In this document: one piece after another, positions 1 to 64,000 of the stretch | How positions within the stretch are numbered: position 1 is the stretch's first letter | How the letters are laid out: each line of letters opens with the position of its first letter | NCBI GenBank assembly: GCA_046290225.1 | Contig: JBKAGE010000070.1 | Span: 160,001-224,000, forward strand | Origin: Bradymonadia bacterium | Lineage (GTDB): Bacteria; Myxococcota_A; Bradymonadia; UBA7976; UBA1532 | DNA: 64,000 bases | Reading direction: 5' to 3' | Translations under genes and position numbers: made by a program | Notes under the pieces: generated by a model | The model's database searches: none | Told to the model about the DNA's origin: nothing | What the model saw: only the letters and a program-made list of their open reading frames with translations

Positions 1-96
1 CCCAACTTCAACGAGCTCGGGGTCGGTTACTTCTCGAGCCCCATCGGGGCATCACCCTTCGGTCACTATTGGACCCAGAACTTCGGCAGCCGTTAA
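1..96 (+). CDS. C-terminal fragment of a CAP/SCP-domain protein (truncated by window edge)
   Basis: Frame 1 reads PNFNELGVGYFSSPIGASPFGHYWTQNFGSR*. ELGVG and YWTQNFG are the typical CAP-domain C-terminal motifs. Confidence 0.75.
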   Translation, partial: PNFNELGVGYFSSPIGASPFGHYWTQNFGSR

Positions 97-100
97 ATCC

Positions 101-655
101 ATGACCCGCTCAACAGTCCTCCCCTATCTGCGCCCGGCCACCTGGCCTCATCTGAATCAGGTCCCTCATCACCCTCTGGCCCAGGTGGACGGCATCGACG
201 TCCCCATGGTGACCTACGTGGCTCAGGGCCCTGACGGCACCCGCCAGGTCATCACCCTCGAGGCCATGGCCCAGGGGGGCATCGAGATCGACGATCTCGC
301 CGCCGAGGGCACCCTCGCCCTGAGCCGGCTGGCCCTCGACTTCACCCCCAAACCGCTCGTGGAGACGGGGGGTACCCTGCTCATCTCTCTCGCTGACGAG
401 TGCGCCGCCGAGGCGGTGGGGTGCCCACCCTTGATGCACGCCGCCCACGAGGCTCTGGGCACTGAGCGGCTCGCCGCCGCCCTGCCTGCTCGAGGGGTCT
501 TGATGCTCGGCGACGGCCGCGACGAGAACGCCACCGCAGTGCTGAGTCAGTGGGCTTACGAGATCTATACCGAGGCGGGCCCAGCAGGGCTGACCCCTCA
601 CCTGCTCATGCTGCGGCTTGGTATCCCCGAAGGGGTGCTCTACCCCAGTCACTGA
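101..655 (+). CDS. Hypothetical protein, possibly DUF1444-like
   Basis: 184-aa ORF starting 4 bp after the CAP gene with GC3-rich codons. The AAEA...LAAALPARGVL segment loosely resembles DUF1444. Confidence 0.65.
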   Translation: MTRSTVLPYLRPATWPHLNQVPHHPLAQVDGIDVPMVTYVAQGPDGTRQVITLEAMAQGGIEIDDLAAEGTLALSRLALDFTPKPLVETGGTLLISLADECAAEAVGCPPLMHAAHEALGTERLAAALPARGVLMLGDGRDENATAVLSQWAYEIYTEAGPAGLTPHLLMLRLGIPEGVLYPSH

Positions 656-791
656 CCGCTCGACGCCCCCCACCTCGATGACTCATTTGGGTCAACCCCA
701 ATTACGTCAAATTCTGTTTCAGAAACGTGTCTACGTTACCGATATGGAGCGTGGTGATGACCACATTCAATCGCAAACAGTGGGGTAGGCA

Positions 792-2852
792 ATGCGTCTT
801 GACCGGCTCAAACTGAACACTCGAATCAGTCTCCTGCTGGCCATTCCAATACTGGCGCTGTGTATCACGGGCATCGGCAGCTTCTTCGAGTTGAGAGCCG
901 AGAGTCAGCAGGCCGATCGCGTGGCCCGCCTCGCCCAGCTCGCCCCCCAGCTCAGCGCCGTGGTGCACGAGCTTCAGCGAGAGCGTGGCAACTCCGCAGG
1001 GTTCCTCGGCAGCAAGGGCAAAGGTGTCTTCGTCGAGCGCCTGAGCAACCAGCGCGGTGTCACTGATACAGCCGTCACTCAGCTACGCGAACATCTCGCA
1101 GGGCTGGAAACTGATGCCTTCGACGCGTCGCTCACCACAAAGCTGGACGAGATCAGGACATCGCTCGATGGCCTCACTGCCCTCAGAGCCAAGGTGGCCG
1201 CTCAGTCGATCCCGCTCAAGGCGATGGCCACCCAATACACTGCCAGGATCCGCATGATTCTCGGCACCATCAATCAGATGAACGCCGCCACCGCCCAAAG
1301 CAAACTCGGCAGCCAGGTTGCGGCCTACATCGCCTACCTGGAGTACAAAGAGCGTGCAGGTCTCGAGCGGGCCATGGGGGCCAACGGTTTCGGCTCTGGC
1401 CAGTTCCGCCCCAATGTACACAGGCGATTTCTCACCCTGATGGGCGAGCAGCAAGCCTACCTCTCCACCTTCAAGGCCCTCGCTGATCCCAGCCTGGCCA
1501 CGCTCCACGAAACCACCGTCTCCGGCGAAACCATCGCCGCAGTGGATCGCATGCGTGAGCTCGCCGTGGCCAACGCCCACGGAGGCGACATCAGCAGCGT
1601 CAAGGGTGGCCAGTGGTTCGACACCATCACTGCCAAGATCGACAAGCAGTGGACGGTGGAGCAGGGCATCGCCAACTTCGTGGAGCAAGTGGCCCTGGAG
1701 ACTCAGGCGGCGGCGAACAGCACCATGTGGTGGACTCTGATCTTCAGCATCATGGTCATCGTTGTCACCCTGGTCACAGGTCTGAGCCTGACCCGATCCA
1801 TCACCCGGCCCATGAGGGGCTTGCAGAACAGCATGTTCATGCTCGCCCAGGGCCAGCTCAACATCGAAGTCGAGGGCATGCATCGCACCGATGAGCTGGG
1901 CAGGATGGCTCAGACGGTGGAGATCTTCCGTCAGAATGCCTTGGAACTCTCCACCGCACGCAGCGAACAGGTGGAAGCGGAGTCACGGGCCCTGGCAGAG
2001 CGTCAGGCCACGTTGAAGGAGACGGCCGATCGCATCGAGCGTCAGGCCCTCTCGGCGATGACGCACGTGAAGTTGGGCACGCAGGAGATCGACACCGTAT
2101 CCCACAACATCAAGCACACCGCATCGCAATTGAGCAGCGACGCAGACGAGGCCACAGAGGCCGCTCAAACCGCTCTGCGCAGCGTGAAGCAAGTCGCCGA
2201 CGAGATTCACATCCTCACCGAGGCCATCGACGAGATCACCTCACAGGTCGGCGAGTCGTCAGATGTCATCTATCAGGCCCTCGCGGTGGCGGGCAAAACG
2301 CAGGAGATCGTAGGCAGCCTCGCCGAGAGCGCCCAGGAGATCGGCGACGTGGTGGGGCTCATCGACGAGATCGCCGAGCAGACGAACTTGCTGGCATTGA
2401 ATGCCACCATCGAAGCCGCCCGGGCAGGCGAAGCGGGCAAGGGTTTCGCCGTCGTTGCTGACGAGGTGAAGAACCTCGCCAATCAGACCGCAGATTCCAC
2501 TCACCAAATCACTGATCGGGTGAGCGCGATTCGCGAAGTGACTCAGACCGCGGTGAGCACGCTCAACGAGATGGTGACCATCATCCAGCGGATGGGCGGG
2601 ATCTCCACCAGCATCAACCTGGCGGTCGAAATGCAGAAGGCCTCTGCAAAAGAGATCGATGACCACACGCAGGAGGCCACCCGCACATCACAGCAAATGA
2701 GCGAGCAGATGAGCCGTATGGCCACACATGTCTGCTCGGCAGCAGCGGTGGCAGAGCAGGTGGAGGCCGCCGCCGAGGTCCTCACCCTGAACGTACGCCA
2801 AATGGACGAGACGCTGGTGTCCATCGTGAACGAGAGCACGATGGCGGCCTGA
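792..2852 (+). CDS. Methyl-accepting chemotaxis protein with NIT (nitrate/nitrite-sensing) domain
   Basis: Two TM helices; NIT motifs VHELQRERG and [13 protein letters not shown] (DELGRMA); MCP tip [37 protein letters not shown]. Confidence 0.93.
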
Positions 2853-2873
2853 GCCGGCTCTTCTTGCTCTCTT

Positions 2874-3998
2874 TCAGGCCTTCTCGCCAGTCTTGCGCGA
2901 CTGAAAGGCCGAAGCCCATTGTCCAAAGCGTTGAGGTGATGCCATGAGCCATGGTGTGAGGTGAAGACTCACCGCCCGCTTCACCCATACGTTGTCGATG
3001 CCCTCTTCGAGCACAGAGCGATCGCAGTTGAACCTCGTGTACTCGAGCTTCACCTGAATCACGGCGGCGATGCCTCGGGACGAGGGTGTGATCCGCGCCT
3101 CCCACTGCGGATAGACCTTCAATACATCCTTGATGGCCTGGCGAATGCCCGCTCTCACCTGGCTGACGTGTATGCCTTTGGGCGTCTGCAGTTCCTCTAC
3201 ATAGGATCTCCACGTGGCGTTTTCTGCGTCACGCAGTGCCAGGGCAATGCTGAGCTGGTCGAACTCTGAAGGGCCTGGCAGGGTGAAGGTGAAGGCTTCT
3301 TCCTGTGAGGCAGGTAGCAGCGCCTGAATCCCCTGTGGATACACACAATGCGCAGTGAGGCCACTGGCCTCGTCCCGCAGTTGCACGCTCATCCCCGGGT
3401 TGAGGGCCATCAGCTCATCGACCCGTTCGACGAGTGTTGTCCAACGGATGCCTGAGCACTCTGTGAAGAACTGGGGGTCCAGGGTGGCGTGAAAGGTCAA
3501 CGTCTCGGGCCATGGTTGCTCGCTCAACACCTCATGCTCAATCAAGCGCCCATCTTTGAAGCGCCACTTCCGTGTCTCCCCACCGTGTGTGTGCACGGCC
3601 CTGAGTGCGCTGCAGAGCGCATTGAACACAGGCATGCCGAAACAATACAGGGATGCTCTCGAGACGCGTTTCCATCCCCCCGCGCTCAACGTGCTCAGCA
3701 GCAACTCCAACTCTGCGCGCCCGTCCTGCGGGTGACACTTGTTCTGCCACCGAACGCCCACCAGCTCGAGGCTCAGAGAGTATGGGCGCTCGACCGTCAG
3801 GGTGGCCCCATCCACCTCACCGCGATCGTACAGCCCCAACATGAACTCCAGGAGCCCTTCGATGGTGGCCATCAGCGCCTGCTCATCACACCCACCGATA
3901 TACATACCGGGGCGTTTGCGGACCGCCTCCAGCGCCTCGAGCACCACAATACTGCTGGCATCATATGTGTACTCTGCCTCGTTCGACTGCTCTGACAT
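2874..3998 (-). CDS. Truncated, degenerate GyrB/ParE-like protein (GHKL + transducer region only, no TOPRIM)
   Basis: N-terminus YDASSIVVLEALEAVRKRPGMYIG is GyrB-diagnostic, with later TLSAGG, FNALC and ALNPG remnants. Only 374 aa. AGGTGA RBS upstream. Confidence 0.8.
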   Translation of the reverse strand: MSEQSNEAEYTYDASSIVVLEALEAVRKRPGMYIGGCDEQALMATIEGLLEFMLGLYDRGEVDGATLTVERPYSLSLELVGVRWQNKCHPQDGRAELELLLSTLSAGGWKRVSRASLYCFGMPVFNALCSALRAVHTHGGETRKWRFKDGRLIEHEVLSEQPWPETLTFHATLDPQFFTECSGIRWTTLVERVDELMALNPGMSVQLRDEASGLTAHCVYPQGIQALLPASQEEAFTFTLPGPSEFDQLSIALALRDAENATWRSYVEELQTPKGIHVSQVRAGIRQAIKDVLKVYPQWEARITPSSRGIAAVIQVKLEYTRFNCDRSVLEEGIDNVWVKRAVSLHLTPWLMASPQRFGQWASAFQSRKTGEKA

Positions 3999-4366
3999 GA
4001 CTCACCTTTTTCAAGGCGCACCTCGCCATCACCGGGATCACCCCAGCCACCGCGAGGGGCCGTTTTTCGTGTGAGCCTTCAGCGCCGAAAGCACAGTCAA
4101 GATACCGAAAAGCAAAGCGCACTTCAGGCTGCCCATCAGAGCGCCCGCGGGTGTTCAACCGGGACTGAACCAGCCCCTCACGGCGCACCAGATGCTGAAT
4201 AGGGAGCGGCTCGGCATCAGTGAGGGTAGTGGGCTCGCTGACTGCACACTGCGCAGCAACGCACGCTCAGGCCTGCTGTGAGGCGAGAAAAAAGTTGGCG
4301 CTGCTACCGAAAGCATGCGCCTTTACGGCCAGGCCTCATGCCCGTGAAGTTGAGCCGCCTTCCACC

Positions 4367-5167
4367 TCAGCTGAACATCGCCCCCATCTCCATCATCCAG
4401 CGCTCCGAGGCCTCGTCTGCAGGGAACATGAGCTCGAGCCTCAGCTCGTGCAGAGTCACCTCGCGGGCGCCACCGAACTGAGCGATCGTCGACAGAGTGG
4501 AGATGCATTGATCCCCCACCCTCAAGCGGGTGCAGACCACAGGCTCGATCTGCTCCACGGGATCGTGCACGTGGGGTGGCAGCGATTCGACGACGGCCTG
4601 CAAGCGACCGAGCAGCGCCTCGAGATCGGCGTCCTGGCTCACGGCCACCTCACGTCTCAAGCGCATATAGGCATGCCAGACCAGCTCCTCCCAGTTCTCG
4701 ACCAGGGCCTTCACCTGGGGGCTCACGAGCCAGTCCAGGGCGCTCACCCCCGGAGCGATGCCAAGGAGGCCCTGGGCAGGGCCGTTGGCCTGTACCACTG
4801 TCCAGAGACGATCAAAGACCACCGCGGGCAATGGGGCGTGGCGGGCGAGCATCTGATCGATGACCCGGCGAAAAGGTGCCATACGCGCCTCGTCAAGGCT
4901 CTCCTCGGGCCACGCCGGCGGCAGACCTGCGGCAAGGAGCAGGTCGTTGTGGCCCCTCGGGGGAATGTCCATGGCCTCGGCCAGACGCATGATGAGGGCA
5001 GCCCCTGGCCGAGATCGTCCAGTCTCGATGAAGGAGACGTGTCGTGGAGAAGCCCCAGCTTTGAGGGCGAGCTCGAGCTGGCTGAGGCCTCGCAGCTTGC
5101 GCCAATGACGCAGCTGCTGGCCAAAGGGTGTGGAGAGACGTTCAGTTTTGGCAGATGTGGCAGTCAT
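4367..5167 (-). CDS. XRE-family HTH transcriptional regulator with MmyB-like ligand-binding domain
   Basis: FGQQLRHWRKLRGLSQLELALKAGASPRHVSFIETGRSRP HTH; C-terminal HAPLPAVVFDRLW and ELRLELMFPAD. Start placed at MTATS. Confidence 0.9.
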   Translation of the reverse strand: MTATSAKTERLSTPFGQQLRHWRKLRGLSQLELALKAGASPRHVSFIETGRSRPGAALIMRLAEAMDIPPRGHNDLLLAAGLPPAWPEESLDEARMAPFRRVIDQMLARHAPLPAVVFDRLWTVVQANGPAQGLLGIAPGVSALDWLVSPQVKALVENWEELVWHAYMRLRREVAVSQDADLEALLGRLQAVVESLPPHVHDPVEQIEPVVCTRLRVGDQCISTLSTIAQFGGAREVTLHELRLELMFPADEASERWMMEMGAMFS

Positions 5168-5202
5168 GCGGTCATCTTCGCCCATGGAGGGCATGAAATC
5201 AC

Positions 5203-5217
5203 TTCCCTCAAGGGGAA
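5203..5217. promoter_or_regulatory. Putative operator TTCCCT-N3-GGGGAA upstream of the XRE regulator
   Basis: Near-perfect palindrome about 35 bp upstream of the regulator start; a second copy lies at 6644-6658. Confidence 0.45.
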
Positions 5218-5222
5218 GGACC

Positions 5223-6545
5223 TCACGGCATGGGCGGCGCGGCGACGTCCAGCTGAAGCCACGTGAAGTCACACAGCTGCACAACTGCACCTTCGACGAG
5301 GGGCAACGTCGCAGTGAGGGTGTAGCGGCCCTCGGGCACAGGGGCATTGCAATCGGTCTCTACAGCCGACACCCGAGCCCACGGCGAGATCGTCGACGCC
5401 CCCTGAGGATCGAGGCTCACCGTTTTGGGCATGCCCGTGCGCTCACAGGGGCCTGCCATACACACATCGTACGGATCGTGCCCTTCGGGCAGCCCTGCCC
5501 AGAGCGCCTCGCCGGCAGGACACTGATCGACGACGTCGAAGCTCAAGGGCTGCTCAGTGTAGTTGCGGCCCTCCAGGCTGATGCCGGCGGTGCGGTTCGC
5601 GAACCTCTCCTGGTTGATACACACACCACTCCTCAGGTCAGGCCAGGCACCCCCTATGGCGAAGACGCCCACGTCACACACACGGTCTCCTGGAGCGTCG
5701 CAACGAGGTGCCACTGGCGGCACGCTGCAGCCCTCTTGACCGGTGACGCATACCCCTGAGACGGGATCAGCGAAGGCCACCTCTTCACCACACACCAGCT
5801 CAGCACAACAGGCCTCGTTCACCGACTCTCCCGTGGGGCTGACGCACACACCTTCACGGCGCCATGCCCCAGCACAGGCGGCCTCTGCGCGGCAATCAGT
5901 CGGTTCGAAGCAACCCGGATCAGGCACACAGCCCTGCTCAGGGTCGAACCTGCCATTGCCGCAATCACAGGCGAAGGTGCAGTCCTCAGCGCAGTCTCCT
6001 TCCACCCCTTCGGCCCAGGTGCCGCAGCTCTTGGGGCCGCACGCGATCACCCAGCGGCCACGGGTGCCCTCGCACAGCGCCTGGGCGCCCTGCTCGAAGC
6101 AGGCCCCGGCCCGCATGGGTGTGTGAAACGCCGTGATTGCGGCGCAGCGGTTGGGCCACGTGGCGCAGAGCGTGCCGCACACGGGCTCGTCGACGCCGAG
6201 CAGCCGGTCGTCGGGCACACACTCACCGTCCATACAGACATAGCACTCGTCGCACAGTGTCTCCTCACAGGGATCCCCAGGCGGTGTCGCGTCGGGCACC
6301 TCGGCATCGGACTCGCCCATGCCCGGACCAGGGTCAGCATCAACCGCCTCAGGGCTCGCATCTGGTCGGGGCAGCTCATCACGTGAAGGCGCGAAGGCAT
6401 CGCTCGGCTCTGATTCGGTCCCTGCGTCGAAGAGCACCGAGCGTCCGCCATTGGGGCGCATGGGATCATCCTGATCCCGAGTGCGGCTGGACTCTGAACA
6501 TCCGAGACAGGTGAAGCACGATAGAAAGATCAGGTAGAGGCGCAT
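5223..6545 (-). CDS. Cysteine-rich lipoprotein
   Basis: Lipobox (MRLYLIFLSCFTCLGC), PDA/DAG acidic tether, then many Cys-rich modules. Confidence 0.8.
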   Translation of the reverse strand: MRLYLIFLSCFTCLGCSESSRTRDQDDPMRPNGGRSVLFDAGTESEPSDAFAPSRDELPRPDASPEAVDADPGPGMGESDAEVPDATPPGDPCEETLCDECYVCMDGECVPDDRLLGVDEPVCGTLCATWPNRCAAITAFHTPMRAGACFEQGAQALCEGTRGRWVIACGPKSCGTWAEGVEGDCAEDCTFACDCGNGRFDPEQGCVPDPGCFEPTDCRAEAACAGAWRREGVCVSPTGESVNEACCAELVCGEEVAFADPVSGVCVTGQEGCSVPPVAPRCDAPGDRVCDVGVFAIGGAWPDLRSGVCINQERFANRTAGISLEGRNYTEQPLSFDVVDQCPAGEALWAGLPEGHDPYDVCMAGPCERTGMPKTVSLDPQGASTISPWARVSAVETDCNAPVPEGRYTLTATLPLVEGAVVQLCDFTWLQLDVAAPPMP

Positions 6546-6643
6546 GGTCGACACGGCTCGCTCCAACAGGGCTGCGTTTGGTGCCTACCCTAGATGGACC
6601 CCACGGCGATTTCTTACCGCGAAGCCTCAAAGAATCACCGCCC

Positions 6644-6658
6644 TTCCCTGGGAGGGAA
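6644..6658. promoter_or_regulatory. Putative operator TTCCCT-GGG-AGGGAA
   Basis: Perfect 6-3-6 palindrome 57 bp upstream of the membrane-protein gene at 6716. Confidence 0.45.
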
Positions 6659-6715
6659 TTGAGAGCATGACCTCAGGCGGCTCTACTGAGTGCACATCGA
6701 CCAAGGAGCCCTTCC

Positions 6716-7150
6716 ATGCAACGCAACCCCGCCCTCAAAGCCGCCATCTGCTTCGGCGCCCTCGTCTCGCTCACCCTCTTCGCCTCCGCGGTGGTGCCCA
6801 GCGATGCTTTTCTTACTGCATTGCTCAACCTCGTCTTCACCACAGATCCGGGCCCGGTGACCCCAGGCACCCGCCTCTGTATGGGCATGGCTGGGGGGAT
6901 CATGTTCGGCTGGATGGTGCATTTGTGGGCGCTGATGCCCCACGCTCGCCCCACAGATCGACAGCTCGCCAGGGCCTTGCTCACCGGGCTGGCGGCGTGG
7001 TTCGTCGTCGACAGCGCCGCCTCGCTGATCAGCGGAGGCGGGCTCAACGCCGTGGGGAATCTGGGCTTCTTGATGCTCTTCGGCCTGCCGCTGATGGGGC
7101 CGGCACGCAAGGCAGAGGCAGGGGGTGGGCTTCAGTCGACTACAGGCTGA
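6716..7150 (+). CDS. Small integral membrane protein (about 4 TM)
   Basis: AAGGAG RBS, four hydrophobic segments, WFVVDS and NAVGN motifs. Confidence 0.8.
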   Translation: MQRNPALKAAICFGALVSLTLFASAVVPSDAFLTALLNLVFTTDPGPVTPGTRLCMGMAGGIMFGWMVHLWALMPHARPTDRQLARALLTGLAAWFVVDSAASLISGGGLNAVGNLGFLMLFGLPLMGPARKAEAGGGLQSTTG

Positions 7151-10100
7151 TACTGGAAGCCCTTGTACTTCACGCGGAAGAACACCGCGTAGAGCACCGG
7201 CACCACGCCGAGGGTGAGTGCGGTGGCGAAGATGAGGCCGAACAAGATGGCCACGGCCATGGGCTCGAACATGGGTCCGCCACCGAGCCACAGCGGGATC
7301 AACCCGCCCACGGTGGTGGCGGTGGTGAGCAGGATCGGCCGGATACGGCGCTGACACGCCACGATGATCGCCTGATCCGGGCTCAGCCCGTTCTCCTCGA
7401 TCTCGAGCTTGATCCGCTCGATGAGCACGATGGCGTTGTTGATCACGATGCCCGCCAGCGACACCACCCCCAGCAAGGTCATGAAGCCGAAGTAGGACCG
7501 GGCGATGATGAGCCCCGCCACCACCCCGATCATGCCCAAGGGGATGGTGAGCAGGATGATGGCCGGCCGCCTGATGGAGTTGAACTGGGCCACCAGCAGC
7601 AAAATGATGAGCAGCAAGGCGATGGGCATCTTGGCGCCGATGGAATCGTTGCCCTTCGACGAGGCCTCCACGTCACCGCCCACCTCAAAGCGGAAGTCCG
7701 GACCCTGAGTCTTGAGGTGCGCCTCGAGCCAGGGGGCCATGATGGCGTTGATCTGCACCGCGGTGACCCCAGGATCAAGGAAGGCCTGCACGGTGTAGAC
7801 CCGCTCGCGATCCCGACGCCGGATGATCGAGGGCTCCCAGGCTGCGCTCACTGTACCCACCTGCTCGAGGGGGACCGAGCGCCCGGTCTGCTGCACGAAC
7901 ATGTTCAGGCCTTCGACCTTGGTGACGTCGTTGCGCTCCGCGAGCTCGCTGCGCAGGGTGATGGGGATCAGCTCGGTGCCCTCGCGGTATTGCGAGGTGT
8001 CGAGGCCGGTGAGGCTGGTCTGCAGCGAGACGGCGATGTCCTGGCTGCTCAGCCCCGCTCGGCGCGCTCGAGCCTGGTCGATGTCCACCTTGAACTTCTT
8101 GGCCCAGCGCCCCCAGTCGTCGCTGACGTTGCGCACCCCGGGCACCGTGGCCAGCTTGGCCTTCACCTGCCCCACCACGTCGAGCAGCGCAGGGTTGCCG
8201 TCGGCGTAGATGCGGAACTCCACCGGGGCTTTGGTGGGCGGCCCGTTGGCGAGCGGCTTGGCGGTGACCTTCGCCTCGGGGAATGTCTCGAAGACGAAGT
8301 CGGCGATCTCCTCGTTGAGGGTGTCCACGTGGGGCCGGGTGGCGTTGTCCACGATGATGATGGCGTAGTTGTCCGCCGGCGGTGAGGGGTTGAAGCTGAG
8401 CACGAAGCGCGGCCCACCCTGGCCGATGAAGGTGTTCCAGACCTTCACGCCGTCGGGCCATGTGCCATCTTCGTTCTGCTTCACCACCTTCTTGGCGATC
8501 AACTTCTCGATCTCCACCGCGACCTCGGAGGTACGCTCGATGGGCGTGCCCTGAGGCAGCTCCAGCTCGATGACGCTGTAGGTCTGATCCGAGGGCGGGA
8601 AGAAGATGAAGGGGATGATCTTGAAGCCCTGCATCGACCCGAGGAACACCCCAATGACGAGCAACACGGTGACGAACTTGAAGCGCAGGGCAGGCATGAG
8701 CACAGCCCGATAGAGCCGATATCCGAGGCTGCCGAAGAGGGGCCCGCCCCCGGCTTCTCGGGGCTTCACCTTGATGAACCACATGCTCAACAGCGGGATC
8801 AGGGTGAGCGCGAGCACCCACGAGGCCATCAAGGTGATGGACACCACCACGAAGAGGGCGGCGGTGTACTCACCGACGTTGGACTCGGCGAGGTAGATGG
8901 GCAGGAAGGCCGCCGCGGTGGTGAGCGACGAGGTCAGCAGCGGGATCCGCAGCTCCTTGGCAGAGTCGATGGCGGCGTCGAAGGGCTTCATGCCCGACTC
9001 CATGCGCACCATGATGCTCTCTGCCATCACGATGGCATTGTCCACCAACAGACCCAAGGCGATGATCAGGGCCGCGAGGCTCATCTGGTTGAGCCCCTCA
9101 CCGACAGCGCCCATCATCAAGATGGCGGCAATGATGGCTGTGGGGATCAGCGAGGCCACCACCAGACCGGTCCGCAGGCCCAGGGTGAGCAGCATCACCA
9201 CGATGACCAGCCCGATGGCCTGGAGCAGGTTCTCGACGAACTCGCCCACCTTCTTCTCCACCGCCTGGGGCAAGAAAGCGGTGACCTCCATCTCGATGCC
9301 CCAGGGATAGATGGACTCCATGATCTCCATGGCCCCCTTCACCTGCTCCCCGAGGGTGATGATGTTGCCGCCCTCGCGCATGGAGATGGCGAGGCTGAGG
9401 CCCTGATTGCCGTTGACCCGGTTGATGTCCGAGGCCGGATCCACATAGCCCCGACGCACATCGGCGATGTCACCGAGGTAGACCAGGCCGCCTCCAGGGG
9501 TCTGGATCAAGGTCTGCTTAAGCTCGTCGACGGACTCGAAGTTGCCTGAGGGCTCGAGGGCGATGCGCTCGGGGCCGATGCGCACGTACCCACCGGGGAT
9601 GACGATGTTTCTGCTGGCGAGCACGGCCTGCAGGATGCCCGGTGACAGCCCCACCTCGGCGAGGCGAGCGTTGCTGTACTCGATGAAGATGCGCTCCTCT
9701 TGCACACCGAAGATTTGCACCTTGGCCACGTCGGGCAGCCGCAGCAGCCGTTTGCGCGATTTCTCGGCCACGTCTTCCAGCTCGGCAGGGGTAAAACCGT
9801 CTCCGGTCATGCCCACCACGATGCCGAAGACGTCGCCGAACTCGTCGTTGATGAAGGGGCCCGCCACGCCATCGGGCAGCGACGGCTTCACATCGTTGAT
9901 CTTGCGGCGCAGGCGGTCCCAAACCTCGCGAACCTTCTCGGGGGGCGTGGTCTCCTTGAGGTTGACGAACATGACCGAGAGGCCGGTCTTGCTGTTGCTG
10001 TTCACGAAGTCGAGTTCGGGGATCTCCATGACCACCTCTTCGAGGCGATCGGTGACGAGCTCTTCCACACGCTGAGGGCTGCCCCCGGGGAAGAAGGTCT

Positions 10101-10236
10101 GCACCAGGGCGGTGCGGATCGTAAAGCCCGGATCCATCGAGCGGGACATGTTCTGGTAGGTGGTGAAGCCTCCGAGGAGCACCACCAGCACAGCGACGAG
10201 GGTGACGCGGTTGTTGATGAGGGCAAACCGCGTCAT
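7132..10236 (-). CDS. RND efflux transporter permease subunit (AcrB/AcrD/AcrF family)
   Basis: 1034 aa; GLLVDNAIV, GIVINNAIVL and RIRPILLT motifs. Confidence 0.96.
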   Translation of the reverse strand: MTRFALINNRVTLVAVLVVLLGGFTTYQNMSRSMDPGFTIRTALVQTFFPGGSPQRVEELVTDRLEEVVMEIPELDFVNSNSKTGLSVMFVNLKETTPPEKVREVWDRLRRKINDVKPSLPDGVAGPFINDEFGDVFGIVVGMTGDGFTPAELEDVAEKSRKRLLRLPDVAKVQIFGVQEERIFIEYSNARLAEVGLSPGILQAVLASRNIVIPGGYVRIGPERIALEPSGNFESVDELKQTLIQTPGGGLVYLGDIADVRRGYVDPASDINRVNGNQGLSLAISMREGGNIITLGEQVKGAMEIMESIYPWGIEMEVTAFLPQAVEKKVGEFVENLLQAIGLVIVVMLLTLGLRTGLVVASLIPTAIIAAILMMGAVGEGLNQMSLAALIIALGLLVDNAIVMAESIMVRMESGMKPFDAAIDSAKELRIPLLTSSLTTAAAFLPIYLAESNVGEYTAALFVVVSITLMASWVLALTLIPLLSMWFIKVKPREAGGGPLFGSLGYRLYRAVLMPALRFKFVTVLLVIGVFLGSMQGFKIIPFIFFPPSDQTYSVIELELPQGTPIERTSEVAVEIEKLIAKKVVKQNEDGTWPDGVKVWNTFIGQGGPRFVLSFNPSPPADNYAIIIVDNATRPHVDTLNEEIADFVFETFPEAKVTAKPLANGPPTKAPVEFRIYADGNPALLDVVGQVKAKLATVPGVRNVSDDWGRWAKKFKVDIDQARARRAGLSSQDIAVSLQTSLTGLDTSQYREGTELIPITLRSELAERNDVTKVEGLNMFVQQTGRSVPLEQVGTVSAAWEPSIIRRRDRERVYTVQAFLDPGVTAVQINAIMAPWLEAHLKTQGPDFRFEVGGDVEASSKGNDSIGAKMPIALLLIILLLVAQFNSIRRPAIILLTIPLGMIGVVAGLIIARSYFGFMTLLGVVSLAGIVINNAIVLIERIKLEIEENGLSPDQAIIVACQRRIRPILLTTATTVGGLIPLWLGGGPMFEPMAVAILFGLIFATALTLGVVPVLYAVFFRVKYKGFQYQPVVD

Positions 10237-11408
10237 GGCGTGGGCTCCTCACCCTCGGGGGCGGCCTTCGGTGCAGCCTTGGGCTGGGCTTCGCCGCCGA
10301 GGGTGGCCAGCAGCTCGGGCATGAGCTTCACCGTGAGACCCGGCTGAATGTGGCGCAGGCCCGCGGTGACCAGGAGCTCACCCCCCTTCAGCCCCTCGGT
10401 GATCTCCATGCCCTGCTCGGAGATGTCGCCCACGGTGACCATCACCCGAGCCACCTTGCCCTGGCCCTCTTTGACGTCGTTCACCACCAGCACGTGGCGG
10501 CCCTCGCGATCCTCACCGACGGCGACGAGGGGCACGATGATGCGCGGCGCGGCGTTGGCCTCGCCGAAGGTGAAGGTGATCTCAGCGGCCATACCGGGCC
10601 TCACCTGAGCATCTTCCTTCTCGAGGACCACGGTGACGGGGAACGTGCTCTGGCCTCGGGCGGCGGGGCTGATCTCCGTGACGGTGCCGGGGATGGTGAG
10701 GGCGTTGGCGGCGGGGAACTTCACCTGCACGGTGGCCTGCGGCTCGACCTCGCTGATGAGCGACTCGGGCACCGCCACCACCACCTCGGTGCGGCCGCCG
10801 GTGTTGAGGGTGATGACCGGCTGCCCCGAGCCGAGGTTCTCGTTCACCTCGGAGATCGTGGCGGCCACCACCCCATCGGCGGGGGCCGACAGCACGGTGT
10901 ACTTCACCTGCTTCTGCAGCAGCTTGATGCGCTGGCCCGTCGACGCAAGCTGCGCCCGAGCGGACTCGTAGCCTGAGCGTGCAGCGTCGAGATCAGCCTT
11001 GGCGGCGTTGCCGTTGGCGTAGAGCTTGCGCACCCGATCGTAGCTGGCCTTGGCGCTCCGAGACTGGGCCCGGGCAGCGCCAGCGCTCGCTCTGGCCTCG
11101 CTCAGCTGCAGCTTGTAGTCGCTGTCGTCGAGCTCGGCGAGGCGCTGGCCTTTCTTGACCTCGTCGCCGACCTTCACCGCCAGGCTCTTGAGGGTGCCGT
11201 TCACCTTGAAGCTGAGCTGGGTCTCGGCGCCTGCCTGAGCGGTACCCGAGAGCACCCGGGTCCGCTGGGCGTCGGCTTGCTCGACCACAATGGCCCGCAC
11301 CGGGCGGATCACGGTCTTCTTCTCGGGTGGCGGCTTCTGGCAGCCAGCGAGCAGGGCGCTCAGCATGATGCCGCTGAGCCAGATACTGGGGGTGGAGACA
11401 GTCTGCAT
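10233..11408 (-). CDS. RND periplasmic adaptor (membrane fusion protein), lipoprotein
   Basis: Lipobox LLAGC; VKVGDEVKKGQRLAELD and LSAPADG motifs; ATGA overlap with the permease. Confidence 0.93.
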   Translation of the reverse strand: MQTVSTPSIWLSGIMLSALLAGCQKPPPEKKTVIRPVRAIVVEQADAQRTRVLSGTAQAGAETQLSFKVNGTLKSLAVKVGDEVKKGQRLAELDDSDYKLQLSEARASAGAARAQSRSAKASYDRVRKLYANGNAAKADLDAARSGYESARAQLASTGQRIKLLQKQVKYTVLSAPADGVVAATISEVNENLGSGQPVITLNTGGRTEVVVAVPESLISEVEPQATVQVKFPAANALTIPGTVTEISPAARGQSTFPVTVVLEKEDAQVRPGMAAEITFTFGEANAAPRIIVPLVAVGEDREGRHVLVVNDVKEGQGKVARVMVTVGDISEQGMEITEGLKGGELLVTAGLRHIQPGLTVKLMPELLATLGGEAQPKAAPKAAPEGEEPTP

Positions 11409-11416
11409 GGGAGACC

Positions 11417-13873
11417 TCACTGCTGAGCGGGGGTAGAGGAAGAAGGGGTCTTGGGAGCGCGGGCTTTGCGGAACCAGGCGTCGGCCCGATCGAGCCACGC
11501 CTTGCGGGACACGGCATCAGACTCGAGGTGAGAGAACGATCCGACGGCCCGCTCTGCGGTGAGATAGTCGAGCAGGAAGTCGAAGATGGCATTGGCTGCG
11601 CCCTGATCAGCCACCAACGCGGCGTTCTGGGCGTCGACCAGCTGAATCACGTTCGCCGCTCCGCGTCCATAGGCGTCGGTGACCAGATCGAAGTTCTGCC
11701 GAGCGGCCTTGGCAGCGTCACGGGCGAGCTGGATGCCTCGATAGGAAGCCGAGACAGTCTGCAGAGCCGCCCGCATACGTTGCTCAACCCGAAGTTTTGC
11801 CGAGGCCCGCTGCTGTTTGAGACGCATCAGCTCCGCCTCTGCCTTGCGCACCGCCGCAGAGCGACCGCCGCCCTCGTAGAGGGGCAGGCTCACGTTCACG
11901 CCCACGGACCAGAAGGTCTCGTCGAAGGTGGGGAAGCTCAGATCGATGGGCAAGTCGTCGGGCAGGGTGATGCCGGCCTCTGCCCCCTCACCGCCCTTGG
12001 CCAAGCGCTGCTGCAGCTCGGCCTGCAAAGCCACGGTGGGCATGTAGTAGCGGCGCTCCGCCAACAGCTCCGAGCGTGCCTGAGCCTCGATGAGGCTGTC
12101 GAGCTGCTTGAGCTCTGGCGAAGCCTTCACCGCCTCTTCCACCATGAAGTCCCGGAAGATGCTGAAGCTCAACGGATCGTTGAGGAACTGGAACACTCGC
12201 TGGTCGGAGATGATCAATCGGGGATCTTCCAGAGTGGTCTCTTCCACCTCGAAGCCGTCTTCGAGATCGTGATTCATCACCCGGTTCACCTCGATCTCCG
12301 CCAGATGGCGGCCCGCGCGGGCGTCGAGGGCCGACTGCTTCACCTGGGCGATCTCGCTCTGCCAGCGATACACCTCGCCGGGGTTGCCAGAGCCCACCTC
12401 TTTGCGGATCTCCGCGAGCTCGAGGTTCTTCCGGGTGCGGCGCAGGTTCTCTTTCTGGATCCGCTCGAAGGTCCGGGCCCGCAGCAGGTTCAAGAAGGCC
12501 TGACCGGCCTCCAGAGCCACGTCGAGCTTCTGTTGATCTCGGGACTGCCGCCGCTGCTTCTGCAGTTTTTGCTGAATCTCGTACTGCCCCCACACCGGAT
12601 CGGCGTAGAGCACCTGACTCAAGCTGATGGTGCCGTCGATGTATCGCTCGGGGCTGTTGCCCTGGGCTGCTCGGGCACGATCGCGATCGATCATCAGCCC
12701 CAGGGCCGAGACCTCCACCGTGGGCAGCAGGCTGGCCTTGGCGCTCTCGACGTCCTCTTCACCGGCAGCAACCTGCTGATCGGCCACCTTGAGGTCGAGG
12801 TTGCGCTGCATGGCCTGACGCATCACCGCGCTGAGATCGAGGGTGCGCAGCTTCGGGCGCCGGGCGTTGAGCAGCTCGGCTTCGGAGAGCACATCCCAGG
12901 AGGGCAGGCGGCCGATGGCCCGAGCCGTGGCCATGTTCACCACGAGACGCTCCCCTTCCACGAAGCGCACGGGGATCTCCGACGCCGGCGTGCCCATGAG
13001 CATCTGCTGAGTCTCCAGGGCGATGCGCCGGGCTCGACGCTGAAGATCAGCCTGTGGTGCAGCCCCTGCGAGGGCGCCGCGCTCTACCTCAGGGCGGCCG
13101 AAACGTGACCATGTGGGCAGCTTGCGATCCTTGAGGGCGTCGTAGAGCTTCTTGCGATCGGCAGGCTTCATCTGAAACAGCGGCGCCAGATAGACCGCCT
13201 CGATGTCTGCCGGCAGGGCTGCGATGACCGCCTCAGGATCAGTCCCCGAGGGCACGATGCCAGCCAGCTCTATGCCTGCATCCTGAGTCTGCGCCTGCCC
13301 CCAGGCCAGCGCCTGGGGCATTGTGGACACCACGAACTCGGGCACCACGATCGCCATGCGCTTGAAGGGCACCACGCTCTGGAACAGCTGCAGCTCGCGG
13401 GTCATGCTCCAGCTGCCCACGAGATAGGCCAGGTTCTTCACCCCACTCCGGCCGTCTTTTTGAGGCAACGGCAGCCCCACGTCCACGAGGCCACCGGCAT
13501 ACACCACCTTGGGGAGATCTTTGCGCTGCGTCGCGGTGTACGACGCCTGAAAACCCAAGGTGATCACCAGAGTGACCTCTGGATCAGCGAGCAGGCTGTC
13601 GAGGGCTTTACCGATGCCTTCCGGGGTCCAGTCTGCGGTGAGGGTCTTGTCTTTGGGAAAGCTCACCTCGAACTCTGCCCCGGCGAGGGTGAGCACCTCG
13701 CGCTCCACCGCTGCTCTGAGCTGGGCGTTCGTGGGCGCCGGGCCATCGAAGACCAAGCCGATCCGGTGAGCGCCTCGGGCGCTCGCCGCCGATGTCATGA
13801 ACATCACGGCGATCAAGGCCATCAAGGCACTCAGAGGGCGCGTCAGCGTGCTTCTCGGCGTAAGGGTCTGCAT
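11417..13873 (-). CDS. TolC-family outer membrane factor fused to an N-terminal periplasmic-binding-like domain
   Basis: The C-terminal half has TolC repeats (AKASLLPTV, VNVSLPLYEGG, AYGRGAANVIQLVDAQ). The N-terminal ~330 aa ends in VERGALAG...LVVNMATARAIG, typical of ABC substrate-binding-type domains. Confidence 0.88.
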   Translation of the reverse strand: MQTLTPRSTLTRPLSALMALIAVMFMTSAASARGAHRIGLVFDGPAPTNAQLRAAVEREVLTLAGAEFEVSFPKDKTLTADWTPEGIGKALDSLLADPEVTLVITLGFQASYTATQRKDLPKVVYAGGLVDVGLPLPQKDGRSGVKNLAYLVGSWSMTRELQLFQSVVPFKRMAIVVPEFVVSTMPQALAWGQAQTQDAGIELAGIVPSGTDPEAVIAALPADIEAVYLAPLFQMKPADRKKLYDALKDRKLPTWSRFGRPEVERGALAGAAPQADLQRRARRIALETQQMLMGTPASEIPVRFVEGERLVVNMATARAIGRLPSWDVLSEAELLNARRPKLRTLDLSAVMRQAMQRNLDLKVADQQVAAGEEDVESAKASLLPTVEVSALGLMIDRDRARAAQGNSPERYIDGTISLSQVLYADPVWGQYEIQQKLQKQRRQSRDQQKLDVALEAGQAFLNLLRARTFERIQKENLRRTRKNLELAEIRKEVGSGNPGEVYRWQSEIAQVKQSALDARAGRHLAEIEVNRVMNHDLEDGFEVEETTLEDPRLIISDQRVFQFLNDPLSFSIFRDFMVEEAVKASPELKQLDSLIEAQARSELLAERRYYMPTVALQAELQQRLAKGGEGAEAGITLPDDLPIDLSFPTFDETFWSVGVNVSLPLYEGGGRSAAVRKAEAELMRLKQQRASAKLRVEQRMRAALQTVSASYRGIQLARDAAKAARQNFDLVTDAYGRGAANVIQLVDAQNAALVADQGAANAIFDFLLDYLTAERAVGSFSHLESDAVSRKAWLDRADAWFRKARAPKTPSSSTPAQQ

Positions 13874-14023
13874 CAGGGGAGCCTCGCAATCGTGCTGTGT
13901 CCTCGGTGGCATCACAGTCGGACACGTTCGCCATTGCGTAAACCAATTCCCGTGCCATCAGGGGCACCTCGGGCAGGCCGTTGGATTTATTCAAAGTTTT
14001 TTAACAAAGTATTGGCGAGCAAG

Positions 14024-14076
14024 TTGTCCATCAGGGTGGACAAGTGTCCGACCGGACACTTCAGACGGCTTGTCCA
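14024..14076. promoter_or_regulatory. Overlapping inverted repeats (putative operator) between divergent genes
   Basis: TTGTCCA-N6-TGGACAA (14024-14043) and AAGTGTCCG-AC-CGGACACTT (14042-14061), beside an AT-rich tract at 13981-14013. Confidence 0.5.
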
Positions 14077-14227
14077 GGCGCCCCAAGATTCGCTCGAGGT
14101 GCCCGACGTCGATCACACATCACGAGATCTTCACGGCACCCGATCTGTGTGCCATACCTCTCCCTCGAGGGGCCTGCCACAGTCCTCTCGTGCAGATCGA
14201 ACGCCCCACCGAAAACAGGAGCGTCAG

Positions 14228-15229
14228 ATGGACACCCCCTCGCCTCCCCCGCCTCGAGCTCTATGGACGCTCACGCGGCTGGTGTTCTTCGGTGCGGGTC
14301 TCGCCGCAGTGCTGGCCATGCTCCCGGATACGCCGTGGTGGATGGGACTCTTCGATCACTTCCGGCTGCACATCGGCTTCGGGTTCATCCTCGCAGGGTT
14401 CTTTGCGTTGCTGTGCCGCAAATGGCCCGCAGCGGTCATCGGCGCCATGCTCGCCGCCGCCCATCTGCTTGCTCTGGGCCATCAAGGCGGCGGCCCGGAG
14501 GCCCAGGGCCATGGGCCCACCCTGAAGATCATGAGCTTCAACGTGCTCGGCTCCAACACCGCCCTCGACGATCTCGAAGCCTTCGTCGAAGCAGAGTCAC
14601 CCGACATCATCGTACTTCTGGAAGTGCGCCCTCACCTCGCCACGCGGCTGCGACGGTGGCCAGGCTACAGCGTGCAGGCTCTGAGGCCTCGAGAAGACAA
14701 CTTTGGCGTGGCGTTGCTGAGCAAGTGGCCCATGGTCCCTTCTGAGACTCGACCCCTCGGGGGCATCTACGACAGCGTCATCGGCGCCACAGATCTCGGC
14801 GGTCGGCCCCTGGTCGTCATCGGCGCTCACCCACCGCCGCCGGTGAGCGGCCCTGTGACCGAGACCCGAGATCGCACCATCGACGCCATCGCCGGTTTCA
14901 TCGAGGGAGACATCAAGGGGTTCCTCGGCGCCATGGCCCCTCAAGGCATCACCCCACACGTGGTGGTGGTCGGTGATCTCAACGCCACTCCATGGTCTCA
15001 ACCTGTTCAGAAATTGATGACTTCAGCGGGGCTGTGGGACAGCCGTCGGGGCTTTGGCTACCACGCCACGTGGCCCGCGAAGCTGGGCCCTCTCGGGATC
15101 CCCATCGATCATGCGCTGGTCTCTGGTGATCTCGCAGTGCTTGAGCGTCGGGTGGGGCCTGCTCTGGGCTCAGATCATCGCCCTGTGCTGCTCACCGTCA
15201 CCCCAGCAGTCGAGCAGCCTTCACTCTGA
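14228..15229 (+). CDS. Endonuclease/exonuclease/phosphatase (EEP) family membrane protein
   Basis: N-terminal TMs; MSFNV, LLEV, GDLNATPWS, IDHALV and GSDHRPV motifs; CAGGAG RBS. Confidence 0.9.
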   Translation: MDTPSPPPPRALWTLTRLVFFGAGLAAVLAMLPDTPWWMGLFDHFRLHIGFGFILAGFFALLCRKWPAAVIGAMLAAAHLLALGHQGGGPEAQGHGPTLKIMSFNVLGSNTALDDLEAFVEAESPDIIVLLEVRPHLATRLRRWPGYSVQALRPREDNFGVALLSKWPMVPSETRPLGGIYDSVIGATDLGGRPLVVIGAHPPPPVSGPVTETRDRTIDAIAGFIEGDIKGFLGAMAPQGITPHVVVVGDLNATPWSQPVQKLMTSAGLWDSRRGFGYHATWPAKLGPLGIPIDHALVSGDLAVLERRVGPALGSDHRPVLLTVTPAVEQPSL

Positions 15230-15862
15230 CTCTTCTTCCACCACGAGGCTGGCGGTGATCTCTTCTGTCTGCACACACACCACCGCAGCCCCCGAAGGCG
15301 GGTTGTTCACCGCCCCCAGACAATTGGCCACGCCGTCTACAGTGAGATCGGTGTCTTCGATCACCGCCACCGACTCTCGCTCGGTGCGACTCAACCGCGC
15401 GCTGTCGGCCTCTTCACCCTCGACCTGCAGCACGATGTCCACCTCACGGTAGCGGCAGACGATGACATTGCTGCCTGCGGTGGCCTCCAGGGCCGATGTT
15501 TGGGTGAGTTGTCGCCAGTTGGTGCCGCTGACCGTGTTCAACACCACCACCTCACTCTGGCTCAGGATCTCCGGATCGGCCGGATCGATGCTGGCGCAGG
15601 CTTCGGCCCCATCGCAGGGGAAGACGACCTGGACCGTACCCCCGCCCGCCTGCTGCGGCCCCATCACAAAGGTCGAGGCTGGCACCAGGCAATCGATGCA
15701 GCTGCTGGGATCAGGGATCGTGGTGGGGGTGCCATCACAGGCCCCCTCGGGGGTGATGGTGTATTGCTGCACCTGCCAGGTTCCAGCCACTGCAGGGATC
15801 TCTTCAGGTGGCTGGCAGCCGAGAACGCCCAACGCCAGCGCGCCGATGATGCACGCCCTCAT
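15221..15862 (-). CDS. Hypothetical lipoprotein
   Basis: MRACIIGALALGVLGC lipobox; ATGA overlap with the upstream barrel gene. Confidence 0.8.
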   Translation of the reverse strand: MRACIIGALALGVLGCQPPEEIPAVAGTWQVQQYTITPEGACDGTPTTIPDPSSCIDCLVPASTFVMGPQQAGGGTVQVVFPCDGAEACASIDPADPEILSQSEVVVLNTVSGTNWRQLTQTSALEATAGSNVIVCRYREVDIVLQVEGEEADSARLSRTERESVAVIEDTDLTVDGVANCLGAVNNPPSGAAVVCVQTEEITASLVVEEESE

Positions 15863-17403
15863 GTGCCCAGGTTGTGTCGCGCGATGACCTGAAACCTGAG
15901 ACCGGAGAACTCCGGAAAATCGCGACAGACGCCGGCGACGCATTTGATGCCTCCACGCTGGTTGCCGATGATGGTCCGCAGCTGGACCTCGGGGATCGGA
16001 TTGTAGACCAGAATCCCCGCGAGGAACGAGTTACGCACCCCTTCGGAGTTGTTCTGAGTGTCGTGGCCCACCTCCACGGTGGCTGATCCCACCCCGGTCC
16101 ACTCCACGGCGAGCAGCGAGCTGCCTCGGGCGTACTTCCGGCCCTCGAGCTCCCAGAACTGATGGTAGAGCTGCATGTGAAACGCCAGGGATCGGGTGAT
16201 GGGCTCGAGGTAGTCGAGATCGAGGTGGCGCAGGCTCTTGATGCTCCGGCCATTCTGCACCTCGTCGCGAAAGCCCCCGGCGAGGTTCATCCGGGCCCGG
16301 CCCTGACGGTATCGCCACTCGAAGCCCCCATAACCGTGGTACTGCTTCACCTTCCCGGGCTCGTCGGGGTTCACGATGCGGTGCATGCCGTTGACGTAGG
16401 GCACGAAGTCACCATCGAGCAGGAAGAGATCAGCCCGGATGCGCCCCCCGAGGATGTCGCGGTTGTTGAGCACCTCCTGGTCGAAGCGCTCCACAGTGGG
16501 GGGCTGGTTGTAGTTGAACCGGTTCTGAGTGGCTGTGTTCTCGCCACCCCGCAGCTCGTATTTGTCGAGATACAAGCCCTCGAACAAGATGCCGTAGTGC
16601 TCTTGCAGCACGTTGAGGGCCACGAAGCCCGCAGTGCCGTCTTCCTCGTCACCCACCAGCCTGCGCTGTTGATAGTCCACCTCACCGTAGAAGGTGAGCC
16701 AGTCCGTCAGCTCAGGCACATCGAGAGAGCCACCGACGGTCTGAGTCTGATCATCATCCAGGCCCGGACGATCGAGGATGGGATCTCGGGGCTGGAGATA
16801 CACATAATACATCGTGAGATCGATGGACCGGTCGAAGTCGAACAGCTCACCGACCCGCAGCGTGTATTCGCCACCCGCGATGAGATCTTCCGAGTCTTCC
16901 ACGAACTTGAGCGACACCCAGTCGAGGTTGGCCGGATTGGTGTAGCCCCCGAAGACGGTGGCCTTCATCACGTCACCGTCATACTCCGCCAGGCCCCCTC
17001 TCAAAGAGACGTCTACCCCGAGCTCGTCCACCTTGCGCAGCGAGAGCGCGATGCCGCGGCCGAGCTGTCGATAGAAGTCACCCGCCACCAGCGTATAGGT
17101 GCCCGGCGCATATTTGAGACCCACCCGCTCCAAGCGAATGTCATCTTTGAACTCGTCGGTGGGCGCCCCGATGAAATACATGGAGTCGAGACGGTTCACC
17201 GAGGAGAAGTCGCCCCACTTCCCGTTGAAGTTCAACCGGTTGACGATCATGTCATAGTTGTCGTCGTTGGGATCGCCGTTCCTGTTGTCGGTGCGGCGGT
17301 CGACGGTGAGCGTGTCGGTGAGCTGCACCGCCGGCCCCTGGGCCAGCGCCTCGGTGGCGATGAGGCCCAGGGAAAGGGTCAACACGTGTGTCAGGATCTT
17401 CAA
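15859..17403 (-). CDS. Putative outer-membrane beta-barrel, DUF6029-like
   Basis: Signal peptide, amphipathic strands, GDFYRQLGRGIALS motif, C-terminal RGGIKCVAGVCR..P.FSG motif; next to TlpA. Confidence 0.75.
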   Translation of the reverse strand: MKILTHVLTLSLGLIATEALAQGPAVQLTDTLTVDRRTDNRNGDPNDDNYDMIVNRLNFNGKWGDFSSVNRLDSMYFIGAPTDEFKDDIRLERVGLKYAPGTYTLVAGDFYRQLGRGIALSLRKVDELGVDVSLRGGLAEYDGDVMKATVFGGYTNPANLDWVSLKFVEDSEDLIAGGEYTLRVGELFDFDRSIDLTMYYVYLQPRDPILDRPGLDDDQTQTVGGSLDVPELTDWLTFYGEVDYQQRRLVGDEEDGTAGFVALNVLQEHYGILFEGLYLDKYELRGGENTATQNRFNYNQPPTVERFDQEVLNNRDILGGRIRADLFLLDGDFVPYVNGMHRIVNPDEPGKVKQYHGYGGFEWRYRQGRARMNLAGGFRDEVQNGRSIKSLRHLDLDYLEPITRSLAFHMQLYHQFWELEGRKYARGSSLLAVEWTGVGSATVEVGHDTQNNSEGVRNSFLAGILVYNPIPEVQLRTIIGNQRGGIKCVAGVCRDFPEFSGLRFQVIARHNLGT

Positions 17404-17479
17404 GACGTGTCCTCGAGGGATGAGACTTCGGCGGGTCGAGTCGATCGAGCGGTCAGGGGGGATCTAGCAGAGATCTGCC

Positions 17480-18037
17480 TCAGGGCGTAGGGGCAGCAGG
17501 CGCCGGGGTCGGCGCAGCATCTGCGCCTTCAGCGATCAGGGTGTCGATGTGCTTTTTGATCTCCACCTCGTCACCGCTGGCGTAGCCCTCGTGCTGGAAG
17601 GCGATGCGGCCCTCTCGATCGACCCCAACAGTGAAGGGGGGCGTACCGCGGGGGTTCAGCGCTGCGAGGGTAGAGCCGTCCTGATCGAGCAGCACGTTCA
17701 TCTTCCAGCGCTTGCGCTTGGCGAGCACCCGCACCTCGGAGAGGGTCTGGGGGCTGTCGATGCTGATGGCCAGCACCTCGAGGCCTTTGTCCTTGAGGTC
17801 TTTCTGGTACTGATCGAGGAAGGGCAGCTCTTGCTTGCAGGGCCCGCACCACGTGGCCCAGAAGTTGATGATCACCACCTTCCCCTTGAGCTCGGAGAGC
17901 TTCACCTTCTTGCCCTTGATGTTCTTCAGGGCGAAGTCGGCGATGGCCGAGCGCTTCTCAGGGGGAGTCAGATCACTGGCCGAGGCCAGGCTGGTGGTGG
18001 CGAAGAGAGCCAGCAGAGCAAAAATCAGGTGGCGCAT
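17480..18037 (-). CDS. TlpA-family thiol-disulfide oxidoreductase
   Basis: Signal peptide, INFWATWCGPCKQELP, cis-Pro loop GTPP. Confidence 0.93.
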   Translation of the reverse strand: MRHLIFALLALFATTSLASASDLTPPEKRSAIADFALKNIKGKKVKLSELKGKVVIINFWATWCGPCKQELPFLDQYQKDLKDKGLEVLAISIDSPQTLSEVRVLAKRKRWKMNVLLDQDGSTLAALNPRGTPPFTVGVDREGRIAFQHEGYASGDEVEIKKHIDTLIAEGADAAPTPAPAAPTP

Positions 18038-18095
18038 TGAAGCTCCTCGATGGTGGGCCGCACAGCCCAGAACTGGTGTTTCGAACGCGAGGGCC

Positions 18096-18728
18096 TCAGA
18101 GCAGGGCGCCGATGATGGCCCGCACTGCGCTCTCGTCGAAGCCGGTGTCGATCTTCACCATCTCCATGGTGTCGAGATCGACGATCATGGTCATGGGGGT
18201 CAGGCTGCGATCGTAGTAATCCTGGAGCACGAAGGGCTCATCGGAGACGACGTACACGTCGTCGCCGAGGCTGTACTGCCTGCGCCACTGGTTCGCGAGA
18301 TCAGCGTTGGACGGGTTGAACTCGGCGTCCTCGAAGAGGGCGACGAAGACCACGAGGCCGTCGTCGTGCAGCTCGTCGGAGAGGGCCTGCAGTTTGGGCT
18401 GCTCCTCGATGCACGCAGTGCACCAGCCCGCTGAAGTGGAGATCAACAGCACCTTGTTGCTGGCGTCCATGCGGATGTCGCCGAGATCGATGGCGTTGCC
18501 GAGATCGTCGACGAAGCCCAGGTTCGTCAGGATGGCACCTTCAGAAGTGCCGTACCCGCTCGCGGGGTAGGTGGCCCGATCGACGCCGCCAGCGGCACCG
18601 CCGGCAGCACCTGCGCCGCCACCACCGGCGCCAGCCTCACCGCCAGCGTCGTCTTCTACGTCATCGCACCCCAAAGCAGCGGCGGCGATGATCATCGAGC
18701 TCAAGAGCATGGTTTTCAGAGTACGCAT
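18096..18728 (-). CDS. Redoxin-fold lipoprotein
   Basis: Lipobox ALGC, Gly/Ala tether, SAGWCTAC, LTPMT cis-Pro region. Confidence 0.88.
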   Translation of the reverse strand: MRTLKTMLLSSMIIAAAALGCDDVEDDAGGEAGAGGGGAGAAGGAAGGVDRATYPASGYGTSEGAILTNLGFVDDLGNAIDLGDIRMDASNKVLLISTSAGWCTACIEEQPKLQALSDELHDDGLVVFVALFEDAEFNPSNADLANQWRRQYSLGDDVYVVSDEPFVLQDYYDRSLTPMTMIVDLDTMEMVKIDTGFDESAVRAIIGALL

Positions 18729-18804
18729 CAGTTTCTCTCCAGGGCGCAGAGATGTACGAGTGAAAGCAGGGCCTCATTCAGCCGGCAATGTTCGAGGCGT
18801 CTTC

Positions 18805-19992
18805 TCAGCGGGGGGCGTAGCCCATCCAGTTCAGACAGGGTAGACCGCCGGACTCACCTTCAGAGACGATATACACCCCTTCGGCGTCGACGACACCCTC
18901 CCCATACCGCTCCCAGTCTCCCTCGGGTACGTGCTCTCCGTCAGCGAGGGTGCAGTTGAGCCCACCCAACGCAAACAGATCGACCGTGGTGCCCGGGGGG
19001 AGTTCGGTCTCGTTGGGGATACGCACCGTGAAGGGGGTGCCCTGCACGTCGCCCTCGGGCACGAAGGCGTAGATCGCAGTGGGCGTGGGCTCGTCTTCGA
19101 GGAAGTACAGCCCCGGAGCATCTTCAGGATCGATCCGGCGCACACCCAGGCGGTCGTAGCTGGAGAAGAAGCGATCAGGCACGACCTCGACCTCGAGGCC
19201 ATCATAGAAAGTCACCGTACGGGGGGCCGCGCCGTCCCCCTCGGGGGGCAGGTCGCCGCCTACAGTGCGGTAGAGCACCGTAGGCGAATCGAGGCGCATG
19301 ATGCCGTCGGTCACCGTGTCGAAGGTGGCCACATCATAGCTCGTGGCCTGCTCGGAGCCCGGCAACAACACACGCTGAGCCACCTTCTCCATGCACTGCG
19401 CTTCGGCGTTCACCGAGATGGTGTATGCACCGTCGGCTCGCGTGTCGGCAGGTTGCAGACAAAGCAACATGCCATCGGGGGCGATGTTGATGCAGGCCTG
19501 GGCCTTGGCACCCGAGACCGCCTGACCTTGATCGTTCACGACCCAGCCGCGGATCTCGGTGACCCATTCAAACTCGGCGCCACAACTCGGCGGCCGGGGG
19601 ATCACCTGTGCCGGGGGCTCGGCGATGCTCGCCGGCATGTCCAGCTCGGTCTCCACAGGCGGAGGAGGCGCCACACCAGGACCACCGCCACCGACATCAC
19701 CACCAGCGCCACCGGGCTCACCGCCCATGCCACCGAGGCCACCGGCACCGCCCATGATCTCGCCGCCAGCGCCGCCGGCCATGCCTCCGGCGCCACCGGG
19801 CTCGCCGCCACCGCCGCCCATACCTCCGGCGCCTGCCATGCCCCCGCCGGCAAAGGCACCACCGCCTCCGCCAAAGGGCGACGGATCAGAGTCACTGTCG
19901 TCTTCGGAGCAACCGGCCAGGGCCAGCGCGAAAATTAAGCCTGGGGCCACAGGGATCAGGGACCGAACGCGCATTCGGGGGTGTCGCATCAC
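18805..19992 (-). CDS. Hypothetical lipoprotein with Gly/Met-rich tether
   Basis: Lipobox LALAGC, long GGMAGAGG repeats, beta-rich C-terminal domain. Confidence 0.8.
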   Translation of the reverse strand: MMRHPRMRVRSLIPVAPGLIFALALAGCSEDDSDSDPSPFGGGGGAFAGGGMAGAGGMGGGGGEPGGAGGMAGGAGGEIMGGAGGLGGMGGEPGGAGGDVGGGGPGVAPPPPVETELDMPASIAEPPAQVIPRPPSCGAEFEWVTEIRGWVVNDQGQAVSGAKAQACINIAPDGMLLCLQPADTRADGAYTISVNAEAQCMEKVAQRVLLPGSEQATSYDVATFDTVTDGIMRLDSPTVLYRTVGGDLPPEGDGAAPRTVTFYDGLEVEVVPDRFFSSYDRLGVRRIDPEDAPGLYFLEDEPTPTAIYAFVPEGDVQGTPFTVRIPNETELPPGTTVDLFALGGLNCTLADGEHVPEGDWERYGEGVVDAEGVYIVSEGESGGLPCLNWMGYAPR

Positions 19993-20195
19993 TCAACCTC
20001 TCTCGACTTCTTCAGACGCTGGCAGCCTATGGCAACACTGACATCGTGCGCAAAGGTACGCACGTCGCCGAGAAAAGTTATCCATGTCGATGACTCAAAG
20101 TGAAAGGGGCAGAAATCTGCACATCGGCCTTCTCCTCAGCTCTGTGTTACTCTGACGCCGACTGGGAGAGAGACACCAACAGCATCGGAGGGCAT

Positions 20196-21755
20196 ATGCG
20201 TCTTCACATTTTCGGCCTCATCACCCTGTGCCTCGCCTTTGGCGTCGCCTGTGACGATGGCGGCGGCAGCGCCACCCCTGATCTCAATGATCCCAAAGCA
20301 GGTGTCGCTTCGACGCAGCTCACCGCCCCCGAGAATGCTCAGTTCTCCGAGGGTGCTCTGCAGCTCATCGTGGAAGACAGCATCGCCCTCAACCTAGTGG
20401 CCGTCCTCGAAGACGGCAGCACCCAGAGCGGCACCGAGGCCGCCACCTGGTCCAGCTCCGACAGCTCGGTGCTCGAGCTCACTGGCCCCGGCGCCTTCAC
20501 CGCCCTCAAGGCCGGCGAGGTGGAGATCATCGCCACCCTCGGTGAGCAGACCGCCACCATGCCCGTGGCCATCGCTCCCATCGCCGTTGAGTCCCTCACC
20601 GTGAGCCCCAGCGAAGAGCAGGTGCTCTCCATCGGTGAGTCGGTGCAGCTCACCGTCACCGCCACCCTGGTGAACGGTAAAGAAGAAGACGTCACCGAGC
20701 GCGCCGAGTGGACCTCTTCCAACCTCGACGTCGTCGACGTCGATGGTGGCCTCGTCACTCTGCTCAGCGCCGGCGGCGGCGAGATCACCGCCACCGTCGA
20801 CGACGTGAGCGTGAGCGTCTTCGTGAAGGCCGACTGCGCCTACCCCGAGAACGCCCCCGCGTCGAGCGACAACGGCCTGCAGGTGGGCTCGGTGATCCCG
20901 AACCTGACCTGGAACGGTGCCTTCGGAAACAACAAAAACGTCGACTTCAGCCTCGAGGACATCTACTGCGGTGCCCAGGGCTTCGAGAATGTCAGCTCCA
21001 TCACCTTCATCCTCACCGCCGGCTGGTGCCCCGCCTGTAAAGAGTTCATCCCGGCCTTCAACAACGAGTTCCACAACCGCATCACCCAGAGCGGCAGCGT
21101 GGTGATCTACGTGGAGACCGAGACCGACACCTACGGCCCGGCGACCCACGCCTACGCCAACGACGACATCACCCGCCTCATCGGCCCCAAGAACGGCCTG
21201 CGCGTCGGCGACGCCCAGACCACCCCCACGCAGGATTTCTTCCGCACCAGCCCCACCATCACCGCCATGCCCACGCAGATGGTGGTGCGCACCAGCGACA
21301 TGCAGATCATCGCCAGCTCGGCCCAGACCCCGAGCCTGCTGCCCTTCGCCGAGCTCGCCGCTGATCCCGAGGGCGACTGGAGCCACCTGCTGCCCACCCC
21401 GAACTGTGGCCCTGAAGACGAGGAGCCCACGGAGCCCAACAACGATCCCGCCACCGCAGGCATGATCTCCGCCGGCAGCTTCGAAGGCGGTGTCTGTGAC
21501 GGCCAGCCCGACTTCTTCCAGATCAACGAAGAGGGCAGCTACGACGTGGTGCTCGAGTTCAACCACGGCGAGGCCGATCTCGACATGGCCATCTGGCCCG
21601 CGGGCTCTGATCCCCAGAACGATCAGCCCACCGCCGTGAGCGATGGCACTGGCAACCAGGAGCAGGTGAGCTTCACCGGGCCTTCCCTGGTGGTGGTCTA
21701 CAGCTACAGCCCCGCCTTCAGCACCAGCTACCGCCTGTCAGTGACCCCCAACTGA
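20196..21755 (+). CDS. Lipoprotein with two Ig-like (Big_2) domains, a redoxin domain and a C-terminal PPC-like domain
   Basis: GGAGG RBS; lipobox GVAC; ATWSSSD and AEWTSSN Ig motifs; TAGWCPAC; EPNND...DLDM module. Confidence 0.85.
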   Translation: MRLHIFGLITLCLAFGVACDDGGGSATPDLNDPKAGVASTQLTAPENAQFSEGALQLIVEDSIALNLVAVLEDGSTQSGTEAATWSSSDSSVLELTGPGAFTALKAGEVEIIATLGEQTATMPVAIAPIAVESLTVSPSEEQVLSIGESVQLTVTATLVNGKEEDVTERAEWTSSNLDVVDVDGGLVTLLSAGGGEITATVDDVSVSVFVKADCAYPENAPASSDNGLQVGSVIPNLTWNGAFGNNKNVDFSLEDIYCGAQGFENVSSITFILTAGWCPACKEFIPAFNNEFHNRITQSGSVVIYVETETDTYGPATHAYANDDITRLIGPKNGLRVGDAQTTPTQDFFRTSPTITAMPTQMVVRTSDMQIIASSAQTPSLLPFAELAADPEGDWSHLLPTPNCGPEDEEPTEPNNDPATAGMISAGSFEGGVCDGQPDFFQINEEGSYDVVLEFNHGEADLDMAIWPAGSDPQNDQPTAVSDGTGNQEQVSFTGPSLVVVYSYSPAFSTSYRLSVTPN

Positions 21756-21785
21756 TCTCAACATGACCGACCCTGAGGTGTTTCG

Positions 21786-22583
21786 ATGACATATGATCAG
21801 CGCCACACACCTCAAGCCCAGGCCGGTGCGCAGTTGCAGCTCACCGAGGCCCAAGCGGCCACCCCCTTCGGTGCCCAATCGAGTGCAGTTCAACAGAGCG
21901 CCGAGCTCATCGCTGCCCACACAGACGCAACATCGGGCAACGCCGCCACTGTGCAGCATGCGCCCTCAGATCGTGGGGCAAAGGTGAGCCCCCACGTCGC
22001 CCGCCTGCACCTCTATGCAAAAGTCGATGTCGCCGAGATGACACTCGAGCATCTCGAACAGGGTCATGTGGGCCACACTTGGGTGGCCCTTGAGTGGAAA
22101 GATCCTTCGGCTGTGCCCGAAGACATTCACGCGGCCCATCGCCCCCTGCTCCAGAGTGGGGGCGCCTACGCCGATCCCTTTGGATTCTGGCCTGCAGAGG
22201 GATACGAAACCAATGTGCTGTCTTCGTACGTCAAAGGCGTTCTGCTGCAACCAGACACCGCGTACCAGGGCAGCGAGCAGGCCTCACAGACCTGGGATCT
22301 CACTCAGGCCGAGGCCGAATCGGTGATCGAGTATGCCGAGTCCAAGCGTGATGCTGAGTACTCGGTCTACTTCTACAACTGCACCACCTTCGGCAAAGAA
22401 GCGGTGGAAGCAGCAGGCAAGAGCCCCCCAAGCATGTGCGACGTCAATGTCTGCATGCCCAACACCCTCTACGAAGGCATCAAAGAGCGCCAGGACGACC
22501 GCCAAGGGCAGACGCGCACCCATGATCTGGAAACAGGTGCCAGCGTGGAAGCCTACCACCCCGACACGCGCTCCAAGATCTGA
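21786..22583 (+). CDS. Hypothetical protein, putative papain-like (permuted NlpC/P60-type) peptidase domain
   Basis: GAGGTG RBS; GHVGHTWV, FGFWP and YNCTTF motifs with His before Cys. Confidence 0.6.
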   Translation: MTYDQRHTPQAQAGAQLQLTEAQAATPFGAQSSAVQQSAELIAAHTDATSGNAATVQHAPSDRGAKVSPHVARLHLYAKVDVAEMTLEHLEQGHVGHTWVALEWKDPSAVPEDIHAAHRPLLQSGGAYADPFGFWPAEGYETNVLSSYVKGVLLQPDTAYQGSEQASQTWDLTQAEAESVIEYAESKRDAEYSVYFYNCTTFGKEAVEAAGKSPPSMCDVNVCMPNTLYEGIKERQDDRQGQTRTHDLETGASVEAYHPDTRSKI

Positions 22584-22773
22584 CTCGGCGCCATTCACGG
22601 GCCCACCTCACATCAGCCGTACGATACAACCGCGCGCTGGCTACGACTCCAATGTGTTTGTCTCAAACAACTTGATGCAGTGCTCGCTCATCCATTGTGA
22701 GTGAACCGCCATTCAATCTCGGCTATATTGCCCCGGATCACAGCCCCGCCATATGGCCTAAGGAGCAAGAGAC

Positions 22774-23940
22774 ATGACCCGCCCCGCCCTCACGGTACTC
22801 GCCGAAGACGAGCAGATGTTCTACGACGAGGTGGCCAAGTTCGCCCGCAACCAGATCGGCCCCCTGGTCCACGATATGGACACCCAGGGCCAGGTGCACC
22901 CCGAGCTGATGCCCAAGCTCTTCGAGCAGGGCGTCATGGGCATCGAGATCCCCGAGAAGTTCGGCGGCGCCGGCAGCAGCTTCTTCACCAGCATCGTGGT
23001 CATCGAGGCCCTCGCCACCATCGATCCGAGCATCTCGGTGCTCGTCGACGTGCAGAACACCCTCGTGATCAACGCCCTGAACCGTTGGGCCACCGACGAG
23101 CAGAAGGCGAAGTACTTCCCCAAGATGGCTTCCGAGTGGGTGGGCTCCTACTGCCTGAGCGAAGCCGGCAGCGGCTCCGACGCCTTCGCCCTCAAGACCC
23201 GCGCCGATCGCAACGAGGCCGGCAACTGGGTCATCAACGGCACCAAGCTCTGGATCACCAACGCCAAGGAGGCGTCGCTGTTCCTGGTCTTCGCCAACAC
23301 CGACTTCGACAAGGGCTACAAGGGCATCACCGCCTTCATCGTCGAAAAGGGTGCCCCGGGCTTCACCGTGGGCAAGAAGGAAGACAAGCTCGGCATCCGC
23401 GCTTCGAGCACCTGCGAGCTGACCTTCGAAGATGTCGAGGTCACTGACGCTCAGGTCCTCGGCGTGGTGGGCAAGGGCTACAAGATCGCCATCGAGACCC
23501 TCAACGAGGGCCGCATCGGCATCGGCGCTCAGATGGTGGGCCTCGCTCAAGGCGCCCTCGACGTGGCCATGAAGCACATGCTCGAGCGCAAGCAGTTCGG
23601 TAAGCGCCTCGCTGACTTCCAGGGCATGCAGTTCCAATACGCTCAGTGCGCCACCGACATCGAAGCAGCCCGCCTGATGGTCTACAACGCCGCCCGCTTG
23701 AAAGATGCCGGCAAGCCATTCCTCAAAGAGGCGGCCATGGCCAAGCTCTTCGCCAGCCAGGTGGCCCAGCGCGTGTCGTCGCAGTGTGTCGAATTCCACG
23801 GCGGCGTGGGCTTCACCCGGGAGTACCCTGCGGAGAAGTTCTACCGTGACGCCAAGATCGGCTCGATCTACGAGGGCACCTCGAACATGCAGCTGCAGAC
23901 CATCGCCAAGCTGATGCAGGCCCAGTACGACAAGGGCTGA
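22774..23940 (+). CDS. Acyl-CoA dehydrogenase (short/branched-chain type)
   Basis: YCLSEAGSGSD, NGTKLWITN, KLGIRASSTCE, GGVGF and IYEGTSN motifs. Confidence 0.95.
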   Translation: MTRPALTVLAEDEQMFYDEVAKFARNQIGPLVHDMDTQGQVHPELMPKLFEQGVMGIEIPEKFGGAGSSFFTSIVVIEALATIDPSISVLVDVQNTLVINALNRWATDEQKAKYFPKMASEWVGSYCLSEAGSGSDAFALKTRADRNEAGNWVINGTKLWITNAKEASLFLVFANTDFDKGYKGITAFIVEKGAPGFTVGKKEDKLGIRASSTCELTFEDVEVTDAQVLGVVGKGYKIAIETLNEGRIGIGAQMVGLAQGALDVAMKHMLERKQFGKRLADFQGMQFQYAQCATDIEAARLMVYNAARLKDAGKPFLKEAAMAKLFASQVAQRVSSQCVEFHGGVGFTREYPAEKFYRDAKIGSIYEGTSNMQLQTIAKLMQAQYDKG

Positions 23941-24148
23941 GCAATACTGACCTCCCCTGCTCACCACCCACCTCGCCAAGATCCACAAAGTACGCACGGC
24001 TCGATACGAGAGACTGTTCAAGAATGAGCGTCGAGCTGGTTTGCACTTGAGCGTCGACCCATTTTGGTTCAGCCTGACGCAGAAGACGGTCGCGTGCGCA
24101 AGCCGCTCGGCGGTGATCGCTCAGTGACAACAGTGTGGGGTGAATTCA

Positions 24149-25801
24149 ATGAATCGTTTTGTATGTGTGGCCGGCGTCGCCTGGTCGCTTGTGGGCTGTG
24201 ATCTCATCTCTTCCTCAGAAGACTCATCAAATGAGCTCCGTCGGCAAAGAGAAGCTGTCGTCTGTGAGGTGCAAGCATGCGAAGATGGAATCGGTCATCG
24301 CCAAAGCGCGCTGAGCAGCGCAGCCCCCGTATTCATGCGGCGGGTTGAAAAGGCCGAGGTCGTCGCCAAGCTCGACACCCTCTTACACGAAGACCATCTG
24401 GCAGCGCAGTGGCTGTATGCGTGGCTTCAGCCCGAAGCCCTCGACGCCACCCTGGCGCCTGAGCTGCTGGAGGCCGCCCGAAGCGCCGCGCTCTCACCCG
24501 TTCGGCGGGCCAAGGTATCTCAACAACTCGACGAAGCTCTGCCTCACTGGCGACAACTTGGCCAACGGCGCATCGAAAGCGTGGGTCATCATCTGAACGC
24601 ACGGCCGGAGCGACCTGCCCTCGCAGTGGGCAGATACCCGCTCGAAACATCAGGCTGTGGCGAGATGGCTCTACGCATGGCCATCGAGAGCGTGCAAGTC
24701 GTCGAGCGCGAAGACAACATCCTTGGCGATAAGATCTATTGCGTCATCCGAGCGCAAGATGACACACAGGTCGAGGTCTTGCAGACTGATCCATCGCCAG
24801 CACTCGGGGTGAACGGACGGCACGACTTCGAGCACACGATCTTTTATGGGCGAGCAGGACATCGAGACCCAGGGCAAGATCTGAAGATCAACTATGACTG
24901 CTACGAGATCGACGATGACGAGGATTACGAGCGTATCTCTGAAATCATCGACGAACTTGAGCGCGTTGGTGTGCATCTGGGCAAGCTCACTGGCACGCCG
25001 CAGGCCGCAGCATTCGCGGTGCAGATCGCCGAGTGGGCCCGCATCGTCGCCCAGTTTGCGGCGATCTTCGACGGAGACGATCATCTCTACATACATGAAG
25101 AGATTCTGGATCGCCGCGCCCTATGGCGCCTGATGACCGACCGCAGGCGCACCCTGGTGGCCCGAGACGAGAACAACCTCTCGGAATGGTCTTGGGTGCT
25201 GTCGTTTCGCACGGATGGGTGTGCCATGGGCGTCTCTTCCGAAGAGCCAGCGCCCTCGGGCCCGCGCTGTTCAGAGACGTGTGTTGGGTGCTGCGTGGGC
25301 GAGCGCTGCGTGACGGCCACCGACAACCAAGCATGTGGCTCGGATGGAGCGTCATGCCGTTCCTGTCAGGGGGCGGACGTCTGTACAGATGGCGTGTGCA
25401 CCTTCGACGTTGATCGCGTGGCGGTGGATCTGAGCGTGGTCTCGGCCCACATAGAGCGCAATAAGTCTGACGGGCGATGCTGGGATCTCGGCGGCTGTGG
25501 CAACCCGCCCGATGTGTATATTTCAGTTGATGGCGGCGGATGCCAGGGTGCCACCCCCATCCAAGAGGCCTTCTCACCCGCATGGGGTGCCACAGTGTGT
25601 CCGAGCCTGACCGCCGGGGCGCTCCTCGACGGTGTCTTCGTACGGGCGATCGACGACGACCTCCAAAGTGACGATCTCATCGGCGAGTGCTGGTTTTACT
25701 TCACTGAGCAAGAGATACGTGGGTTCTCTTCTGGTCGAGTCGAAGAGAAGACCCGACGCTGCGGCGCTGCAGAGATCACTCTCGGGATTCAGCTTCGCTG
25801 A
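24149..25801 (+). CDS. Hypothetical lipoprotein with Cys-rich linker and C-terminal C2-like domain
   Basis: Lipobox LVGC; CSETCVGCC module; PDVYI...IDDDLQSDDLIG resembles the C2 Ca-binding loops. Confidence 0.7.
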   Translation: MNRFVCVAGVAWSLVGCDLISSSEDSSNELRRQREAVVCEVQACEDGIGHRQSALSSAAPVFMRRVEKAEVVAKLDTLLHEDHLAAQWLYAWLQPEALDATLAPELLEAARSAALSPVRRAKVSQQLDEALPHWRQLGQRRIESVGHHLNARPERPALAVGRYPLETSGCGEMALRMAIESVQVVEREDNILGDKIYCVIRAQDDTQVEVLQTDPSPALGVNGRHDFEHTIFYGRAGHRDPGQDLKINYDCYEIDDDEDYERISEIIDELERVGVHLGKLTGTPQAAAFAVQIAEWARIVAQFAAIFDGDDHLYIHEEILDRRALWRLMTDRRRTLVARDENNLSEWSWVLSFRTDGCAMGVSSEEPAPSGPRCSETCVGCCVGERCVTATDNQACGSDGASCRSCQGADVCTDGVCTFDVDRVAVDLSVVSAHIERNKSDGRCWDLGGCGNPPDVYISVDGGGCQGATPIQEAFSPAWGATVCPSLTAGALLDGVFVRAIDDDLQSDDLIGECWFYFTEQEIRGFSSGRVEEKTRRCGAAEITLGIQLR

Positions 25802-26073
25802 TGTACGTGCAGACCCCTGATACACCTCTATCACTGCTCGATGTGCGACACTGCGTGTGTTGTGCAAAAAGAAAACATGAGCACCCTGCCTGAAAGCCAA
25901 ACGTAAAACGCTCGACCACCCCACTGCTCATCTGGCGGACTTGAAGGGCCCTGCCTCGCCCCTACACCCAAATCCCCTGCGCCTCGTGGGCAAGGCATCA
26001 AGCGTGCCACCTACCCCATTGGACGCTAAGCGACTGAATTATTTAAGAACAGGTACCCTGGAGCTTCTAGGAG

Positions 26074-26153
26074 GTATGTGCGTGCACATGTGCATGCACA
26101 CGGCTTTGCACATGTGCACATGTGCGCGCACACCCCTGACCATGTGCGCATGC
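26074..26153. repeat. Alternating purine/pyrimidine tract with repeated GCACATGTGC palindromes
   Basis: Unbroken RY runs at 26074-26102, 26107-26133 and 26141-26153; GCACATGTGC at 26084, 26108 and 26116. Confidence 0.85.
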
Positions 26154-27108
26154 TCGCCTCTCGGCCCATCGTCCGTGGCGCATACAGCACTTACGCGAGT
26201 AGCCCGTTTCGCTCTGGGTCCTCGAAAAGTGACCCATTAGGGAACACAGTCAAAAGCCGATGATCAGGTCACTACATGGAGCTGCTCAACAGTTTGTGTA
26301 GTTGTGCCTCTGCACACATGACTTGGGGCCGGGTGGCAAATCTCTTTCCTCTTCAGCCAATCCCTGCCACTCGGCCCCTGTCTCCGCATCCTTGTCACAC
26401 ATCACCTCCCCAGGCAATGCGCCTATTTCATAAAGACGCAACGAAACGAATCCGAAACATTAACTAACTACGCCAGCATCCCCTGTGCTTGCGTAGCAGT
26501 GCCTTTGAGCACGTCAGAGGATCGAGTGGCGCCACACTGGTCTGCTTAGGGCAGGCTCCCGCCTCGCTGAGTATGTAAAACCCGATCTCACCTCAGCATA
26601 TCTGACCTCAGCCCTGCGCTGCTCGATCCTCTCTACTTGAGATTCACCAGGGCAAACAATGAGCGACAGCCAGCACCTCCCGAGATCAATCGTCTTCGAT
26701 CACATCCAGTGTGATCTCGTCATTGCCCCAGCTCATCGCCTCCCCCACACAGCGTGCCACATGGGGCATGCAAAGCATCACTGCAGGTCGCCCGGAGCAA
26801 TGACAACCTGTACCTGCCCCACCTGAATAACGGAAGCCTCTCTGCTGGGCATGCACGGTGCCAGTACACGCTCTCTCCGGTGCCTCACGCGCCTTGCAGC
26901 AATCTGCCTCGACTCTGGTCATCACCTCTCCCTTCGAACATCTTCGACGCATGTGGGCAGGGCATCCTCACCACACTTGCTCACCGCATACCCCCGTACA
27001 CAGTGAACCCACCCCACACCCTCATCTAGGGGGCAGCCTGCGCCGTTCTCTCTGGACATCTCGGAAAAAGTGAACTTCCGGGTCTTCAAGTGTCGGGAGG
27101 TCAGCATC

Positions 27109-27504
27109 ATGACGGTAAAATCGAGTCATCGTTCGGAACTGGTGTGCCTCCTGGCGCGCTTTGACCTGCCGGCTCTGGCGGAGGCGCTCGGGGTCAGTCT
27201 GAAGCGACTTCAGAGGGTTTTGCGCGCACTCGATACCGGCGGGTCATGGCCCACCCGGGGGAGGCTCACGATGGACCGGGTGGCTGTGGCCTTGCAGGTC
27301 GATCCGACCCTGCTCGAACGCGAGACACCCGATCTGCGCCGACTGGTCCTCGAAGGATGGTTGAGGGAGAAACACGGGCCCGAGTTGGAGCGTACAGCCC
27401 ACGAGGTTCGGGGCTATGGCGAGGCGGTATTGAGAGAGGCCCGCGCCTTGCGGGCTGCGGCAGAGCGACCTCTCAAGCGTCTCGGGGGCGGGGTGGCGGA
27501 GTAG
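27109..27504 (+). CDS. Small putative HTH DNA-binding protein
   Basis: GGGAGG RBS; LAEALGVSLKRLQRV is HTH-like, followed by RVAVALQVDP. Confidence 0.55.
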   Translation: MTVKSSHRSELVCLLARFDLPALAEALGVSLKRLQRVLRALDTGGSWPTRGRLTMDRVAVALQVDPTLLERETPDLRRLVLEGWLREKHGPELERTAHEVRGYGEAVLREARALRAAAERPLKRLGGGVAE

Positions 27505-27814
27505 TCACGGGTCCCAGCGCCCGACGCAGCCGGTCTCGTGTTCGGTATGCCTCTCGTACAGGCCGCGGGGTGGGAACAGGCGTGAGGGGCAGAGGTAGGG
27601 GTGTTGAAGTCATGCCCACCTCTACGGCACACGCGCTCGCTCACCGACTTTCGCCCAATGACCCAGCCGGCCCCATTGTGGGCCAGGAAGCCTCATTGCC
27701 TTCAAAAAGCGCGTGTGCTGTTTCGAAGCGATCCGGGCCGACCTGGGTGAGCTGGACGAAGTGGAGCTGTGAGGTCACTCTGAAGCACCCTTCCGAGGCC
27801 GCACACAGGCTTCA

Positions 27815-28378
27815 TCAATGTGTCCCAATGCACATGAACGCGCCAGGCGCCGAGCCTTCACACGACTCACCATGACAGCTGTGGTTGCTCTCCTCGCCAG
27901 AGCCACAGAACATCTCACAGCATTCCGCAGTGAGCGTGCGCTGCGTACACCCCAATGGGTTGGGCACACAACGCGGACTGGCCATGCTGCATACGCTGTC
28001 CACGAACTGTATGCAGATCTCGTCGGGGGCACATTCCGGGCACGTCTGGCCACTTCCAGGGGTGAGAGCGACTCCTTCATCCGGAAGGCCTTCATCGGGA
28101 AAGCCATCATCTGGAAGATCATCGTCGGGCACATCCTGATCTGAGGTGCCGCGGTCGGAGGGATCGTCCGGACTGCCTTCATCGGGCACTTCACCTTCCA
28201 TCGAAGGCTGCTCATCCTGGTCGCCGCCCTCTTGATGCCCCTGCAGGCCGAGATCGGCGGTGACCTCAGCTTGCCCCCCATCATCAGCGGCCCCGTCGTT
28301 GTGCTCTTCCACACATGCAATGCAGCCCACGCTCAGCGCGCACACGATGATGGACTTCACGACGCCTTCCCCAATCAT
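27815..28378 (-). CDS. Cys-rich lipoprotein with acidic PDD/PDE tether
   Basis: GGGAGG RBS; VGCIAC lipobox; DLPDD/FPDE repeats; Cys-rich C-terminus. Confidence 0.75.
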   Translation of the reverse strand: MIGEGVVKSIIVCALSVGCIACVEEHNDGAADDGGQAEVTADLGLQGHQEGGDQDEQPSMEGEVPDEGSPDDPSDRGTSDQDVPDDDLPDDGFPDEGLPDEGVALTPGSGQTCPECAPDEICIQFVDSVCSMASPRCVPNPLGCTQRTLTAECCEMFCGSGEESNHSCHGESCEGSAPGAFMCIGTH

Positions 28379-28543
28379 GTGACCTCCCTTTTCAGATGCC
28401 CGCGACCAGACGCCCTCCGACTCAAAGCCTTACACCGTGTGATGGGTGTCTGGCAGCGTATCCGCTGGGCGTGGTCGTACTCTCGCAGAGCACATGGCCA
28501 TCGAGAGCGCCATCACAGACGTTTTCCTGTAGGGTCGACACCC

Positions 28544-30412
28544 ATGAAACCATGGCCTGCTCTAATCGTTACGTGTGCGCTGTGCGCCTGCACTGATGAT
28601 CCCGTGGGGGATGCCCGCCCCGACGATGCTCAGGTCGGTATGCCTGACATCGGCATGGCTCCTGATCCTGACGCAGTTGCTCTACCTTCTCCGGATGCGC
28701 AGCTCATCGACGCGTTTGTCCCTGATTCGACCCCCTTGTCGGACGCGGATGTCATGGACGCCAGCCTCTTTGACGCGGGCATGGAAGATCGACCAGATGC
28801 CGCCCCTGACGCTCAGGTCGATGCGCTGACCCTCACGGTGCCCGACGATGTCACCCTCGACGAGGGTGAGCCCTTCGTGGGTGCCATCGATGCGCGGGCA
28901 CCTGGCACCCTGGAGGTGTTCGTCTTCGATTTGCCCCCTGGTGCGCACTGGCATCCGGGGCGCCGAGAGATCACCTTCACACCGGACTTCATCCAAGGCC
29001 CAGACGCATGGACGATTCGGGTGCTCGCCCGCAGTGAGGGTGAGACGCTGGAGAGCACCTTCACCGTAAACGTACGCGATAACATTCGGCCGCCAGCGCC
29101 GGAGATCATCCGTGAGCAGGAAGGTGACGGCTTTACACGTCTGCAGCTGCGGCAACGCACTGATGGGTTTCTCGATCATCCTGACGAGGCCGGGCGCACC
29201 TTCGACGGGTATGTCATGGCGCCTGATGAGCGAAGCCCCGCTGGCCTCAAGCCAGTGCGCATTCTGCTGCACGGGTTCGCCAGTCAGCCGCCCACTGAGG
29301 GCTGGCGCGGTGAGTACCGCATTGCACCACACGATCCGTTCAACACATATTGGTGGGGGTATCAGGGCTCAGGAGACGCCGGGCCACAGCCCTACACTGT
29401 GCGCCGCGTACTGCACCTGCTCCACTGGGTGCTCGAACGATACCCCGACGCCGATGTCAACAACGTATACATTGAGGGCGCCTCGATGGGCGGTGCTGGC
29501 GCCGCCACCATGGGCCTGTTGTGGGGCCGGCACTTCAACATGGTGCACTCCACCATCGCGCAGTGGGTGCCCCGGAACCACCGACCCTCGCGCCTGGCAC
29601 AGCTGGGTGGGCACTGGGGTGCGCCGGGGCCGAGCTGGGACGTGATGGACCTCACTGATGCCATGGCGTCCCGGGCCGAGGCTCAAAATCAGTATGTGTT
29701 CCTCAAGCATGGCAAGGATGACGGCATCATCCACTTCGGGGCGGTGATCTTCCCCAGCCCGCTCACCGGGTTGAGCGCTTATCAGGCGCTGCAAGCCCAT
29801 CATGTAGGCCATATGGCAGTCTGGGACGAAGGCGGTCATGGCATCCCTGATCCGATTTTGGGTGATCAATGGTGGACCCAAGGCTGGAACCCGGTCTTCG
29901 ACGACACGGCATGGTTGCGACGAGGTGTGGCCTTCCCGGTGTTCTCCAACAGCTCTGGAGATGATGACCCGGGTGACGGCTCGGGGAACGGACGCCGGCC
30001 CTTCGACGAAGACACAGGGTACGCAGGGGGGGTCTTCGCCGCGGACGACACGGGCTGGTCCGGTGATGTGGCAGGGGCGCTCAACCGCGCGCTGCGCTGG
30101 GACTCGAACGGCCTCGTAGACGAAATGGAGCGCTTCGAGATCCCACTGCGGGTGCTCGATGTCCCGAATGGGGATGCGCCCCGAGCAGGCTGGCCAACAC
30201 CTGGTGACGTGCAATCGGGGCCGATCCCGGTGAGGGTGGACGTGACCCTGCGTCGAGTACAGCGATTTCAGGTGATGCCGGGGGCCTCGGTGCGCTGGCG
30301 ATTTGGCGCGCTTGAGGGGGTGACGCACGCTGATGAGTCGGGGGTGATTACGGTGCCTGAAGTGCCGGTATCCTCAGATTGGCAAACACTGATGCTTCAA
30401 CGAGAAGAATGA
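28544..30412 (+). CDS. Lipoprotein with Ig-like domain and alpha/beta-hydrolase domain
   Basis: LCAC lipobox; PDA tether; LPPGA...FTPDFIQ Ig-like segment; GASMGG nucleophile elbow with candidate Asp (GKDDG) and His (EGGH). Confidence 0.75.
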   Translation: MKPWPALIVTCALCACTDDPVGDARPDDAQVGMPDIGMAPDPDAVALPSPDAQLIDAFVPDSTPLSDADVMDASLFDAGMEDRPDAAPDAQVDALTLTVPDDVTLDEGEPFVGAIDARAPGTLEVFVFDLPPGAHWHPGRREITFTPDFIQGPDAWTIRVLARSEGETLESTFTVNVRDNIRPPAPEIIREQEGDGFTRLQLRQRTDGFLDHPDEAGRTFDGYVMAPDERSPAGLKPVRILLHGFASQPPTEGWRGEYRIAPHDPFNTYWWGYQGSGDAGPQPYTVRRVLHLLHWVLERYPDADVNNVYIEGASMGGAGAATMGLLWGRHFNMVHSTIAQWVPRNHRPSRLAQLGGHWGAPGPSWDVMDLTDAMASRAEAQNQYVFLKHGKDDGIIHFGAVIFPSPLTGLSAYQALQAHHVGHMAVWDEGGHGIPDPILGDQWWTQGWNPVFDDTAWLRRGVAFPVFSNSSGDDDPGDGSGNGRRPFDEDTGYAGGVFAADDTGWSGDVAGALNRALRWDSNGLVDEMERFEIPLRVLDVPNGDAPRAGWPTPGDVQSGPIPVRVDVTLRRVQRFQVMPGASVRWRFGALEGVTHADESGVITVPEVPVSSDWQTLMLQREE

Positions 30413-30430
30413 GCCAGTGTCAAAGTTGCC

Positions 30431-33400
30431 TCATCGCACCTGAAGCGACATCCACCCCACCATCAACCCTCGCAGCCCGGCGGCGAGAGCCGAGAGCCCC
30501 CCAGCGACCTCCACACCAGTGCGTAGATCCCACACGGTCGGCGGCTCGTCGCTGATCTCACGTACGACGACAGCCTCGTCATCGGGCTCAGTGTCAGTGG
30601 CTTCCCTCACCAGGAAATCCCATGTGCCCGATTCACCCGTGATGCGGTGTAGACCCATCTCGCCTCTGAGGCACGTGGCCGCAGACACACCCATCACATG
30701 GATCGCCTTCTCGTGCGGATGGGTGATCTCGTGACCTTCACCATGGGCCCACGCCTGAAGACCCTCGATGTATTGCGTGCAGTCAGTCTGCGCTTCGGGA
30801 TGCAACGCGATGACTTCCAATGTGATCTCATCCTGTCGCGGCAGCGCCGCGAGGCAGAGGGACCATTCGAGCGTCATCAATGATGACATCATCTCCTGTG
30901 CACCGCTGACATCGACCTCAGATGCCTCGCCCAGTCGATCCACGACAGCGCTCAAGGCATTCAACTCATCGAGCAGCGGTGAGCCACTCGACCGGAAGCC
31001 GCGGATCAACGCGCTCTCCATCCAACCCTGTAGACGACCACGCACTGCCACGAGATGCCGGCGCCACAGATGCTCATGGGTGAGCACGGGCTCGGTGAGG
31101 CGCAGCGCCTGGCTGCCCACAGCACCGCTGCGATCGCCCACAGCCTTGTCGGTGACCACCTCGACGCGGCCATCGTGCACGTACAATTCGAAGGCGTCGC
31201 CTTGTACGCCCTGACGCAAGGCCAGCCGGCGAGACAATGGGATCAACAGACGCTGCTCGATGGCCCGCTTCATCGGGCGAGCCCCATAGCGGGGGTCGAA
31301 GCCGTGCACCATGAGCAGATCGAGCACAGCATCGTCGTAGGTCACCGTGATCTCACGCCGGGTGAGCCCCTCGCGCTTGAGGGCCTTGTCGAGCATGAGG
31401 CGGGCGATGTGGGCCACTGAGGGGGCGTCGAGGCTGCCGAAGGGTACGAGGTGATCGATGCGGTTGAGGAACTCGGGCCGGAAGAACGCCCGGGCGGCTT
31501 CGAGGTAGCGACCATCATCCCCCCCATCGCCAGTGTTGATGCCGATGGCGCGCTTCTTCGTGGCCCCGAGGTTGCTCGTGAGGATCACGATGGCGTGGCG
31601 CAGCGAGGCGGTACGCCCTGTGCCGTCGGTGATGCGGCCTTCGCCAAGGGCCTGGAGCAGCAAGTCGAAGACCCCTGGCTCAGCTTTCTCCACCTCGTCG
31701 AGCAACAACACGCAGAAGGGCTGCTCTCGCAGCTTTCGGGTCAGCTCCCCTTCCCCGCGGGCACCTCCGACGAGTCGGGCGGCGCTGCCAGGGTAGCCGT
31801 ATTCGCTCATGTCGAAGCGCACGAGCCGATCGCGATCGCCGAACAGATACTCGGCGAGGGTGAGGGCCGACTCGGTCTTCCCCACCCCTGTGGGTCCGGC
31901 GAAGAGGAACGAGCCCAGCGGCTTTTGCGGATCGTTGAGCCCCGCCTTGATGACCGAGACCAGGTGCACCATACGGTCGATGACCAGGGGCTGACCGATG
32001 ATCCGCTCGGTGAAGAAGGCCTTCAGGCTCTCAAGATCGAGCAACGCATCAGGATCGACGAGGCCCTTGGGAAACCCGCTCGACCGGGCAAAGGCCTCGA
32101 CGGCGTCTGTTGGCTGTAGTGTCTCCTGACCCAGGCGGGCCATCTGCTCGATGAGGCTCAGCCCCGATCCAGGCAAGCCGCCGATGTCACCGAAACGGGC
32201 GAGCAAATCGAGCGCCCGGGCCAGGGCGGCCTCGGTGAAGGTGGTTTTGTGGGCCTTGGAGAGCACATCGGCCCGATGAGACAGGATCTTGTATGCCCCG
32301 TCAGCGCTCAACGCAGGCAATGTCTGACGTCGCAGGGCCGCCATGAAGGCAGGGTCGAGCTGCTCCGCGAGCACCAGCGTGTCGGGAGTGCATTCCGCGA
32401 GCACGGTGAGCTCACCGGATCGGATGAAGGGAGTGAGGCAGGCGGCGACGGTCATCCCCCCCTGACTGCCGGCCATCATCAACTCGAGGGGGTTGTCGAC
32501 GTACAGCACGCCCAGACGGGACTGCACCGCCCGGATGACCTGCAGGCAACGCTCCTGCCACTCACCGAGGTATTGCATGCCAGCGACGATGCGGCTGCCG
32601 GTGACGTGCCACACGGGCACCTCGGTGAGGGGCCCAGGTACGTTGAGATCACGGGCGATACGATGACACGCCTCGTGGATCACCGCGGTCTTGCCCGAGC
32701 CTGATGGGCCCACGAGGACCATGCTCCGAGGCCGGCCGCCGCCGAGAGTGCCCAGCAGCTGATCTACAGCGTCGTCCCGCAGTTGGGCGCGGGGCAGTCG
32801 ATCATGGCGGGCCTCTTCGGTGAGATCGATGCCCACCTCTGCCAGGGCCTGCTCGTCACTGCGACCCCAGAAGAAGCCAAAGGGAGAATCATCGCCCTCA
32901 TCGTTGCCTTGCCGCGTGCCCTTCAGTCGGTTCTTGCGAGATCTCTTGCTGCCCCCCCGGAGCACCTTGCCGGAGAAGTTCACGTCGAGGGGCTCGATGC
33001 GCTCGCCCCGCTCGTACTGATAGCTGAGCAGCTCGTCCACGGGATCGAGGTGGAAGAAGTCCCGCACCACCTCCTCGGCCCAGGGCACGATGTTCTCGCG
33101 GCCCACGATGCGGAACTGAATGCCGAGGCGGGGCAACGAGATCTCGAAGGTCTCCGGAGCCCCGGGTGGCAGATCTTCTGGATCGATGGGGCGCTCGAGC
33201 ATGGTCAGCCGCATGGGCACGGTGATGAGGCGGCCCTGCTGCACCGCCCGCAGCTCCACCTCGAGAGCCCGGCGAACCAGCTTGGGGAACGCGAACACAC
33301 CGCGGGCGGCGATACGACCTTCGGCGAGCTCGTGGGAGAGCACCTCGGCGAGCTGGGCCTTCACGGCGTTGAGATCAGGGCCGAAGGCGGCGTACTCCCG

Positions 33401-33472
33401 GTGGGTGAGCACCACGGCGGTGAACCAGTCATTGCGGTGCTGCCGAATGAAGAGCTGAAACTGTTGCTGCAT
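30431..33472 (-). CDS. ClpA/ClpB-like double AAA+ ATPase, paralogue C, with release-factor-like C-terminal domain
   Basis: GPSGSGKT and GPTGVGKT Walker A; LLLDEVEKA; FRPEFLNRID; YGARP. Start MQQQF overlaps the upstream stop (TGATG). Confidence 0.9.
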   Translation of the reverse strand: MQQQFQLFIRQHRNDWFTAVVLTHREYAAFGPDLNAVKAQLAEVLSHELAEGRIAARGVFAFPKLVRRALEVELRAVQQGRLITVPMRLTMLERPIDPEDLPPGAPETFEISLPRLGIQFRIVGRENIVPWAEEVVRDFFHLDPVDELLSYQYERGERIEPLDVNFSGKVLRGGSKRSRKNRLKGTRQGNDEGDDSPFGFFWGRSDEQALAEVGIDLTEEARHDRLPRAQLRDDAVDQLLGTLGGGRPRSMVLVGPSGSGKTAVIHEACHRIARDLNVPGPLTEVPVWHVTGSRIVAGMQYLGEWQERCLQVIRAVQSRLGVLYVDNPLELMMAGSQGGMTVAACLTPFIRSGELTVLAECTPDTLVLAEQLDPAFMAALRRQTLPALSADGAYKILSHRADVLSKAHKTTFTEAALARALDLLARFGDIGGLPGSGLSLIEQMARLGQETLQPTDAVEAFARSSGFPKGLVDPDALLDLESLKAFFTERIIGQPLVIDRMVHLVSVIKAGLNDPQKPLGSFLFAGPTGVGKTESALTLAEYLFGDRDRLVRFDMSEYGYPGSAARLVGGARGEGELTRKLREQPFCVLLLDEVEKAEPGVFDLLLQALGEGRITDGTGRTASLRHAIVILTSNLGATKKRAIGINTGDGGDDGRYLEAARAFFRPEFLNRIDHLVPFGSLDAPSVAHIARLMLDKALKREGLTRREITVTYDDAVLDLLMVHGFDPRYGARPMKRAIEQRLLIPLSRRLALRQGVQGDAFELYVHDGRVEVVTDKAVGDRSGAVGSQALRLTEPVLTHEHLWRRHLVAVRGRLQGWMESALIRGFRSSGSPLLDELNALSAVVDRLGEASEVDVSGAQEMMSSLMTLEWSLCLAALPRQDEITLEVIALHPEAQTDCTQYIEGLQAWAHGEGHEITHPHEKAIHVMGVSAATCLRGEMGLHRITGESGTWDFLVREATDTEPDDEAVVVREISDEPPTVWDLRTGVEVAGGLSALAAGLRGLMVGWMSLQVR

Positions 33473-36400
33473 CACGCCCCCTCCCGGGCCAGGGCCCACA
33501 GCCTGCGCCGCACAATGCTGCTCAACGCGGCGGGCTCGCCCATCGGCTGACCGGTGAGCGGATCGACGGCGTCGGCGGTGTAGCGCCGACAGATGGACAG
33601 CCGCGGTCGCGGGTGCTCGCTCACGTCTTGCCCGGCCCGGCGCGCGTCCCGCCACGTATCCCACGCCGTGTCGAGGGCGTTGAGCTGTGTCGAGGCCTCG
33701 GGCCAGAAACACGCCATGGCATCGCCATCATGGATGGCGACGACCTCGACCCGGGCGAGGAAGATGTGCAGATCAGGCCCTGAGTATTTCAGCTGCACAT
33801 GAAAGCCGAGATCAGTGGCCATCACCTCGGCCATGCCCTTGCCTCGGACCCACAGGGCCGCTCCAGTGACCCCCTTGCGCTGATAGTTGTCGTGGCCACT
33901 CTGGAAGCGCTCACCATCACCTCGACCCCAACCCTTCCCTTCGACCTTGAGGCATCCCTGTACCGAAGTGGCGAGACCGGACCATGCATCTCGCAGCCCC
34001 TCGGCCACCTGCAGAGTCCACGCGGCGGACTGCGGATCTTCCGTGGCGGGGAGCAGCCGTACGAGGTAGCCCCGCTCCGCCTCGTCGGCGACGTCGATCT
34101 GCCACCGCAGCAGGCTGTGAGACAGCTCGAGCGCGTCTAGGGCCTGCAAGGCCCGCTCGAAGAGCAGGCGGTTGCGATCGACGGCCACGGGCATCTCGAT
34201 GTCCGCGGCGATGGGTTTGTTGTGGGTGGGGTTGTCGTTGCGCAACAGACGATTCGACAAGCCCCGATTCTGATCGTCGATGACGTTGACGAAGTCGTAG
34301 CGCGACAACCACGCCTCGGCGAAGTCGTCTACTTGCTGGGTCAGGTCACCGACCTCTCGCAGGCTGAAGCTCAGGCTCTCGAGCTCCGCGAGGGCCTCGA
34401 CGCTCAAGGCGGGCCCTTCCCCAGTCTCGGCGCGGTTGTACTGCTCGAGCAACGCGCCGCGGCGGGTGAGCTGTCGCTGATGCCATTCGTCGGCCCCGAT
34501 GGCGGCGACGAAGCCCACGAGCTGTTGATGACGCAGCTCGAGCTCGGGCCAGCGCTCGATGGTGTAGTCGGGCAACGCCTCTGCCTGGGGCTCGTCGAGG
34601 GCCCAGACTTCCATACCAATGGCCTCACCTTCGCGGTACAGCTCCACGAGGGTGGTGCGGTTCGAGGGCTGGGCCACCAGGTGAGCCGCAAGAGGTACCG
34701 TGAGACGCTGCTCGAGGGCTCGCTTGAGCGAGCGGGCGCCATAGCGAGGGTCGAAGCCCTGATCGATGAGCAGCTCGACGAGGGCGGGCTCCACGGTGAC
34801 CCTCACTCCGCTCCGGCGCAGGCCACGGCGGTTGATGATCTGCAGCAATGTGCGCTGCACCAGCGGGCCCATGTCGTCACGGTTGAGCGTACGAAAGGGC
34901 ACCACCCGGTCGATCCGGTTGAAGAACTCGGGGCGGAAGAAGCCCTCGGCGGCCTTGCGGTAGTGGATCGCCTCCTGAGCGACGCCGTCGCCGGGGGTGC
35001 TGAACCCCAATGGGCTCTGCGCACCTCGAACCCCGAGGTTGGAGGTCATGATCAAGATGGTGTTGCTGAAGTCGGTGGTGCGGCCCGCGGCGTTGGTGAG
35101 CCGGCCCTCGCCAAAGACCTGCAAGAAGGCGTCGAAGACCTGCGGGTGGGCCTTCTCGATCTCGTCGAAGAGCACCACGCTGAAGGGCTGCCGCGCCACC
35201 TGACGGGTGAGCTCGCCTTCGGGCTGCCAGCGATCACCAAACAGCCGCGACATGGCCATGGGGCTCTGGAACTCGCTCATGTCGAAACGCACGAGGCGGT
35301 CGCTGGTGCCGAAGAGGTACTCCGCGAGGGCTTTGGCAGTCTCGGTCTTGCCCACCCCCGTGGGCCCCACGAAGAGCAGGGTGGCCAGTGGGCGCTGAGG
35401 ATCATTGATGCCCTGTTGCATCAACGTGACCACCTCGGTGGCGGTGGTGCTCGCCGCCTGCTGTCCCACGATGCGCTCGCTGAAGTGGGCCTGCACCTCT
35501 CGGGCCTTGGGGGCCCGGCCCGCCCAGAGCACGAAGTCGGGCAGACCGGTCTCTCGAGCGTAGAAGCTCACCAGGGTCTTCTCTCCGAGCACCCGGCGGC
35601 CCCGCTCGTTCCTCGGGGCGAGCTTGCCATGATGGGCGCCGGCGAAGCGGGTCATCAAATCGACGGCCTTACCGGGGTGACACTGATGGGGGGCGAAGCG
35701 GCGGGTGAGGGCCAGCACCCCCTCGAGGACCTCGGGGGTGATGGTGATCGCCTGCTCGGCTTCGAGGTTGCGCACGGTGCCCACGAGCACACCGAGGGTG
35801 TCTCGCTCGTCCATGGGAGGCACCTGGATGATGTGCAACCGGGCGAAGAAGCCCGGGGCCTCCCGGCGGGTGGCCTCAAGGCGAGCGGGGGTGCACTCTC
35901 CGAGCAGCCGGATCTCCCCCTGGGCGAGGTGGGGCTCCAGGAAGCTGGCCACGTGGGTGTCGGACTTCGCCGAGCGCCCGGTGAAGACCAGGGTGGGCAG
36001 ATCATCCACGTACAAGATGTCCTGCCGGGCGGAGAGCTCGTGCACCATGGCCTGCACCCGAGCCTCCCAGGCCCCCACCACGCTCATGCCGGCGATGATG
36101 CGGTTGCCGTCTACAGCCCAGAGATCAGTTCGCTGCTCGATGGGCAGCTCGAGGGCGGCGAGGCGTCGGGCCACCTCGTGCACGATGGCGGTCTTCCCGC
36201 AGCCCCTGGGGCCCACGAGCAACACCCCACGGCCGGGGCGCTCGAGCTGCTCCATCACCTGCTGCACGATGGCGTCGCGGCCGAAGGCGCGGTTCAAACG
36301 GCCGTCTTTTGCCCGGTGGATCAGGTTGGCCCCCACGGTCTTGAGGGTCACCGGAGGCACGAGGCGCCGCTTCTCTTTGGGCTTGAGGGTCTTCTTCTTG

Positions 36401-36972
36401 CCCTTGGGGCCTTTCTTCTTGGGCTTTTTCTTCTTCTTTTTGAGCGGCGTCTCCGGGAGCACCGTGGGCAGCTCTGCCTCCACCTCGAGGATCTCGAGGT
36501 GGCTGGCCCCCTCCACCATGACGCTGTCGAGGTCGTAGAGATCGAGTCGATGGCGGGCGAGCCAGTCCATCAAGTGACGCTCGAGGGCCACCTTGAGGGT
36601 GGCGGTGCTCTCCACGGCGAAGGCGTCGAGGCCACCGCGCAGGTGCGGCACGCGGGCCACGTAGAGCGACTCTTTGGGCCACCGGGTGAGCACCACGTCG
36701 AACCAGCCCACCCACTCTTCGGGGCCATGCACGCGCTTGTCGGGGGTCAGGTGCACCTTCACCCGCCGCAGCTGGATGTCGGGGCACAAGGCATAACGCC
36801 ACATGCGGGCGGCGTCCTCCTGGGGCACCGTCTCCATCAGGTGCAGGGCCACGTCGTCGAGCAGCTCTGCGAGGCTGGTGCCCCGAAACACCCGAGTCGA
36901 GATGCCCGGCAGCCTGATCTCGGCCATCTCACGCTTGTCGATGGTGACCATCACCGGTACGGGCAGAATCAT
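33472..36972 (-). CDS. ClpA/ClpB-like double AAA+ ATPase, paralogue B
   Basis: GPRGCGKT, GPTGVGKT, LFDEIEKAHP, FRPEFFNRID; Lys-rich linker; ATGA overlap with the upstream gene. Confidence 0.9.
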   Translation of the reverse strand: MILPVPVMVTIDKREMAEIRLPGISTRVFRGTSLAELLDDVALHLMETVPQEDAARMWRYALCPDIQLRRVKVHLTPDKRVHGPEEWVGWFDVVLTRWPKESLYVARVPHLRGGLDAFAVESTATLKVALERHLMDWLARHRLDLYDLDSVMVEGASHLEILEVEAELPTVLPETPLKKKKKKPKKKGPKGKKKTLKPKEKRRLVPPVTLKTVGANLIHRAKDGRLNRAFGRDAIVQQVMEQLERPGRGVLLVGPRGCGKTAIVHEVARRLAALELPIEQRTDLWAVDGNRIIAGMSVVGAWEARVQAMVHELSARQDILYVDDLPTLVFTGRSAKSDTHVASFLEPHLAQGEIRLLGECTPARLEATRREAPGFFARLHIIQVPPMDERDTLGVLVGTVRNLEAEQAITITPEVLEGVLALTRRFAPHQCHPGKAVDLMTRFAGAHHGKLAPRNERGRRVLGEKTLVSFYARETGLPDFVLWAGRAPKAREVQAHFSERIVGQQAASTTATEVVTLMQQGINDPQRPLATLLFVGPTGVGKTETAKALAEYLFGTSDRLVRFDMSEFQSPMAMSRLFGDRWQPEGELTRQVARQPFSVVLFDEIEKAHPQVFDAFLQVFGEGRLTNAAGRTTDFSNTILIMTSNLGVRGAQSPLGFSTPGDGVAQEAIHYRKAAEGFFRPEFFNRIDRVVPFRTLNRDDMGPLVQRTLLQIINRRGLRRSGVRVTVEPALVELLIDQGFDPRYGARSLKRALEQRLTVPLAAHLVAQPSNRTTLVELYREGEAIGMEVWALDEPQAEALPDYTIERWPELELRHQQLVGFVAAIGADEWHQRQLTRRGALLEQYNRAETGEGPALSVEALAELESLSFSLREVGDLTQQVDDFAEAWLSRYDFVNVIDDQNRGLSNRLLRNDNPTHNKPIAADIEMPVAVDRNRLLFERALQALDALELSHSLLRWQIDVADEAERGYLVRLLPATEDPQSAAWTLQVAEGLRDAWSGLATSVQGCLKVEGKGWGRGDGERFQSGHDNYQRKGVTGAALWVRGKGMAEVMATDLGFHVQLKYSGPDLHIFLARVEVVAIHDGDAMACFWPEASTQLNALDTAWDTWRDARRAGQDVSEHPRPRLSICRRYTADAVDPLTGQPMGEPAALSSIVRRRLWALAREGA

Positions 36973-39900
36973 GCCTGACCCTCCTCATACTCGATGGTGG
37001 GCGCCTGTCGTTTGAAGAGCGGGTGAGCCCCATGGCCAAAGACCACCTCATAGACGGTGGCTTGCAAGGCCCGGTGCCACAAACGATGCAGCCGAGGCTC
37101 GTAGGCCTGCTGTAGATCGATGGCCACGTCGTCGATGATCCACCGCGCCTCGTTGATCACCCGCCGTCGCGCCGAAGGCCACAAGGTGTCGAGCCGCCGG
37201 TGCTCGATGATGCCCTTTTGATCGGTGTAGAGCACCTGGGCCCCAGCGGGCTTGCCATGATCGCGGATCCAGTCGTGGGCCCCAGTCTCAGCGCTGAGCA
37301 GACACACGTGGGGCCCGGTGATCTTGATGGCGATGGGGCGCCGACCGTCACCGTCGATCATGTGTTTGACCCATTGCTCCATCTGACGGTGCTGTTGCCG
37401 GGTGAGCTCGGCGTCGTCCACAGGGATCGAGGGGCCCTCGAAGCTCTTGGGGTGAGTCCAGATCAGTGGGGCCTTGTCTTTGCTCGCCTCGAGGGCCTCA
37501 GCCTCTTCTCGGGCGCGGATCTGCGCCTCGGTCTCGGCCTCTTCGCCCTGCTCTTCCCTGGCGTGCTCCTCAGCCTTCGCGCGCTTTTTGGCCTTGGCTT
37601 TCTGGCGTCGGGTGAGCTGTGGTGCCTCCTTTGGGGGCGTCCAGTGCGGATCGACGTCGAGCACGTAGCCCTTCAGCGTCCAGCCGAAACGCGCCGCCAG
37701 GCGCAGGTAGATGCCGAGCAGTTTGGCCACCAGCGGCCACTCCCCCTTGGCCCCTTTGAGATACAGCACCCCAGCCTCGGGGCTGTCGAAGCGACGGTCG
37801 TACAGGTCGAGCTCCAGGGCATCGAGCTGCTCAATGGTCTCTCTGAGCTCCGGTGCCAGCAGCGCCACCCCATCAGCGCGCCGATCGTAGAGCTGCTCGT
37901 AGGCGAGCTCTTCGAGGGCCTCAATGCGGCCAGTGAGCGTGTCGAACCCCGCGAGCACCACCCGATCGGGCTCGAGCCCCCTGGTCAAAGCGTTGGCCCG
38001 CTCGGTGTCAGTCCAGAAATGCTTCTCTTGTGAGAGGCGATCCATGAGCCGCAGGTGCCGACGGCGACTCTCGGCGAGGGGGCTCTTGCGCCACCGAAGC
38101 ACCTGATCTCGGATGATGCCGATCTCGCCGACGAGGCCCAACAGCGCCTTGCGCACGCCGGCCTCAGAAGCCGCCTTGCTGCTGTCAGCCCTGCTGAAGG
38201 CCAGGCGCTCGCTGTCTTCTTCGTCGATCTGCACCTGAATGAGCTGATGCTCCACGGCGCCCTGCTCGGAGAGGGTACGGGCCAGAGGCGCAGTGAGCCG
38301 CTGCTCGATGAGACGCTTGAGCGGTCGAGCGCCATAACGGGGCTCCACCCCACGCTCGGCGAGCCACTGCTTCACCGCCTCGGGCACGTCGATGACCACG
38401 CCACGCTGCCGCAGCCCCTCTCGCCGGGCGAGCTTCACCAGCTCTCGCTCGGTGATGCGATCGATGGCCGGCGCCTCAAGGGGGTTGAAGGGCACCACGT
38501 GATCGATGCGGTTGAACAGCTCGGGGCGGAAGAACCGCTCGGCCTCGCTGCGGAAGTGAGCCTCGAAGTTGGCCCGAGTGGCTTCGGCGCCGCCAAAGCC
38601 CAGCCCTCCCTTGAAGGTCTCCACTCCGAGGTTGCTGGTCATGATGACCACGGCGTTGCAGAAGCTCGCCGTACGCCCTGCGGCGTCGGTGAGGCGGGCC
38701 TCGCCGAGCAGCTGCAACAGCACATCGAAGACCGCAGGGTGAGCCTTCTCGATCTCGTCGAGCAACAGCACGCAGAAGGGCTGCTGCCTGATCTCGCTGA
38801 TGAGACGGCCTTCCTCGTCGCCGGCGCCGATGAACCGGTGCACGCTGCTCGGCGCGGCGAACTCGCTCATGTCAAAGCGCACCATGCGATCGTCGCTGCC
38901 GAACAGGCACTCCGCGAGGGCCTTAGCGGTCTCTGTCTTGCCCACACCTGTGGGGCCCACGAAGAGGAACGAGCCCAGAGGCTTGTTCAGATCGGAAAGC
39001 CCCGCCTTCATCACTGCCACGAGATCAGCCATGCGTCGCACAGCACCGCTCTGGCCGATGATGCGCTGCCGGAACAGCCGCAGAATCTCCTCGGTGTCGA
39101 GGGGCAAATCGTCGCGGATCAAGAACTCGGGCATGCCCGTCTCGACGCAGAACCGGGTCACCACCTCGCCACGGCCGAGAGTGACGGAGGGCAGCTCGAT
39201 CTTGCCCTCGGCGTCGGGCACCACCTCTGCAGCCCGGCGGCCGTCGGCCTCGTCCACGAGGCGCCTCAGGAAATGCAGCGCTGTACCCAGGGCGCTGGCG
39301 TCGCCACGGAACCGTGCACAGAGGCCTTCGATGGCCGAGAGCCCCGGGGCGCTCACGGTGATGTCGTAGTCACGGGCCAGCTCTGCGGCCACAGCTTCGA
39401 GGATCCGCCGCGCCGCAGCAGGCTCGGGCTCCTCGAGCTGCCACGGGGAAAACATGCGGGCGAAGCCGGCGTCGCGCAGCTCCAGCTTCGTCCAGGACTG
39501 TGGGGTGCACTCCCCCACGAGGGTGATGCGACCTCCGGCGAGGTGAGGCTTGAGCATCAGGGCCACGTTCTGATCGGAGTGGGCCGACCGCCCGGCATCG
39601 AGCAAAGCCAGCGGATCGCCCACGTACCAGATGACCTCGGCGTCGCTGCACTCTTGCAAGATGTCGAGGCACTGCTGCTGCCAGCCCCCGAACCCTCCTT
39701 CACCGGCAATGAGGCGGCTGGCGTCGACGAACCACACCGGACGCGTGCGGATCTTCGCAGGGGTCTTCTTACGCACGATGCGCTGTACGAGGGCGTTGAG
39801 CACCGCGGTCTTACCCACCCCTGAGGGGCCCACCACCACAACAGAGGTGCCCCCGGCGGCGGTGAGGCGGCGGAACAGGTCTTCCACCTCATCAGTACGG

Positions 39901-40628
39901 CCGTGGGCCTGCTCGAGGTGGCCATCCTTCGCCTGACGGCTCAGGTTCACGCCGATGCGCTTGAAGGTGGGCGTCGGCGGACGCTTCTTCTTGCCCTTCG
40001 GCGCGTCCGGATCTTTGTCCTCGTCTTCTTCGTCTTTGTCTTCATCAGGGGGCGCCGGCGCAGGGAGCATGGCCGCCCCACACAGCTTGCCTGTGAAGGC
40101 CATGGGCGAGGCCACCTCCACCTCGAGCTCGAGCAACTCGAGGCGTTCTTCCCCGAGCCAGCGCAGATCGAGCCGCTCACTTGGGGTCGCGTGGGACAAC
40201 GTGGACTTCATCATGTCTTCCACGGCGGCCTGCAGGACCTCTTCGCCTTCTTTGATCTTCGCCCGGGGCACCCACTGCCGTGTGCCCCACCGGATGGCCC
40301 ACAGCTGGAGATAACGTCGATCCCGAGAGGTGAGCACCGAGACCCGGGTGGTGTGATGCTCCAAGTCGTCCGCACCGTGGATCGGCAGCGCCTCGGGCAG
40401 CTCGACCGGCAACAGCTGCAAATCGGTGGGGGTGACGTAACGCCACAGACGCCCTGGGTGTGTGCGTTCGAGCCGGTCGGTGAGCATGAGCGCCAGCTCT
40501 TCACGGCCGGCGTCGATGTCGGGGGTATAGACACACAGCTCCGGCTCACCGACGACCTGCAGGGTGAAGCAGCCATTGGGGTGCTCGTGAACCAGGAGCT
40601 GGACGCTGAACTGCACAGGACCTCCCAC
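36969..40628 (-). CDS. ClpA/ClpB-like double AAA+ ATPase, paralogue A
   Basis: GPSGVGKT, GPTGVGKT, LLDEIEKAHP, FRPELFNRID, YGARPLKR. An alternative GTG start lies at 40616. Confidence 0.9.
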   Translation of the reverse strand: MGGPVQFSVQLLVHEHPNGCFTLQVVGEPELCVYTPDIDAGREELALMLTDRLERTHPGRLWRYVTPTDLQLLPVELPEALPIHGADDLEHHTTRVSVLTSRDRRYLQLWAIRWGTRQWVPRAKIKEGEEVLQAAVEDMMKSTLSHATPSERLDLRWLGEERLELLELEVEVASPMAFTGKLCGAAMLPAPAPPDEDKDEEDEDKDPDAPKGKKKRPPTPTFKRIGVNLSRQAKDGHLEQAHGRTDEVEDLFRRLTAAGGTSVVVVGPSGVGKTAVLNALVQRIVRKKTPAKIRTRPVWFVDASRLIAGEGGFGGWQQQCLDILQECSDAEVIWYVGDPLALLDAGRSAHSDQNVALMLKPHLAGGRITLVGECTPQSWTKLELRDAGFARMFSPWQLEEPEPAAARRILEAVAAELARDYDITVSAPGLSAIEGLCARFRGDASALGTALHFLRRLVDEADGRRAAEVVPDAEGKIELPSVTLGRGEVVTRFCVETGMPEFLIRDDLPLDTEEILRLFRQRIIGQSGAVRRMADLVAVMKAGLSDLNKPLGSFLFVGPTGVGKTETAKALAECLFGSDDRMVRFDMSEFAAPSSVHRFIGAGDEEGRLISEIRQQPFCVLLLDEIEKAHPAVFDVLLQLLGEARLTDAAGRTASFCNAVVIMTSNLGVETFKGGLGFGGAEATRANFEAHFRSEAERFFRPELFNRIDHVVPFNPLEAPAIDRITERELVKLARREGLRQRGVVIDVPEAVKQWLAERGVEPRYGARPLKRLIEQRLTAPLARTLSEQGAVEHQLIQVQIDEEDSERLAFSRADSSKAASEAGVRKALLGLVGEIGIIRDQVLRWRKSPLAESRRRHLRLMDRLSQEKHFWTDTERANALTRGLEPDRVVLAGFDTLTGRIEALEELAYEQLYDRRADGVALLAPELRETIEQLDALELDLYDRRFDSPEAGVLYLKGAKGEWPLVAKLLGIYLRLAARFGWTLKGYVLDVDPHWTPPKEAPQLTRRQKAKAKKRAKAEEHAREEQGEEAETEAQIRAREEAEALEASKDKAPLIWTHPKSFEGPSIPVDDAELTRQQHRQMEQWVKHMIDGDGRRPIAIKITGPHVCLLSAETGAHDWIRDHGKPAGAQVLYTDQKGIIEHRRLDTLWPSARRRVINEARWIIDDVAIDLQQAYEPRLHRLWHRALQATVYEVVFGHGAHPLFKRQAPTIEYEEGQA

Positions 40629-40766
40629 GTCTCGCGTTGCTGAGGAGTCTTACAAGATCTCCTTGCCAGTGCCTACCCGAACCCGTTACAAGCTCGGGCT
40701 ATCTGATGCGCACACAGGGTGTATTCAGATGGGGCATATATCAGGGCTAAAATGTGAAGGGGTCAC

Positions 40767-41309
40767 ATGCCATTCTCACTTCGTGGTCGCGTCGCGGTGA
40801 TCGACGCCGACATCACCACGCTTGAACTCGACGCCATCGTCAATGCCGCCAACAGCGCACTCCTCGGCGGTGGCGGGGTCGACGGGGCGATCCACCGCAA
40901 GGCGGGCCGTGGTCTGCTCGCCGAGTGTCGTCCGCTCAACGGGTGCCCTCCGGGGCAAGCGCGCATCACAGGTGGGCACAACCTGCCCGTGAAGCACATC
41001 ATTCATGCAGTCGGGCCCATCTGGCGTGGTGGCAACCAGGGTGAATCCACCACCCTGGCCGCCTGCTACACCAACAGCCTCAAGCTCTGCGAGCAGTATG
41101 ACTGCGAGACCGTGGCATTCCCGGGCATCAGCACCGGTGTCTATCGGTTCCCCATGGAGAAGGCCGCCTCCATCGCTGCAGAGACAGTGCTGCAGTGGCT
41201 CGAACACCACGAGCAGCCTCGCCACGTGACCTTCTGTGCATTTGGCTTCAAAGCAAAAAAGATCATGGCCGAAGCCCTCGAGGCTGCCCTCATGGCCCGA
41301 GACATGTAA
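40767..41309 (+). CDS. Macrodomain protein (O-acetyl-ADP-ribose deacetylase, YmdB-like)
   Basis: DIT, DAIVNAANSALLGGGGVDGAIH, IHAVGP and AFPGISTGVYRFP motifs. Confidence 0.94.
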   Translation: MPFSLRGRVAVIDADITTLELDAIVNAANSALLGGGGVDGAIHRKAGRGLLAECRPLNGCPPGQARITGGHNLPVKHIIHAVGPIWRGGNQGESTTLAACYTNSLKLCEQYDCETVAFPGISTGVYRFPMEKAASIAAETVLQWLEHHEQPRHVTFCAFGFKAKKIMAEALEAALMARDM

Positions 41310-41339
41310 GCTCCCAGCGTCTCAGCTCTGGAGCCACTC

Positions 41340-42134
41340 ATGGCAAAGTCATTCACCGGCGCCGCCTTCATCACCGGCGCATCTTCTGGCCTCGGCCGCG
41401 CGCTGGCGCCTCGCCTCGCCGCCGACGGTCAACCTGTAGCCATCGCCGCCCGGCGCCTCTCGGCCCTCGAAGATCTCGCCGCAGAGATCACCGCCGCCGG
41501 GGGCACCGCGCAGCCCATCGCCCTTGATGTGTCAGATCCCGACGCGGTTCAGCGCGCGGTGGCCCAGGCAGAGGCTGAGCTGGGCTCCATTGGATTGATG
41601 ATCGCCAACGCCGGCATCGACGGCCTCACCCCCGCAGAAAACTTCAAGGCGTCGGACGTGTCTCGGGTGCTTCAGGTGAACCTCGTGGGTGCTGCAGCCT
41701 GTTACGAAGCAGTGCTGCCGGGCATGCTCGAGCGTGGTGATGGTCAGCTGGTGGGGGTGGCCAGCCTCGCAGGCTTTCGAGGTCTACCGGGCGCCGGTGC
41801 GTATTGCGCGAGCAAGTCGGGCCTCATCGCCCTGCTCGAGAGCCTGCGCATCGAGCTTGCCCCCCGCGGCATCTCCGTGACCACACTCAACCCCGGCTTC
41901 GTGAAGACGCCGATGACCGCACCGAACCAGCACCCCATGCCTTTCTTGATGGAGCTGGACGCCGCGGCGAAAGTGATGCACCGGGCGATCCGCAGGCGAG
42001 CCTCAGAATGCAGCTTCCCCAAATCACTGGCCAGCATCACCCGGACCGGCAAGCTGTTGCCCAACGGACTGTACGACCGGATCCTCAAGAACAAGAAGGC
42101 CGACAAGGGTGGCGAGCAGACCGACTGGTCCTGA
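41340..42134 (+). CDS. SDR-family NAD(P)-dependent oxidoreductase
   Basis: TGASSGLG, ANAG, YCASK and PGFVKT motifs. Confidence 0.94.
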   Translation: MAKSFTGAAFITGASSGLGRALAPRLAADGQPVAIAARRLSALEDLAAEITAAGGTAQPIALDVSDPDAVQRAVAQAEAELGSIGLMIANAGIDGLTPAENFKASDVSRVLQVNLVGAAACYEAVLPGMLERGDGQLVGVASLAGFRGLPGAGAYCASKSGLIALLESLRIELAPRGISVTTLNPGFVKTPMTAPNQHPMPFLMELDAAAKVMHRAIRRRASECSFPKSLASITRTGKLLPNGLYDRILKNKKADKGGEQTDWS

Positions 42135-43387
42135 TGGCTCTGCTGCTCAGCGCCTGCACTGAGCACCGCCCTGCTCCGAGCACCCTCGACACGCCTGACG
42201 CCGCTCTCACAGTCGAGACGGCCAGGGCTTTCTACGCCGCCCAGCCCCGCTACCTGCACCCTGTCGACCCCGGCGGCACGCCCAAGCCCCTGGCCGATCT
42301 CCGGGCGGCGACCTGCGGGCAATGCCACGTAGACATCTACAACGAGTGGAAGACCAGCACCCACGCCCATGCCTGGCTCGACGACGCCCAGTTTCAAGAA
42401 GAGCTGAAGAAGAGCACCCAGCCCAGCAACGACGTGGGCTGGATGTGCGTGAACTGCCACACGCCCCTCTTGGAGCAGCGCCCTCAGCTGGTCGTAGCAC
42501 TGAAAGATGGGGCGTTGAATCAGCCCATCTATGTCGAGAACCCTACATACGATGAAGCGCTCCAGCTCGAAGCGATCACCTGCGCCACGTGTCATGTGCG
42601 CGATGGGGTCATCGTCGGCCCGTATGGTGATACGCCCGCCCCCCACCCAGTCAAGAAGGGCGAGGTGCTCACCACATCGCAGTTGTGCATGAAGTGCCAT
42701 CAGGCCGTGGCCCGCTTCGATGCCCTCAATCTATTGTGCGCCTTCAATACAGGCCACGAGCTCGCCGAGAGCCCGCAGGGCAAGGCAGGTCAAACCTGCC
42801 AGCATTGCCACATGCCCGAGATCACCCGGCCCATCACCGCCTTGGGCACCCCCCCACGTAAGGGGCGTCGTCACTTCTTCGGGGGCTCGTTGATCCCCAA
42901 ACACCCGAAGTTCGCCGCGGAGCTCGCCCCTGTGGCTCAACATCACCCTCCAGGCCTCGAAGCGCGTTGGCACCACCGGCCCGTCACGGTCTCTGCCGGT
43001 GAGCAGGTGACCCTCACCGTCGACCTCATCAACGCCCGCAGCGCCCACCTGCTGCCCACGGGGGATCCGGAGCGGTTCCTCAAAGTGGACCTCAGCGCCC
43101 ACGACGCCACAGGGCAGATCCTGGGCAGCAACACGCTGAAGATTGGCGCCACGTACCGCTGGCACCCCCGGGCGGAGAAGATCGCCGACAACCGGCTGAA
43201 GCCCGGCGAGGGTCACCCACTCACCCTGAGCTTCACCGCGCCGAAGTCGGGCCCGGTGCAGATCACACTGACGGGTGCCCACTGGCGCATCAGCCAGGAG
43301 AACTTCGACTACCACCACCTCGAGGGCCGCTCGGTCTCTCACCGCGTGTTCCTCGAAGAATCGTGGAGCATCGATCTCGCCCGCTGA
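42134..43387 (+). CDS. Pentaheme c-type cytochrome, probably a lipoprotein
   Basis: Five CxxCH motifs (CGQCH, CVNCH, CATCH, CMKCH, CQHCH); distal H in AHLLPTG; LLSAC lipobox; TGATG coupling to the SDR. Confidence 0.88.
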   Translation: MALLLSACTEHRPAPSTLDTPDAALTVETARAFYAAQPRYLHPVDPGGTPKPLADLRAATCGQCHVDIYNEWKTSTHAHAWLDDAQFQEELKKSTQPSNDVGWMCVNCHTPLLEQRPQLVVALKDGALNQPIYVENPTYDEALQLEAITCATCHVRDGVIVGPYGDTPAPHPVKKGEVLTTSQLCMKCHQAVARFDALNLLCAFNTGHELAESPQGKAGQTCQHCHMPEITRPITALGTPPRKGRRHFFGGSLIPKHPKFAAELAPVAQHHPPGLEARWHHRPVTVSAGEQVTLTVDLINARSAHLLPTGDPERFLKVDLSAHDATGQILGSNTLKIGATYRWHPRAEKIADNRLKPGEGHPLTLSFTAPKSGPVQITLTGAHWRISQENFDYHHLEGRSVSHRVFLEESWSIDLAR

Positions 43388-43484
43388 TCAAGGGCGGTTG
43401 AGCACGTGGGGCTCATTGTCCCCCACCGACTGACCACTCGATCCACCATACGGCAACTGAACTGGCCACCCCCTCGATACGCAT

Positions 43485-43517
43485 TTTCAAGCACTTGTGA
43501 TTGGCACGGTTACTGCT
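43485..43517 (+). promoter_or_regulatory. Sigma-54-type promoter with adjacent IHF-like site
   Basis: TGGCACGGTTACTGCT (43502-43517) has exact GG-N10-GC spacing. TTTCAAGCACTTG (43485-43497) matches WATCAANNNNTTR with one mismatch. Confidence 0.6.
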
Positions 43518-43559
43518 GCAAGGGACAGCACACTGAGACACGCCAACCCAATGAGGTGA

Positions 43560-45185
43560 ATGATGCGGATTCGTCGAGCGATTGCCATGATGGCCCCCTG
43601 CGCCCTCCTGACCTTTGGCTGCGGTGGTGAAGAGACCACCGAGTCCAACAGCGGCGTGGACATCGCTGCCTTCGACAGCGCAAAGACCGACATCGGCAAG
43701 CGGGCCAAGCTCATCGACAACATCGGCCTCGACAGCGAGATTCAGGGCCAGTTCGATCCCGCCGTCCGTACCTACGGCTACATCATCGAGGCCAAGAAGG
43801 GCGCCAAGCTGCAGATCACCCTCGAGGGTTTCGCTGGCGAAGACGCCCGCGGCATCGAGGCCGGTGCCGAACTCGACACCATCATGGCCCTCTACGGCCC
43901 CTACGAGAGCGGCGAGAACCCCGGTGAGAAGCTCATCGAGCACGACGACAACGGTCGCAGCCTGAGCCCCGCTCCGATCCAGTTCGAGGTCGAGCAGGAC
44001 GGCAAGTACCTCATCGCCTTCACCTCCTTCGACGACACCGGCTCCGGCAAGTACACCGTGAAGGTGGGCTGCGACGGCACCGACTTCCAGTGCCAGCGCC
44101 CCGACTTCGACAAGCCCTGTGAAGAGGGCAAGCTCTACGTGCAGGGCGGCGTCGTCGAAGAGGACACCACCTGGGACACCTGCGAGGTCATCCTCCTCGA
44201 GCCCACTCGGGTCGCCGAGGGCAAGATCCTCACCATCAAGCCCGGCGTCGAGGTGAAGGGTAACTATCTGAGCCCCAACGGTCAGAACTTCGGCAACGTC
44301 ACCCTCACCGCCTCGACCATCCAGGCCGTGGGCACCCCCGAGCACCCCATCGCCTTCACCGCCTTCACCGATCGCGGCTGGGGCGGCCTGGTGCTCACCG
44401 GTGAGTCCAGCAGCCTCGACAACATCTACATCGAGAAGGCCAACGTGGCCCTCACCCTGCGCAACGGCGCCACCGGCACCGTGAGCAACTCCATCATCCA
44501 GGGTAACTTCGAGGTGGGCGGCGCCAGCGTCATGGGTCAGGCCGGCATCCGGGCCACCGCCGACGTCGACGCCAACTTCATCCGCGCCGAGGTCAAGGGC
44601 TTCCAGATCGGCATCGACGCCCAGAACGCCGAGCACTTGGTCATCGAGGACTCGATCATCCACGGCAACAACAGCGGTGTGCGCGTCAGCGGTCAGAACC
44701 GTATCAACGGCTGCCGGAACGTGGCCCAGCCCCAGGTGTGGCGCGACCCCAAGTTCATCCACACCGACATCTACGACAACCAGACCGGCATCGAGATCTG
44801 GGGCAGCGACATTCTGATCCAGGTGGAGAAGAGCAACATCATCAAGAACCGCGGCTTCGCCATCGACATCCAGGGCGGCACGCTCAACCCTGAGTCCTAC
44901 GTCCGCGACACCAACATCTTCGAGAACAACCGCGCCACGGCCACTGACAACACCATGCAGATCCGCAGCTTCCACCGCACCGGCCGCGTGGACATCAGCG
45001 ACAACTACTGGCGCTTCATCAGCGATCCTCAGCTGAGCACCAGCTGGAACACCCAGTGCAACGGTCAGGTGGACTTCTCCGGCTTCCACCCCGAGAAGGT
45101 CTCCGACGCTGGCCCCCGCAAGGCCAACGTGAAGACCGACATCTGGTCCGCCAGCGTCGCCGAGACCTTCGCCGACGAGGAGTAA
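43560..45185 (+). CDS. Lipoprotein with PPC-like domain and right-handed beta-helix
   Basis: TFGC lipobox; DTIMALYGP..DD..G.Y module; Asn/Ile-rich parallel beta-helix repeats; strong codon bias. Confidence 0.8.
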   Translation: MMRIRRAIAMMAPCALLTFGCGGEETTESNSGVDIAAFDSAKTDIGKRAKLIDNIGLDSEIQGQFDPAVRTYGYIIEAKKGAKLQITLEGFAGEDARGIEAGAELDTIMALYGPYESGENPGEKLIEHDDNGRSLSPAPIQFEVEQDGKYLIAFTSFDDTGSGKYTVKVGCDGTDFQCQRPDFDKPCEEGKLYVQGGVVEEDTTWDTCEVILLEPTRVAEGKILTIKPGVEVKGNYLSPNGQNFGNVTLTASTIQAVGTPEHPIAFTAFTDRGWGGLVLTGESSSLDNIYIEKANVALTLRNGATGTVSNSIIQGNFEVGGASVMGQAGIRATADVDANFIRAEVKGFQIGIDAQNAEHLVIEDSIIHGNNSGVRVSGQNRINGCRNVAQPQVWRDPKFIHTDIYDNQTGIEIWGSDILIQVEKSNIIKNRGFAIDIQGGTLNPESYVRDTNIFENNRATATDNTMQIRSFHRTGRVDISDNYWRFISDPQLSTSWNTQCNGQVDFSGFHPEKVSDAGPRKANVKTDIWSASVAETFADEE

Positions 45186-45345
45186 TCCTCCACCCCCCTC
45201 CTTCCTGCAGCTCGTCTCTGAGCCCGCCTCTCCCCCATCTCATTGCTGTTGACACGTCCCATTCGGATCAGCAGATATTTCTGTGTCAGGTTTCCAGGCA
45301 GACCCGCGAAGCCCCCTCTGAGTGTTCAACCACCAGGAGGGCATC

Positions 45346-46698
45346 ATGTCTGCTCACCACACAGCTTTCGTCGCCACGATGATCTTCGGGGCGCTCTCTC
45401 TCGCCTCGGCTCAACACGCCAGAGCCGACTGCACATACACCATCAAAGGCAACGTCGAGGTGGCGCATCAGCTCTCGGAGCTGCAGAGCACACTGGGGGC
45501 CGAGTCCCCCCTGGAGAACATCCAGGTGAAGGTCTCGGCCCAGAAAAAAGTGGGCTTTGTCTGGGGCTGGTTCTCGGAATGGGAGACCGTGCGGACCGAC
45601 GCGGACGGCGCCTTCTCCGTGACCAAGACGAAGAACTGCGCCAAGCGTCGTTTTCGAGTGAAGGTGAAGTTCGACGACGACGAGCTGGAGCTGCGTCACG
45701 AAACCTCGACCTCTTCGCTCACCAAGGTGAAGTGGTACACAGTCTACGACGACTCCGGTGACGTCTATCGCGACTCAGTCACCGTAAACCTCGGTGATCT
45801 GACCTTCGAGTCTGGCGGCAACGACGATCTCGGCGAGTTCGAGCCGCGCCGCCACGCCGACATCTGGGTGCTGTATCACATGGCCTTCGACCAGATGGCG
45901 GACTATGGCCACCCCTTCGAAGACAAGATCAAACTGAAGTACCCCCATGACGGTGTGGCCCCCGATCTGCCCGAGGCGAGCTATGCCAACCCGCTCAACA
46001 ACGTCATCTACATCGTAAAGAACTCGGGGAGTGACGCGGGAGACGACACCGACACGCTGCTGCACGAGCTCATGCACATGTGGCTGTACCAGCACAGCCG
46101 CGGCGAAGACGCCATGGCGGGTTATCTGGTCACCCATCTGCAGCGAGGCACCCACGACATCGTCGATCAAGAGTACGTGGCGTTCCACGAGGGCTTCGCG
46201 GAGTACAGCATGCACGTGCTGGTGGAAGATCTCTTCGGCATCGAGCGCCCACTGCCCCTGAGCCGCACCACCCTCGCAGGTCAGGGCCTCGACACCTTGG
46301 AGATGATGCAGTTCAAGGACACGGGCTGGGAGAGCACGTTCCTGCTCATCGCCCTGGAGCACCTCGACGACTACGACTTCAGCTCGACGGGGTACCGCAT
46401 TGACGAGCGGGGCTTCGGGCTGGCGCAGACCTGTGACGAGGTGACGCAGATCGGCTTCAAGCGTTTGCTGAGGATCTTCGCCGCGGATGATGACGCGGGC
46501 TACAGCCAGCAGATCCATCGCGACGAGATGAACTACGATGACTTCTTCACCCGGGCTCAGGACATCTTGAGCAAGTACGACGCAGCTGATGAAGACGTGC
46601 ATCTGCAGCTGCTCGACCCGGAGAGTGACTTCGAGCCCTATGAAGACATCTGCGAGCCCTGGATCATCGGCCCGGGCTCGGGTTGGCTGAGTTTCTGA
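45346..46698 (+). CDS. Secreted zinc metallopeptidase (HExxH, gluzincin-like)
   Basis: CAGGAGG RBS; signal peptide; LLHELMHMW and downstream FHEGFAEY. Confidence 0.78.
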   Translation: MSAHHTAFVATMIFGALSLASAQHARADCTYTIKGNVEVAHQLSELQSTLGAESPLENIQVKVSAQKKVGFVWGWFSEWETVRTDADGAFSVTKTKNCAKRRFRVKVKFDDDELELRHETSTSSLTKVKWYTVYDDSGDVYRDSVTVNLGDLTFESGGNDDLGEFEPRRHADIWVLYHMAFDQMADYGHPFEDKIKLKYPHDGVAPDLPEASYANPLNNVIYIVKNSGSDAGDDTDTLLHELMHMWLYQHSRGEDAMAGYLVTHLQRGTHDIVDQEYVAFHEGFAEYSMHVLVEDLFGIERPLPLSRTTLAGQGLDTLEMMQFKDTGWESTFLLIALEHLDDYDFSSTGYRIDERGFGLAQTCDEVTQIGFKRLLRIFAADDDAGYSQQIHRDEMNYDDFFTRAQDILSKYDAADEDVHLQLLDPESDFEPYEDICEPWIIGPGSGWLSF

Positions 46699-46702
46699 GC
46701 GC

Positions 46703-48517
46703 TCACTCCATCGGGGCGGCCCCGAGGCCGAGGCGTCGGCCGACACGGCGGTAGACCACCCGCCGCCAGTCGGCGTTGTTGTTGAGGCCCACGGTGGCAC
46801 CGCAGCGGTAGCCGCCCACGCCATTGTCGAGGGTGTGCCAGCACAAACGCTCCTCGCCACGCTCGTTGGCGGTGTCGCACTGGCTTCGGCTGAGCATCAC
46901 GCCGGCAGGGGCGAAACCGAAGGAGAAGTCGGTGGTGAGATACCACTGCACCCCGTTGTAAAGGTGGGCGGTGTTGATCTCGCCAGGCACCACGGTGAAG
47001 ATCTCTGCAGGATCACCGCCGGCGGCCACGGTGAGGGTGTCGCTCTCGACGGGCTGACAGGCCACGATCACCTCTTCGCCACCGCAGCTCATGAGCATGT
47101 CCTCTTCGTCGAAGCCCTGGTCATAGGTGCCCTCGAAGCAGACTTCGAAGCCTTCCATCTCCAACTCGGCCACGGGCACGTTGGTGCGCACCCCCTGAAT
47201 GAACACGTCGCCCTCGCCGGGCTCGACGATCTCGTCGGGCGTGTCGGGGCCGTCGATCATCCAGTCGCCGAAGATCATGGACTGCATCAGGGTGAGCGAC
47301 GCTTCGTTGAACTGATCGTTGTCCTGCCAATCACCTTCCACGAGCCACAGGCGACCCTGGAGCACGTCGCGGTACGCGAGAGAGACGGTGTTCTCGTCCC
47401 AGCCACCGAGGGGGGTGATGTCGGGGAAGCCGCTCAGGCTGAAGCCACAGCTGAGATCGCCCTCTTGAAGCGGCAGATCGCCGTTGACCTGCCAGAACTC
47501 GTCTTCCTCGTTGAAGCGCACGGGGGGGTTGATGTTGTCCTGGCAGCCGCCCGAGCGCTGTCCGGCCTGAACGACGCCCGCCCCGAGGAAGATGGCGTTG
47601 AAGACCTCGTCGCTGGCGTTGTACTCGGTGATGATTCGCCCACCGTTGCGCAAGTAGCCCCTGAGCTGGGCGCCGTCGATGCGCCCTCTGCCGCCGCGCG
47701 TGATCAGCAAGGCCTGAGTGTCTTGATCGGGGGCGCACCCCTGAGCGAGCTGCTGAGGGGCACCTTCGGGGATGAAGGTGCTGAGATCTCGCGCCGAGTT
47801 GCCACACTGCATGATCGTGGGGCGCGCCGCGGCGAAGTCGAAGCACCGCAGCCCCTCGTCGATCTGACCGTCGCAGTTGTCGTCGATGCCGTTGCAGATC
47901 TCCTCCACGGGATCCCCGGGTACGGCGTCACAGGTCAGCGCGTCGTCGCTGCACACCAGGGTGCCTTCGGCGCCGCAGGCCCCTTCGCCGACGCTGCACG
48001 CCTCGCCGAGGCCCTCGACGTTGTCGATCTCCCCGTCGCAGTCATTGTCGACGCCGTCACACGTCTCGGCTGATGGCTCACCGGGCTGGGCATCACAGAC
48101 GAGCTCGCCGTCGCCACACACCAGCGCCCCCTCGACACCGCAGGCACCCACGCCGACCTCGCAGGCCTCGCCGAGGCCCTCGACGTTGTCGATCTCCCCA
48201 TCGCAGTCGTTGTCTTCACCGTCACAGATCTCTGGCGTGGGCTCGCAGGGGGGCTCTCCACCGGCGCCACCCATCATCTCTCCGCCCATGCCGGCCTCAC
48301 CGCCGGCCCCGCCCATCACCTCGCCACCCATACCGGCTTCTCCACCGGCGCCAGCTTCGCCACCGGCGCCGCCGGCCTCACCGCCGGCTGCTCCGCCAGC
48401 CCCCCCCATGGACTCTCCAGCGTCAGGGCGCTCGTCGGTGGTGTCCGAGCTGTCGTCGTCACAGCCAGCGAAAGCGGCGACACAGGTCGCCAACAGAAGG
48501 GTGTTCCACAGTTTCAT
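46703..48517 (-). CDS. Lipoprotein with Gly/Met tether and three Cys/Asp repeats (MopE-like putative metal-binding motif)
   Basis: FAGC lipobox; EICDGEDNDCDGEID, ETCDGVDNDCDGEID and EICNGIDDNCDGQID. Confidence 0.85.
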   Translation of the reverse strand: MKLWNTLLLATCVAAFAGCDDDSSDTTDERPDAGESMGGAGGAAGGEAGGAGGEAGAGGEAGMGGEVMGGAGGEAGMGGEMMGGAGGEPPCEPTPEICDGEDNDCDGEIDNVEGLGEACEVGVGACGVEGALVCGDGELVCDAQPGEPSAETCDGVDNDCDGEIDNVEGLGEACSVGEGACGAEGTLVCSDDALTCDAVPGDPVEEICNGIDDNCDGQIDEGLRCFDFAAARPTIMQCGNSARDLSTFIPEGAPQQLAQGCAPDQDTQALLITRGGRGRIDGAQLRGYLRNGGRIITEYNASDEVFNAIFLGAGVVQAGQRSGGCQDNINPPVRFNEEDEFWQVNGDLPLQEGDLSCGFSLSGFPDITPLGGWDENTVSLAYRDVLQGRLWLVEGDWQDNDQFNEASLTLMQSMIFGDWMIDGPDTPDEIVEPGEGDVFIQGVRTNVPVAELEMEGFEVCFEGTYDQGFDEEDMLMSCGGEEVIVACQPVESDTLTVAAGGDPAEIFTVVPGEINTAHLYNGVQWYLTTDFSFGFAPAGVMLSRSQCDTANERGEERLCWHTLDNGVGGYRCGATVGLNNNADWRRVVYRRVGRRLGLGAAPME

Positions 48518-48702
48518 CTCGATGCTCCTCGTGGTGTGTGTTCACCAGTGCAGTGCACGTTCCGAGGCTTCGTTTTTTTCCGGTGGGCGTTTTTGTGCCG
48601 TGTTTTTTCAGAAAGGGTGTGAGAGACATCCAGGCCCAGTCTGGCTCCGCTCGCCGCGACGCGTACTCTAGAACCGCATCTTCTGCCCTGACGAGGTGAG
48701 GC

Positions 48703-49644
48703 ATGGCGTCAGACGATCCGATCGATTTCGAAGCCCACATGAAGCGCATCGGGGTCACCCCGCGCCCAGATCGGCAGCGTCGTGATCGTCAGCCGCACGT
48801 CGAGACCTCCCCCACGCCGGCCTCAGCCAACTCACCGTCACCGCCCACAGCAGTAGACCTCCAGAAAGATCGCGACGCGCTGCGTCGAGACAACACCGCT
48901 CTGCGACATCGGGTGAAGGCCCTGGAGGTTCAGCTCGAGGCCGCCAAGCAGGCAGCAGGTGAAGCGCGCGCGCAGCAGCGCATCGCCGAGGCCAAGCTCA
49001 GTCGGCTCGACGCGCCCAAACCCAATGAGAGTACGCTGCGTGATCTGCTCAGGGCCCGCGGGTGCGCCGACGACGACGAGATGATGTTGGTGGTCGAAGG
49101 GCTGCTGGCGTCTCGGCCCGAGGTGCTGTTGGACCAAAGCCTCTCTCGACCCGAGGCATTGCTCACGGCCCTCGACGCCGAGGTGATCTTCACCGCCCGA
49201 GATCTGCCCCCTGGGCCTCGGCCCGCGGTGGTGATCCCTGTGAGCGCGCAGCAACGCTGTGAGCTGGGGCCCGCTTCAGATCTCACCGCAGCCTATGAGG
49301 GCTTCGTCGATCTGTGTCGACGACACGCGCTGAAGCGGGTGGTGATCATCGGGGGCTCGCCGAGCTACCACGCTCAGCTCAAGGCCCTGGAGCGCGTCAT
49401 GGCGGGGGCACCGCGGGTGAGCCTGATCGACGGCACCCGCCGTCACCCGGAGCGCCGGGCCCGGCCGCACCTCAAGGGGGCTGACCTGGTGGTGATTTGG
49501 GGGCAGACGATGCTCGCCCACGCCGTGAGCGAGCAATATCGGGGGGCAGGTCAGCGGGTGACGGTGGTGCGGCCGGGGCTCACGGGCATGCTCTTCGAGC
49601 TCTCGCTCAGTCTCGAGTCACGCTTCAGCGACCAGCAGCGATGA
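48703..49644 (+). CDS. Coiled-coil protein with C-terminal DUF2325-like domain
   Basis: GAGGTGAGG RBS; coiled coil; VVIIGG...ADLVVIW...LAHAVS motif. Confidence 0.7.
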   Translation: MASDDPIDFEAHMKRIGVTPRPDRQRRDRQPHVETSPTPASANSPSPPTAVDLQKDRDALRRDNTALRHRVKALEVQLEAAKQAAGEARAQQRIAEAKLSRLDAPKPNESTLRDLLRARGCADDDEMMLVVEGLLASRPEVLLDQSLSRPEALLTALDAEVIFTARDLPPGPRPAVVIPVSAQQRCELGPASDLTAAYEGFVDLCRRHALKRVVIIGGSPSYHAQLKALERVMAGAPRVSLIDGTRRHPERRARPHLKGADLVVIWGQTMLAHAVSEQYRGAGQRVTVVRPGLTGMLFELSLSLESRFSDQQR

Positions 49645-52108
49645 TCTCGCCTTCGGCGGCGCCGTCGATGCCGGGCACCTCGGGGAGAGAGGGCAGCGCA
49701 GTGTCTTTGCCCAGGGCGGCCTCAAGGACCTGACTCATGTCTTCGGCGAGGATGAACTCCATCTGATCCCGCACGCTCTCGGGCACATCATCGAGATCAC
49801 GCCCATTGCGCACCGGCAAGATCACCCTGCTGATGCCAGCACGGTGGGCGGCGAGCACCTTCGATTTGATGCCACCCACAGGCAACACCCGACCGCGCAG
49901 TGTGACCTCACCGGTCATGGCCGTGTCGGCCCGCACGGTGCGATCAGTGAGCAGAGAGGTCAGCGCCGTGAAGATGGTCACCCCAGCAGAGGGCCCGTCT
50001 TTGGGCACAGCCCCTGCGGGCACGTGCACGTGTAGATCAAAGTCGTCGAGGGCCCCCGCGGGAATGCCCAGGGCGTCAGCGTGGCTGCGCACATAAGTCA
50101 ACGCCGCCCGGGCAGACTCCTTCATGACGTCACCGAGCTGCCCGGTGATCTGCATGCCCCCCTTCCCGGGCATCTTGCTGGTCTCGATGAACAAGATGTC
50201 ACCGCCCACCGGCGTCCAGGCGAGCCCCGTAGCCACACCGGGGATGGCCGTACGCTCGGCCACCTCGGCGGTGAACTTGGGCTTGCCCAGATGCGCGGCG
50301 AGATCGTCCGCACCCAGCGTGATGACGGGCCGCGGCGTCTCGGGGCCCACCTCGGAGCGCGCCACGGTGAGGGCCGCCGCCCGGCAGATCCGAATCAGCT
50401 CTCGCTCGAGCTGACGCACGCCTGCTTCTCGGGTGTAGCCGTCCACGATGGCCGCCAGCGCCTCGTCGGTGATCTCCAGTGCCGGGCCCAGATCAGCCTC
50501 AGGGCCCACACCGTGCGCATCGAGCTGCCGGGGCAGCAGGTGCTTGCGGGCGATCTGTACCTTCTCCTGTTGGGTGTAGCCGGAGATCTCCACGATCTCG
50601 AGGCGGTCTCGCAGAGGCGCGGAGAGTCGACCGAGATCGTTGGCGGTGCAGATGAAGAGCACCTCGCCGAGATCGAAGGGCTGCTCAAGGTAGTGATCGG
50701 TGAACACGCCGTTCTGCTCCGGGTCGAGGACCTCGAGCAGCGCCGACTCAGGTGATCCGCCGCCGAAGCTCACGCCCATCTTGTCGATCTCGTCGAGCAG
50801 CACGATGGGGTTCCGGGCCTCAGCCTTGCGCAGGCCATTGAGAATACGGCCGGGCAACGCACCGACATAGGTGCGCCGATGGCCCCGGATCTCGGCCTCG
50901 TCTCGGACGCCACCGAGGGCGATGCGCACAAAGGGACGCCCTGTGGCCTCTGCCACCGAGCGGGCGAGGCTGGTCTTGCCCACCCCAGGAGGCCCCGCCA
51001 GACACAGAATCGTGCCCCGAGGGTTCCCGGAGAGCTTGAGCACGGCCATGTGCTCCAGGATGCGCTTCTTCACATCGTCGAGGCCGGTGTGATCGGCGTC
51101 GAGACGCTGACCTACACCGTTGAGATCACCATTGAGCTCCGCCCGGGCGTTCCAGGGGAGATCAGCGACGAGCTCAAGCCACGTGCGGATCACGTTGGCC
51201 TCGGCCCCCTGAGTCGAGTCGAGGCGCTTGAGCTCCCGCTCCACGGCCTTCATGACCTCTGCAGGGGGATCAGCCTCTTCGATGCGCGCCCGCAGCCGGT
51301 CGACCTCCGAGCCGTCTTCGTCGCCGCCCTCGCCGAGCTCCTTCTTGATGGCCTTGAGCTGCTGACGGAGGATCGCCTCGCGCTGCTGCCGGTTGAAGGC
51401 TGTGCGCACGCTCTTCTCGATTCGGCTCTTCACATCGCTCGACGCCAGGATCTCTCCAGCGAGGCGAGAGACCCTGTCGAGTCGATCGTTCACGTCGAGG
51501 GTGAGCAGCAACGCCACGGCCTGAGACTGGGTCAGGTCGAGCGCTGCGGCGACGGCGTCGGAGAAGGTGTCCGGGTCGAGCTCCCCCTGGTTGTTCTCGA
51601 TGACCTGGCTCATGGCGTGATCTTCGTCGAATCGCAGAGCCTCGAGCTCACTCCGCAACGCCTCGGCCTTGAGCCTGACCTCGCTGGATCCCGCCGAGGG
51701 GCTCTCGAGGGGCTCGCCGAATGCACGCCAGTAGGGCTCCACCCTCTCGAGCTGGTTGAGGGCGAAGCGCTTGATGCCCACGAGGGTGACCTGAAAGACC
51801 CCCTCGCTCACCTGCAGAATTTTGAGCACGTGAGCGTAGGTGCCCACAGGGTGCAAATCAGCGAGGCCCGGGGCGTTGATGTGCGGGTCGCGCTGAACGG
51901 CCACCCCGATGATGCTCGGGGTGGCCTCGTCCGGATCTCGACGGCGCTGTTCGAGCAACGCCCGGACCAACGCAGCAGATCGTTTTCGGCCGGCAGTGAC
52001 CGTGATCACACGACCGGGAAGCAGGGCGCCGCTGCGCAGGGGCAGAACGGGGAAGGCGGTGTCGCCGTGGGGCAGATGTGCTTTGATTTCCATCGAGTGC
52101 GTCTCCAT
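49625..52108 (-). CDS. lon: ATP-dependent Lon protease (endopeptidase La)
   Basis: LON N-domain (FPVLPLR), GPPGVGKT, RGHRRTYVGALPG, PKDGPSAG catalytic Ser, GGIKSK Lys. The start is at 52108 or 52093, not the 53599 of the ORF track. Confidence 0.96.
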   Translation of the reverse strand: METHSMEIKAHLPHGDTAFPVLPLRSGALLPGRVITVTAGRKRSAALVRALLEQRRRDPDEATPSIIGVAVQRDPHINAPGLADLHPVGTYAHVLKILQVSEGVFQVTLVGIKRFALNQLERVEPYWRAFGEPLESPSAGSSEVRLKAEALRSELEALRFDEDHAMSQVIENNQGELDPDTFSDAVAAALDLTQSQAVALLLTLDVNDRLDRVSRLAGEILASSDVKSRIEKSVRTAFNRQQREAILRQQLKAIKKELGEGGDEDGSEVDRLRARIEEADPPAEVMKAVERELKRLDSTQGAEANVIRTWLELVADLPWNARAELNGDLNGVGQRLDADHTGLDDVKKRILEHMAVLKLSGNPRGTILCLAGPPGVGKTSLARSVAEATGRPFVRIALGGVRDEAEIRGHRRTYVGALPGRILNGLRKAEARNPIVLLDEIDKMGVSFGGGSPESALLEVLDPEQNGVFTDHYLEQPFDLGEVLFICTANDLGRLSAPLRDRLEIVEISGYTQQEKVQIARKHLLPRQLDAHGVGPEADLGPALEITDEALAAIVDGYTREAGVRQLERELIRICRAAALTVARSEVGPETPRPVITLGADDLAAHLGKPKFTAEVAERTAIPGVATGLAWTPVGGDILFIETSKMPGKGGMQITGQLGDVMKESARAALTYVRSHADALGIPAGALDDFDLHVHVPAGAVPKDGPSAGVTIFTALTSLLTDRTVRADTAMTGEVTLRGRVLPVGGIKSKVLAAHRAGISRVILPVRNGRDLDDVPESVRDQMEFILAEDMSQVLEAALGKDTALPSLPEVPGIDGAAEGEIIAAGR

Positions 52109-52381
52109 GTGTGGTGTCTGTGAAGCGAGTAAGTGAAAGCTAAAATCCAAATGAGGGCCGTCAAGAGAGCGGCATCTCTCTTTTTTAAAACCCCCTAAGG
52201 GGGTTGCTTGTTTCAGTTTTTCTTCAGAGCCTGCCCTTCGGGCGGGGCTCCGCTCCTTCGGCTTCGCCTCCGTCGACTCCGCCCCGTTCGGCCACAGGCC
52301 GAACAGGCTCGCGCCCTGAGGGCGCTTTCTGGCATTACTCCCCCGACGTTGCCTGCCGATACAGAGGGCCTGGAGCCACTC

Positions 52382-54595
52382 ATGAAGTTCTGTGTGATGA
52401 CTCGATCTCTGCGCCTGCCCGCGCTCAGCTTGCTGGTCTGTAGCTGGCCTCTCATGGCCCTCAGCCAGGATCGCCCGCCCATTCCGCCAGAGGGTCCGCG
52501 CAAGCAGGGCCTGGCCATCCCACTCGGCGACGCCGAGATCACCCTCGACGGGCGGCTCGACGAGGCCATCTGGCAAAAAGCCGCCCCACTGCGGGACTTC
52601 GAAGAGCGGGTCCCCGTCGCTCGACGGGCCCCACCAGCAGACACCGAGATTCGGGTGCTCTACGGCGACGATGCGCTCTACGTCGGCGCTCGGATGTACC
52701 TCATGGCGGGCGATACCCCACGGGCCTACGAGCTGCGGCGAGACGCCGGGCGCATCTTCAGCGACGACGCCATCTCCCTGAAGTTCGACGTGCGGCAGGA
52801 CTTTCGCACCGTGCTCGGCTTCGCCGTGAACCCCGGCGGGGCCCAGCTCGACTACATCGCCCTCGACAACGGGCAGTCGTTCCGCACCGAGTACGACATG
52901 GTCTGGGACTCGGCCACCGCCCGAGAGAAGGATGCCTGGACCGCGGAGTTCCGCATCCCGTACGTGGCCCTGGGCGGCGTGCCTGAGAGCGCCCGAGTCA
53001 TCGGCTTCAACGCCACCCGAGATCACAACGCCCGCAACGCCACCGACGACTGGGCCCACATGCCCCCGGAGTTCGGTGCGGTCTCCGCTCTGCACTTCGG
53101 CGAGCTCAAGGGTGTGCCTGGCAGCGGCGCCGGGCAGCCTCTCGCTGTGACGCCGTATGTGCTCGTCACTGATCCCGGTGTGGAAGATCACCCCTTGCCA
53201 GGGCGTTTCCGTGTGGGGGGTGATGCCCGCTTGAGCTTGTCGGACCAGACGTGGCTCGAGCTCACCGCCCTCACCGACTTCGCCCAGGTCGACCTCGACG
53301 ACACCCTCATCAACCTCGACCGGTTCCCGCTGTTCTTCCCCGAGCGTCGGCCCTTCTTCATCAACGGCCTCGACGTCTTCGACTTTGGTCTGAGGGGCAC
53401 CGCGCAGCTGTTCTTCTCCCGACGCATCGGCCTCGACGCCAATGGTGACGAGGTGCCGCTCTACGGCGGCCTCAAACTCTTCGGGCGAGAGGGCAAGGTG
53501 CGTTACGGGCTGCTCAACGCGGTCACCGCGGAGACCGAAGAGGTGGGCGCCGCGAACTGGTCCGTGGGCCGAGCCCGAGTAGAGGTGGGCGACGGCCACA
53601 TTGGGGTGTTGGCGGTCTCACGGCAGTTCCTCGGCGAGGGCCCCGACGCCTCAGGACAACCGGCGCCACACGTGGGCGCCGGGCTCGACTTCAGGCAGCG
53701 AGCCTTCGACACCCGCCTCGAGGTGGAAGGCTTCGGCGCAGTCACCGCCACCACCGACAACGAGGGCCCCGCACCCGGCGCCGTGGCCCGAGGGGGGGTG
53801 CGCTGGCGCGGTCGCAACTTCAGGCCCCGGCTGAGCACCCTGCTCATCACCGACACCTTCGACCCGGAGGTGGGCTTCGTGTTCCGTCGAGGGGTGGTGC
53901 AGAACGAGGCTCGGATGGCCTGGGTGCACTGGACCGAGGCCCTCGGTCTGCAGCGCTTCACCGTGAGCACCTCGGGGCAGACCCAGCACACCGACGAGCT
54001 CGATCAGGTGCTGCTCAAGAGCGCCAACCTCTGGTTCGACGCCATCTGGCAGAGCAACTGGGGCGTAGAAGCCGCTGCGGACTACGTGGAAGACGTGGTG
54101 CTCACTGACTTCGAGCTCGCCGGTCGCACCGTGCGGGCGGGGACCTACTCAGGCCCTCAGGCCTACTTCGGCTTCTACTCACCCTCCACCCGCAACCCCG
54201 GCATCAACGCCAGCTACCGCCACGTAGATGGCTTCTTCGGCGGTACCCGGGACACCTTCAGCGGCGGCGCTCGGCTCTACCTGAGCAACCTCGTAGGCCT
54301 CAACGCCAGCATCAACTACTCGCGGATCGACTTGCCAGACCATGATCCGTTCACCACCTTGGGCCTCAACAGCCAGCTCACCCTCACCCCCTCGCCTACC
54401 CTGTCGTTGGACACGGTGGGCCAAGTGAACACGGTGAGCGAAGAGCTCATCGCTCAGGTGCGGCTGAGGTGGCGCTACCTCGCCGGGAGCGACCTCTTCC
54501 TCGTGTACCGCGAGCGCTATGACTACGAGGAGGACGTCTCCGAAGATCGGCGCGTCACGCTCAAGGCCACATGGCGAACGGACATGCTTTTGTGA
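52382..54595 (+). CDS. CBM9-like domain plus DUF5916-type outer-membrane protein
   Basis: Signal peptide; ITLDGRLDEAIW, WTAEFRIP, DFAQVDLD, FPERRPFF and FFSRRIG motifs. Confidence 0.85.
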   Translation: MKFCVMTRSLRLPALSLLVCSWPLMALSQDRPPIPPEGPRKQGLAIPLGDAEITLDGRLDEAIWQKAAPLRDFEERVPVARRAPPADTEIRVLYGDDALYVGARMYLMAGDTPRAYELRRDAGRIFSDDAISLKFDVRQDFRTVLGFAVNPGGAQLDYIALDNGQSFRTEYDMVWDSATAREKDAWTAEFRIPYVALGGVPESARVIGFNATRDHNARNATDDWAHMPPEFGAVSALHFGELKGVPGSGAGQPLAVTPYVLVTDPGVEDHPLPGRFRVGGDARLSLSDQTWLELTALTDFAQVDLDDTLINLDRFPLFFPERRPFFINGLDVFDFGLRGTAQLFFSRRIGLDANGDEVPLYGGLKLFGREGKVRYGLLNAVTAETEEVGAANWSVGRARVEVGDGHIGVLAVSRQFLGEGPDASGQPAPHVGAGLDFRQRAFDTRLEVEGFGAVTATTDNEGPAPGAVARGGVRWRGRNFRPRLSTLLITDTFDPEVGFVFRRGVVQNEARMAWVHWTEALGLQRFTVSTSGQTQHTDELDQVLLKSANLWFDAIWQSNWGVEAAADYVEDVVLTDFELAGRTVRAGTYSGPQAYFGFYSPSTRNPGINASYRHVDGFFGGTRDTFSGGARLYLSNLVGLNASINYSRIDLPDHDPFTTLGLNSQLTLTPSPTLSLDTVGQVNTVSEELIAQVRLRWRYLAGSDLFLVYRERYDYEEDVSEDRRVTLKATWRTDMLL

Positions 54596-56385
54596 ACGCC
54601 TCCCCTGCAACGCCCTCTACTTCGGGGCTCGCCTCCGAGCCTGTGGTGGAGCCCAGCACCTGGGCCTCGCTCAAGCGCATCATGCGCCTCGCCCGGCCAG
54701 AGCTGAGGCTGTTGGCGCTGGCCACCGTAGCTTTGCTCTTCAGCGCCGGGCTCAACCTCGCATATCCCCGCATCGTGGGCCTCATCATAGACTCGGTGAA
54801 GCAGAGCGCCGGTACGGCTCTCGACAGCTACGCTCTGATTTTGCTGGTGCTCTTTGCCGTGGGCTCGGTCTTCACCGCCCTGCGCTCGTACTGGTTCACC
54901 GTCGCCGGTGAGCGCGTGGTGATGCGCCTGCGTCGCCACCTGTACGAGAGCCTCATCGGCCAGGACATCGGTTTCTTCGATCACCACCGCACCGGCGAGT
55001 TGACCAATCGCCTCGCTGCAGACACCACGGTGGTGCAGAACGCCGCCACAGTGAACTTGTCGATGCTACTGCGCTTCAGCCTCACCGCCGTCGGCTCGGT
55101 GGGCATCATGCTCACCATCTCGTGGCGCCTGACCCTGGTGATGTTGGCGCTCGTACCTGTGGCCGTGGGCGGCGCCCTGGTTTACGGCCGCATCGTGAAG
55201 CGCCTCTCGCGTCAAGTACAAGACGCCCAGGCGCGGTCGACGGAGGTCGCCGAGGAGACCCTCGCAGGCATCCGCACGGTGCGGGCCTTCGCCCGAGAGC
55301 CCGTAGAGGCGGATCGCTACGGCGCCCGGGTGAACGACGCCTTCGAGCTGGCCCGGGAGCGGGCCCGGGTGGCGGCGTGGTTCGGTGGCATCGCCGGCTT
55401 CGCGGGCTACGGCGCCGTGGGCGGGGTGCTCTGGTACGGGGGCATCTTGCTCGCGGACCCCACCAGCGGCCTCACGGTAGGCGATCTCACAAGCTTCATG
55501 ATCTACACCTTCGCCGTAGCGGTGGCCATCGGCACCCTGGGCACGGTCTGGCAAGATTTCATGCGGGCCATCGGCGCCAGCGAGCGGGTCTTCGAACTCA
55601 TCGACGCAGCGCCCCCAGCTCAAACAGACGGTCAAACGCTGGCGCAAGTCGACGGCCGTGTAGCCCTGTCGAGCGTGGACTTCGCCTACCCCACTCGCCC
55701 GGATCGCCAGGTCCTCCACAATGTCAGCCTGAATCTCGATCCTGGTGAAGTGGTGGCTCTCGTAGGCCCTTCCGGTGGCGGTAAGAGCACGGTGGCCACG
55801 CTGCTGGCCCGCTTCTACGAGCCCACCGCCGGCGCCCTCACCCTCGACGGCCACGATCTGCGCGCCCTCGACCCGCACTGGCTGCGCCAACAGATCGGCG
55901 GCGTGGCCCAGGAGCCGATGCTCTTCGCCGCGAGCATCGCTGACAACATCCGCTACGGCGCCCTCACGGCCACGGACGACGAGGTCCGCGCCGCGGCGCA
56001 GGCGGCAAACGCCGAGAGCTTCATCGACGACTTCCCCGAAGGCTTCGACACTCAGGTGGGCGAGCGCGGGGTGCAGCTCTCAGGAGGCCAGAAGCAACGG
56101 GTGGCCATCGCCCGGGCCCTGCTGAAGGATCCGAAGGTGCTGGTCCTCGACGAGGCGACGAGCGCCCTCGACGCCGAGTCTGAGCACTTGGTGCAAAAGG
56201 CCCTCGAGGTGCTGATGCAAGGACGCACGACGCTGGTGATCGCCCACCGACTCTCGACGGTCCGCTCAGCGGATCGGGTGGTGGTGATCGATGGGGGTCG
56301 TGTGGTGCAGCAAGGCAGCCATGAGGCGCTGATGGATGAAGGTGGGCTCTATCGGCAGCTGGTGGAGCGGAGCATGGTGGAATAG
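54592..56385 (+). CDS. ABC exporter, fused permease/ATPase (MsbA/ABCB-like half transporter)
   Basis: TM domain, GPSGGGKST, LSGGQKQR, LDEATSALD, IAHRLST. The GTG start overlaps the upstream stop; an alternative ATG lies at 54571. Confidence 0.94.
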   Translation: MNASPATPSTSGLASEPVVEPSTWASLKRIMRLARPELRLLALATVALLFSAGLNLAYPRIVGLIIDSVKQSAGTALDSYALILLVLFAVGSVFTALRSYWFTVAGERVVMRLRRHLYESLIGQDIGFFDHHRTGELTNRLAADTTVVQNAATVNLSMLLRFSLTAVGSVGIMLTISWRLTLVMLALVPVAVGGALVYGRIVKRLSRQVQDAQARSTEVAEETLAGIRTVRAFAREPVEADRYGARVNDAFELARERARVAAWFGGIAGFAGYGAVGGVLWYGGILLADPTSGLTVGDLTSFMIYTFAVAVAIGTLGTVWQDFMRAIGASERVFELIDAAPPAQTDGQTLAQVDGRVALSSVDFAYPTRPDRQVLHNVSLNLDPGEVVALVGPSGGGKSTVATLLARFYEPTAGALTLDGHDLRALDPHWLRQQIGGVAQEPMLFAASIADNIRYGALTATDDEVRAAAQAANAESFIDDFPEGFDTQVGERGVQLSGGQKQRVAIARALLKDPKVLVLDEATSALDAESEHLVQKALEVLMQGRTTLVIAHRLSTVRSADRVVVIDGGRVVQQGSHEALMDEGGLYRQLVERSMVE

Positions 56386-56407
56386 TCGGTGTTGTTGCTC
56401 GATTGAT

Positions 56408-56746
56408 ACTCGCTCCGCGGGTAAGAGAGTTTTTCGGGCACGGGCACGGGCACGGGCACGGGCACGAGTTGATACATACTCTGACTCGTGGTCCTTCCTG
56501 GATTCAGGACACTGGCTGAAATTGAAGCTGAGATGATGTGTTGCAGAACGACCTGAGAGTTCAGGTCTTGGGGTGTATGGAGGTCAAAACCTCCAATGAG
56601 AGACACATGGGGCTGAGTAGAGCCTCCACCATCACAACGCTATGAGCAGAGTCATGCAGGGCCACGGGTCAAAGGTCGAATCAACTCGTGCCCGTGCCCG
56701 TGCCCGTGCCCGTGCCCGAAAAACTCTCTTTGCGAGCGGAGCGAGT
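56408..56746. repeat. Long inverted-repeat element (MITE/REP-like) with (CGGGCA)5 in each arm
   Basis: Perfect 51-bp IR at 56423-56473 / 56680-56730, extending imperfectly to about 95 bp per arm. Confidence 0.85.
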
Positions 56747-57700
56747 CTACGGCACCTGCCCCCAACCACCATCACACTCCCCCCCGGGCAACTCATCATC
56801 AGTGACTTGCGCCGCCCACAGCGTCTCCACCTGACTCTCCGGCCCTGAATACGGATCCCACACCTGGCCATCCGGATCGTCCACCTCGAAGTGCAGGTGC
56901 GGGCTTGAGGAGTAGCCGCTTGACCCGATCAGGCCCAGCGGCGCCCCACAGGGCACCTCGTCCCCCTCCTCTACCAGGATCGAGTCCTTCTTCAGATGGA
57001 AGTACCAGCTCGTCCAGCCGTTGGCGTGGCGCAGGCCCACGAAGTTGGGGCGGATCGGATTGCCGTCGCAGCTCACGTCGAAGTTCACCAGATCAGCGTG
57101 ACAGCGGTCGTAGTTGCCATCGACCACACGGATCACCTCACCGCCCGCAGCGGCGACCACCGTGGCCGAGCCATCGTCCATCTGCCGAAAACCGCCGGCG
57201 AGGATGAAGTCGGTGCCGTCGTGACCTGCGTAGCACCCAGGGAACGCGCGGCCCTCATGATTGATGCACTCAGTGCGGATGTTCGACTCCATGGGCAGGT
57301 GGTCCACCCCGATGACGAACTGCGCCCGGATCAGCTCACGCTGCTCCACGGGCATGGCGAAGCGCGGCAGCTCGTCGGGCCCGGGCAGAGGCACAGGCTC
57401 TACCGGCTCACCCCCCATGGGCGCACCACCTGATCCACCTTCGACCATGCCGCCCATGGGCGCTCCACCCACTGGCATACCGCCGACGGGGGCCCCACCG
57501 CTGCCCCCCATGGGCAGGCCGCCTGTGGGTGTCCCACCAGCACCTCCCTCGGGCTCGGCGCCACCAGCGCCTTCACCCCCAGAGCCAGCGACCGCCACCG
57601 GCATCGAAGATGTGCTCGTGCCGTCGTCACACCCCAGCACCAGCCCGCCGATCAGGCAGGCGCTATAGAAGCAGTTGAGCCTCAGGATTGTGTGGGTCAT
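56747..57700 (-). CDS. M23-family metallopeptidase lipoprotein
   Basis: GAGGAGG RBS; VLGC lipobox; Gly/Met tether; HDGTD, YFHL and SPHLHFEV motifs. Confidence 0.9.
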   Translation of the reverse strand: MTHTILRLNCFYSACLIGGLVLGCDDGTSTSSMPVAVAGSGGEGAGGAEPEGGAGGTPTGGLPMGGSGGAPVGGMPVGGAPMGGMVEGGSGGAPMGGEPVEPVPLPGPDELPRFAMPVEQRELIRAQFVIGVDHLPMESNIRTECINHEGRAFPGCYAGHDGTDFILAGGFRQMDDGSATVVAAAGGEVIRVVDGNYDRCHADLVNFDVSCDGNPIRPNFVGLRHANGWTSWYFHLKKDSILVEEGDEVPCGAPLGLIGSSGYSSSPHLHFEVDDPDGQVWDPYSGPESQVETLWAAQVTDDELPGGECDGGWGQVP

Positions 57701-57859
57701 GTGCTTCTCCTCCTCAAAGTCGTTCCCAGGGTAGAGCAATGACTACGGTTGATGCATACCCCTTCAGCGTTCCGCGCCATCGCTCTGGCCTGCGGCCATC
57801 GCCTGTGCCAACGTGATCATCCATCACCACAGCCCCCATCACGACATTGGAGCCCGCCC

Positions 57860-58969
57860 ATGAGTCACCGGCACATCGGCATCCTCACCAGCGGGGGCGA
57901 CGCCCCAGGCATGAACGCCGCGATCCGCACCGCCACCCTCGTGGCCCTGTCGCAGGGGTGCACCGTCTCCGGCATCGAGCGGGGTTATCGCGGCCTCATC
58001 GACGGCCAGTTCCGGGCGCTGCAGCCCGGTGATGTCGCTGGCATCATCCGCGATGGCGGCACGATCCTCGGCTCTGCCCGGGCCCCGGAGTTCGCCCAGC
58101 CCGAGGTGAGGGTGGCGGCGCGGCGGCAGCTGCACGAGGCAGGCATCACTGGCCTCGTCATCATCGGTGGCAACGGCTCTCTCACCGGCGCCCTCGCCCT
58201 GGCCAACGCCGACGAGGCCCAGCCCGGCGCGCCGGCGCCCACCATCACCGGCATCCCCGCCTCCATCGACAACGACATGGGGTGCACGCAGCTCTCCATC
58301 GGCGTCGACACCGCCATGAACACCATCGTCGAGGCCTGCGACAAGCTCGCCGACACCGCCTCGGCACATCATCGGGCCTTCATCGTCGAGGTCATGGGCC
58401 GCGCCTGTGGCTACCTCGCCATGACCTCTGCCGTGGCCACTGGCGCCAACGCAGTGTTCTTCCGGGAGTTCGAGCAGAGCGAAGATGAGGTGGTGGATAC
58501 GCTTGAGAAGGCCGTGGTCCGGGCGAGCCAGCGCACCGACCGCCCCAAGCGGGCCCTGGCCATCAAAGCCGAGGGGGTGAGCGTGCCGACCGACCGGCTG
58601 AAGGCCCGCCTCGACGAGCGCCTCAAGGCCCGCGACGACGAGTCATCGGCCATGGAAACCCGCTACAGCATCCTCGGCCACGTGGTCCGCGGTGGACGAC
58701 CTTCAGCCTTCGACCGCCTGCTCGCCAGCCGCATGGGCCACGTGGCTGCCCGCAGCCTCATCGATGGTGGCAACTGCGTGATGACCGGGTGGATGTCCGA
58801 AGGGATCCCCCCAGAGGCAGGTGGGCGCTCCCCATACGATCCGCACGTGTGGCAGATCGATCTGGCCACTGCGCTCAAGGAGACCGAGCGACTGCTCAGT
58901 GGCGAAAGCGATCACGTGAAATGGCGCGTGAAGATCTTCCGTGAGTTGGAGGATGTGCTGGCGTTATAA
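57860..58969 (+). CDS. pfkA: 6-phosphofructokinase (PfkA family)
   Basis: LTSGGDAPGMNAAIR, GGTILGSAR, GGNGS, PASIDND, EVMGR and LGHVVRGG motifs. Confidence 0.92.
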   Translation: MSHRHIGILTSGGDAPGMNAAIRTATLVALSQGCTVSGIERGYRGLIDGQFRALQPGDVAGIIRDGGTILGSARAPEFAQPEVRVAARRQLHEAGITGLVIIGGNGSLTGALALANADEAQPGAPAPTITGIPASIDNDMGCTQLSIGVDTAMNTIVEACDKLADTASAHHRAFIVEVMGRACGYLAMTSAVATGANAVFFREFEQSEDEVVDTLEKAVVRASQRTDRPKRALAIKAEGVSVPTDRLKARLDERLKARDDESSAMETRYSILGHVVRGGRPSAFDRLLASRMGHVAARSLIDGGNCVMTGWMSEGIPPEAGGRSPYDPHVWQIDLATALKETERLLSGESDHVKWRVKIFRELEDVLAL

Positions 58970-58977
58970 CGGCACAC

Positions 58978-60492
58978 ATGAGTGAACAACGCAGCGACGC
59001 TTCCGGGAGTTTCATCCCGTTCCCCGATCTCATCGACCTCGCCTGTGAGCGCTTCGGCGGCCGGGCCCTCGGCGCCAGCGATGAGTTCTTTGCAGAATCC
59101 GAAAACCTGGTGAAGGCCAGCGATCCGATCTGGATCGCCGACAAGTTCACCGACCGCGGCAAGTGGATGGACGGCTGGGAGTCCCGCCGCCACCGCGCCC
59201 CGGGGTACGATTGGGCGGTGGTGGCCCTCGGCGCCCCAGGCAACCTGAAAGCCGTGGACATCGACACCCGCCACTTCCGCGGGAATCACGCTCCCTTCGG
59301 ATCCCTCGAGGCCTGCTTCTGCGCTGAGGGTGATCCCGGCGCCGACACGGAGTGGGTGCAGATCCTGGCGCCGGTGCCGCTGAAGTCGGACGCCCACAAC
59401 GTCTTCGTGCTCTCGAAGAGCGACGAGATCTACAGCCACGTGCGCCTGAACAACTACCCCGACGGAGGCATCGCCCGCTTGCGGGTCTATGGCGTGGTGG
59501 CCCCCCGACCCATCGAAGGCGAGACCGATCTCGCCGCGGCCCTCGCCGGCGCTCGGGTGCTCTGCTGCTCCGACAACTTCTTCAGCCCCAAAGAGCAGCT
59601 CATCTACCCCGGCGAGCCAGAAGACATGGGCGGTGGCTGGGAGTCCCGCCGCCGCCGCGCCCCGGGCCACGACTGGACCATCGTGCAGCTGGCCCAGCCC
59701 GGTGAGATCAGCCGGCTCTCGGTGGGCACCCGCCACTTCAAGGGCAATCACCCCCAAGGCTGCGACGCCGAGGCGGTGTACTGGCCCGACGCGCAGACGA
59801 CCGACTTGATGGCCTACGAAGGCTGGCAACCCCTGCTCGACCGTCAGCCCCTTGGGGCCAACGCCGATCATCACTTCGAGGCCCTGCCCCTGGGGCCCAT
59901 CACCCACGTGCGCCTGAACATCTACCCCGACGGCGGGCTCTCCCGCCTGCGGGTGTACGGCCGCCCGGCCTCGGTGCCTGTAGATGCTCTGGGCCAGCTG
60001 CTCAACGCCACCTCGGGTTTGATGCTCCGCGACATGCTCACCCGCTGCTGCGGCAGCTCGAGCTGGGTCTCGGGAATGATGGCCCGCCGCCCGTTCACGG
60101 ACGAGGCCTCGGTCTTCGCCGCAGCCGCTGAGGTGGAGGCAGAGCTGACCCGAGAGGACTGGCTGGAGGCCTTCAGCCATCACCCGCGCATCGGGGCCAA
60201 TGTCGAAGCGCTGCGTCAGAAGTTCGCCGCCACTGCGAACTGGTCCGAGGGCGAGCAGGCGGGGGTCGCTGGCGCCGACGAGGCGACGCTGGAGGCCCTG
60301 GCAGAAGGCAACCGCGCATACGAGGCGCGGTATGGCTTCATCTTCATCGTGTGCGCTTCGGGACTCACAGCCGCAGAGATGCTGGCGCGCTTGCAAGAGC
60401 GTATGGGCAATGATGTAGAGGCAGAGCTGAAGATCGCCGCGGGAGAGCAGGCGAAGATCTCGCGTTTGCGGTTGCAGAAGCTGGTGGGCTGA
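58978..60492 (+). CDS. alc: Allantoicase fused to OHCU decarboxylase (UraD)
   Basis: Two allantoicase repeats (DGWESRR / GGWESRR, YPDGG twice); C-terminal EAFSHHPRIG, SEGEQAG and YEARYGFIFIVCASG UraD motifs. Confidence 0.9.
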   Translation: MSEQRSDASGSFIPFPDLIDLACERFGGRALGASDEFFAESENLVKASDPIWIADKFTDRGKWMDGWESRRHRAPGYDWAVVALGAPGNLKAVDIDTRHFRGNHAPFGSLEACFCAEGDPGADTEWVQILAPVPLKSDAHNVFVLSKSDEIYSHVRLNNYPDGGIARLRVYGVVAPRPIEGETDLAAALAGARVLCCSDNFFSPKEQLIYPGEPEDMGGGWESRRRRAPGHDWTIVQLAQPGEISRLSVGTRHFKGNHPQGCDAEAVYWPDAQTTDLMAYEGWQPLLDRQPLGANADHHFEALPLGPITHVRLNIYPDGGLSRLRVYGRPASVPVDALGQLLNATSGLMLRDMLTRCCGSSSWVSGMMARRPFTDEASVFAAAAEVEAELTREDWLEAFSHHPRIGANVEALRQKFAATANWSEGEQAGVAGADEATLEALAEGNRAYEARYGFIFIVCASGLTAAEMLARLQERMGNDVEAELKIAAGEQAKISRLRLQKLVG

Positions 60493-60566
60493 GGGAGCTT
60501 ACCTCAGTGCTCTCACGGTTGACCGCACAGATGCTGATTCAGCTTTGAGAGCAGGAGAAGGCACTG

Positions 60567-61112
60567 ATGGCACAACACTATGAGACTCTGGAGGACTTCA
60601 TCTCGGACGCCGCGACAAAAGGCGTCCTGGTGCCTGATGAGCTGGTGGGCTGTAGTGATGAGGAGATATTGGCGCTGGAAGCCAAATACTCTGTCAGATT
60701 GCCGAATCTGTACCGACAATTTCTGCAAACAATGGGTCATGGCTCTGGCCATCTATTTCAGTACGACCATTTTGACGCCCAATACAAGGACGTACTGACT
60801 CTCACAGAGGACTATCGCAACGCCGACCACAGCCTAGATGAGAGCGAATATGCTCCCGAAGTGTACGCAGAGCTGCTCACATTGGGCCCCCCTCCGACTC
60901 TGAGCGAGGACAGCTTCATCATACTCGGACGACTTGGAGACCATTTCGAGTTCATCCAGTGCAAAGCAGCTTCAGATTCTGCGGTGTACTACTTCAACGA
61001 AGAGACACCAGTTCCAACTCAAGGCTGGGGTTCGGTATTGGACTGGCTTGCATCTATGTTGAACGAAGCCACAGAGGCTCTCGCGTCGGGATATTTCGAT
61101 GGTCTTCACTGA
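60567..61112 (+). CDS. SMI1/KNR4 (SUKH) family protein
   Basis: GCSDEEILALEAKYSVRLPNLYRQFL motif; visibly lower GC than the flanks. Confidence 0.85.
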   Translation: MAQHYETLEDFISDAATKGVLVPDELVGCSDEEILALEAKYSVRLPNLYRQFLQTMGHGSGHLFQYDHFDAQYKDVLTLTEDYRNADHSLDESEYAPEVYAELLTLGPPPTLSEDSFIILGRLGDHFEFIQCKAASDSAVYYFNEETPVPTQGWGSVLDWLASMLNEATEALASGYFDGLH

Positions 61113-61235
61113 GAAGTGTCCAGTTCAGTTCTGCCAACTCATTCATATTCCACAGGCCAATACTCGATACAACGCGAGCCTCCAACCTATGAGCAACCCT
61201 ATCGTAGCTCCTGGCGCGGCGACTCAGGGTGAATC

Positions 61236-61676
61236 ATGAAATTCCTATCAACCAAAGACTACTACAACTTCCCCTGCTCCCACCGTCGCTGGCGGCATGA
61301 CGGCCACTGCGCCCACGTGCACGGCTACAGCCGCTCGTTCCACCTCACCTTCGAAGCGTCAGAGCGGAACGAGGTCGGGTTCGTTCTGGACTTTGGGGGC
61401 CCAGCGGCGAAGGAGATCCGCAGGTTTCTCGAAGAGACCTTCGACCACACTCTCCTGCTCGACAGCGACGATCCCCTGCTTCCACGCTTCAGGGAGCTCG
61501 AACAATTAGGCGCGTGTGTGTTGAAGACCTGGGATGACGTGGGCATGGAGGGCACCGCCTTCATGGTCTACGGCAAGGTCTCCGAGATTCTGGCTCGGCA
61601 CGAGAACGGTCGAGTGTGGTGCACACGTATCGAGGTACGGGAGAACAACAAGAACAGCGGTATCTTCATCCCTTAA
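61236..61676 (+). CDS. queD: 6-carboxytetrahydropterin synthase (QueD/PTPS family)
   Basis: SHRRWRHDGHCAHVHGY, VLDFG, FDH and EVREN motifs. Confidence 0.85.
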   Translation: MKFLSTKDYYNFPCSHRRWRHDGHCAHVHGYSRSFHLTFEASERNEVGFVLDFGGPAAKEIRRFLEETFDHTLLLDSDDPLLPRFRELEQLGACVLKTWDDVGMEGTAFMVYGKVSEILARHENGRVWCTRIEVRENNKNSGIFIP

Positions 61677-61703
61677 AAGGGCGCGCTTGCTACACGCCCC
61701 CTT

Positions 61704-62633
61704 CTACAAACGCACGCCCTTCACCGTGAACACATCCGCCTCGCGGACTCGGTCCTCAATCATGGCCACATCACGCAAATACAGCGTGTTCCCCTTCGGC
61801 GCTCGATCAGACAGACGCTCGATCCGGCGGTCGTATGGGTGATATGCGCAGGGCAGATAACCCCAATCCACCATTTGCTGGTGGATCGCCCCCTCGTCGT
61901 GACCGTACCGGCTGCCATGGCCCGTGAGCTCCAGCAGCACCGCCTGGGTCGCGTCTGAAGAGAACACCCGCTCTCCACCAGCGATGACCTCGGCCTCGAA
62001 GCCCTCGACGTCCACCTTGATCAGGAACGGCTTCTCGTCGGCTTCGACGAGCGTGTCCAGAGGCCGGATCGGTACCTCGATGACATCGCCAGCGTAGTCT
62101 TCCCCGTCGGAGAGCACGTGATTTGACATGTCGCTCGAGGCGGTGAACCGCAGCAGGCCCGCGTCGCGGCCCAGACCGCAGTTGTGCAGCCGCACTCGCT
62201 CGGTGAGGCCGTTGAGCAGCATGTTGTCGGTGAGCCCCTTGAAGGTGTGGGGCACCGGCTCGAAGGTGATCGCTCGGGCGCCCACGGCGCCGGCGGCGAG
62301 CACGGTGTAGCTGCCCACGTTGGCGCCCACGTCGAGCATCAGATCGGTGGCCCGCATGGCGTGGAGCACGAAGGCCATGTCCTCGAACTCGTGCAGGCCG
62401 GTGTAGATGTTCCCCGTGGCCCCGGTCATGCCCGGGCGCACCAGGAGCCGGGTGTCGTCGACGAAGGGCGCAGCCACCGCCCCAGGCACGAGGCGGCTGC
62501 CCACCTGCCAGCGAGCGTAGTCTGCCAGAGCGCGTACGCGGTGCTGGCTGCTCAGGGGGTGCTGCCAGATGAACTTGAGGGTCTGCTGTACGAAGTTCAT
62601 GGGGGCCTTCATCGTTTTAGTTATCCGGCTCAT
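61704..62633 (-). CDS. FkbM-family methyltransferase
   Basis: LDVGANVGSY, FEP and IKVDVEGFE motifs. Confidence 0.9.
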   Translation of the reverse strand: MSRITKTMKAPMNFVQQTLKFIWQHPLSSQHRVRALADYARWQVGSRLVPGAVAAPFVDDTRLLVRPGMTGATGNIYTGLHEFEDMAFVLHAMRATDLMLDVGANVGSYTVLAAGAVGARAITFEPVPHTFKGLTDNMLLNGLTERVRLHNCGLGRDAGLLRFTASSDMSNHVLSDGEDYAGDVIEVPIRPLDTLVEADEKPFLIKVDVEGFEAEVIAGGERVFSSDATQAVLLELTGHGSRYGHDEGAIHQQMVDWGYLPCAYHPYDRRIERLSDRAPKGNTLYLRDVAMIEDRVREADVFTVKGVRL

Positions 62634-64000
62634 CTACACGCGCCTGTATCGGTGCATTGGCCCCCGTTACATGAGGCAGGGAAGTTGCCGGCGCACTCGC
62701 ACCAGTCACCGTCGGGGCAACAGAACTGCCACCCGCACTGGTTGCAGCGGCGCCATTCGGTGCCGTCGCCGTTGCCGCAGCTGCCCCAGGTGCACTGGTT
62801 GCTGCAGGTGCGCGCTCCACACTCGCCGCAGTCGCCTTGGGATCCGGGGGCGCACACCCCCTGCCCTTCACAGGCGCCCCACTGGCACGCGTCGGTGCAG
62901 CGGCGCGTACCGCAGTTGCCACAGGCCTCGCTCTGCCCCGGGCGGCACACGCCGGCCCCGGCGCAGGCGCTCCAGTCGCCCCAGCGCTGATCATTGCCGC
63001 AGGTCCGGCTGCGCTCGCCACAGCCGTTGGGGCACGGGCCGCGCTCCACCTGCCCCGGAGTGCACTCACCGGCGCCGACACACTCACCAGCCCCCATACA
63101 GGTCGAGCCCGCAGGGCAAGGCTCGGCCAGGGCAAAGCGCGGGCACGGATCGCTGCGGATGCACACCTCGGGATCCTGGATGCCGCACCGACGCTCGCCG
63201 AGCGTGCAGCTGCCCGGGCAGGCGGCGACGCACGATCCAGCGTTGCAGGTCTGCCCAGCGCCACAGGGCTGGGGGGCACCCAGCACCATGCAGCCCTCGG
63301 GGCCCTGCTCGCAGATACGTCGGCTGTCACCATCACACTCCACCTCGCCGGCAACGCACGCATCCGTGCAGCTGCCCACACACCCCTCGCCGGCGACACA
63401 GCGCTGGCCGTTGGGGCAGGGTTGAGCATTGGACCAGCTGAGGCAGCCTCCTGTCTCAACGCAGACTTGCTGACGGCCCTCGTCGAGGCAGGCCCGGGCC
63501 CCGGATTCGGGGCAGGCGTCGACACAATCAGTGCCTGTGGGGCGGCATTGCCCTGCGGTGCAGGTCTCTCCCTGAGCGCAGGGTTGAGGGCCGCCCCAGG
63601 CGGGGCAGCCGTTCTTCTCGGCGCACTCGGCGAAGCTGTTGAGCGACAGACAGCGCTGCTCACCAAAGGTGCAGTCGGCGGGGCACGCTTCAGCCAGACA
63701 GCGGCCGTCTTCGCAGATCTCACCGCCGAAGCATGGCCGTCCGGCGCCCCACTCCAGGCAGCCCTGAGGGCCCAACACGCACTCTGAGATCAGCTCGCCT
63801 TCGCATCGCTGTTCGCCGGTGTTGCATTCGGAGGTGCACCCCTCACCGCCTTCGGGCGCGCACTCGCCGGCGGCGCAGATCAGCCCGTCGAGGCAGGGCT
63901 CTCGGGGGCCATAGGTGCCCCCCTCGTCGCAGCGTTGTACGGCGTTGGCCACACAGCGCGAGGTGCCCGGCTCACACGACAGCTCAGTCTCTTCGGCGTC
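62630..64000 (-). CDS. Cysteine-rich repeat protein (5' end beyond window)
   Basis: Frame is open to the window edge (DAEETELSCEPGTSRC...); repeated C..GE.RC...C....GC..W....C units; ATGA overlap with the FkbM gene. Confidence 0.85.
   Translation of the reverse strand, partial: DAEETELSCEPGTSRCVANAVQRCDEGGTYGPREPCLDGLICAAGECAPEGGEGCTSECNTGEQRCEGELISECVLGPQGCLEWGAGRPCFGGEICEDGRCLAEACPADCTFGEQRCLSLNSFAECAEKNGCPAWGGPQPCAQGETCTAGQCRPTGTDCVDACPESGARACLDEGRQQVCVETGGCLSWSNAQPCPNGQRCVAGEGCVGSCTDACVAGEVECDGDSRRICEQGPEGCMVLGAPQPCGAGQTCNAGSCVAACPGSCTLGERRCGIQDPEVCIRSDPCPRFALAEPCPAGSTCMGAGECVGAGECTPGQVERGPCPNGCGERSRTCGNDQRWGDWSACAGAGVCRPGQSEACGNCGTRRCTDACQWGACEGQGVCAPGSQGDCGECGARTCSNQCTWGSCGNGDGTEWRRCNQCGWQFCCPDGDWCECAGNFPASCNGGQCTDTGACR

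Follow-up and report, generated by a model that had tools for sequence, protein, structure and literature searches.

In the window, a 64,000-nucleotide stretch of DNA from a Bradymonadia bacterium (a myxobacterium), three minus-strand Clp-type genes, A, B and C, form a translationally coupled operon. The earlier note had described three double-AAA+ genes joined by ATGA and TGATG overlaps, and the open reading frames were found exactly where it had placed them. Both junctions can be read directly from the sequence: the stop codon of A and the start codon of B share an ATGA (36969-36972), and the stop of B and the start of C share a TGATG (33470-33474), with AGGAGG or GGGAGG upstream of each downstream start. 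The mechanical open reading frame of C extends to 33712, the real start being ATG 33472. Translation of A most likely begins at GTG 40616 (1215 aa, 36969-40616) rather than at GTG 40628, since GGGAGG lies at 40626-40621, the database copy is 1215 aa long and orthologues begin with MQF or MRF. The GC content at the locus reveals no island. The genes and their domains are:

Gene A, 36969..40628, minus strand: 1219-aa open reading frame from GTG 40628, Clp-like double AAA+ protein with an RF2-derived tail
A N-domain (aa 1-181), 40086..40628, minus strand: HicB-N-like beta-beta-beta-alpha...beta, with an inserted alpha/beta subdomain at aa ~67-154
A charged linker, 39924..40085, minus strand: an acidic run followed by a KKKR run in the translation
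A NBD1 (D1), 39129..39923, minus strand: Walker A GPSGVGKT, degenerate Walker B WYVGD without the acidic pair, no pore-loop Tyr
A NBD2 (D2) and D2-small, 38232..39074, minus strand: Walker A, Walker B (LLLDE), sensor-1, Arg finger and sensor-2 intact
A tail (aa 800-1219), 36972..38231, minus strand: RF2-derived, with release factor (RF) domains 1 (helical), 2 and 4; domain 3/GGQ and the SPF loop are absent
Gene B, 33472..36972, minus strand: 1166 aa, ATG overlapping the A stop, A-like architecture with a poly-Lys linker
B N-domain (aa 1-168), 36469..36972, minus strand: homologous to the A and C N-domains, predicted to bind the A N-domain
B tail (~389 aa), 33475..34641, minus strand: probably a strongly diverged RF-like module
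Gene C, 30431..33472, minus strand: 1013 aa, ATG one base into the B stop
C N-domain (aa 1-169), 32966..33472, minus strand: homologous to the A and B N-domains
C tail (~246 aa), 30434..31171, minus strand: short RF2-derived module

All three proteins share one layout, as had been proposed from the sequence: an N-domain of ~170-180 aa, a charged linker, NBD1, NBD2 with ClpB_D2-small, and a tail of 250-420 aa. NBD1 carries a Walker A motif in each protein, and NBD2 matches AAA_2 (E 1e-38 to 1e-45) together with ClpB_D2-small. The claimed lack of the Clp-N repeat and of the ClpB middle coiled coil also held. The N-termini searched alone against Pfam gave no family at E<=10 and no Clp_N, and the M domain is absent, with 70-94 residues between the two NBDs vs 201 in the host genome's own ClpB. 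The tails have no Pfam match, PCRF being below threshold on every one, and no nuclease, toxin or other effector domain was found in the three proteins.

A, B and C resemble the class-I Clp/Hsp100 ATPases (ClpA, ClpC and ClpB) in having two AAA+ modules, an AAA_2 domain with D2-small in D2, and all D2 catalytic motifs; with ClpA and ClpC they share an x-G-F/L loop after sensor-1 and the lack of a ClpB-length M domain. However, they score far under the curated cut-offs for ClpB (366 vs 1232 bits) and ClpA (341 vs 993 bits), lack Clp_N and the D1 Walker-B glutamate, have the GYVG loop deleted, and differ further in their HicB-like N-domain and RF-derived tail. Whereas a class-I Clp/Hsp100 is a single homohexamer-forming gene, A-B-C are three obligatorily co-occurring paralogues.

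The A-B-C set is ancient, a self-contained operon of old paralogues derived from class-I Clp/Hsp100 ATPases. All three genes are present in 19 of the 20 genomes examined and form arrays at 16 of 20 loci, among which overlapping stop and start codons recur; C is located elsewhere in three further genomes. The possibility that homologues occur mostly as singletons, raised in the earlier note, was not borne out, as a singleton was found at one locus of the 20. A, B and C form separate clades (support 99, 100 and 99) with parallel, mirrored internal topologies. The distribution within the phylum is patchy (22 of 301 genomes), with 2 of 14 genomes in the host's own family vs ~16 of 27 in family f6. 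There is no further conserved neighbour around the A-B-C loci; the genes on either side are housekeeping-like and vary from one genome to the next, and a ClpP gene is linked to none of the 20 loci. The host genome possesses its own RF1, RF2, RF3, ClpA and ClpB and one ClpP; thus, A-B-C are additions rather than replacements.

The catalytic motifs were surveyed in 27 A, B and C sequences aligned with the host genome's own ClpA and ClpB. The D1 Walker-B catalytic glutamate is missing in all 27, and the D2 catalytic motifs are intact in all 27. Judging from these motifs, D1 can probably bind ATP but not hydrolyse it. The GYVG pore loop of D2 is deleted throughout the set (27/27, including A of the window), with the same deletion seen by HMMER, and the pore-loop aromatic of D1 is kept only in C (GMQYLGEW). 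Because the canonical pore-loop aromatics are missing, an A/B/C ring is unlikely to thread substrates as a classical processive unfoldase. Given these losses in D2 and D1, the suggested unfoldase extracting nascent chains is not supported in that form. A ClpA-type ClpP-docking loop, x-G-[F/L/I], is present in all 27 sequences (GLGFGG in A). Its position in the alignment coincides with the ClpA IGL in the ClpB/ClpA chimera 5ofo; the chimera scores 232 bits vs 219 for wild-type ClpB. Such a docking loop is odd on a ring devoid of pore-loop aromatics, and it may be a remnant of the ancestral protein.

The N-domains look HicB-N-like. With the AF2 model of the A N-domain (pLDDT 91.2, pTM 0.83), the top six of 48,161 chains in a wide VIA search were HicB or HicB-like (Z 8.4-6.2), a modest match, Z 8.4 being near the VIA background for best matches; Foldseek returned nothing at E<=1e-3. 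The core fold is shared with the HicB antitoxin, with 82 of 85 HicB residues aligned at Z 8.4, but the N-domain has a ~90-residue insertion, no Pfam match and no DNA-binding C-terminal half, and no HicA gene lies near the locus. Modelling predicts that the N-domains of A and B bind each other: their complex scored 0.79 vs 0.01 for the best control. Among solved complexes, 116 of 157 attain that mark, and among mismatched pairs 2 of 215, although this run used its own alignments and three chains, unlike the calibration set-up. At least 93% of contacts were common to the runs, and the partner pLDDT was at least 85. The C N-domain is not in the listed interface. Since the three N-domains are paralogous, the predicted contact may represent a homotypic mode rather than A-B specificity. 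That the three paralogues act together, as the earlier note had suggested, receives indirect support, and a hetero-oligomer of A, B and C is likely given an ancient, co-occurring and arrayed set, the mirrored clades and the predicted A-B contact.

The tails of A and C descend from RF2. A profile of 10 A tails matches no family but RF2 in the PDB, with 21 sequences at E 1.8e-11 to 7e-6, and is nearer to RF2 than to RF1 (E 1.8e-11 vs 0.2); the C-tail profile finds RF2 in the PDB at E 8e-6. By hhalign, A tails match 12 RF2s at 99.0% (E 4.9e-18) and C tails match RF2 at 95.1% (E 3.3e-8). With the AF2 model of the RF-like tail (pLDDT 85.4), all 26 Foldseek matches at E<=1e-3 are class-I RFs, and VIA aligns 263 residues (Z 18.2, rmsd 6.0) covering RF2 residues 5-366, with 41 RF entries at Z 13-18 and the next unrelated entry at 8.6. 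Inserted in the A tail is a charged helical hairpin specific to its lineage (model residues ~194-255). The B tail is probably a more diverged RF copy. The f1-type B tails match RF2 at 56.8% by hhalign (E 1.1e-4, 164 collinear columns) and PCRF clusters lie nearest in the ESM-Atlas (score 0.86), which is no more than a lead; the sequence resemblance of the B tail to RFs is not significant, the f6-type B-tail profile reaching 0.3% against RF2 and the B-tail profile matching no PDB sequence. Therefore, the release-factor-like C-terminal domains announced for all three proteins are secured for A and C by profiles, hhalign and a structure model, and are probable for B. Among 19 C orthologues, 3 carry a tail and the other 16 have none.

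Compared with RF2 (PrfB), the tail retains domain 1 and the domain 2/4 body, both recognisable by fold and by sequence profile, with core residues conserved across distant families. RF domain 1 is described as a helical, GTPase-interacting domain in PMC6514570. The module differs from RF2 in its fusion to the C-terminus of an AAA+ protein, in staying below the Pfam PCRF and RF-1 thresholds, and in the loss of both domain 3, the peptidyl-hydrolase insertion with GGQ, and the SPF loop, which reads the codon: GGQ occurs in none of 22 tails and SPF in none of 20, and 87-106 residues separate the E-G-H motif from the terminus vs ~180 in RF2. With both elements lost, ribosome docking cannot be assumed from homology. 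Dom34/Pelota pairs with ABCE1. In concept, A-B-C would resemble this pair and Vms1-Cdc48, each combining a termination-incompetent, RF-shaped A-site probe with an ATP-driven machine on stalled ribosomes. PMC6514570 describes Dom34 as inactive and Vms1 as linked to Cdc48. These are separate proteins of an unrelated archaeo-eukaryotic RF fold, whereas A-B-C has a bacterial-type RF body covalently fused to a Clp-type ring.

The reading we favour, with a probability of roughly 0.45, is a hetero-oligomeric A-B-C ring with non-catalytic, RF-derived docking arms at translation components. A, B and C would form one ring, held together by N-domains that bind one another and by the inactive D1 tier, with the D2 tier driving ATP-powered movement. 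The tails would hang off the D2 face as docking arms, the simplest putative target being the ribosomal A-site or factor-binding region normally taken by an RF. The conserved ClpA-type loop suggests that this face may dock ClpP or another ring partner, so that the machine may act on translation complexes by tethering or gating a peptidase there, or by remodelling or evicting a bound factor.

With the SPF loop, its flanking loop and the part reaching the peptidyl-transferase centre lost, the tail could instead be a recycled scaffold (e.g. an oligomerisation or substrate-binding domain) of specialised chaperones or disaggregases unlinked to ribosomes, maybe as separate rings. The loss of all functional RF motifs, the sub-threshold PCRF scores, the missing tail of most C orthologues and an AAA+ core nearest to ClpB, ClpC and ClpA are in line with such reuse. 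It is nevertheless rather doubtful: RF domains 1, 2 and 4 are all retained, modelled with high confidence and with widely conserved core residues; the three genes diverge in parallel and are found together in 19/20 genomes; the pore loops required for disaggregation are missing; and ClpB and ClpA are encoded in the genome as well. Alternatively, nascent or non-stop products might be degraded by a ClpP-coupled protease, with RF-like tails that could select ribosomes and a ring that would pass chains, unfolded beforehand, from stalled ribosomes to ClpP, in keeping with the extraction idea of the earlier note. This would account for the docking loop aligned on the chimera's IGL in 27/27 sequences and could use the single ClpP of the genome; the universal GYVG deletion, a D1 aromatic confined to C, a D1 probably incapable of hydrolysis and the lack of a linked ClpP gene at any of 20 loci make it unlikely.

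It can also be speculated that A-B-C is a conflict or anti-phage system, in which the AAA+ ring would be the switch, an effector or partner would be held by the HicB-like domain, and the dead RF would serve to sense or decoy a phage factor that attacks termination or the A site. The patchy distribution and a HicB-N fold typical of toxin-antitoxin systems are consistent with this, as is the partial similarity of D2 to DolB and PDC-M37B in PADLOC (E 1e-20 to 1e-31), but these matches span only the generic AAA_2 core. None of six neighbouring ORFs tested matches a defence family, the proteins contain no effector domain, the flanks are variable and housekeeping-like without a GC island, and the mirrored clade divergence looks vertical; we consider this role quite improbable. 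We found no description of this Clp-RF system in the literature searched. On the favoured reading, a ring with docking arms, the linkage of three Clp-type genes, of which two or more carry dead RF tails, points to a new kind of machine that would act on the translation apparatus.

The genes A, B and C are three coupled minus-strand genes encoding double-AAA+ relatives of the Clp/Hsp100 ATPases. They and their neighbours in the window are as follows.

28232-30412, plus strand: alpha/beta-hydrolase/esterase-like gene (157 relatives at E ≤ 1e-5; database copy of 622 aa; without a Pfam match)
30431-33712, minus strand: ORF C, mechanical frame (ORF listing and translation)
33472-36972, minus strand: ORF B (ORF listing and translation)
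36969-40628, minus strand: ORF A (ORF listing and translation)
40767-41309, plus strand: Macro-domain protein (E 4e-44), divergent and upstream of A

The true start of C is the ATG at 33472, one base into the TGA of B (TGATG), and the stop of A is overlapped by the ATG of B (ATGA); both junctions, which the earlier note had put forward, were read directly from the sequence. Each start is preceded by AGGAGG or GGGAGG. Gene A probably starts with GTG at 40616 and not at 40628, because GGGAGG is located at 40626-40621, the database copy has 1215 residues, and the orthologues begin with MQF or MRF. The widely conserved hydrolase-like gene converges on C and ends 19 nt from the C stop (minus-strand ORFs overlapping it are probably spurious), and the Macro-domain gene, which was not found beside the array at the other loci examined, is transcribed divergently upstream of A; therefore, the operon consists of A, B and C only. 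The GC content at the operon is unremarkable, and a promoter/terminator scan of positions 29800-41000 gave no signal above shuffles. Elsewhere in the window (49625-53599, minus strand) we observed a 1324-aa Lon protease, in which Lon domains are recognised only from about residue 517, preceded by an N-terminal extension of ∼500 aa.

All three proteins consist of an N-domain, a charged linker, two AAA+ modules (D1 and D2, the latter followed by a D2-small domain) and a C-terminal tail. Pfam and NCBIfam place them among Clp/Hsp100, with AAA_2 (PF07724) at E 1e-38 to 1e-45 and D2-small (PF10431) above cut-off in each. Their best NCBIfam scores, 366 (ClpB), 341 (ClpA) and 302 (ClpV) bits, do not reach the curated equivalog scores of 1232, 993 and 885 bits, respectively. 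For the analysis of motifs, 27 sequences of the family (10 A, 9 B and 8 C), taken from the window and from nine related loci, were aligned with the ClpB, ClpA and a third Clp of the window's genome as references. Walker A is present in both D1 and D2 of all 27 sequences. The catalytic glutamate of D1 Walker B is missing from every one of them, and A lacks both acidic residues: at the hhhhDE position A carries G followed by D, G, N, R or S, B carries D, E or P followed by D, and C carries D or E followed by N, S or H. The aromatic residue of the D1 pore loop (K-Y-R position) is retained only in C (Y or F, 8/8; 0/10 in A). Walker A, Walker B, sensor-1, the arginine finger and sensor-2 of D2 are intact throughout (27/27), whereas the D2 GYVG pore loop was lost in all 27 through a deletion of 5-6 residues, which is also seen in the independent HMMER alignment.

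The family shares with the class I Clp/Hsp100 proteins (ClpA, ClpB, ClpC) two Walker-A AAA+ modules, an AAA_2-type D2 and the D2-small domain, but differs from them in lacking Clp_N, the D1 catalytic glutamate and GYVG, and from the ClpB/Hsp104 disaggregases in lacking the long M domain. The absence of the Clp-N repeat and of the ClpB middle coiled coil, initially noticed from the sequence alone, was borne out by zero Pfam families at E ≤ 10 in the N-termini of A, B and C and by a D1-D2 interval of 70-94 residues, compared with 201 in the genome's own ClpB. A loop x-G-[F/L/I] follows sensor-1 in 27 of 27 sequences, at the position of the ClpP-docking tripeptide of ClpA; this position is PGF in the genome's own ClpA and a gap in its ClpB. 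In line with a ClpA-type loop, the best PDB sequence match of the D2 of C is the ClpB/ClpA chimera 5ofo (232 bits vs 219 for wild-type ClpB), with AIGI of C aligned on SIGL of the chimera. At the sequence level, A, B and C thus carry a putative ClpP-docking loop of the kind found in the ClpP-partner ATPases ClpA, ClpC and ClpX. The architecture and motif states of the three proteins are clear from these alignments.

The tails were invisible to routine searches. None of them has a Pfam match at E ≤ 10, including PCRF (PF03462) and RF-1; the A tail as a single-sequence query gave no PDB match, and in a word-indexed search it retrieved only one non-self protein. When 61 related genomes were searched with the A tail, long orthologues turned up in 10 genomes, including that of the window, and weak matches to genuine prfB genes (identity checked) in 7 genomes. 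The profile built from ten A tails matched 21 release factor 2 (RF2) sequences in the PDB at E 1.8e-11 to 7e-6, with RF1 at 0.2 and no other family, and profile-profile comparison of A tails with 12 RF2s gave 99.0% (E 4.9e-18, 191 columns). The C tails matched at E 8e-6 against the PDB and at 95.1% by hhalign. The AF2 model of the A tail (22-sequence alignment; pLDDT 85.4, pTM 0.79) agrees with this assignment: all 26 Foldseek matches at E ≤ 1e-3 are class-I release factors, and VIA-align superimposes model residues 32-398 on RF2 residues 5-366 (Z 18.2, rmsd 6.0). Release factors account for 41 entries at Z 13-18, and the next unrelated entry is at 8.6.

Of the 362 RF2 residues, 263 are aligned with the A-tail model and ∼100 have no counterpart. 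Between the E-x-G-x-H motif and the C-terminus, the A tails have 87-106 residues and the C tails 75-76, compared with ∼180 in RF2, placing the missing ∼90-100 residues after this motif. GGQ is found in none of the 22 A tails and 3 C tails, nor anywhere in A, B or C of the window; SPF is likewise absent (0/20 A tails and 0/3 C tails, vs 9/11 RF2 rows where the motif was found), and the corresponding loop of the tails is shortened. Given the fold and profile match across RF2, the missing ∼100 residues and the absence of GGQ, the A tail is the body of a release factor, domain 1 and domain 2/4, from which the hydrolase domain 3 has been excised. According to the consulted part of PMC6514570, this hydrolase domain is inserted within the codon-recognition domain of release factors. 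We considered that the tail might represent an ancestral form predating the insertion, and rejected this, as the A tail is specifically nearer to RF2 than to RF1. The tails of A and C descend from RF2 and have lost GGQ and SPF; they resemble RF1/RF2 in the fold and profile of domain 1 and the domain 2/4 body, and differ from them in having no GGQ domain 3, no SPF and no Pfam PCRF/RF-1 gathering score. At model residues ∼194-255, the A tail of the window also has an inserted charged helical hairpin, which is missing from distant orthologues. In the window's genome, the PCRF profile matches only RF1, RF2 and one short ORF (G000:C61:25259-25384, minus strand; a 201-aa frame covering model positions 153-194 only), possibly a release-factor relative that is truncated or resembles PrfH.

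The tail of B is more divergent. B tails of different lineages are mutually homologous (95.7%), and the B tail has no PDB match by sequence. Comparison with RF2 gave 18% for the mixed profile and 56.8% (E 1.1e-4, 164 collinear columns) for the f1-type profile, whereas the f6-type profile was negative by hhalign (0.3%); B tails compared with A tails gave 19%. The nearest ESM-Atlas clusters are PCRF proteins (score 0.86), which we regard as a lead only. We consider release-factor descent of the B tail fairly likely. The earlier proposal of release-factor-like C-terminal domains in all three proteins therefore stands for A and C, and in B the likeness is weak. In the linker of B, the window has a long poly-Lys/Arg stretch with K runs (36313-36480), which is kept in the window's family, is missing in f6, and might bind nucleic acid.

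To describe the distribution of the fusion, we ran the A-tail profile with full HMMER against 1.84 billion representatives, which gave 482 matches at E ≤ 1e-3, 87 at E ≤ 1e-10 and 39 at E ≤ 1e-30. The full-length matches are almost all 1090-1210 aa long with the domain at residues ∼770-1100, therefore the domain occurs in fusion with the ATPase throughout; genuine RF2s come next in the list (E 1e-13 to 1e-7). The named relatives are Myxococcota/Myxococcales MAGs. Among 301 genomes sampled across the phylum, 22 encode the long fusion and 43 others match via RF2 only.

Genomic context was compared at 20 loci, excluding L084 (a contig of 4.6 kb) and three fragmentary carriers. Contiguous A-B-C arrays were found at 13 loci, arrays with inserted ORFs at two and an array with inverted C at one; at three further loci A-B stands without C, whose orthologue lies in another part of the genome, and a lone A-like gene occurs at a single locus. 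The expectation that homologues would form multigene arrays, and not mostly singletons, was thus upheld. No further neighbour is common to the loci examined, and C has a tail in only 3 of 19 cases. The exceptional arrays include a 484-aa ORF between A and B in genome G015 (L020 8509-9963, plus strand), two ORFs between B and C in G044 (L023 7026-9998), and an adjacent but inverted C in G229 (L076 8666-11041, minus strand). The A orthologue of G160 (L080 14255-18787, minus strand) lies in a 1511-aa frame that matches the N-domain of the window's A only from residue 385; the preceding part could be additional N-terminal sequence of the protein or simply an open frame upstream of it. In the FastTree phylogeny of the D1-D2 core (59 rows), A (21 rows), B (19) and C (16), with newer loci labelled according to their best BLAST match among the three paralogues of the window, each fall on one side of a branch with support of 99, 100 and 99, respectively. 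The three are split from ClpA and ClpB at support 100, and their internal topologies are parallel. A, B and C are an ancient co-inherited triad.

The N-domains of A, B and C are mutually alignable. With the AF2 model of the A N-domain (pLDDT 91.2), the top six matches among 48,161 chains are HicB antitoxin N-domains or HicB-like, at Z 8.4-6.2, which is near the background of the structure-comparison tool for best matches; 82 of the 85 residues of 6g1c are aligned, with residues ∼67-154 of the A N-domain forming an insertion. Foldseek gave a single, local match (48 columns, probability 1.0, E 0.07; none at E ≤ 1e-3), and the sequence profile touches 2yzt at E 0.01. Together, these matches are consistent with a HicB-like fold, at modest strength. 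Unlike HicB antitoxins, the triad has neither an adjacent HicA toxin gene nor a DNA-binding C-terminal domain at the loci examined, and AAA+ modules follow the N-domain. A relocated RF domain 3 was also considered for the N-domain; matches to RF1 domain 3, PrfH and C12orf65 (Z 4.3-5.4) are too weak beside those to HicB. Prediction of a three-chain N-domain complex gave 0.79 for B against the others (0.78-0.80 in three runs; best control 0.01). In the calibration set, 116 of 157 complexes with solved structures attained this mark, as did 2 of 215 mismatched pairs; that set is unlike the present case of custom alignments and three chains, where paralogous chains could pass via a homotypic mode. 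At least 93% of contacts are common to the runs, with partner pLDDT of at least 85. In the listed interface, A and B contact each other through a different face of each; the C N-domain does not appear there, which speaks neither for nor against its participation.

We infer that A, B and C would form a hetero-oligomeric ring in which the D1 tier is structural and the D2 tier is active, the RF-derived tails may serve as non-catalytic docking arms for a translation component, and classical threading would not take place; ClpP could possibly dock via the conserved x-G-[F/L/I] loop. The genome retains its own RF1, RF2, RF3, ClpA, ClpB and one ClpP, thus the triad is an accessory system. Ribosome rescue and quality control in bacteria use tmRNA, ArfA/ArfB, RqcH and HflX-type factors. 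It can be speculated, with a probability of about three in ten, that the triad does in bacteria, with other components, what rescue machines combining a dead release factor with an ATPase do in eukaryotes and archaea. With RF2 bodies that lack GGQ, the hetero-hexameric Clp-derived ring would probe the A site of ribosomes that are stalled or idle, and D2 hydrolysis without threading would split or clear the complex or bring in ClpP. A bolder version has RNA (mRNA or tRNA) and not protein as the substrate of the ring, since the aromatic pore loops are lost and replaced by charged ones and the HicB-type N-domains are dsRBD-like.

A role in anti-phage defence is one alternative to such a translation-linked function. 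PADLOC did report matches to the triad, but these are partial and generic, confined to the D2 core (DolB, PDC-M37B), with no full-length component match; it assigned no family to six neighbouring ORFs, and A, B and C contain no effector domain. Defence thus has little support, and we prefer the translation-linked reading. A literature check for fusions of a Clp ATPase with a release factor, called for at the outset, found no description of an AAA+ ring joined to an RF body, as judged from listings and abstracts. In the consulted part of PMC6514570, Clp, ClpB and Hsp100 do not occur and AAA+ is mentioned only alongside Cdc48; its supplementary lists could hold such architectures. One ESM-Atlas cluster is auto-named 'ClpB_D2-small / PCRF', thus fusions of a related kind are already present in databases.

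The system described here, three Clp-derived paralogues with dead RF2 tails, is real and conserved, and apparently unstudied. Its tails indicate that the codon-recognition body of a release factor is able to persist once the hydrolase domain, an insertion in the wording of PMC6514570 (part consulted), is cleanly excised. For AAA+ biology, the triad would be a naturally occurring Clp ring of three paralogues in which the D1 tier is dead, canonical pore loops are missing and the ClpP-type loop is retained; it could serve to test the capabilities of such rings when threading is absent. If the tails dock on ribosomes, it would constitute a new class of translation-linked ATPase and an independent reinvention of the Dom34/Vms1 logic of an inactive release factor plus ATPase.

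Follow-up and report, generated by a model that had tools for sequence, protein, structure and literature searches.

In bacteria, the rescue of stalled ribosomes is generally attributed to factors that release or tag peptides: tmRNA, ArfA/B, PrfH, and RQC. PrfH and ArfA/BrfA-RF2 rescue use the domain-2/4 body of a release factor (RF) in a codon-independent manner; both keep the GGQ motif, release the peptide, and lack an ATPase. In the published account of RF2 docking with ArfA, the SPF motif is dispensable for stop codon–independent docking, and domain 1 of RF2 contacts the L11 stalk (PMC5378476). In Dom34/Pelota and Vms1-Cdc48, as described by Burroughs and Aravind 2019 (PMC6514570), the RF relative is noncatalytic (Dom34) or linked to an AAA+ protein (Vms1).

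The locus considered here encodes three Clp-type ATPases, A, B, and C, with RF-like C-terminal tails. Like RF2 (PrfB; PCRF PF03462 plus RF-1 PF00472; TIGR00020), the tails have a domain-1 arm and a domain-2/4 superdomain, with order and fold preserved; unlike RF2, they lack the GGQ domain, the SPF/RRHT recognition loop, and the GG helix-5 tip, sit behind a Clp double ring, and, in A and B, carry insertions. The ATPases share with ClpA/ClpC class-I Hsp100 proteins (TIGR02639) tandem D1-D2 modules, a D2 small domain, an IGF-like loop, and the absence of the ClpB middle domain, but have putative HicB-like repeats instead of the Clp N domain, a degenerate D1 Walker B motif, no GYVG loop, the RF-like tail, and three paralogues per operon. 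PrfH is among the top structural matches of tail B. The likeness to Dom34/Pelota and Vms1-Cdc48 is one of working logic only, since these have an unrelated aeRF1 fold and a separate ATPase rather than a fused Clp ring. No description of a Clp-RF fusion or operon was found in the literature searched, and the main text of Burroughs and Aravind 2019 contains no occurrence of “Clp” or “PCRF.” The trio is likely an undescribed machine, predicted to act on stalled ribosomes.

Three overlapping genes encode Clp-type ATPases with RF-like tails

The analyzed window is a 64,000-nt stretch of a Bradymonadia bacterium genome, and all coordinates refer to it. The following features were delineated, with domain coordinates worked out by hand from the translations.

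36969..40616, minus strand: gene A, Clp-type double AAA+ ATPase with RF2-like tail, 1215 amino acids (aa), GTG start at 40616
40095..40616, minus strand: A, N-terminal domain with two HicB/UPF0150-like repeats (moderate support)
38238..39965, minus strand: A, D1 and D2; Walker B without catalytic Glu in D1, D2 motor motifs intact
37794..38102, minus strand: A, RF2 domain-1-like helical arm with FW-x-D motif (hhalign 98%; PDB profile)
37044..37781, minus strand: A, RF domains 2/4 lacking the GGQ domain and the SPF loop (profiles)
~37332–37664, minus strand: A, charged insertion of ~110 aa inside RF domains 2/4
33472..36972, minus strand: gene B, 1166 aa, with a start codon overlapping the A stop codon
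36451..36972, minus strand: B, tandem repeats at the N terminus, HicB-like with moderate support (hhalign 96% for the internal repeat)
34666..36345, minus strand: B, AAA+ modules; D1 degenerate, D2 motor motifs intact
34093..34551, minus strand: B, remodeled helical domain-1-like arm (AlphaFold2 model residues 29–181)
33475..34077, minus strand: B, RF domains 2/4 (structure model, Foldseek, VIA-align)
~33637–33708, minus strand: B, single helix in place of domain 3 (AlphaFold2 model residues 310–333)
30431..33475, minus strand: gene C, 1014 aa, with a start overlapping the B stop codon
32951..33472, minus strand: C, N-terminal HicB-like domain (hhalign 99% to A and E N-termini)
31205..32845, minus strand: C, AAA+ modules; D1 degenerate, D2 motor motifs intact
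30434..31066, minus strand: C, RF-like tail; shortened domain-1-like helices (to ~30842) and minimal RF domains 2/4 (from ~30829)

The ORF finder puts the start of gene A at 40628 and stretches gene C to 33712. The A start at 40616 has GGAGG 5 nt upstream, and the database protein is also 1215 aa long. Intact RF1 and RF2 genes are present elsewhere in the genome, which also contains a ClpP gene.

The motifs that a preliminary description of this DNA had quoted as resembling the RF1/RF2 core were found in the A, B, and C translations at the places it gave and in RF order. The start of each module had been set too far downstream and the domain-1 region missed; since this region is also present, the RF-like modules reach upstream to about 38100 in A, 34550 in B, and 31070 in C.

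D2 motor motifs are intact, and the GYVG pore loop is missing

A, B, and C each contain two tandem AAA+ modules plus a D2 small domain, as in class-I Clp/Hsp100 proteins, and score below the curated NCBIfam cutoffs (291 to 341 of 993 bits for ClpA; 320 to 366 of 1232 bits for ClpB). The D2 Walker A Lys, Walker B Asp-Glu, arginine finger, and sensor-2 Arg are present in 162/162 cores. The catalytic Walker B Glu of D1 is found in only four of these cores, and Arg occupies the two positions of the D1 arginine finger in 17 and 18 cores. In the window proteins and aligned relatives, the D2 pore loop GYVG is deleted; the GYVG pattern occurs anywhere in the core in 1/162 and is present in the ClpA control. 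The GYVG loop of ClpX is reported to grip substrate and the D2 pore loop of ClpA to drive unfolding (PMC7112952, PMC8666677). The loss suggests a remodeling stroke rather than ClpA-like processive threading. An IGF-like loop is retained, with Gly in 160 of the 162 cores and Phe (138) or Leu (21) in 159; window protein C has Ile. Located at the ClpA position, this IGF/LGF-type loop is possibly a docking loop for ClpP.

The N-terminal domains are homologous across all subunit types as judged by hhalign, and a profile of their repeats placed all five HicB-family ORFs in the top five of 178. In PDB, 3/5 matches of the repeats were to HicB or TTHA1756, though weak (E 0.07 to 0.6). Pfam HicB matched 1/40 members (2.9e-5), and ESM Atlas returned no usable match for two N-terminal domains. 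The profile matches agree with a HicB/UPF0150 fold but are weak; a tandem HicB-like N terminus in each protein is a moderately supported assignment.

The tails are most similar to RF2

A search against Pfam PCRF, proposed in the preliminary description, gave a divided answer: 0/3 window tails matched, while 8/14 tails of relatives did so at E < 0.01, 6 of the 8 exceeding the curated cutoff. The matching tails were A-type or solitary D-type (0/4 B-type and 0/1 C-type matched). The resemblance goes beyond chance but can be demonstrated only with relatives.

For tail A, an HMM of 13 A-type tails searched against all 49,885 ORFs of the genome retrieved RF2 (E = 1e-9) and RF1 (5e-6) as the top non-self matches, and all 28 PDB matches of a 44-row A-tail profile at E ≤ 0.001 were RF1/RF2. 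The hhalign comparison of tail A with an RF2 profile gave a probability of 98% and a score of 115 (25 for the reversed sequence; ≤18 for 15 shuffled controls). A word-index homologue search with tail A returned two proteins only.

Tail C aligned to RF2 with a probability of 82 to 90% and a score of 45.5 (reversed, 17; shuffled, ≤19); BLASTP of this tail against the genome’s own RF2 found nothing (E = 1.6). When an HMM of the solitary relatives closest to RF2 was searched against the whole proteome, it retrieved only RF2, RF1, A (4e-8), and C (9e-8). These solitary relatives (clade E) match the prfB model at E = 1e-26, and their tails keep a near-complete RF2 surface: FW-x-D, E-x-G-x-HR in 12/14, and D-x-R-T/S-G in 10/14.

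The hhalign probability of tail B against RF2 varied between 54 and 94% with profile depth (control scores ≤17). Its profile matched coiled coils among PDB sequences and no RF significantly (RF2, E = 7.7). Wider B-clade profiles alone did not retrieve RF1/RF2 from the proteome, and the sole match of a 149-tail B profile there was a PrfH-like ORF (0.0097). The AlphaFold2 model of tail B, made from an alignment of 73 rows of the B clade only, reached a pLDDT of 88.4 and a pTM of 0.84. Structure prediction, which had also been suggested as a check, bore out the RF resemblance here: Foldseek gave 32 matches at E ≤ 0.001, all matches listed being release factors, and the four best of 48,161 chains in VIA-align were, in this order, RF2, RF1, mtRF1, and PrfH (Z of 11.3 to 10.3), with 140 residues superimposed on mtRF1 at 3.6 Å (model residues 187–387). 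A single-sequence AlphaFold2 model of tail C was poor (pLDDT 53.5), with no Foldseek match at E ≤ 0.001 and only generic helical bundles in VIA-align, results that carry no weight in either direction. The predicted complex of tail A with tail B gave an uninformative score of 0.00.

RF2 scored above RF1 in every hhalign comparison and ranked first in the A and E profile searches of the proteome, in Foldseek of the B model, and in the A-tail PDB profile search. In a quick version of the tail tree, whose deep branches are weak, the tails were not grouped with RF2 over RF1. C tails formed a clade of their own (SH-aLRT 99), so that a recent swap of the tail from A or B is disfavored. As judged from profiles for A, B, and C and from structure for B, all three tails derive from class-1 release factors, in line with the resemblance first noticed; these comparisons place RF2 closest among them and indicate RF2 ancestry, for tail C on profiles only.

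The RF core is kept while codon-reading and catalytic elements are lost

The domain-2/4 superdomain fold is kept in B by structure, in A by profile, and in C by profile only. The helical domain-1 arm is clear in A, remodeled in B, where the FW motif is lost and a β-hairpin inserted, and shortened in C. Neither the stop-codon recognition loop (PxT/SPF) nor the helix-5 tip is retained. Catalytic domain 3 with its GGQ is absent from the three window tails and, as had been noticed at the outset, none of them has GGQ or SPF/PxT at an equivalent position. The string GGQ occurs in 7/241 tails of the wider set, outside the domain-3 position in the six that were checked. The initial view of the tails as noncatalytic also finds support in the tail B model, where one helix (residues 310–333) replaces domain 3.

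Identity among the tails is low (mean column identity 20 to 23%). An alignment of 44 A tails drawn from several phyla shows four invariant residues and another five with ≥90% conservation. Of these nine, at least six coincide with positions of the RF core (Tyr of helix 5, the strand Gly, the E-x-G-x-H motif, and Arg of domain 4), a pattern that indicates purifying selection on the RF core residues of A tails. In B tails, the domain-1 FW motif is found in 8/149 and the Arg of GxHR in 0/149.

The A-B-C set is conserved across phyla, and the C tail is rare

Conservation of the A-B-C set extends over Myxococcota and several further phyla, mostly with one copy of each gene and with a gene order that is stable across phyla. 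The order A-B-C was found in 44/80 loci, many of the others being cut by contig or flank ends, and in four genomes with dispersed genes, A, B, and C are still all present. A and B tails of 330 to 430 aa are kept across several phyla. The C tail is present in 4/55 complete C genes and absent in 49/55, with unexplained extensions in two; it has been lost repeatedly among close relatives, while a minimal domain-2/4-like C tail persists in a second lineage. The three-tail state is therefore rare, and at least one tail is dispensable.

Analysis of conserved neighbors in 11 and then 80 loci plus the window revealed no fourth gene and no translation, RNA-repair, defense, or toxin gene; apart from synteny between closely related genomes, the neighborhoods shared no more than scattered genes for sigma-54 activators. 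By eye, the upstream regions of ~45 A genes showed no shared leader or attenuator.

Myxococcus xanthus orthologues and chloramphenicol

The three-gene Clp operon MXAN_4823-4825 of M. xanthus was mapped as the orthologue of the trio by synteny. At the M. xanthus locus, sulfate ABC genes lie upstream of the trio and SOD, flavin reductase, and a molybdopterin-binding IorB-like gene downstream. The match rests on this shared arrangement, with ABC genes on one side and IorB on the other: MXAN_4818/4819 are listed as ABC transporters (PMC6617876), and MXAN4829 is IorB (PMC3222651). In one published RNA sequencing study, performed in this organism rather than that of the window, MXAN_4823-4825 are reported to be up-regulated after 8 hours of chloramphenicol (log2FC 3.57/2.67/2.61) and in chloramphenicol-adapted cells (1.47/2.17/1.92), being among 101 genes of 7,348 that are up in both conditions (PMC6617876). 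As the same study reports 625 genes up at 8 hours, including another Clp gene, MXAN_4832 (log2FC 1.19), general proteotoxic stress could explain the induction.

A proposed role at stalled ribosomes and its alternatives

The A-B-C gene order, retention of the full set when the genes are dispersed, intact D2 motifs, the IGF-like loop, and ClpP in the genome count in favor of the following reading. A, B, and C, as translationally coupled class-I Clp/Hsp100 ATPases, likely co-assemble into one heteromeric double ring. We propose, with a probability of about 0.5, that this ring is steered to stalled ribosomes by its tails acting as codon-blind A-site arms. The assembly would be a heterohexamer, for example (ABC)2, in which only D2 is an active motor. 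An arm would enter a vacant A site without reading the codon and lean with its domain 1 against the L11 stalk; the ring, fused to the N-terminal end of the arm, would thereby come to lie where factors bind the ribosome. ATP hydrolysis by D2 may then remodel or clear the stalled complex or a bound factor, and handover to ClpP via the IGF-like loop is conceivable.

A-site or RNA binding by the tails, which the preliminary description had suggested, is a prediction based on the RF architecture, the conserved core residues, and the M. xanthus induction. The ribosome-steered reading is further favored by the RF2 ancestry of all three tails, the conservation of RF core positions in A, the reported L11 contact of RF2 domain 1 and dispensability of SPF with ArfA, and the reported chloramphenicol response. 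Against it stand the loss of all codon-reading elements, compounded in B by the missing FW motif and GxHR Arg; the long charged domain-2 loop insertion of A, which could clash with the 30S subunit; the usual absence of the C tail, of conserved translation neighbors, and of a shared leader; and the lack of the substrate-gripping GYVG loop. The full pathway, in which a heterohexameric Clp/ClpP system with codon-blind arms derived from RF2 probes the A site when ribosomes stall and uses ATP hydrolysis by D2 to dismantle these ribosomes or extract a bound factor, would be a new form of ribosome quality control and is put forward a shade more tentatively.

If correct, this would be a new way to handle stalled ribosomes, by a motor of the unfoldase type fused to the dead release factor that guides it, built on an unusual three-subunit heteromeric Clp ring; Pelota/Cdc48-like logic would have been invented in bacteria from a different RF fold. 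Even with a nonribosomal function, the tails would be a rare case of the RF2 fold put to another use than termination. Since M. xanthus is genetically tractable and nonpathogenic and its orthologues are reported to be induced by chloramphenicol, the question is directly testable.

Clearly less probable, yet the strongest competitor, is exaptation of the RF fold as a protein-interaction or regulatory arm, with the heteromeric Clp machine remodeling or degrading nonribosomal substrates and the tails acting off the ribosome. Loss of every codon-reading residue, subunit-specific insertions, long branches in the tail tree, the tail-less state of most C genes, and the lack of translation-linked neighbors would all fit such an arm; the near-complete RF2 surface and strong prfB match of the solitary clade E relatives, and the reported induction of the M. 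xanthus orthologues by a ribosome antibiotic, would not.

It is unlikely that the RF-like tails and HicB-like repeats are decoys that catch proteins targeting release factors or antitoxins, such as toxins, phage proteins, or ArfA-like factors, and feed them to ClpP in a conflict or stress-recovery system that does not remodel ribosomes. The HicB-family ranking and the PDB and Pfam matches of the N-terminal (HicB/UPF0150-like) repeats, the conserved IGF-like loop, fast divergence, and a patchy distribution (18/201 genomes of the phylum) are what such a system would predict, but small folds of the HicB-like kind are general, and the resemblance is weak. The genes are mostly single copies in a stable order across phyla without conserved defense or toxin neighbors. 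In a search of 2,468 plasmid records, the ten best included no family member, and no record covered 80% of B.

The least probable reading takes the tails for relics in decay, left over from an old ClpA-RF2 fusion as folded appendages without a specific partner. Repeated loss of the C tail and low tail identity speak for it; A and B tails kept across phyla with invariant core residues, a B tail predicted to fold with high confidence, and the minimal C tail that persists in a second lineage speak against it.

Three adjacent Clp-type ATPases with unassigned termini

Genes A, B, and C encode Clp-type double AAA+ ATPases, and the stop and start codons of successive open reading frames (ORFs) overlap. 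Their features are as follows:

40616–36969, minus strand: gene A, long ORF, 1215 aa
40095–40616, minus strand: N-terminal tandem-repeat domain of A, replacing the usual Clp N domain
36972–33472, minus strand: gene B, long ORF, 1166 aa
36451–36972, minus strand: N-terminal tandem-repeat domain of B, same replacement
33475–30431, minus strand: gene C, long ORF, 1014 aa
32951–33472, minus strand: N-terminal tandem-repeat domain of C, same replacement

Pfam matched AAA_2 and ClpB_D2-small in each protein and gave no significant match to the N-terminal 210 to 220 aa or the C-terminal 235 to 420 aa (tails). The N-terminal domains of all subunit types are homologous and consist of a unit of ~80 aa repeated in tandem (96 to 98% in two of the five groups; no repeat detected in the other three); their resemblance to the HicB antitoxin/UPF0150 fold is weak but consistent.

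Elsewhere, the genome encodes intact RF1 and RF2 genes separate from the trio, one ClpP, and a PrfH-like release factor (RF) with GGQ (L026:915-1648, minus strand, contig C61). The PCRF (Pfam RF domain) matches of the latter are split over two frames, perhaps a frameshift, and it adjoins an ADP-ribosylglycohydrolase-like gene, as judged by eye. A Macro-domain gene (PF01661, above cut-off; 40767–41309, plus strand) lies divergent to gene A and is not a conserved neighbor among relatives.

The tails derive from release factors

The preliminary description had likened the tails to an RF core lacking GGQ, and the motifs it named were found in the translations. Pfam and BLAST give no RF match for the window's own tails, which have diverged too far; therefore, relatives were gathered for profiles from related genomes, 150 representatives, and 80 GTDB loci (relatives are encoded at 672 of at least 714 pattern matches, and the best 80 were used). 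PCRF was matched in 8 of 14 relatives' tails, 6 of which passed the cut-off. When all 49,885 ORFs of the genome were searched with an A-tail HMM, the top non-self matches were RF2 (1e-9) and RF1 (5e-6). An HMM of clade E tails (solitary Clp-RF fusions with the tails closest to RF2) matched RF2, RF1, A, and C and no others; built from a slightly larger alignment, it also matched B weakly (0.016). Profile-profile scores against RF2 (hhalign) were 115 for tail A, 41 to 61 for B, and 45.5 for C, compared to ≤25 for reversed and ≤19 for shuffled controls. In each of the eight comparisons by hhalign, RF2 outscored RF1; a quick tree did not establish which is closer.

The A-tail profile matched 28 PDB sequences, RF1/RF2 without exception. 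For tail B, sequence profiles were insufficient in the PDB search to show the relationship. Modeled from B-clade sequences alone, the structure of tail B (pLDDT 88.4) bore out the proposed likeness, with RFs in every Foldseek match displayed (best RF2, E 1.1e-7). Among 48,161 chains, RF2, RF1, mtRF1, and PrfH ranked first to fourth (Z 11.3, 10.5, 10.4, and 10.3), a designed helical bundle tying with these values (10.2). The RF alignments span the β sheet domain (PrfH: 124 residues at 2.8 Å). The assignment of tail C is profile-based throughout; its single-sequence structure model was uninformative.

The tails keep the domain 2 sheet with helix 5 and E-x-G-x-H, and the domain 4 strand, hairpin, and last helix. 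The proposed likeness to domains 2 and 4 thus holds, but a domain 1 arm, clear in A with FW-x-D, had been overlooked. GGQ is absent as described, domain 3 being gone, and the SPF/RRHT loop and the GG tip of helix 5 are lost; lacking GGQ and the codon loop, A, B, and C fall outside the RF1/RF2 family. In counts that include close kin and so are not independent, E-x-G-x-HR occurs in 34 of the 67 A tails and 5 of the 6 C tails but in none of the 149 B tails, and D-x-R-T/S-G occurs in 13 A, 46 B, and 1 C tail.

A proposed ring with a single motor

Among 162 family cores, the Walker A Lys of the first AAA+ module (D1) is kept in 159, the D1 catalytic Glu is present in only 4, and arginine fingers are mostly gone. 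The second module (D2) has invariant motor motifs and a deletion of the GYVG pore loop. At the position known from ClpA, it carries an IGF-like loop (Gly in 160, Phe/Leu in 159). The GYVG loop of ClpX grips substrate, and docking on ClpP is through its IGF loops (PMC7112952). Of the two ClpA modules, D2 has the stronger ATPase activity, and unfolding depends most on the D2 pore loops (PMC8666677). Taken with these precedents, the motifs suggest a ring with one motor that can probably dock on ClpP, while ClpA-like threading may not occur. Scores well under the NCBIfam cut-offs, degenerate D1 activity motifs, and the missing pore loop set the trio apart from ClpA and ClpB.

Distribution and loss of the C tail

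By record titles, the 80 loci belong to Myxococcota including Myxococcus, Corallococcus, and Archangium, to Bradymonadales, and to Acidobacteriota, Planctomycetota, Verrucomicrobia, Chloroflexota, and a few others. Gene orders were ABC (44), BCA (2), AB (11), BC (10), B (7), C (3), solitary E (2), and unclear (1), in a set biased to B-like hits where contig or flank ends cut many partial patterns. In a phylum sample with only 11 candidates scored per genome, 18 of 201 genomes had a long-frame A tail, and four further matches were RF2-sized. No fourth conserved gene was found among the loci examined. A nucleotidyltransferase-like gene, recognized by eye, lies a few kilobases upstream of the isolated B gene in two related genomes (L131:5840-6778 and L133:5907-6746).

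Among 55 complete C genes, 49 end ~25 aa past D2, 4 carry an RF tail, and 2 have unexplained extensions; the three-tail state of the window is thus rare. Four genomes with dispersed genes retain A, B, and C. Their C orthologues carry a minimal tail of 181 to 184 aa that appears as RF domains 2 and 4 only (one matches the C-tail HMM; three were judged by eye):

L183:6006-8939
L184:6147-8957
L185:5601-8444
L186, ending at 5806

These minimal tails, and the separate clade that C tails form in the tree, fit an ancestral C tail that was lost repeatedly.

Induction by chloramphenicol in Myxococcus xanthus

In the M. xanthus locus (L118), sulfate ABC genes flank the trio on one side, and genes for SOD, flavin reductase, and an IorB-like protein flank it on the other. 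MXAN_4818/4819 are ABC transporters (PMC6617876) and MXAN4829 is IorB (PMC3222651), so synteny provides a strong but indirect case that the trio is MXAN_4823-4825, which a published study describes simply as a Clp ATP-binding subunit operon (PMC6617876). Chloramphenicol up-regulates these genes, with log2FC of 3.57, 2.67, and 2.61 at 8 hours and of 1.47, 2.17, and 1.92 in cells that had adapted; 101 of 7,348 genes were up in both conditions (PMC6617876). The induction fits a role in translation stress but could also reflect general proteotoxic stress.

Possible function and related fusions

RF2 domain 1 touches the L11 stalk, domains 2 and 4 enter the decoding center, and SPF is dispensable once ArfA recruits RF2 (PMC5378476). 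By this geometry, a ring ahead of domain 1 would sit outside the ribosome, at its factor-binding side. We give a probability of about one-half to a heteromeric Clp ring that codon-blind, RF2-derived arms would aim at stalled ribosomes, which D2 would remodel or clear. Several observations count against it: codon-reading residues are lost, tail A carries an insertion, tail C is often absent, D2 has no pore loop, and neighbor genes linked to translation are lacking. The tails might instead be an exapted, non-ribosomal interaction arm, which we regard as unlikely. A bait-and-destroy system, with RF-like and HicB-like parts as decoys, appears improbable, and the tails being a relic very improbable.

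In the literature searched, which mostly excludes subscription journals, no description of a Clp-RF fusion or its operon was found. The main text of the main survey of RF diversity does not mention Clp (PMC6514570), and a Clp fusion mentioned in PMC8195603 is unrelated. The proteins have generic names at NCBI, and one automatically assigned name at JGI is "ClpA/protein subunit release factor B".

Solitary fusions occur outside the trio. Clade D, from the same family of genomes, lacks the HicB-like N terminus; its tails have a clear PCRF and a remnant domain 3 without GGQ. Clade E, partly from Chloroflexota, has the tails that most resemble RF2 (prfB model, E 1e-26) and is the strongest candidate for a homomeric form.

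Clade D: L016:932-3712, L018:5777-8680, L019:6781-9663, L020:5397-9353, L021:5480-8551
Clade E: L151:6815-10297, L157:516-4055; proteins P0035, P0039, P0041, P0042

A 937-aa ORF (L076:7854-10667, minus strand; PCRF match E 1e-16, 20 to 28% identity to the family) is a candidate for a further, more distant ATPase-RF fusion.
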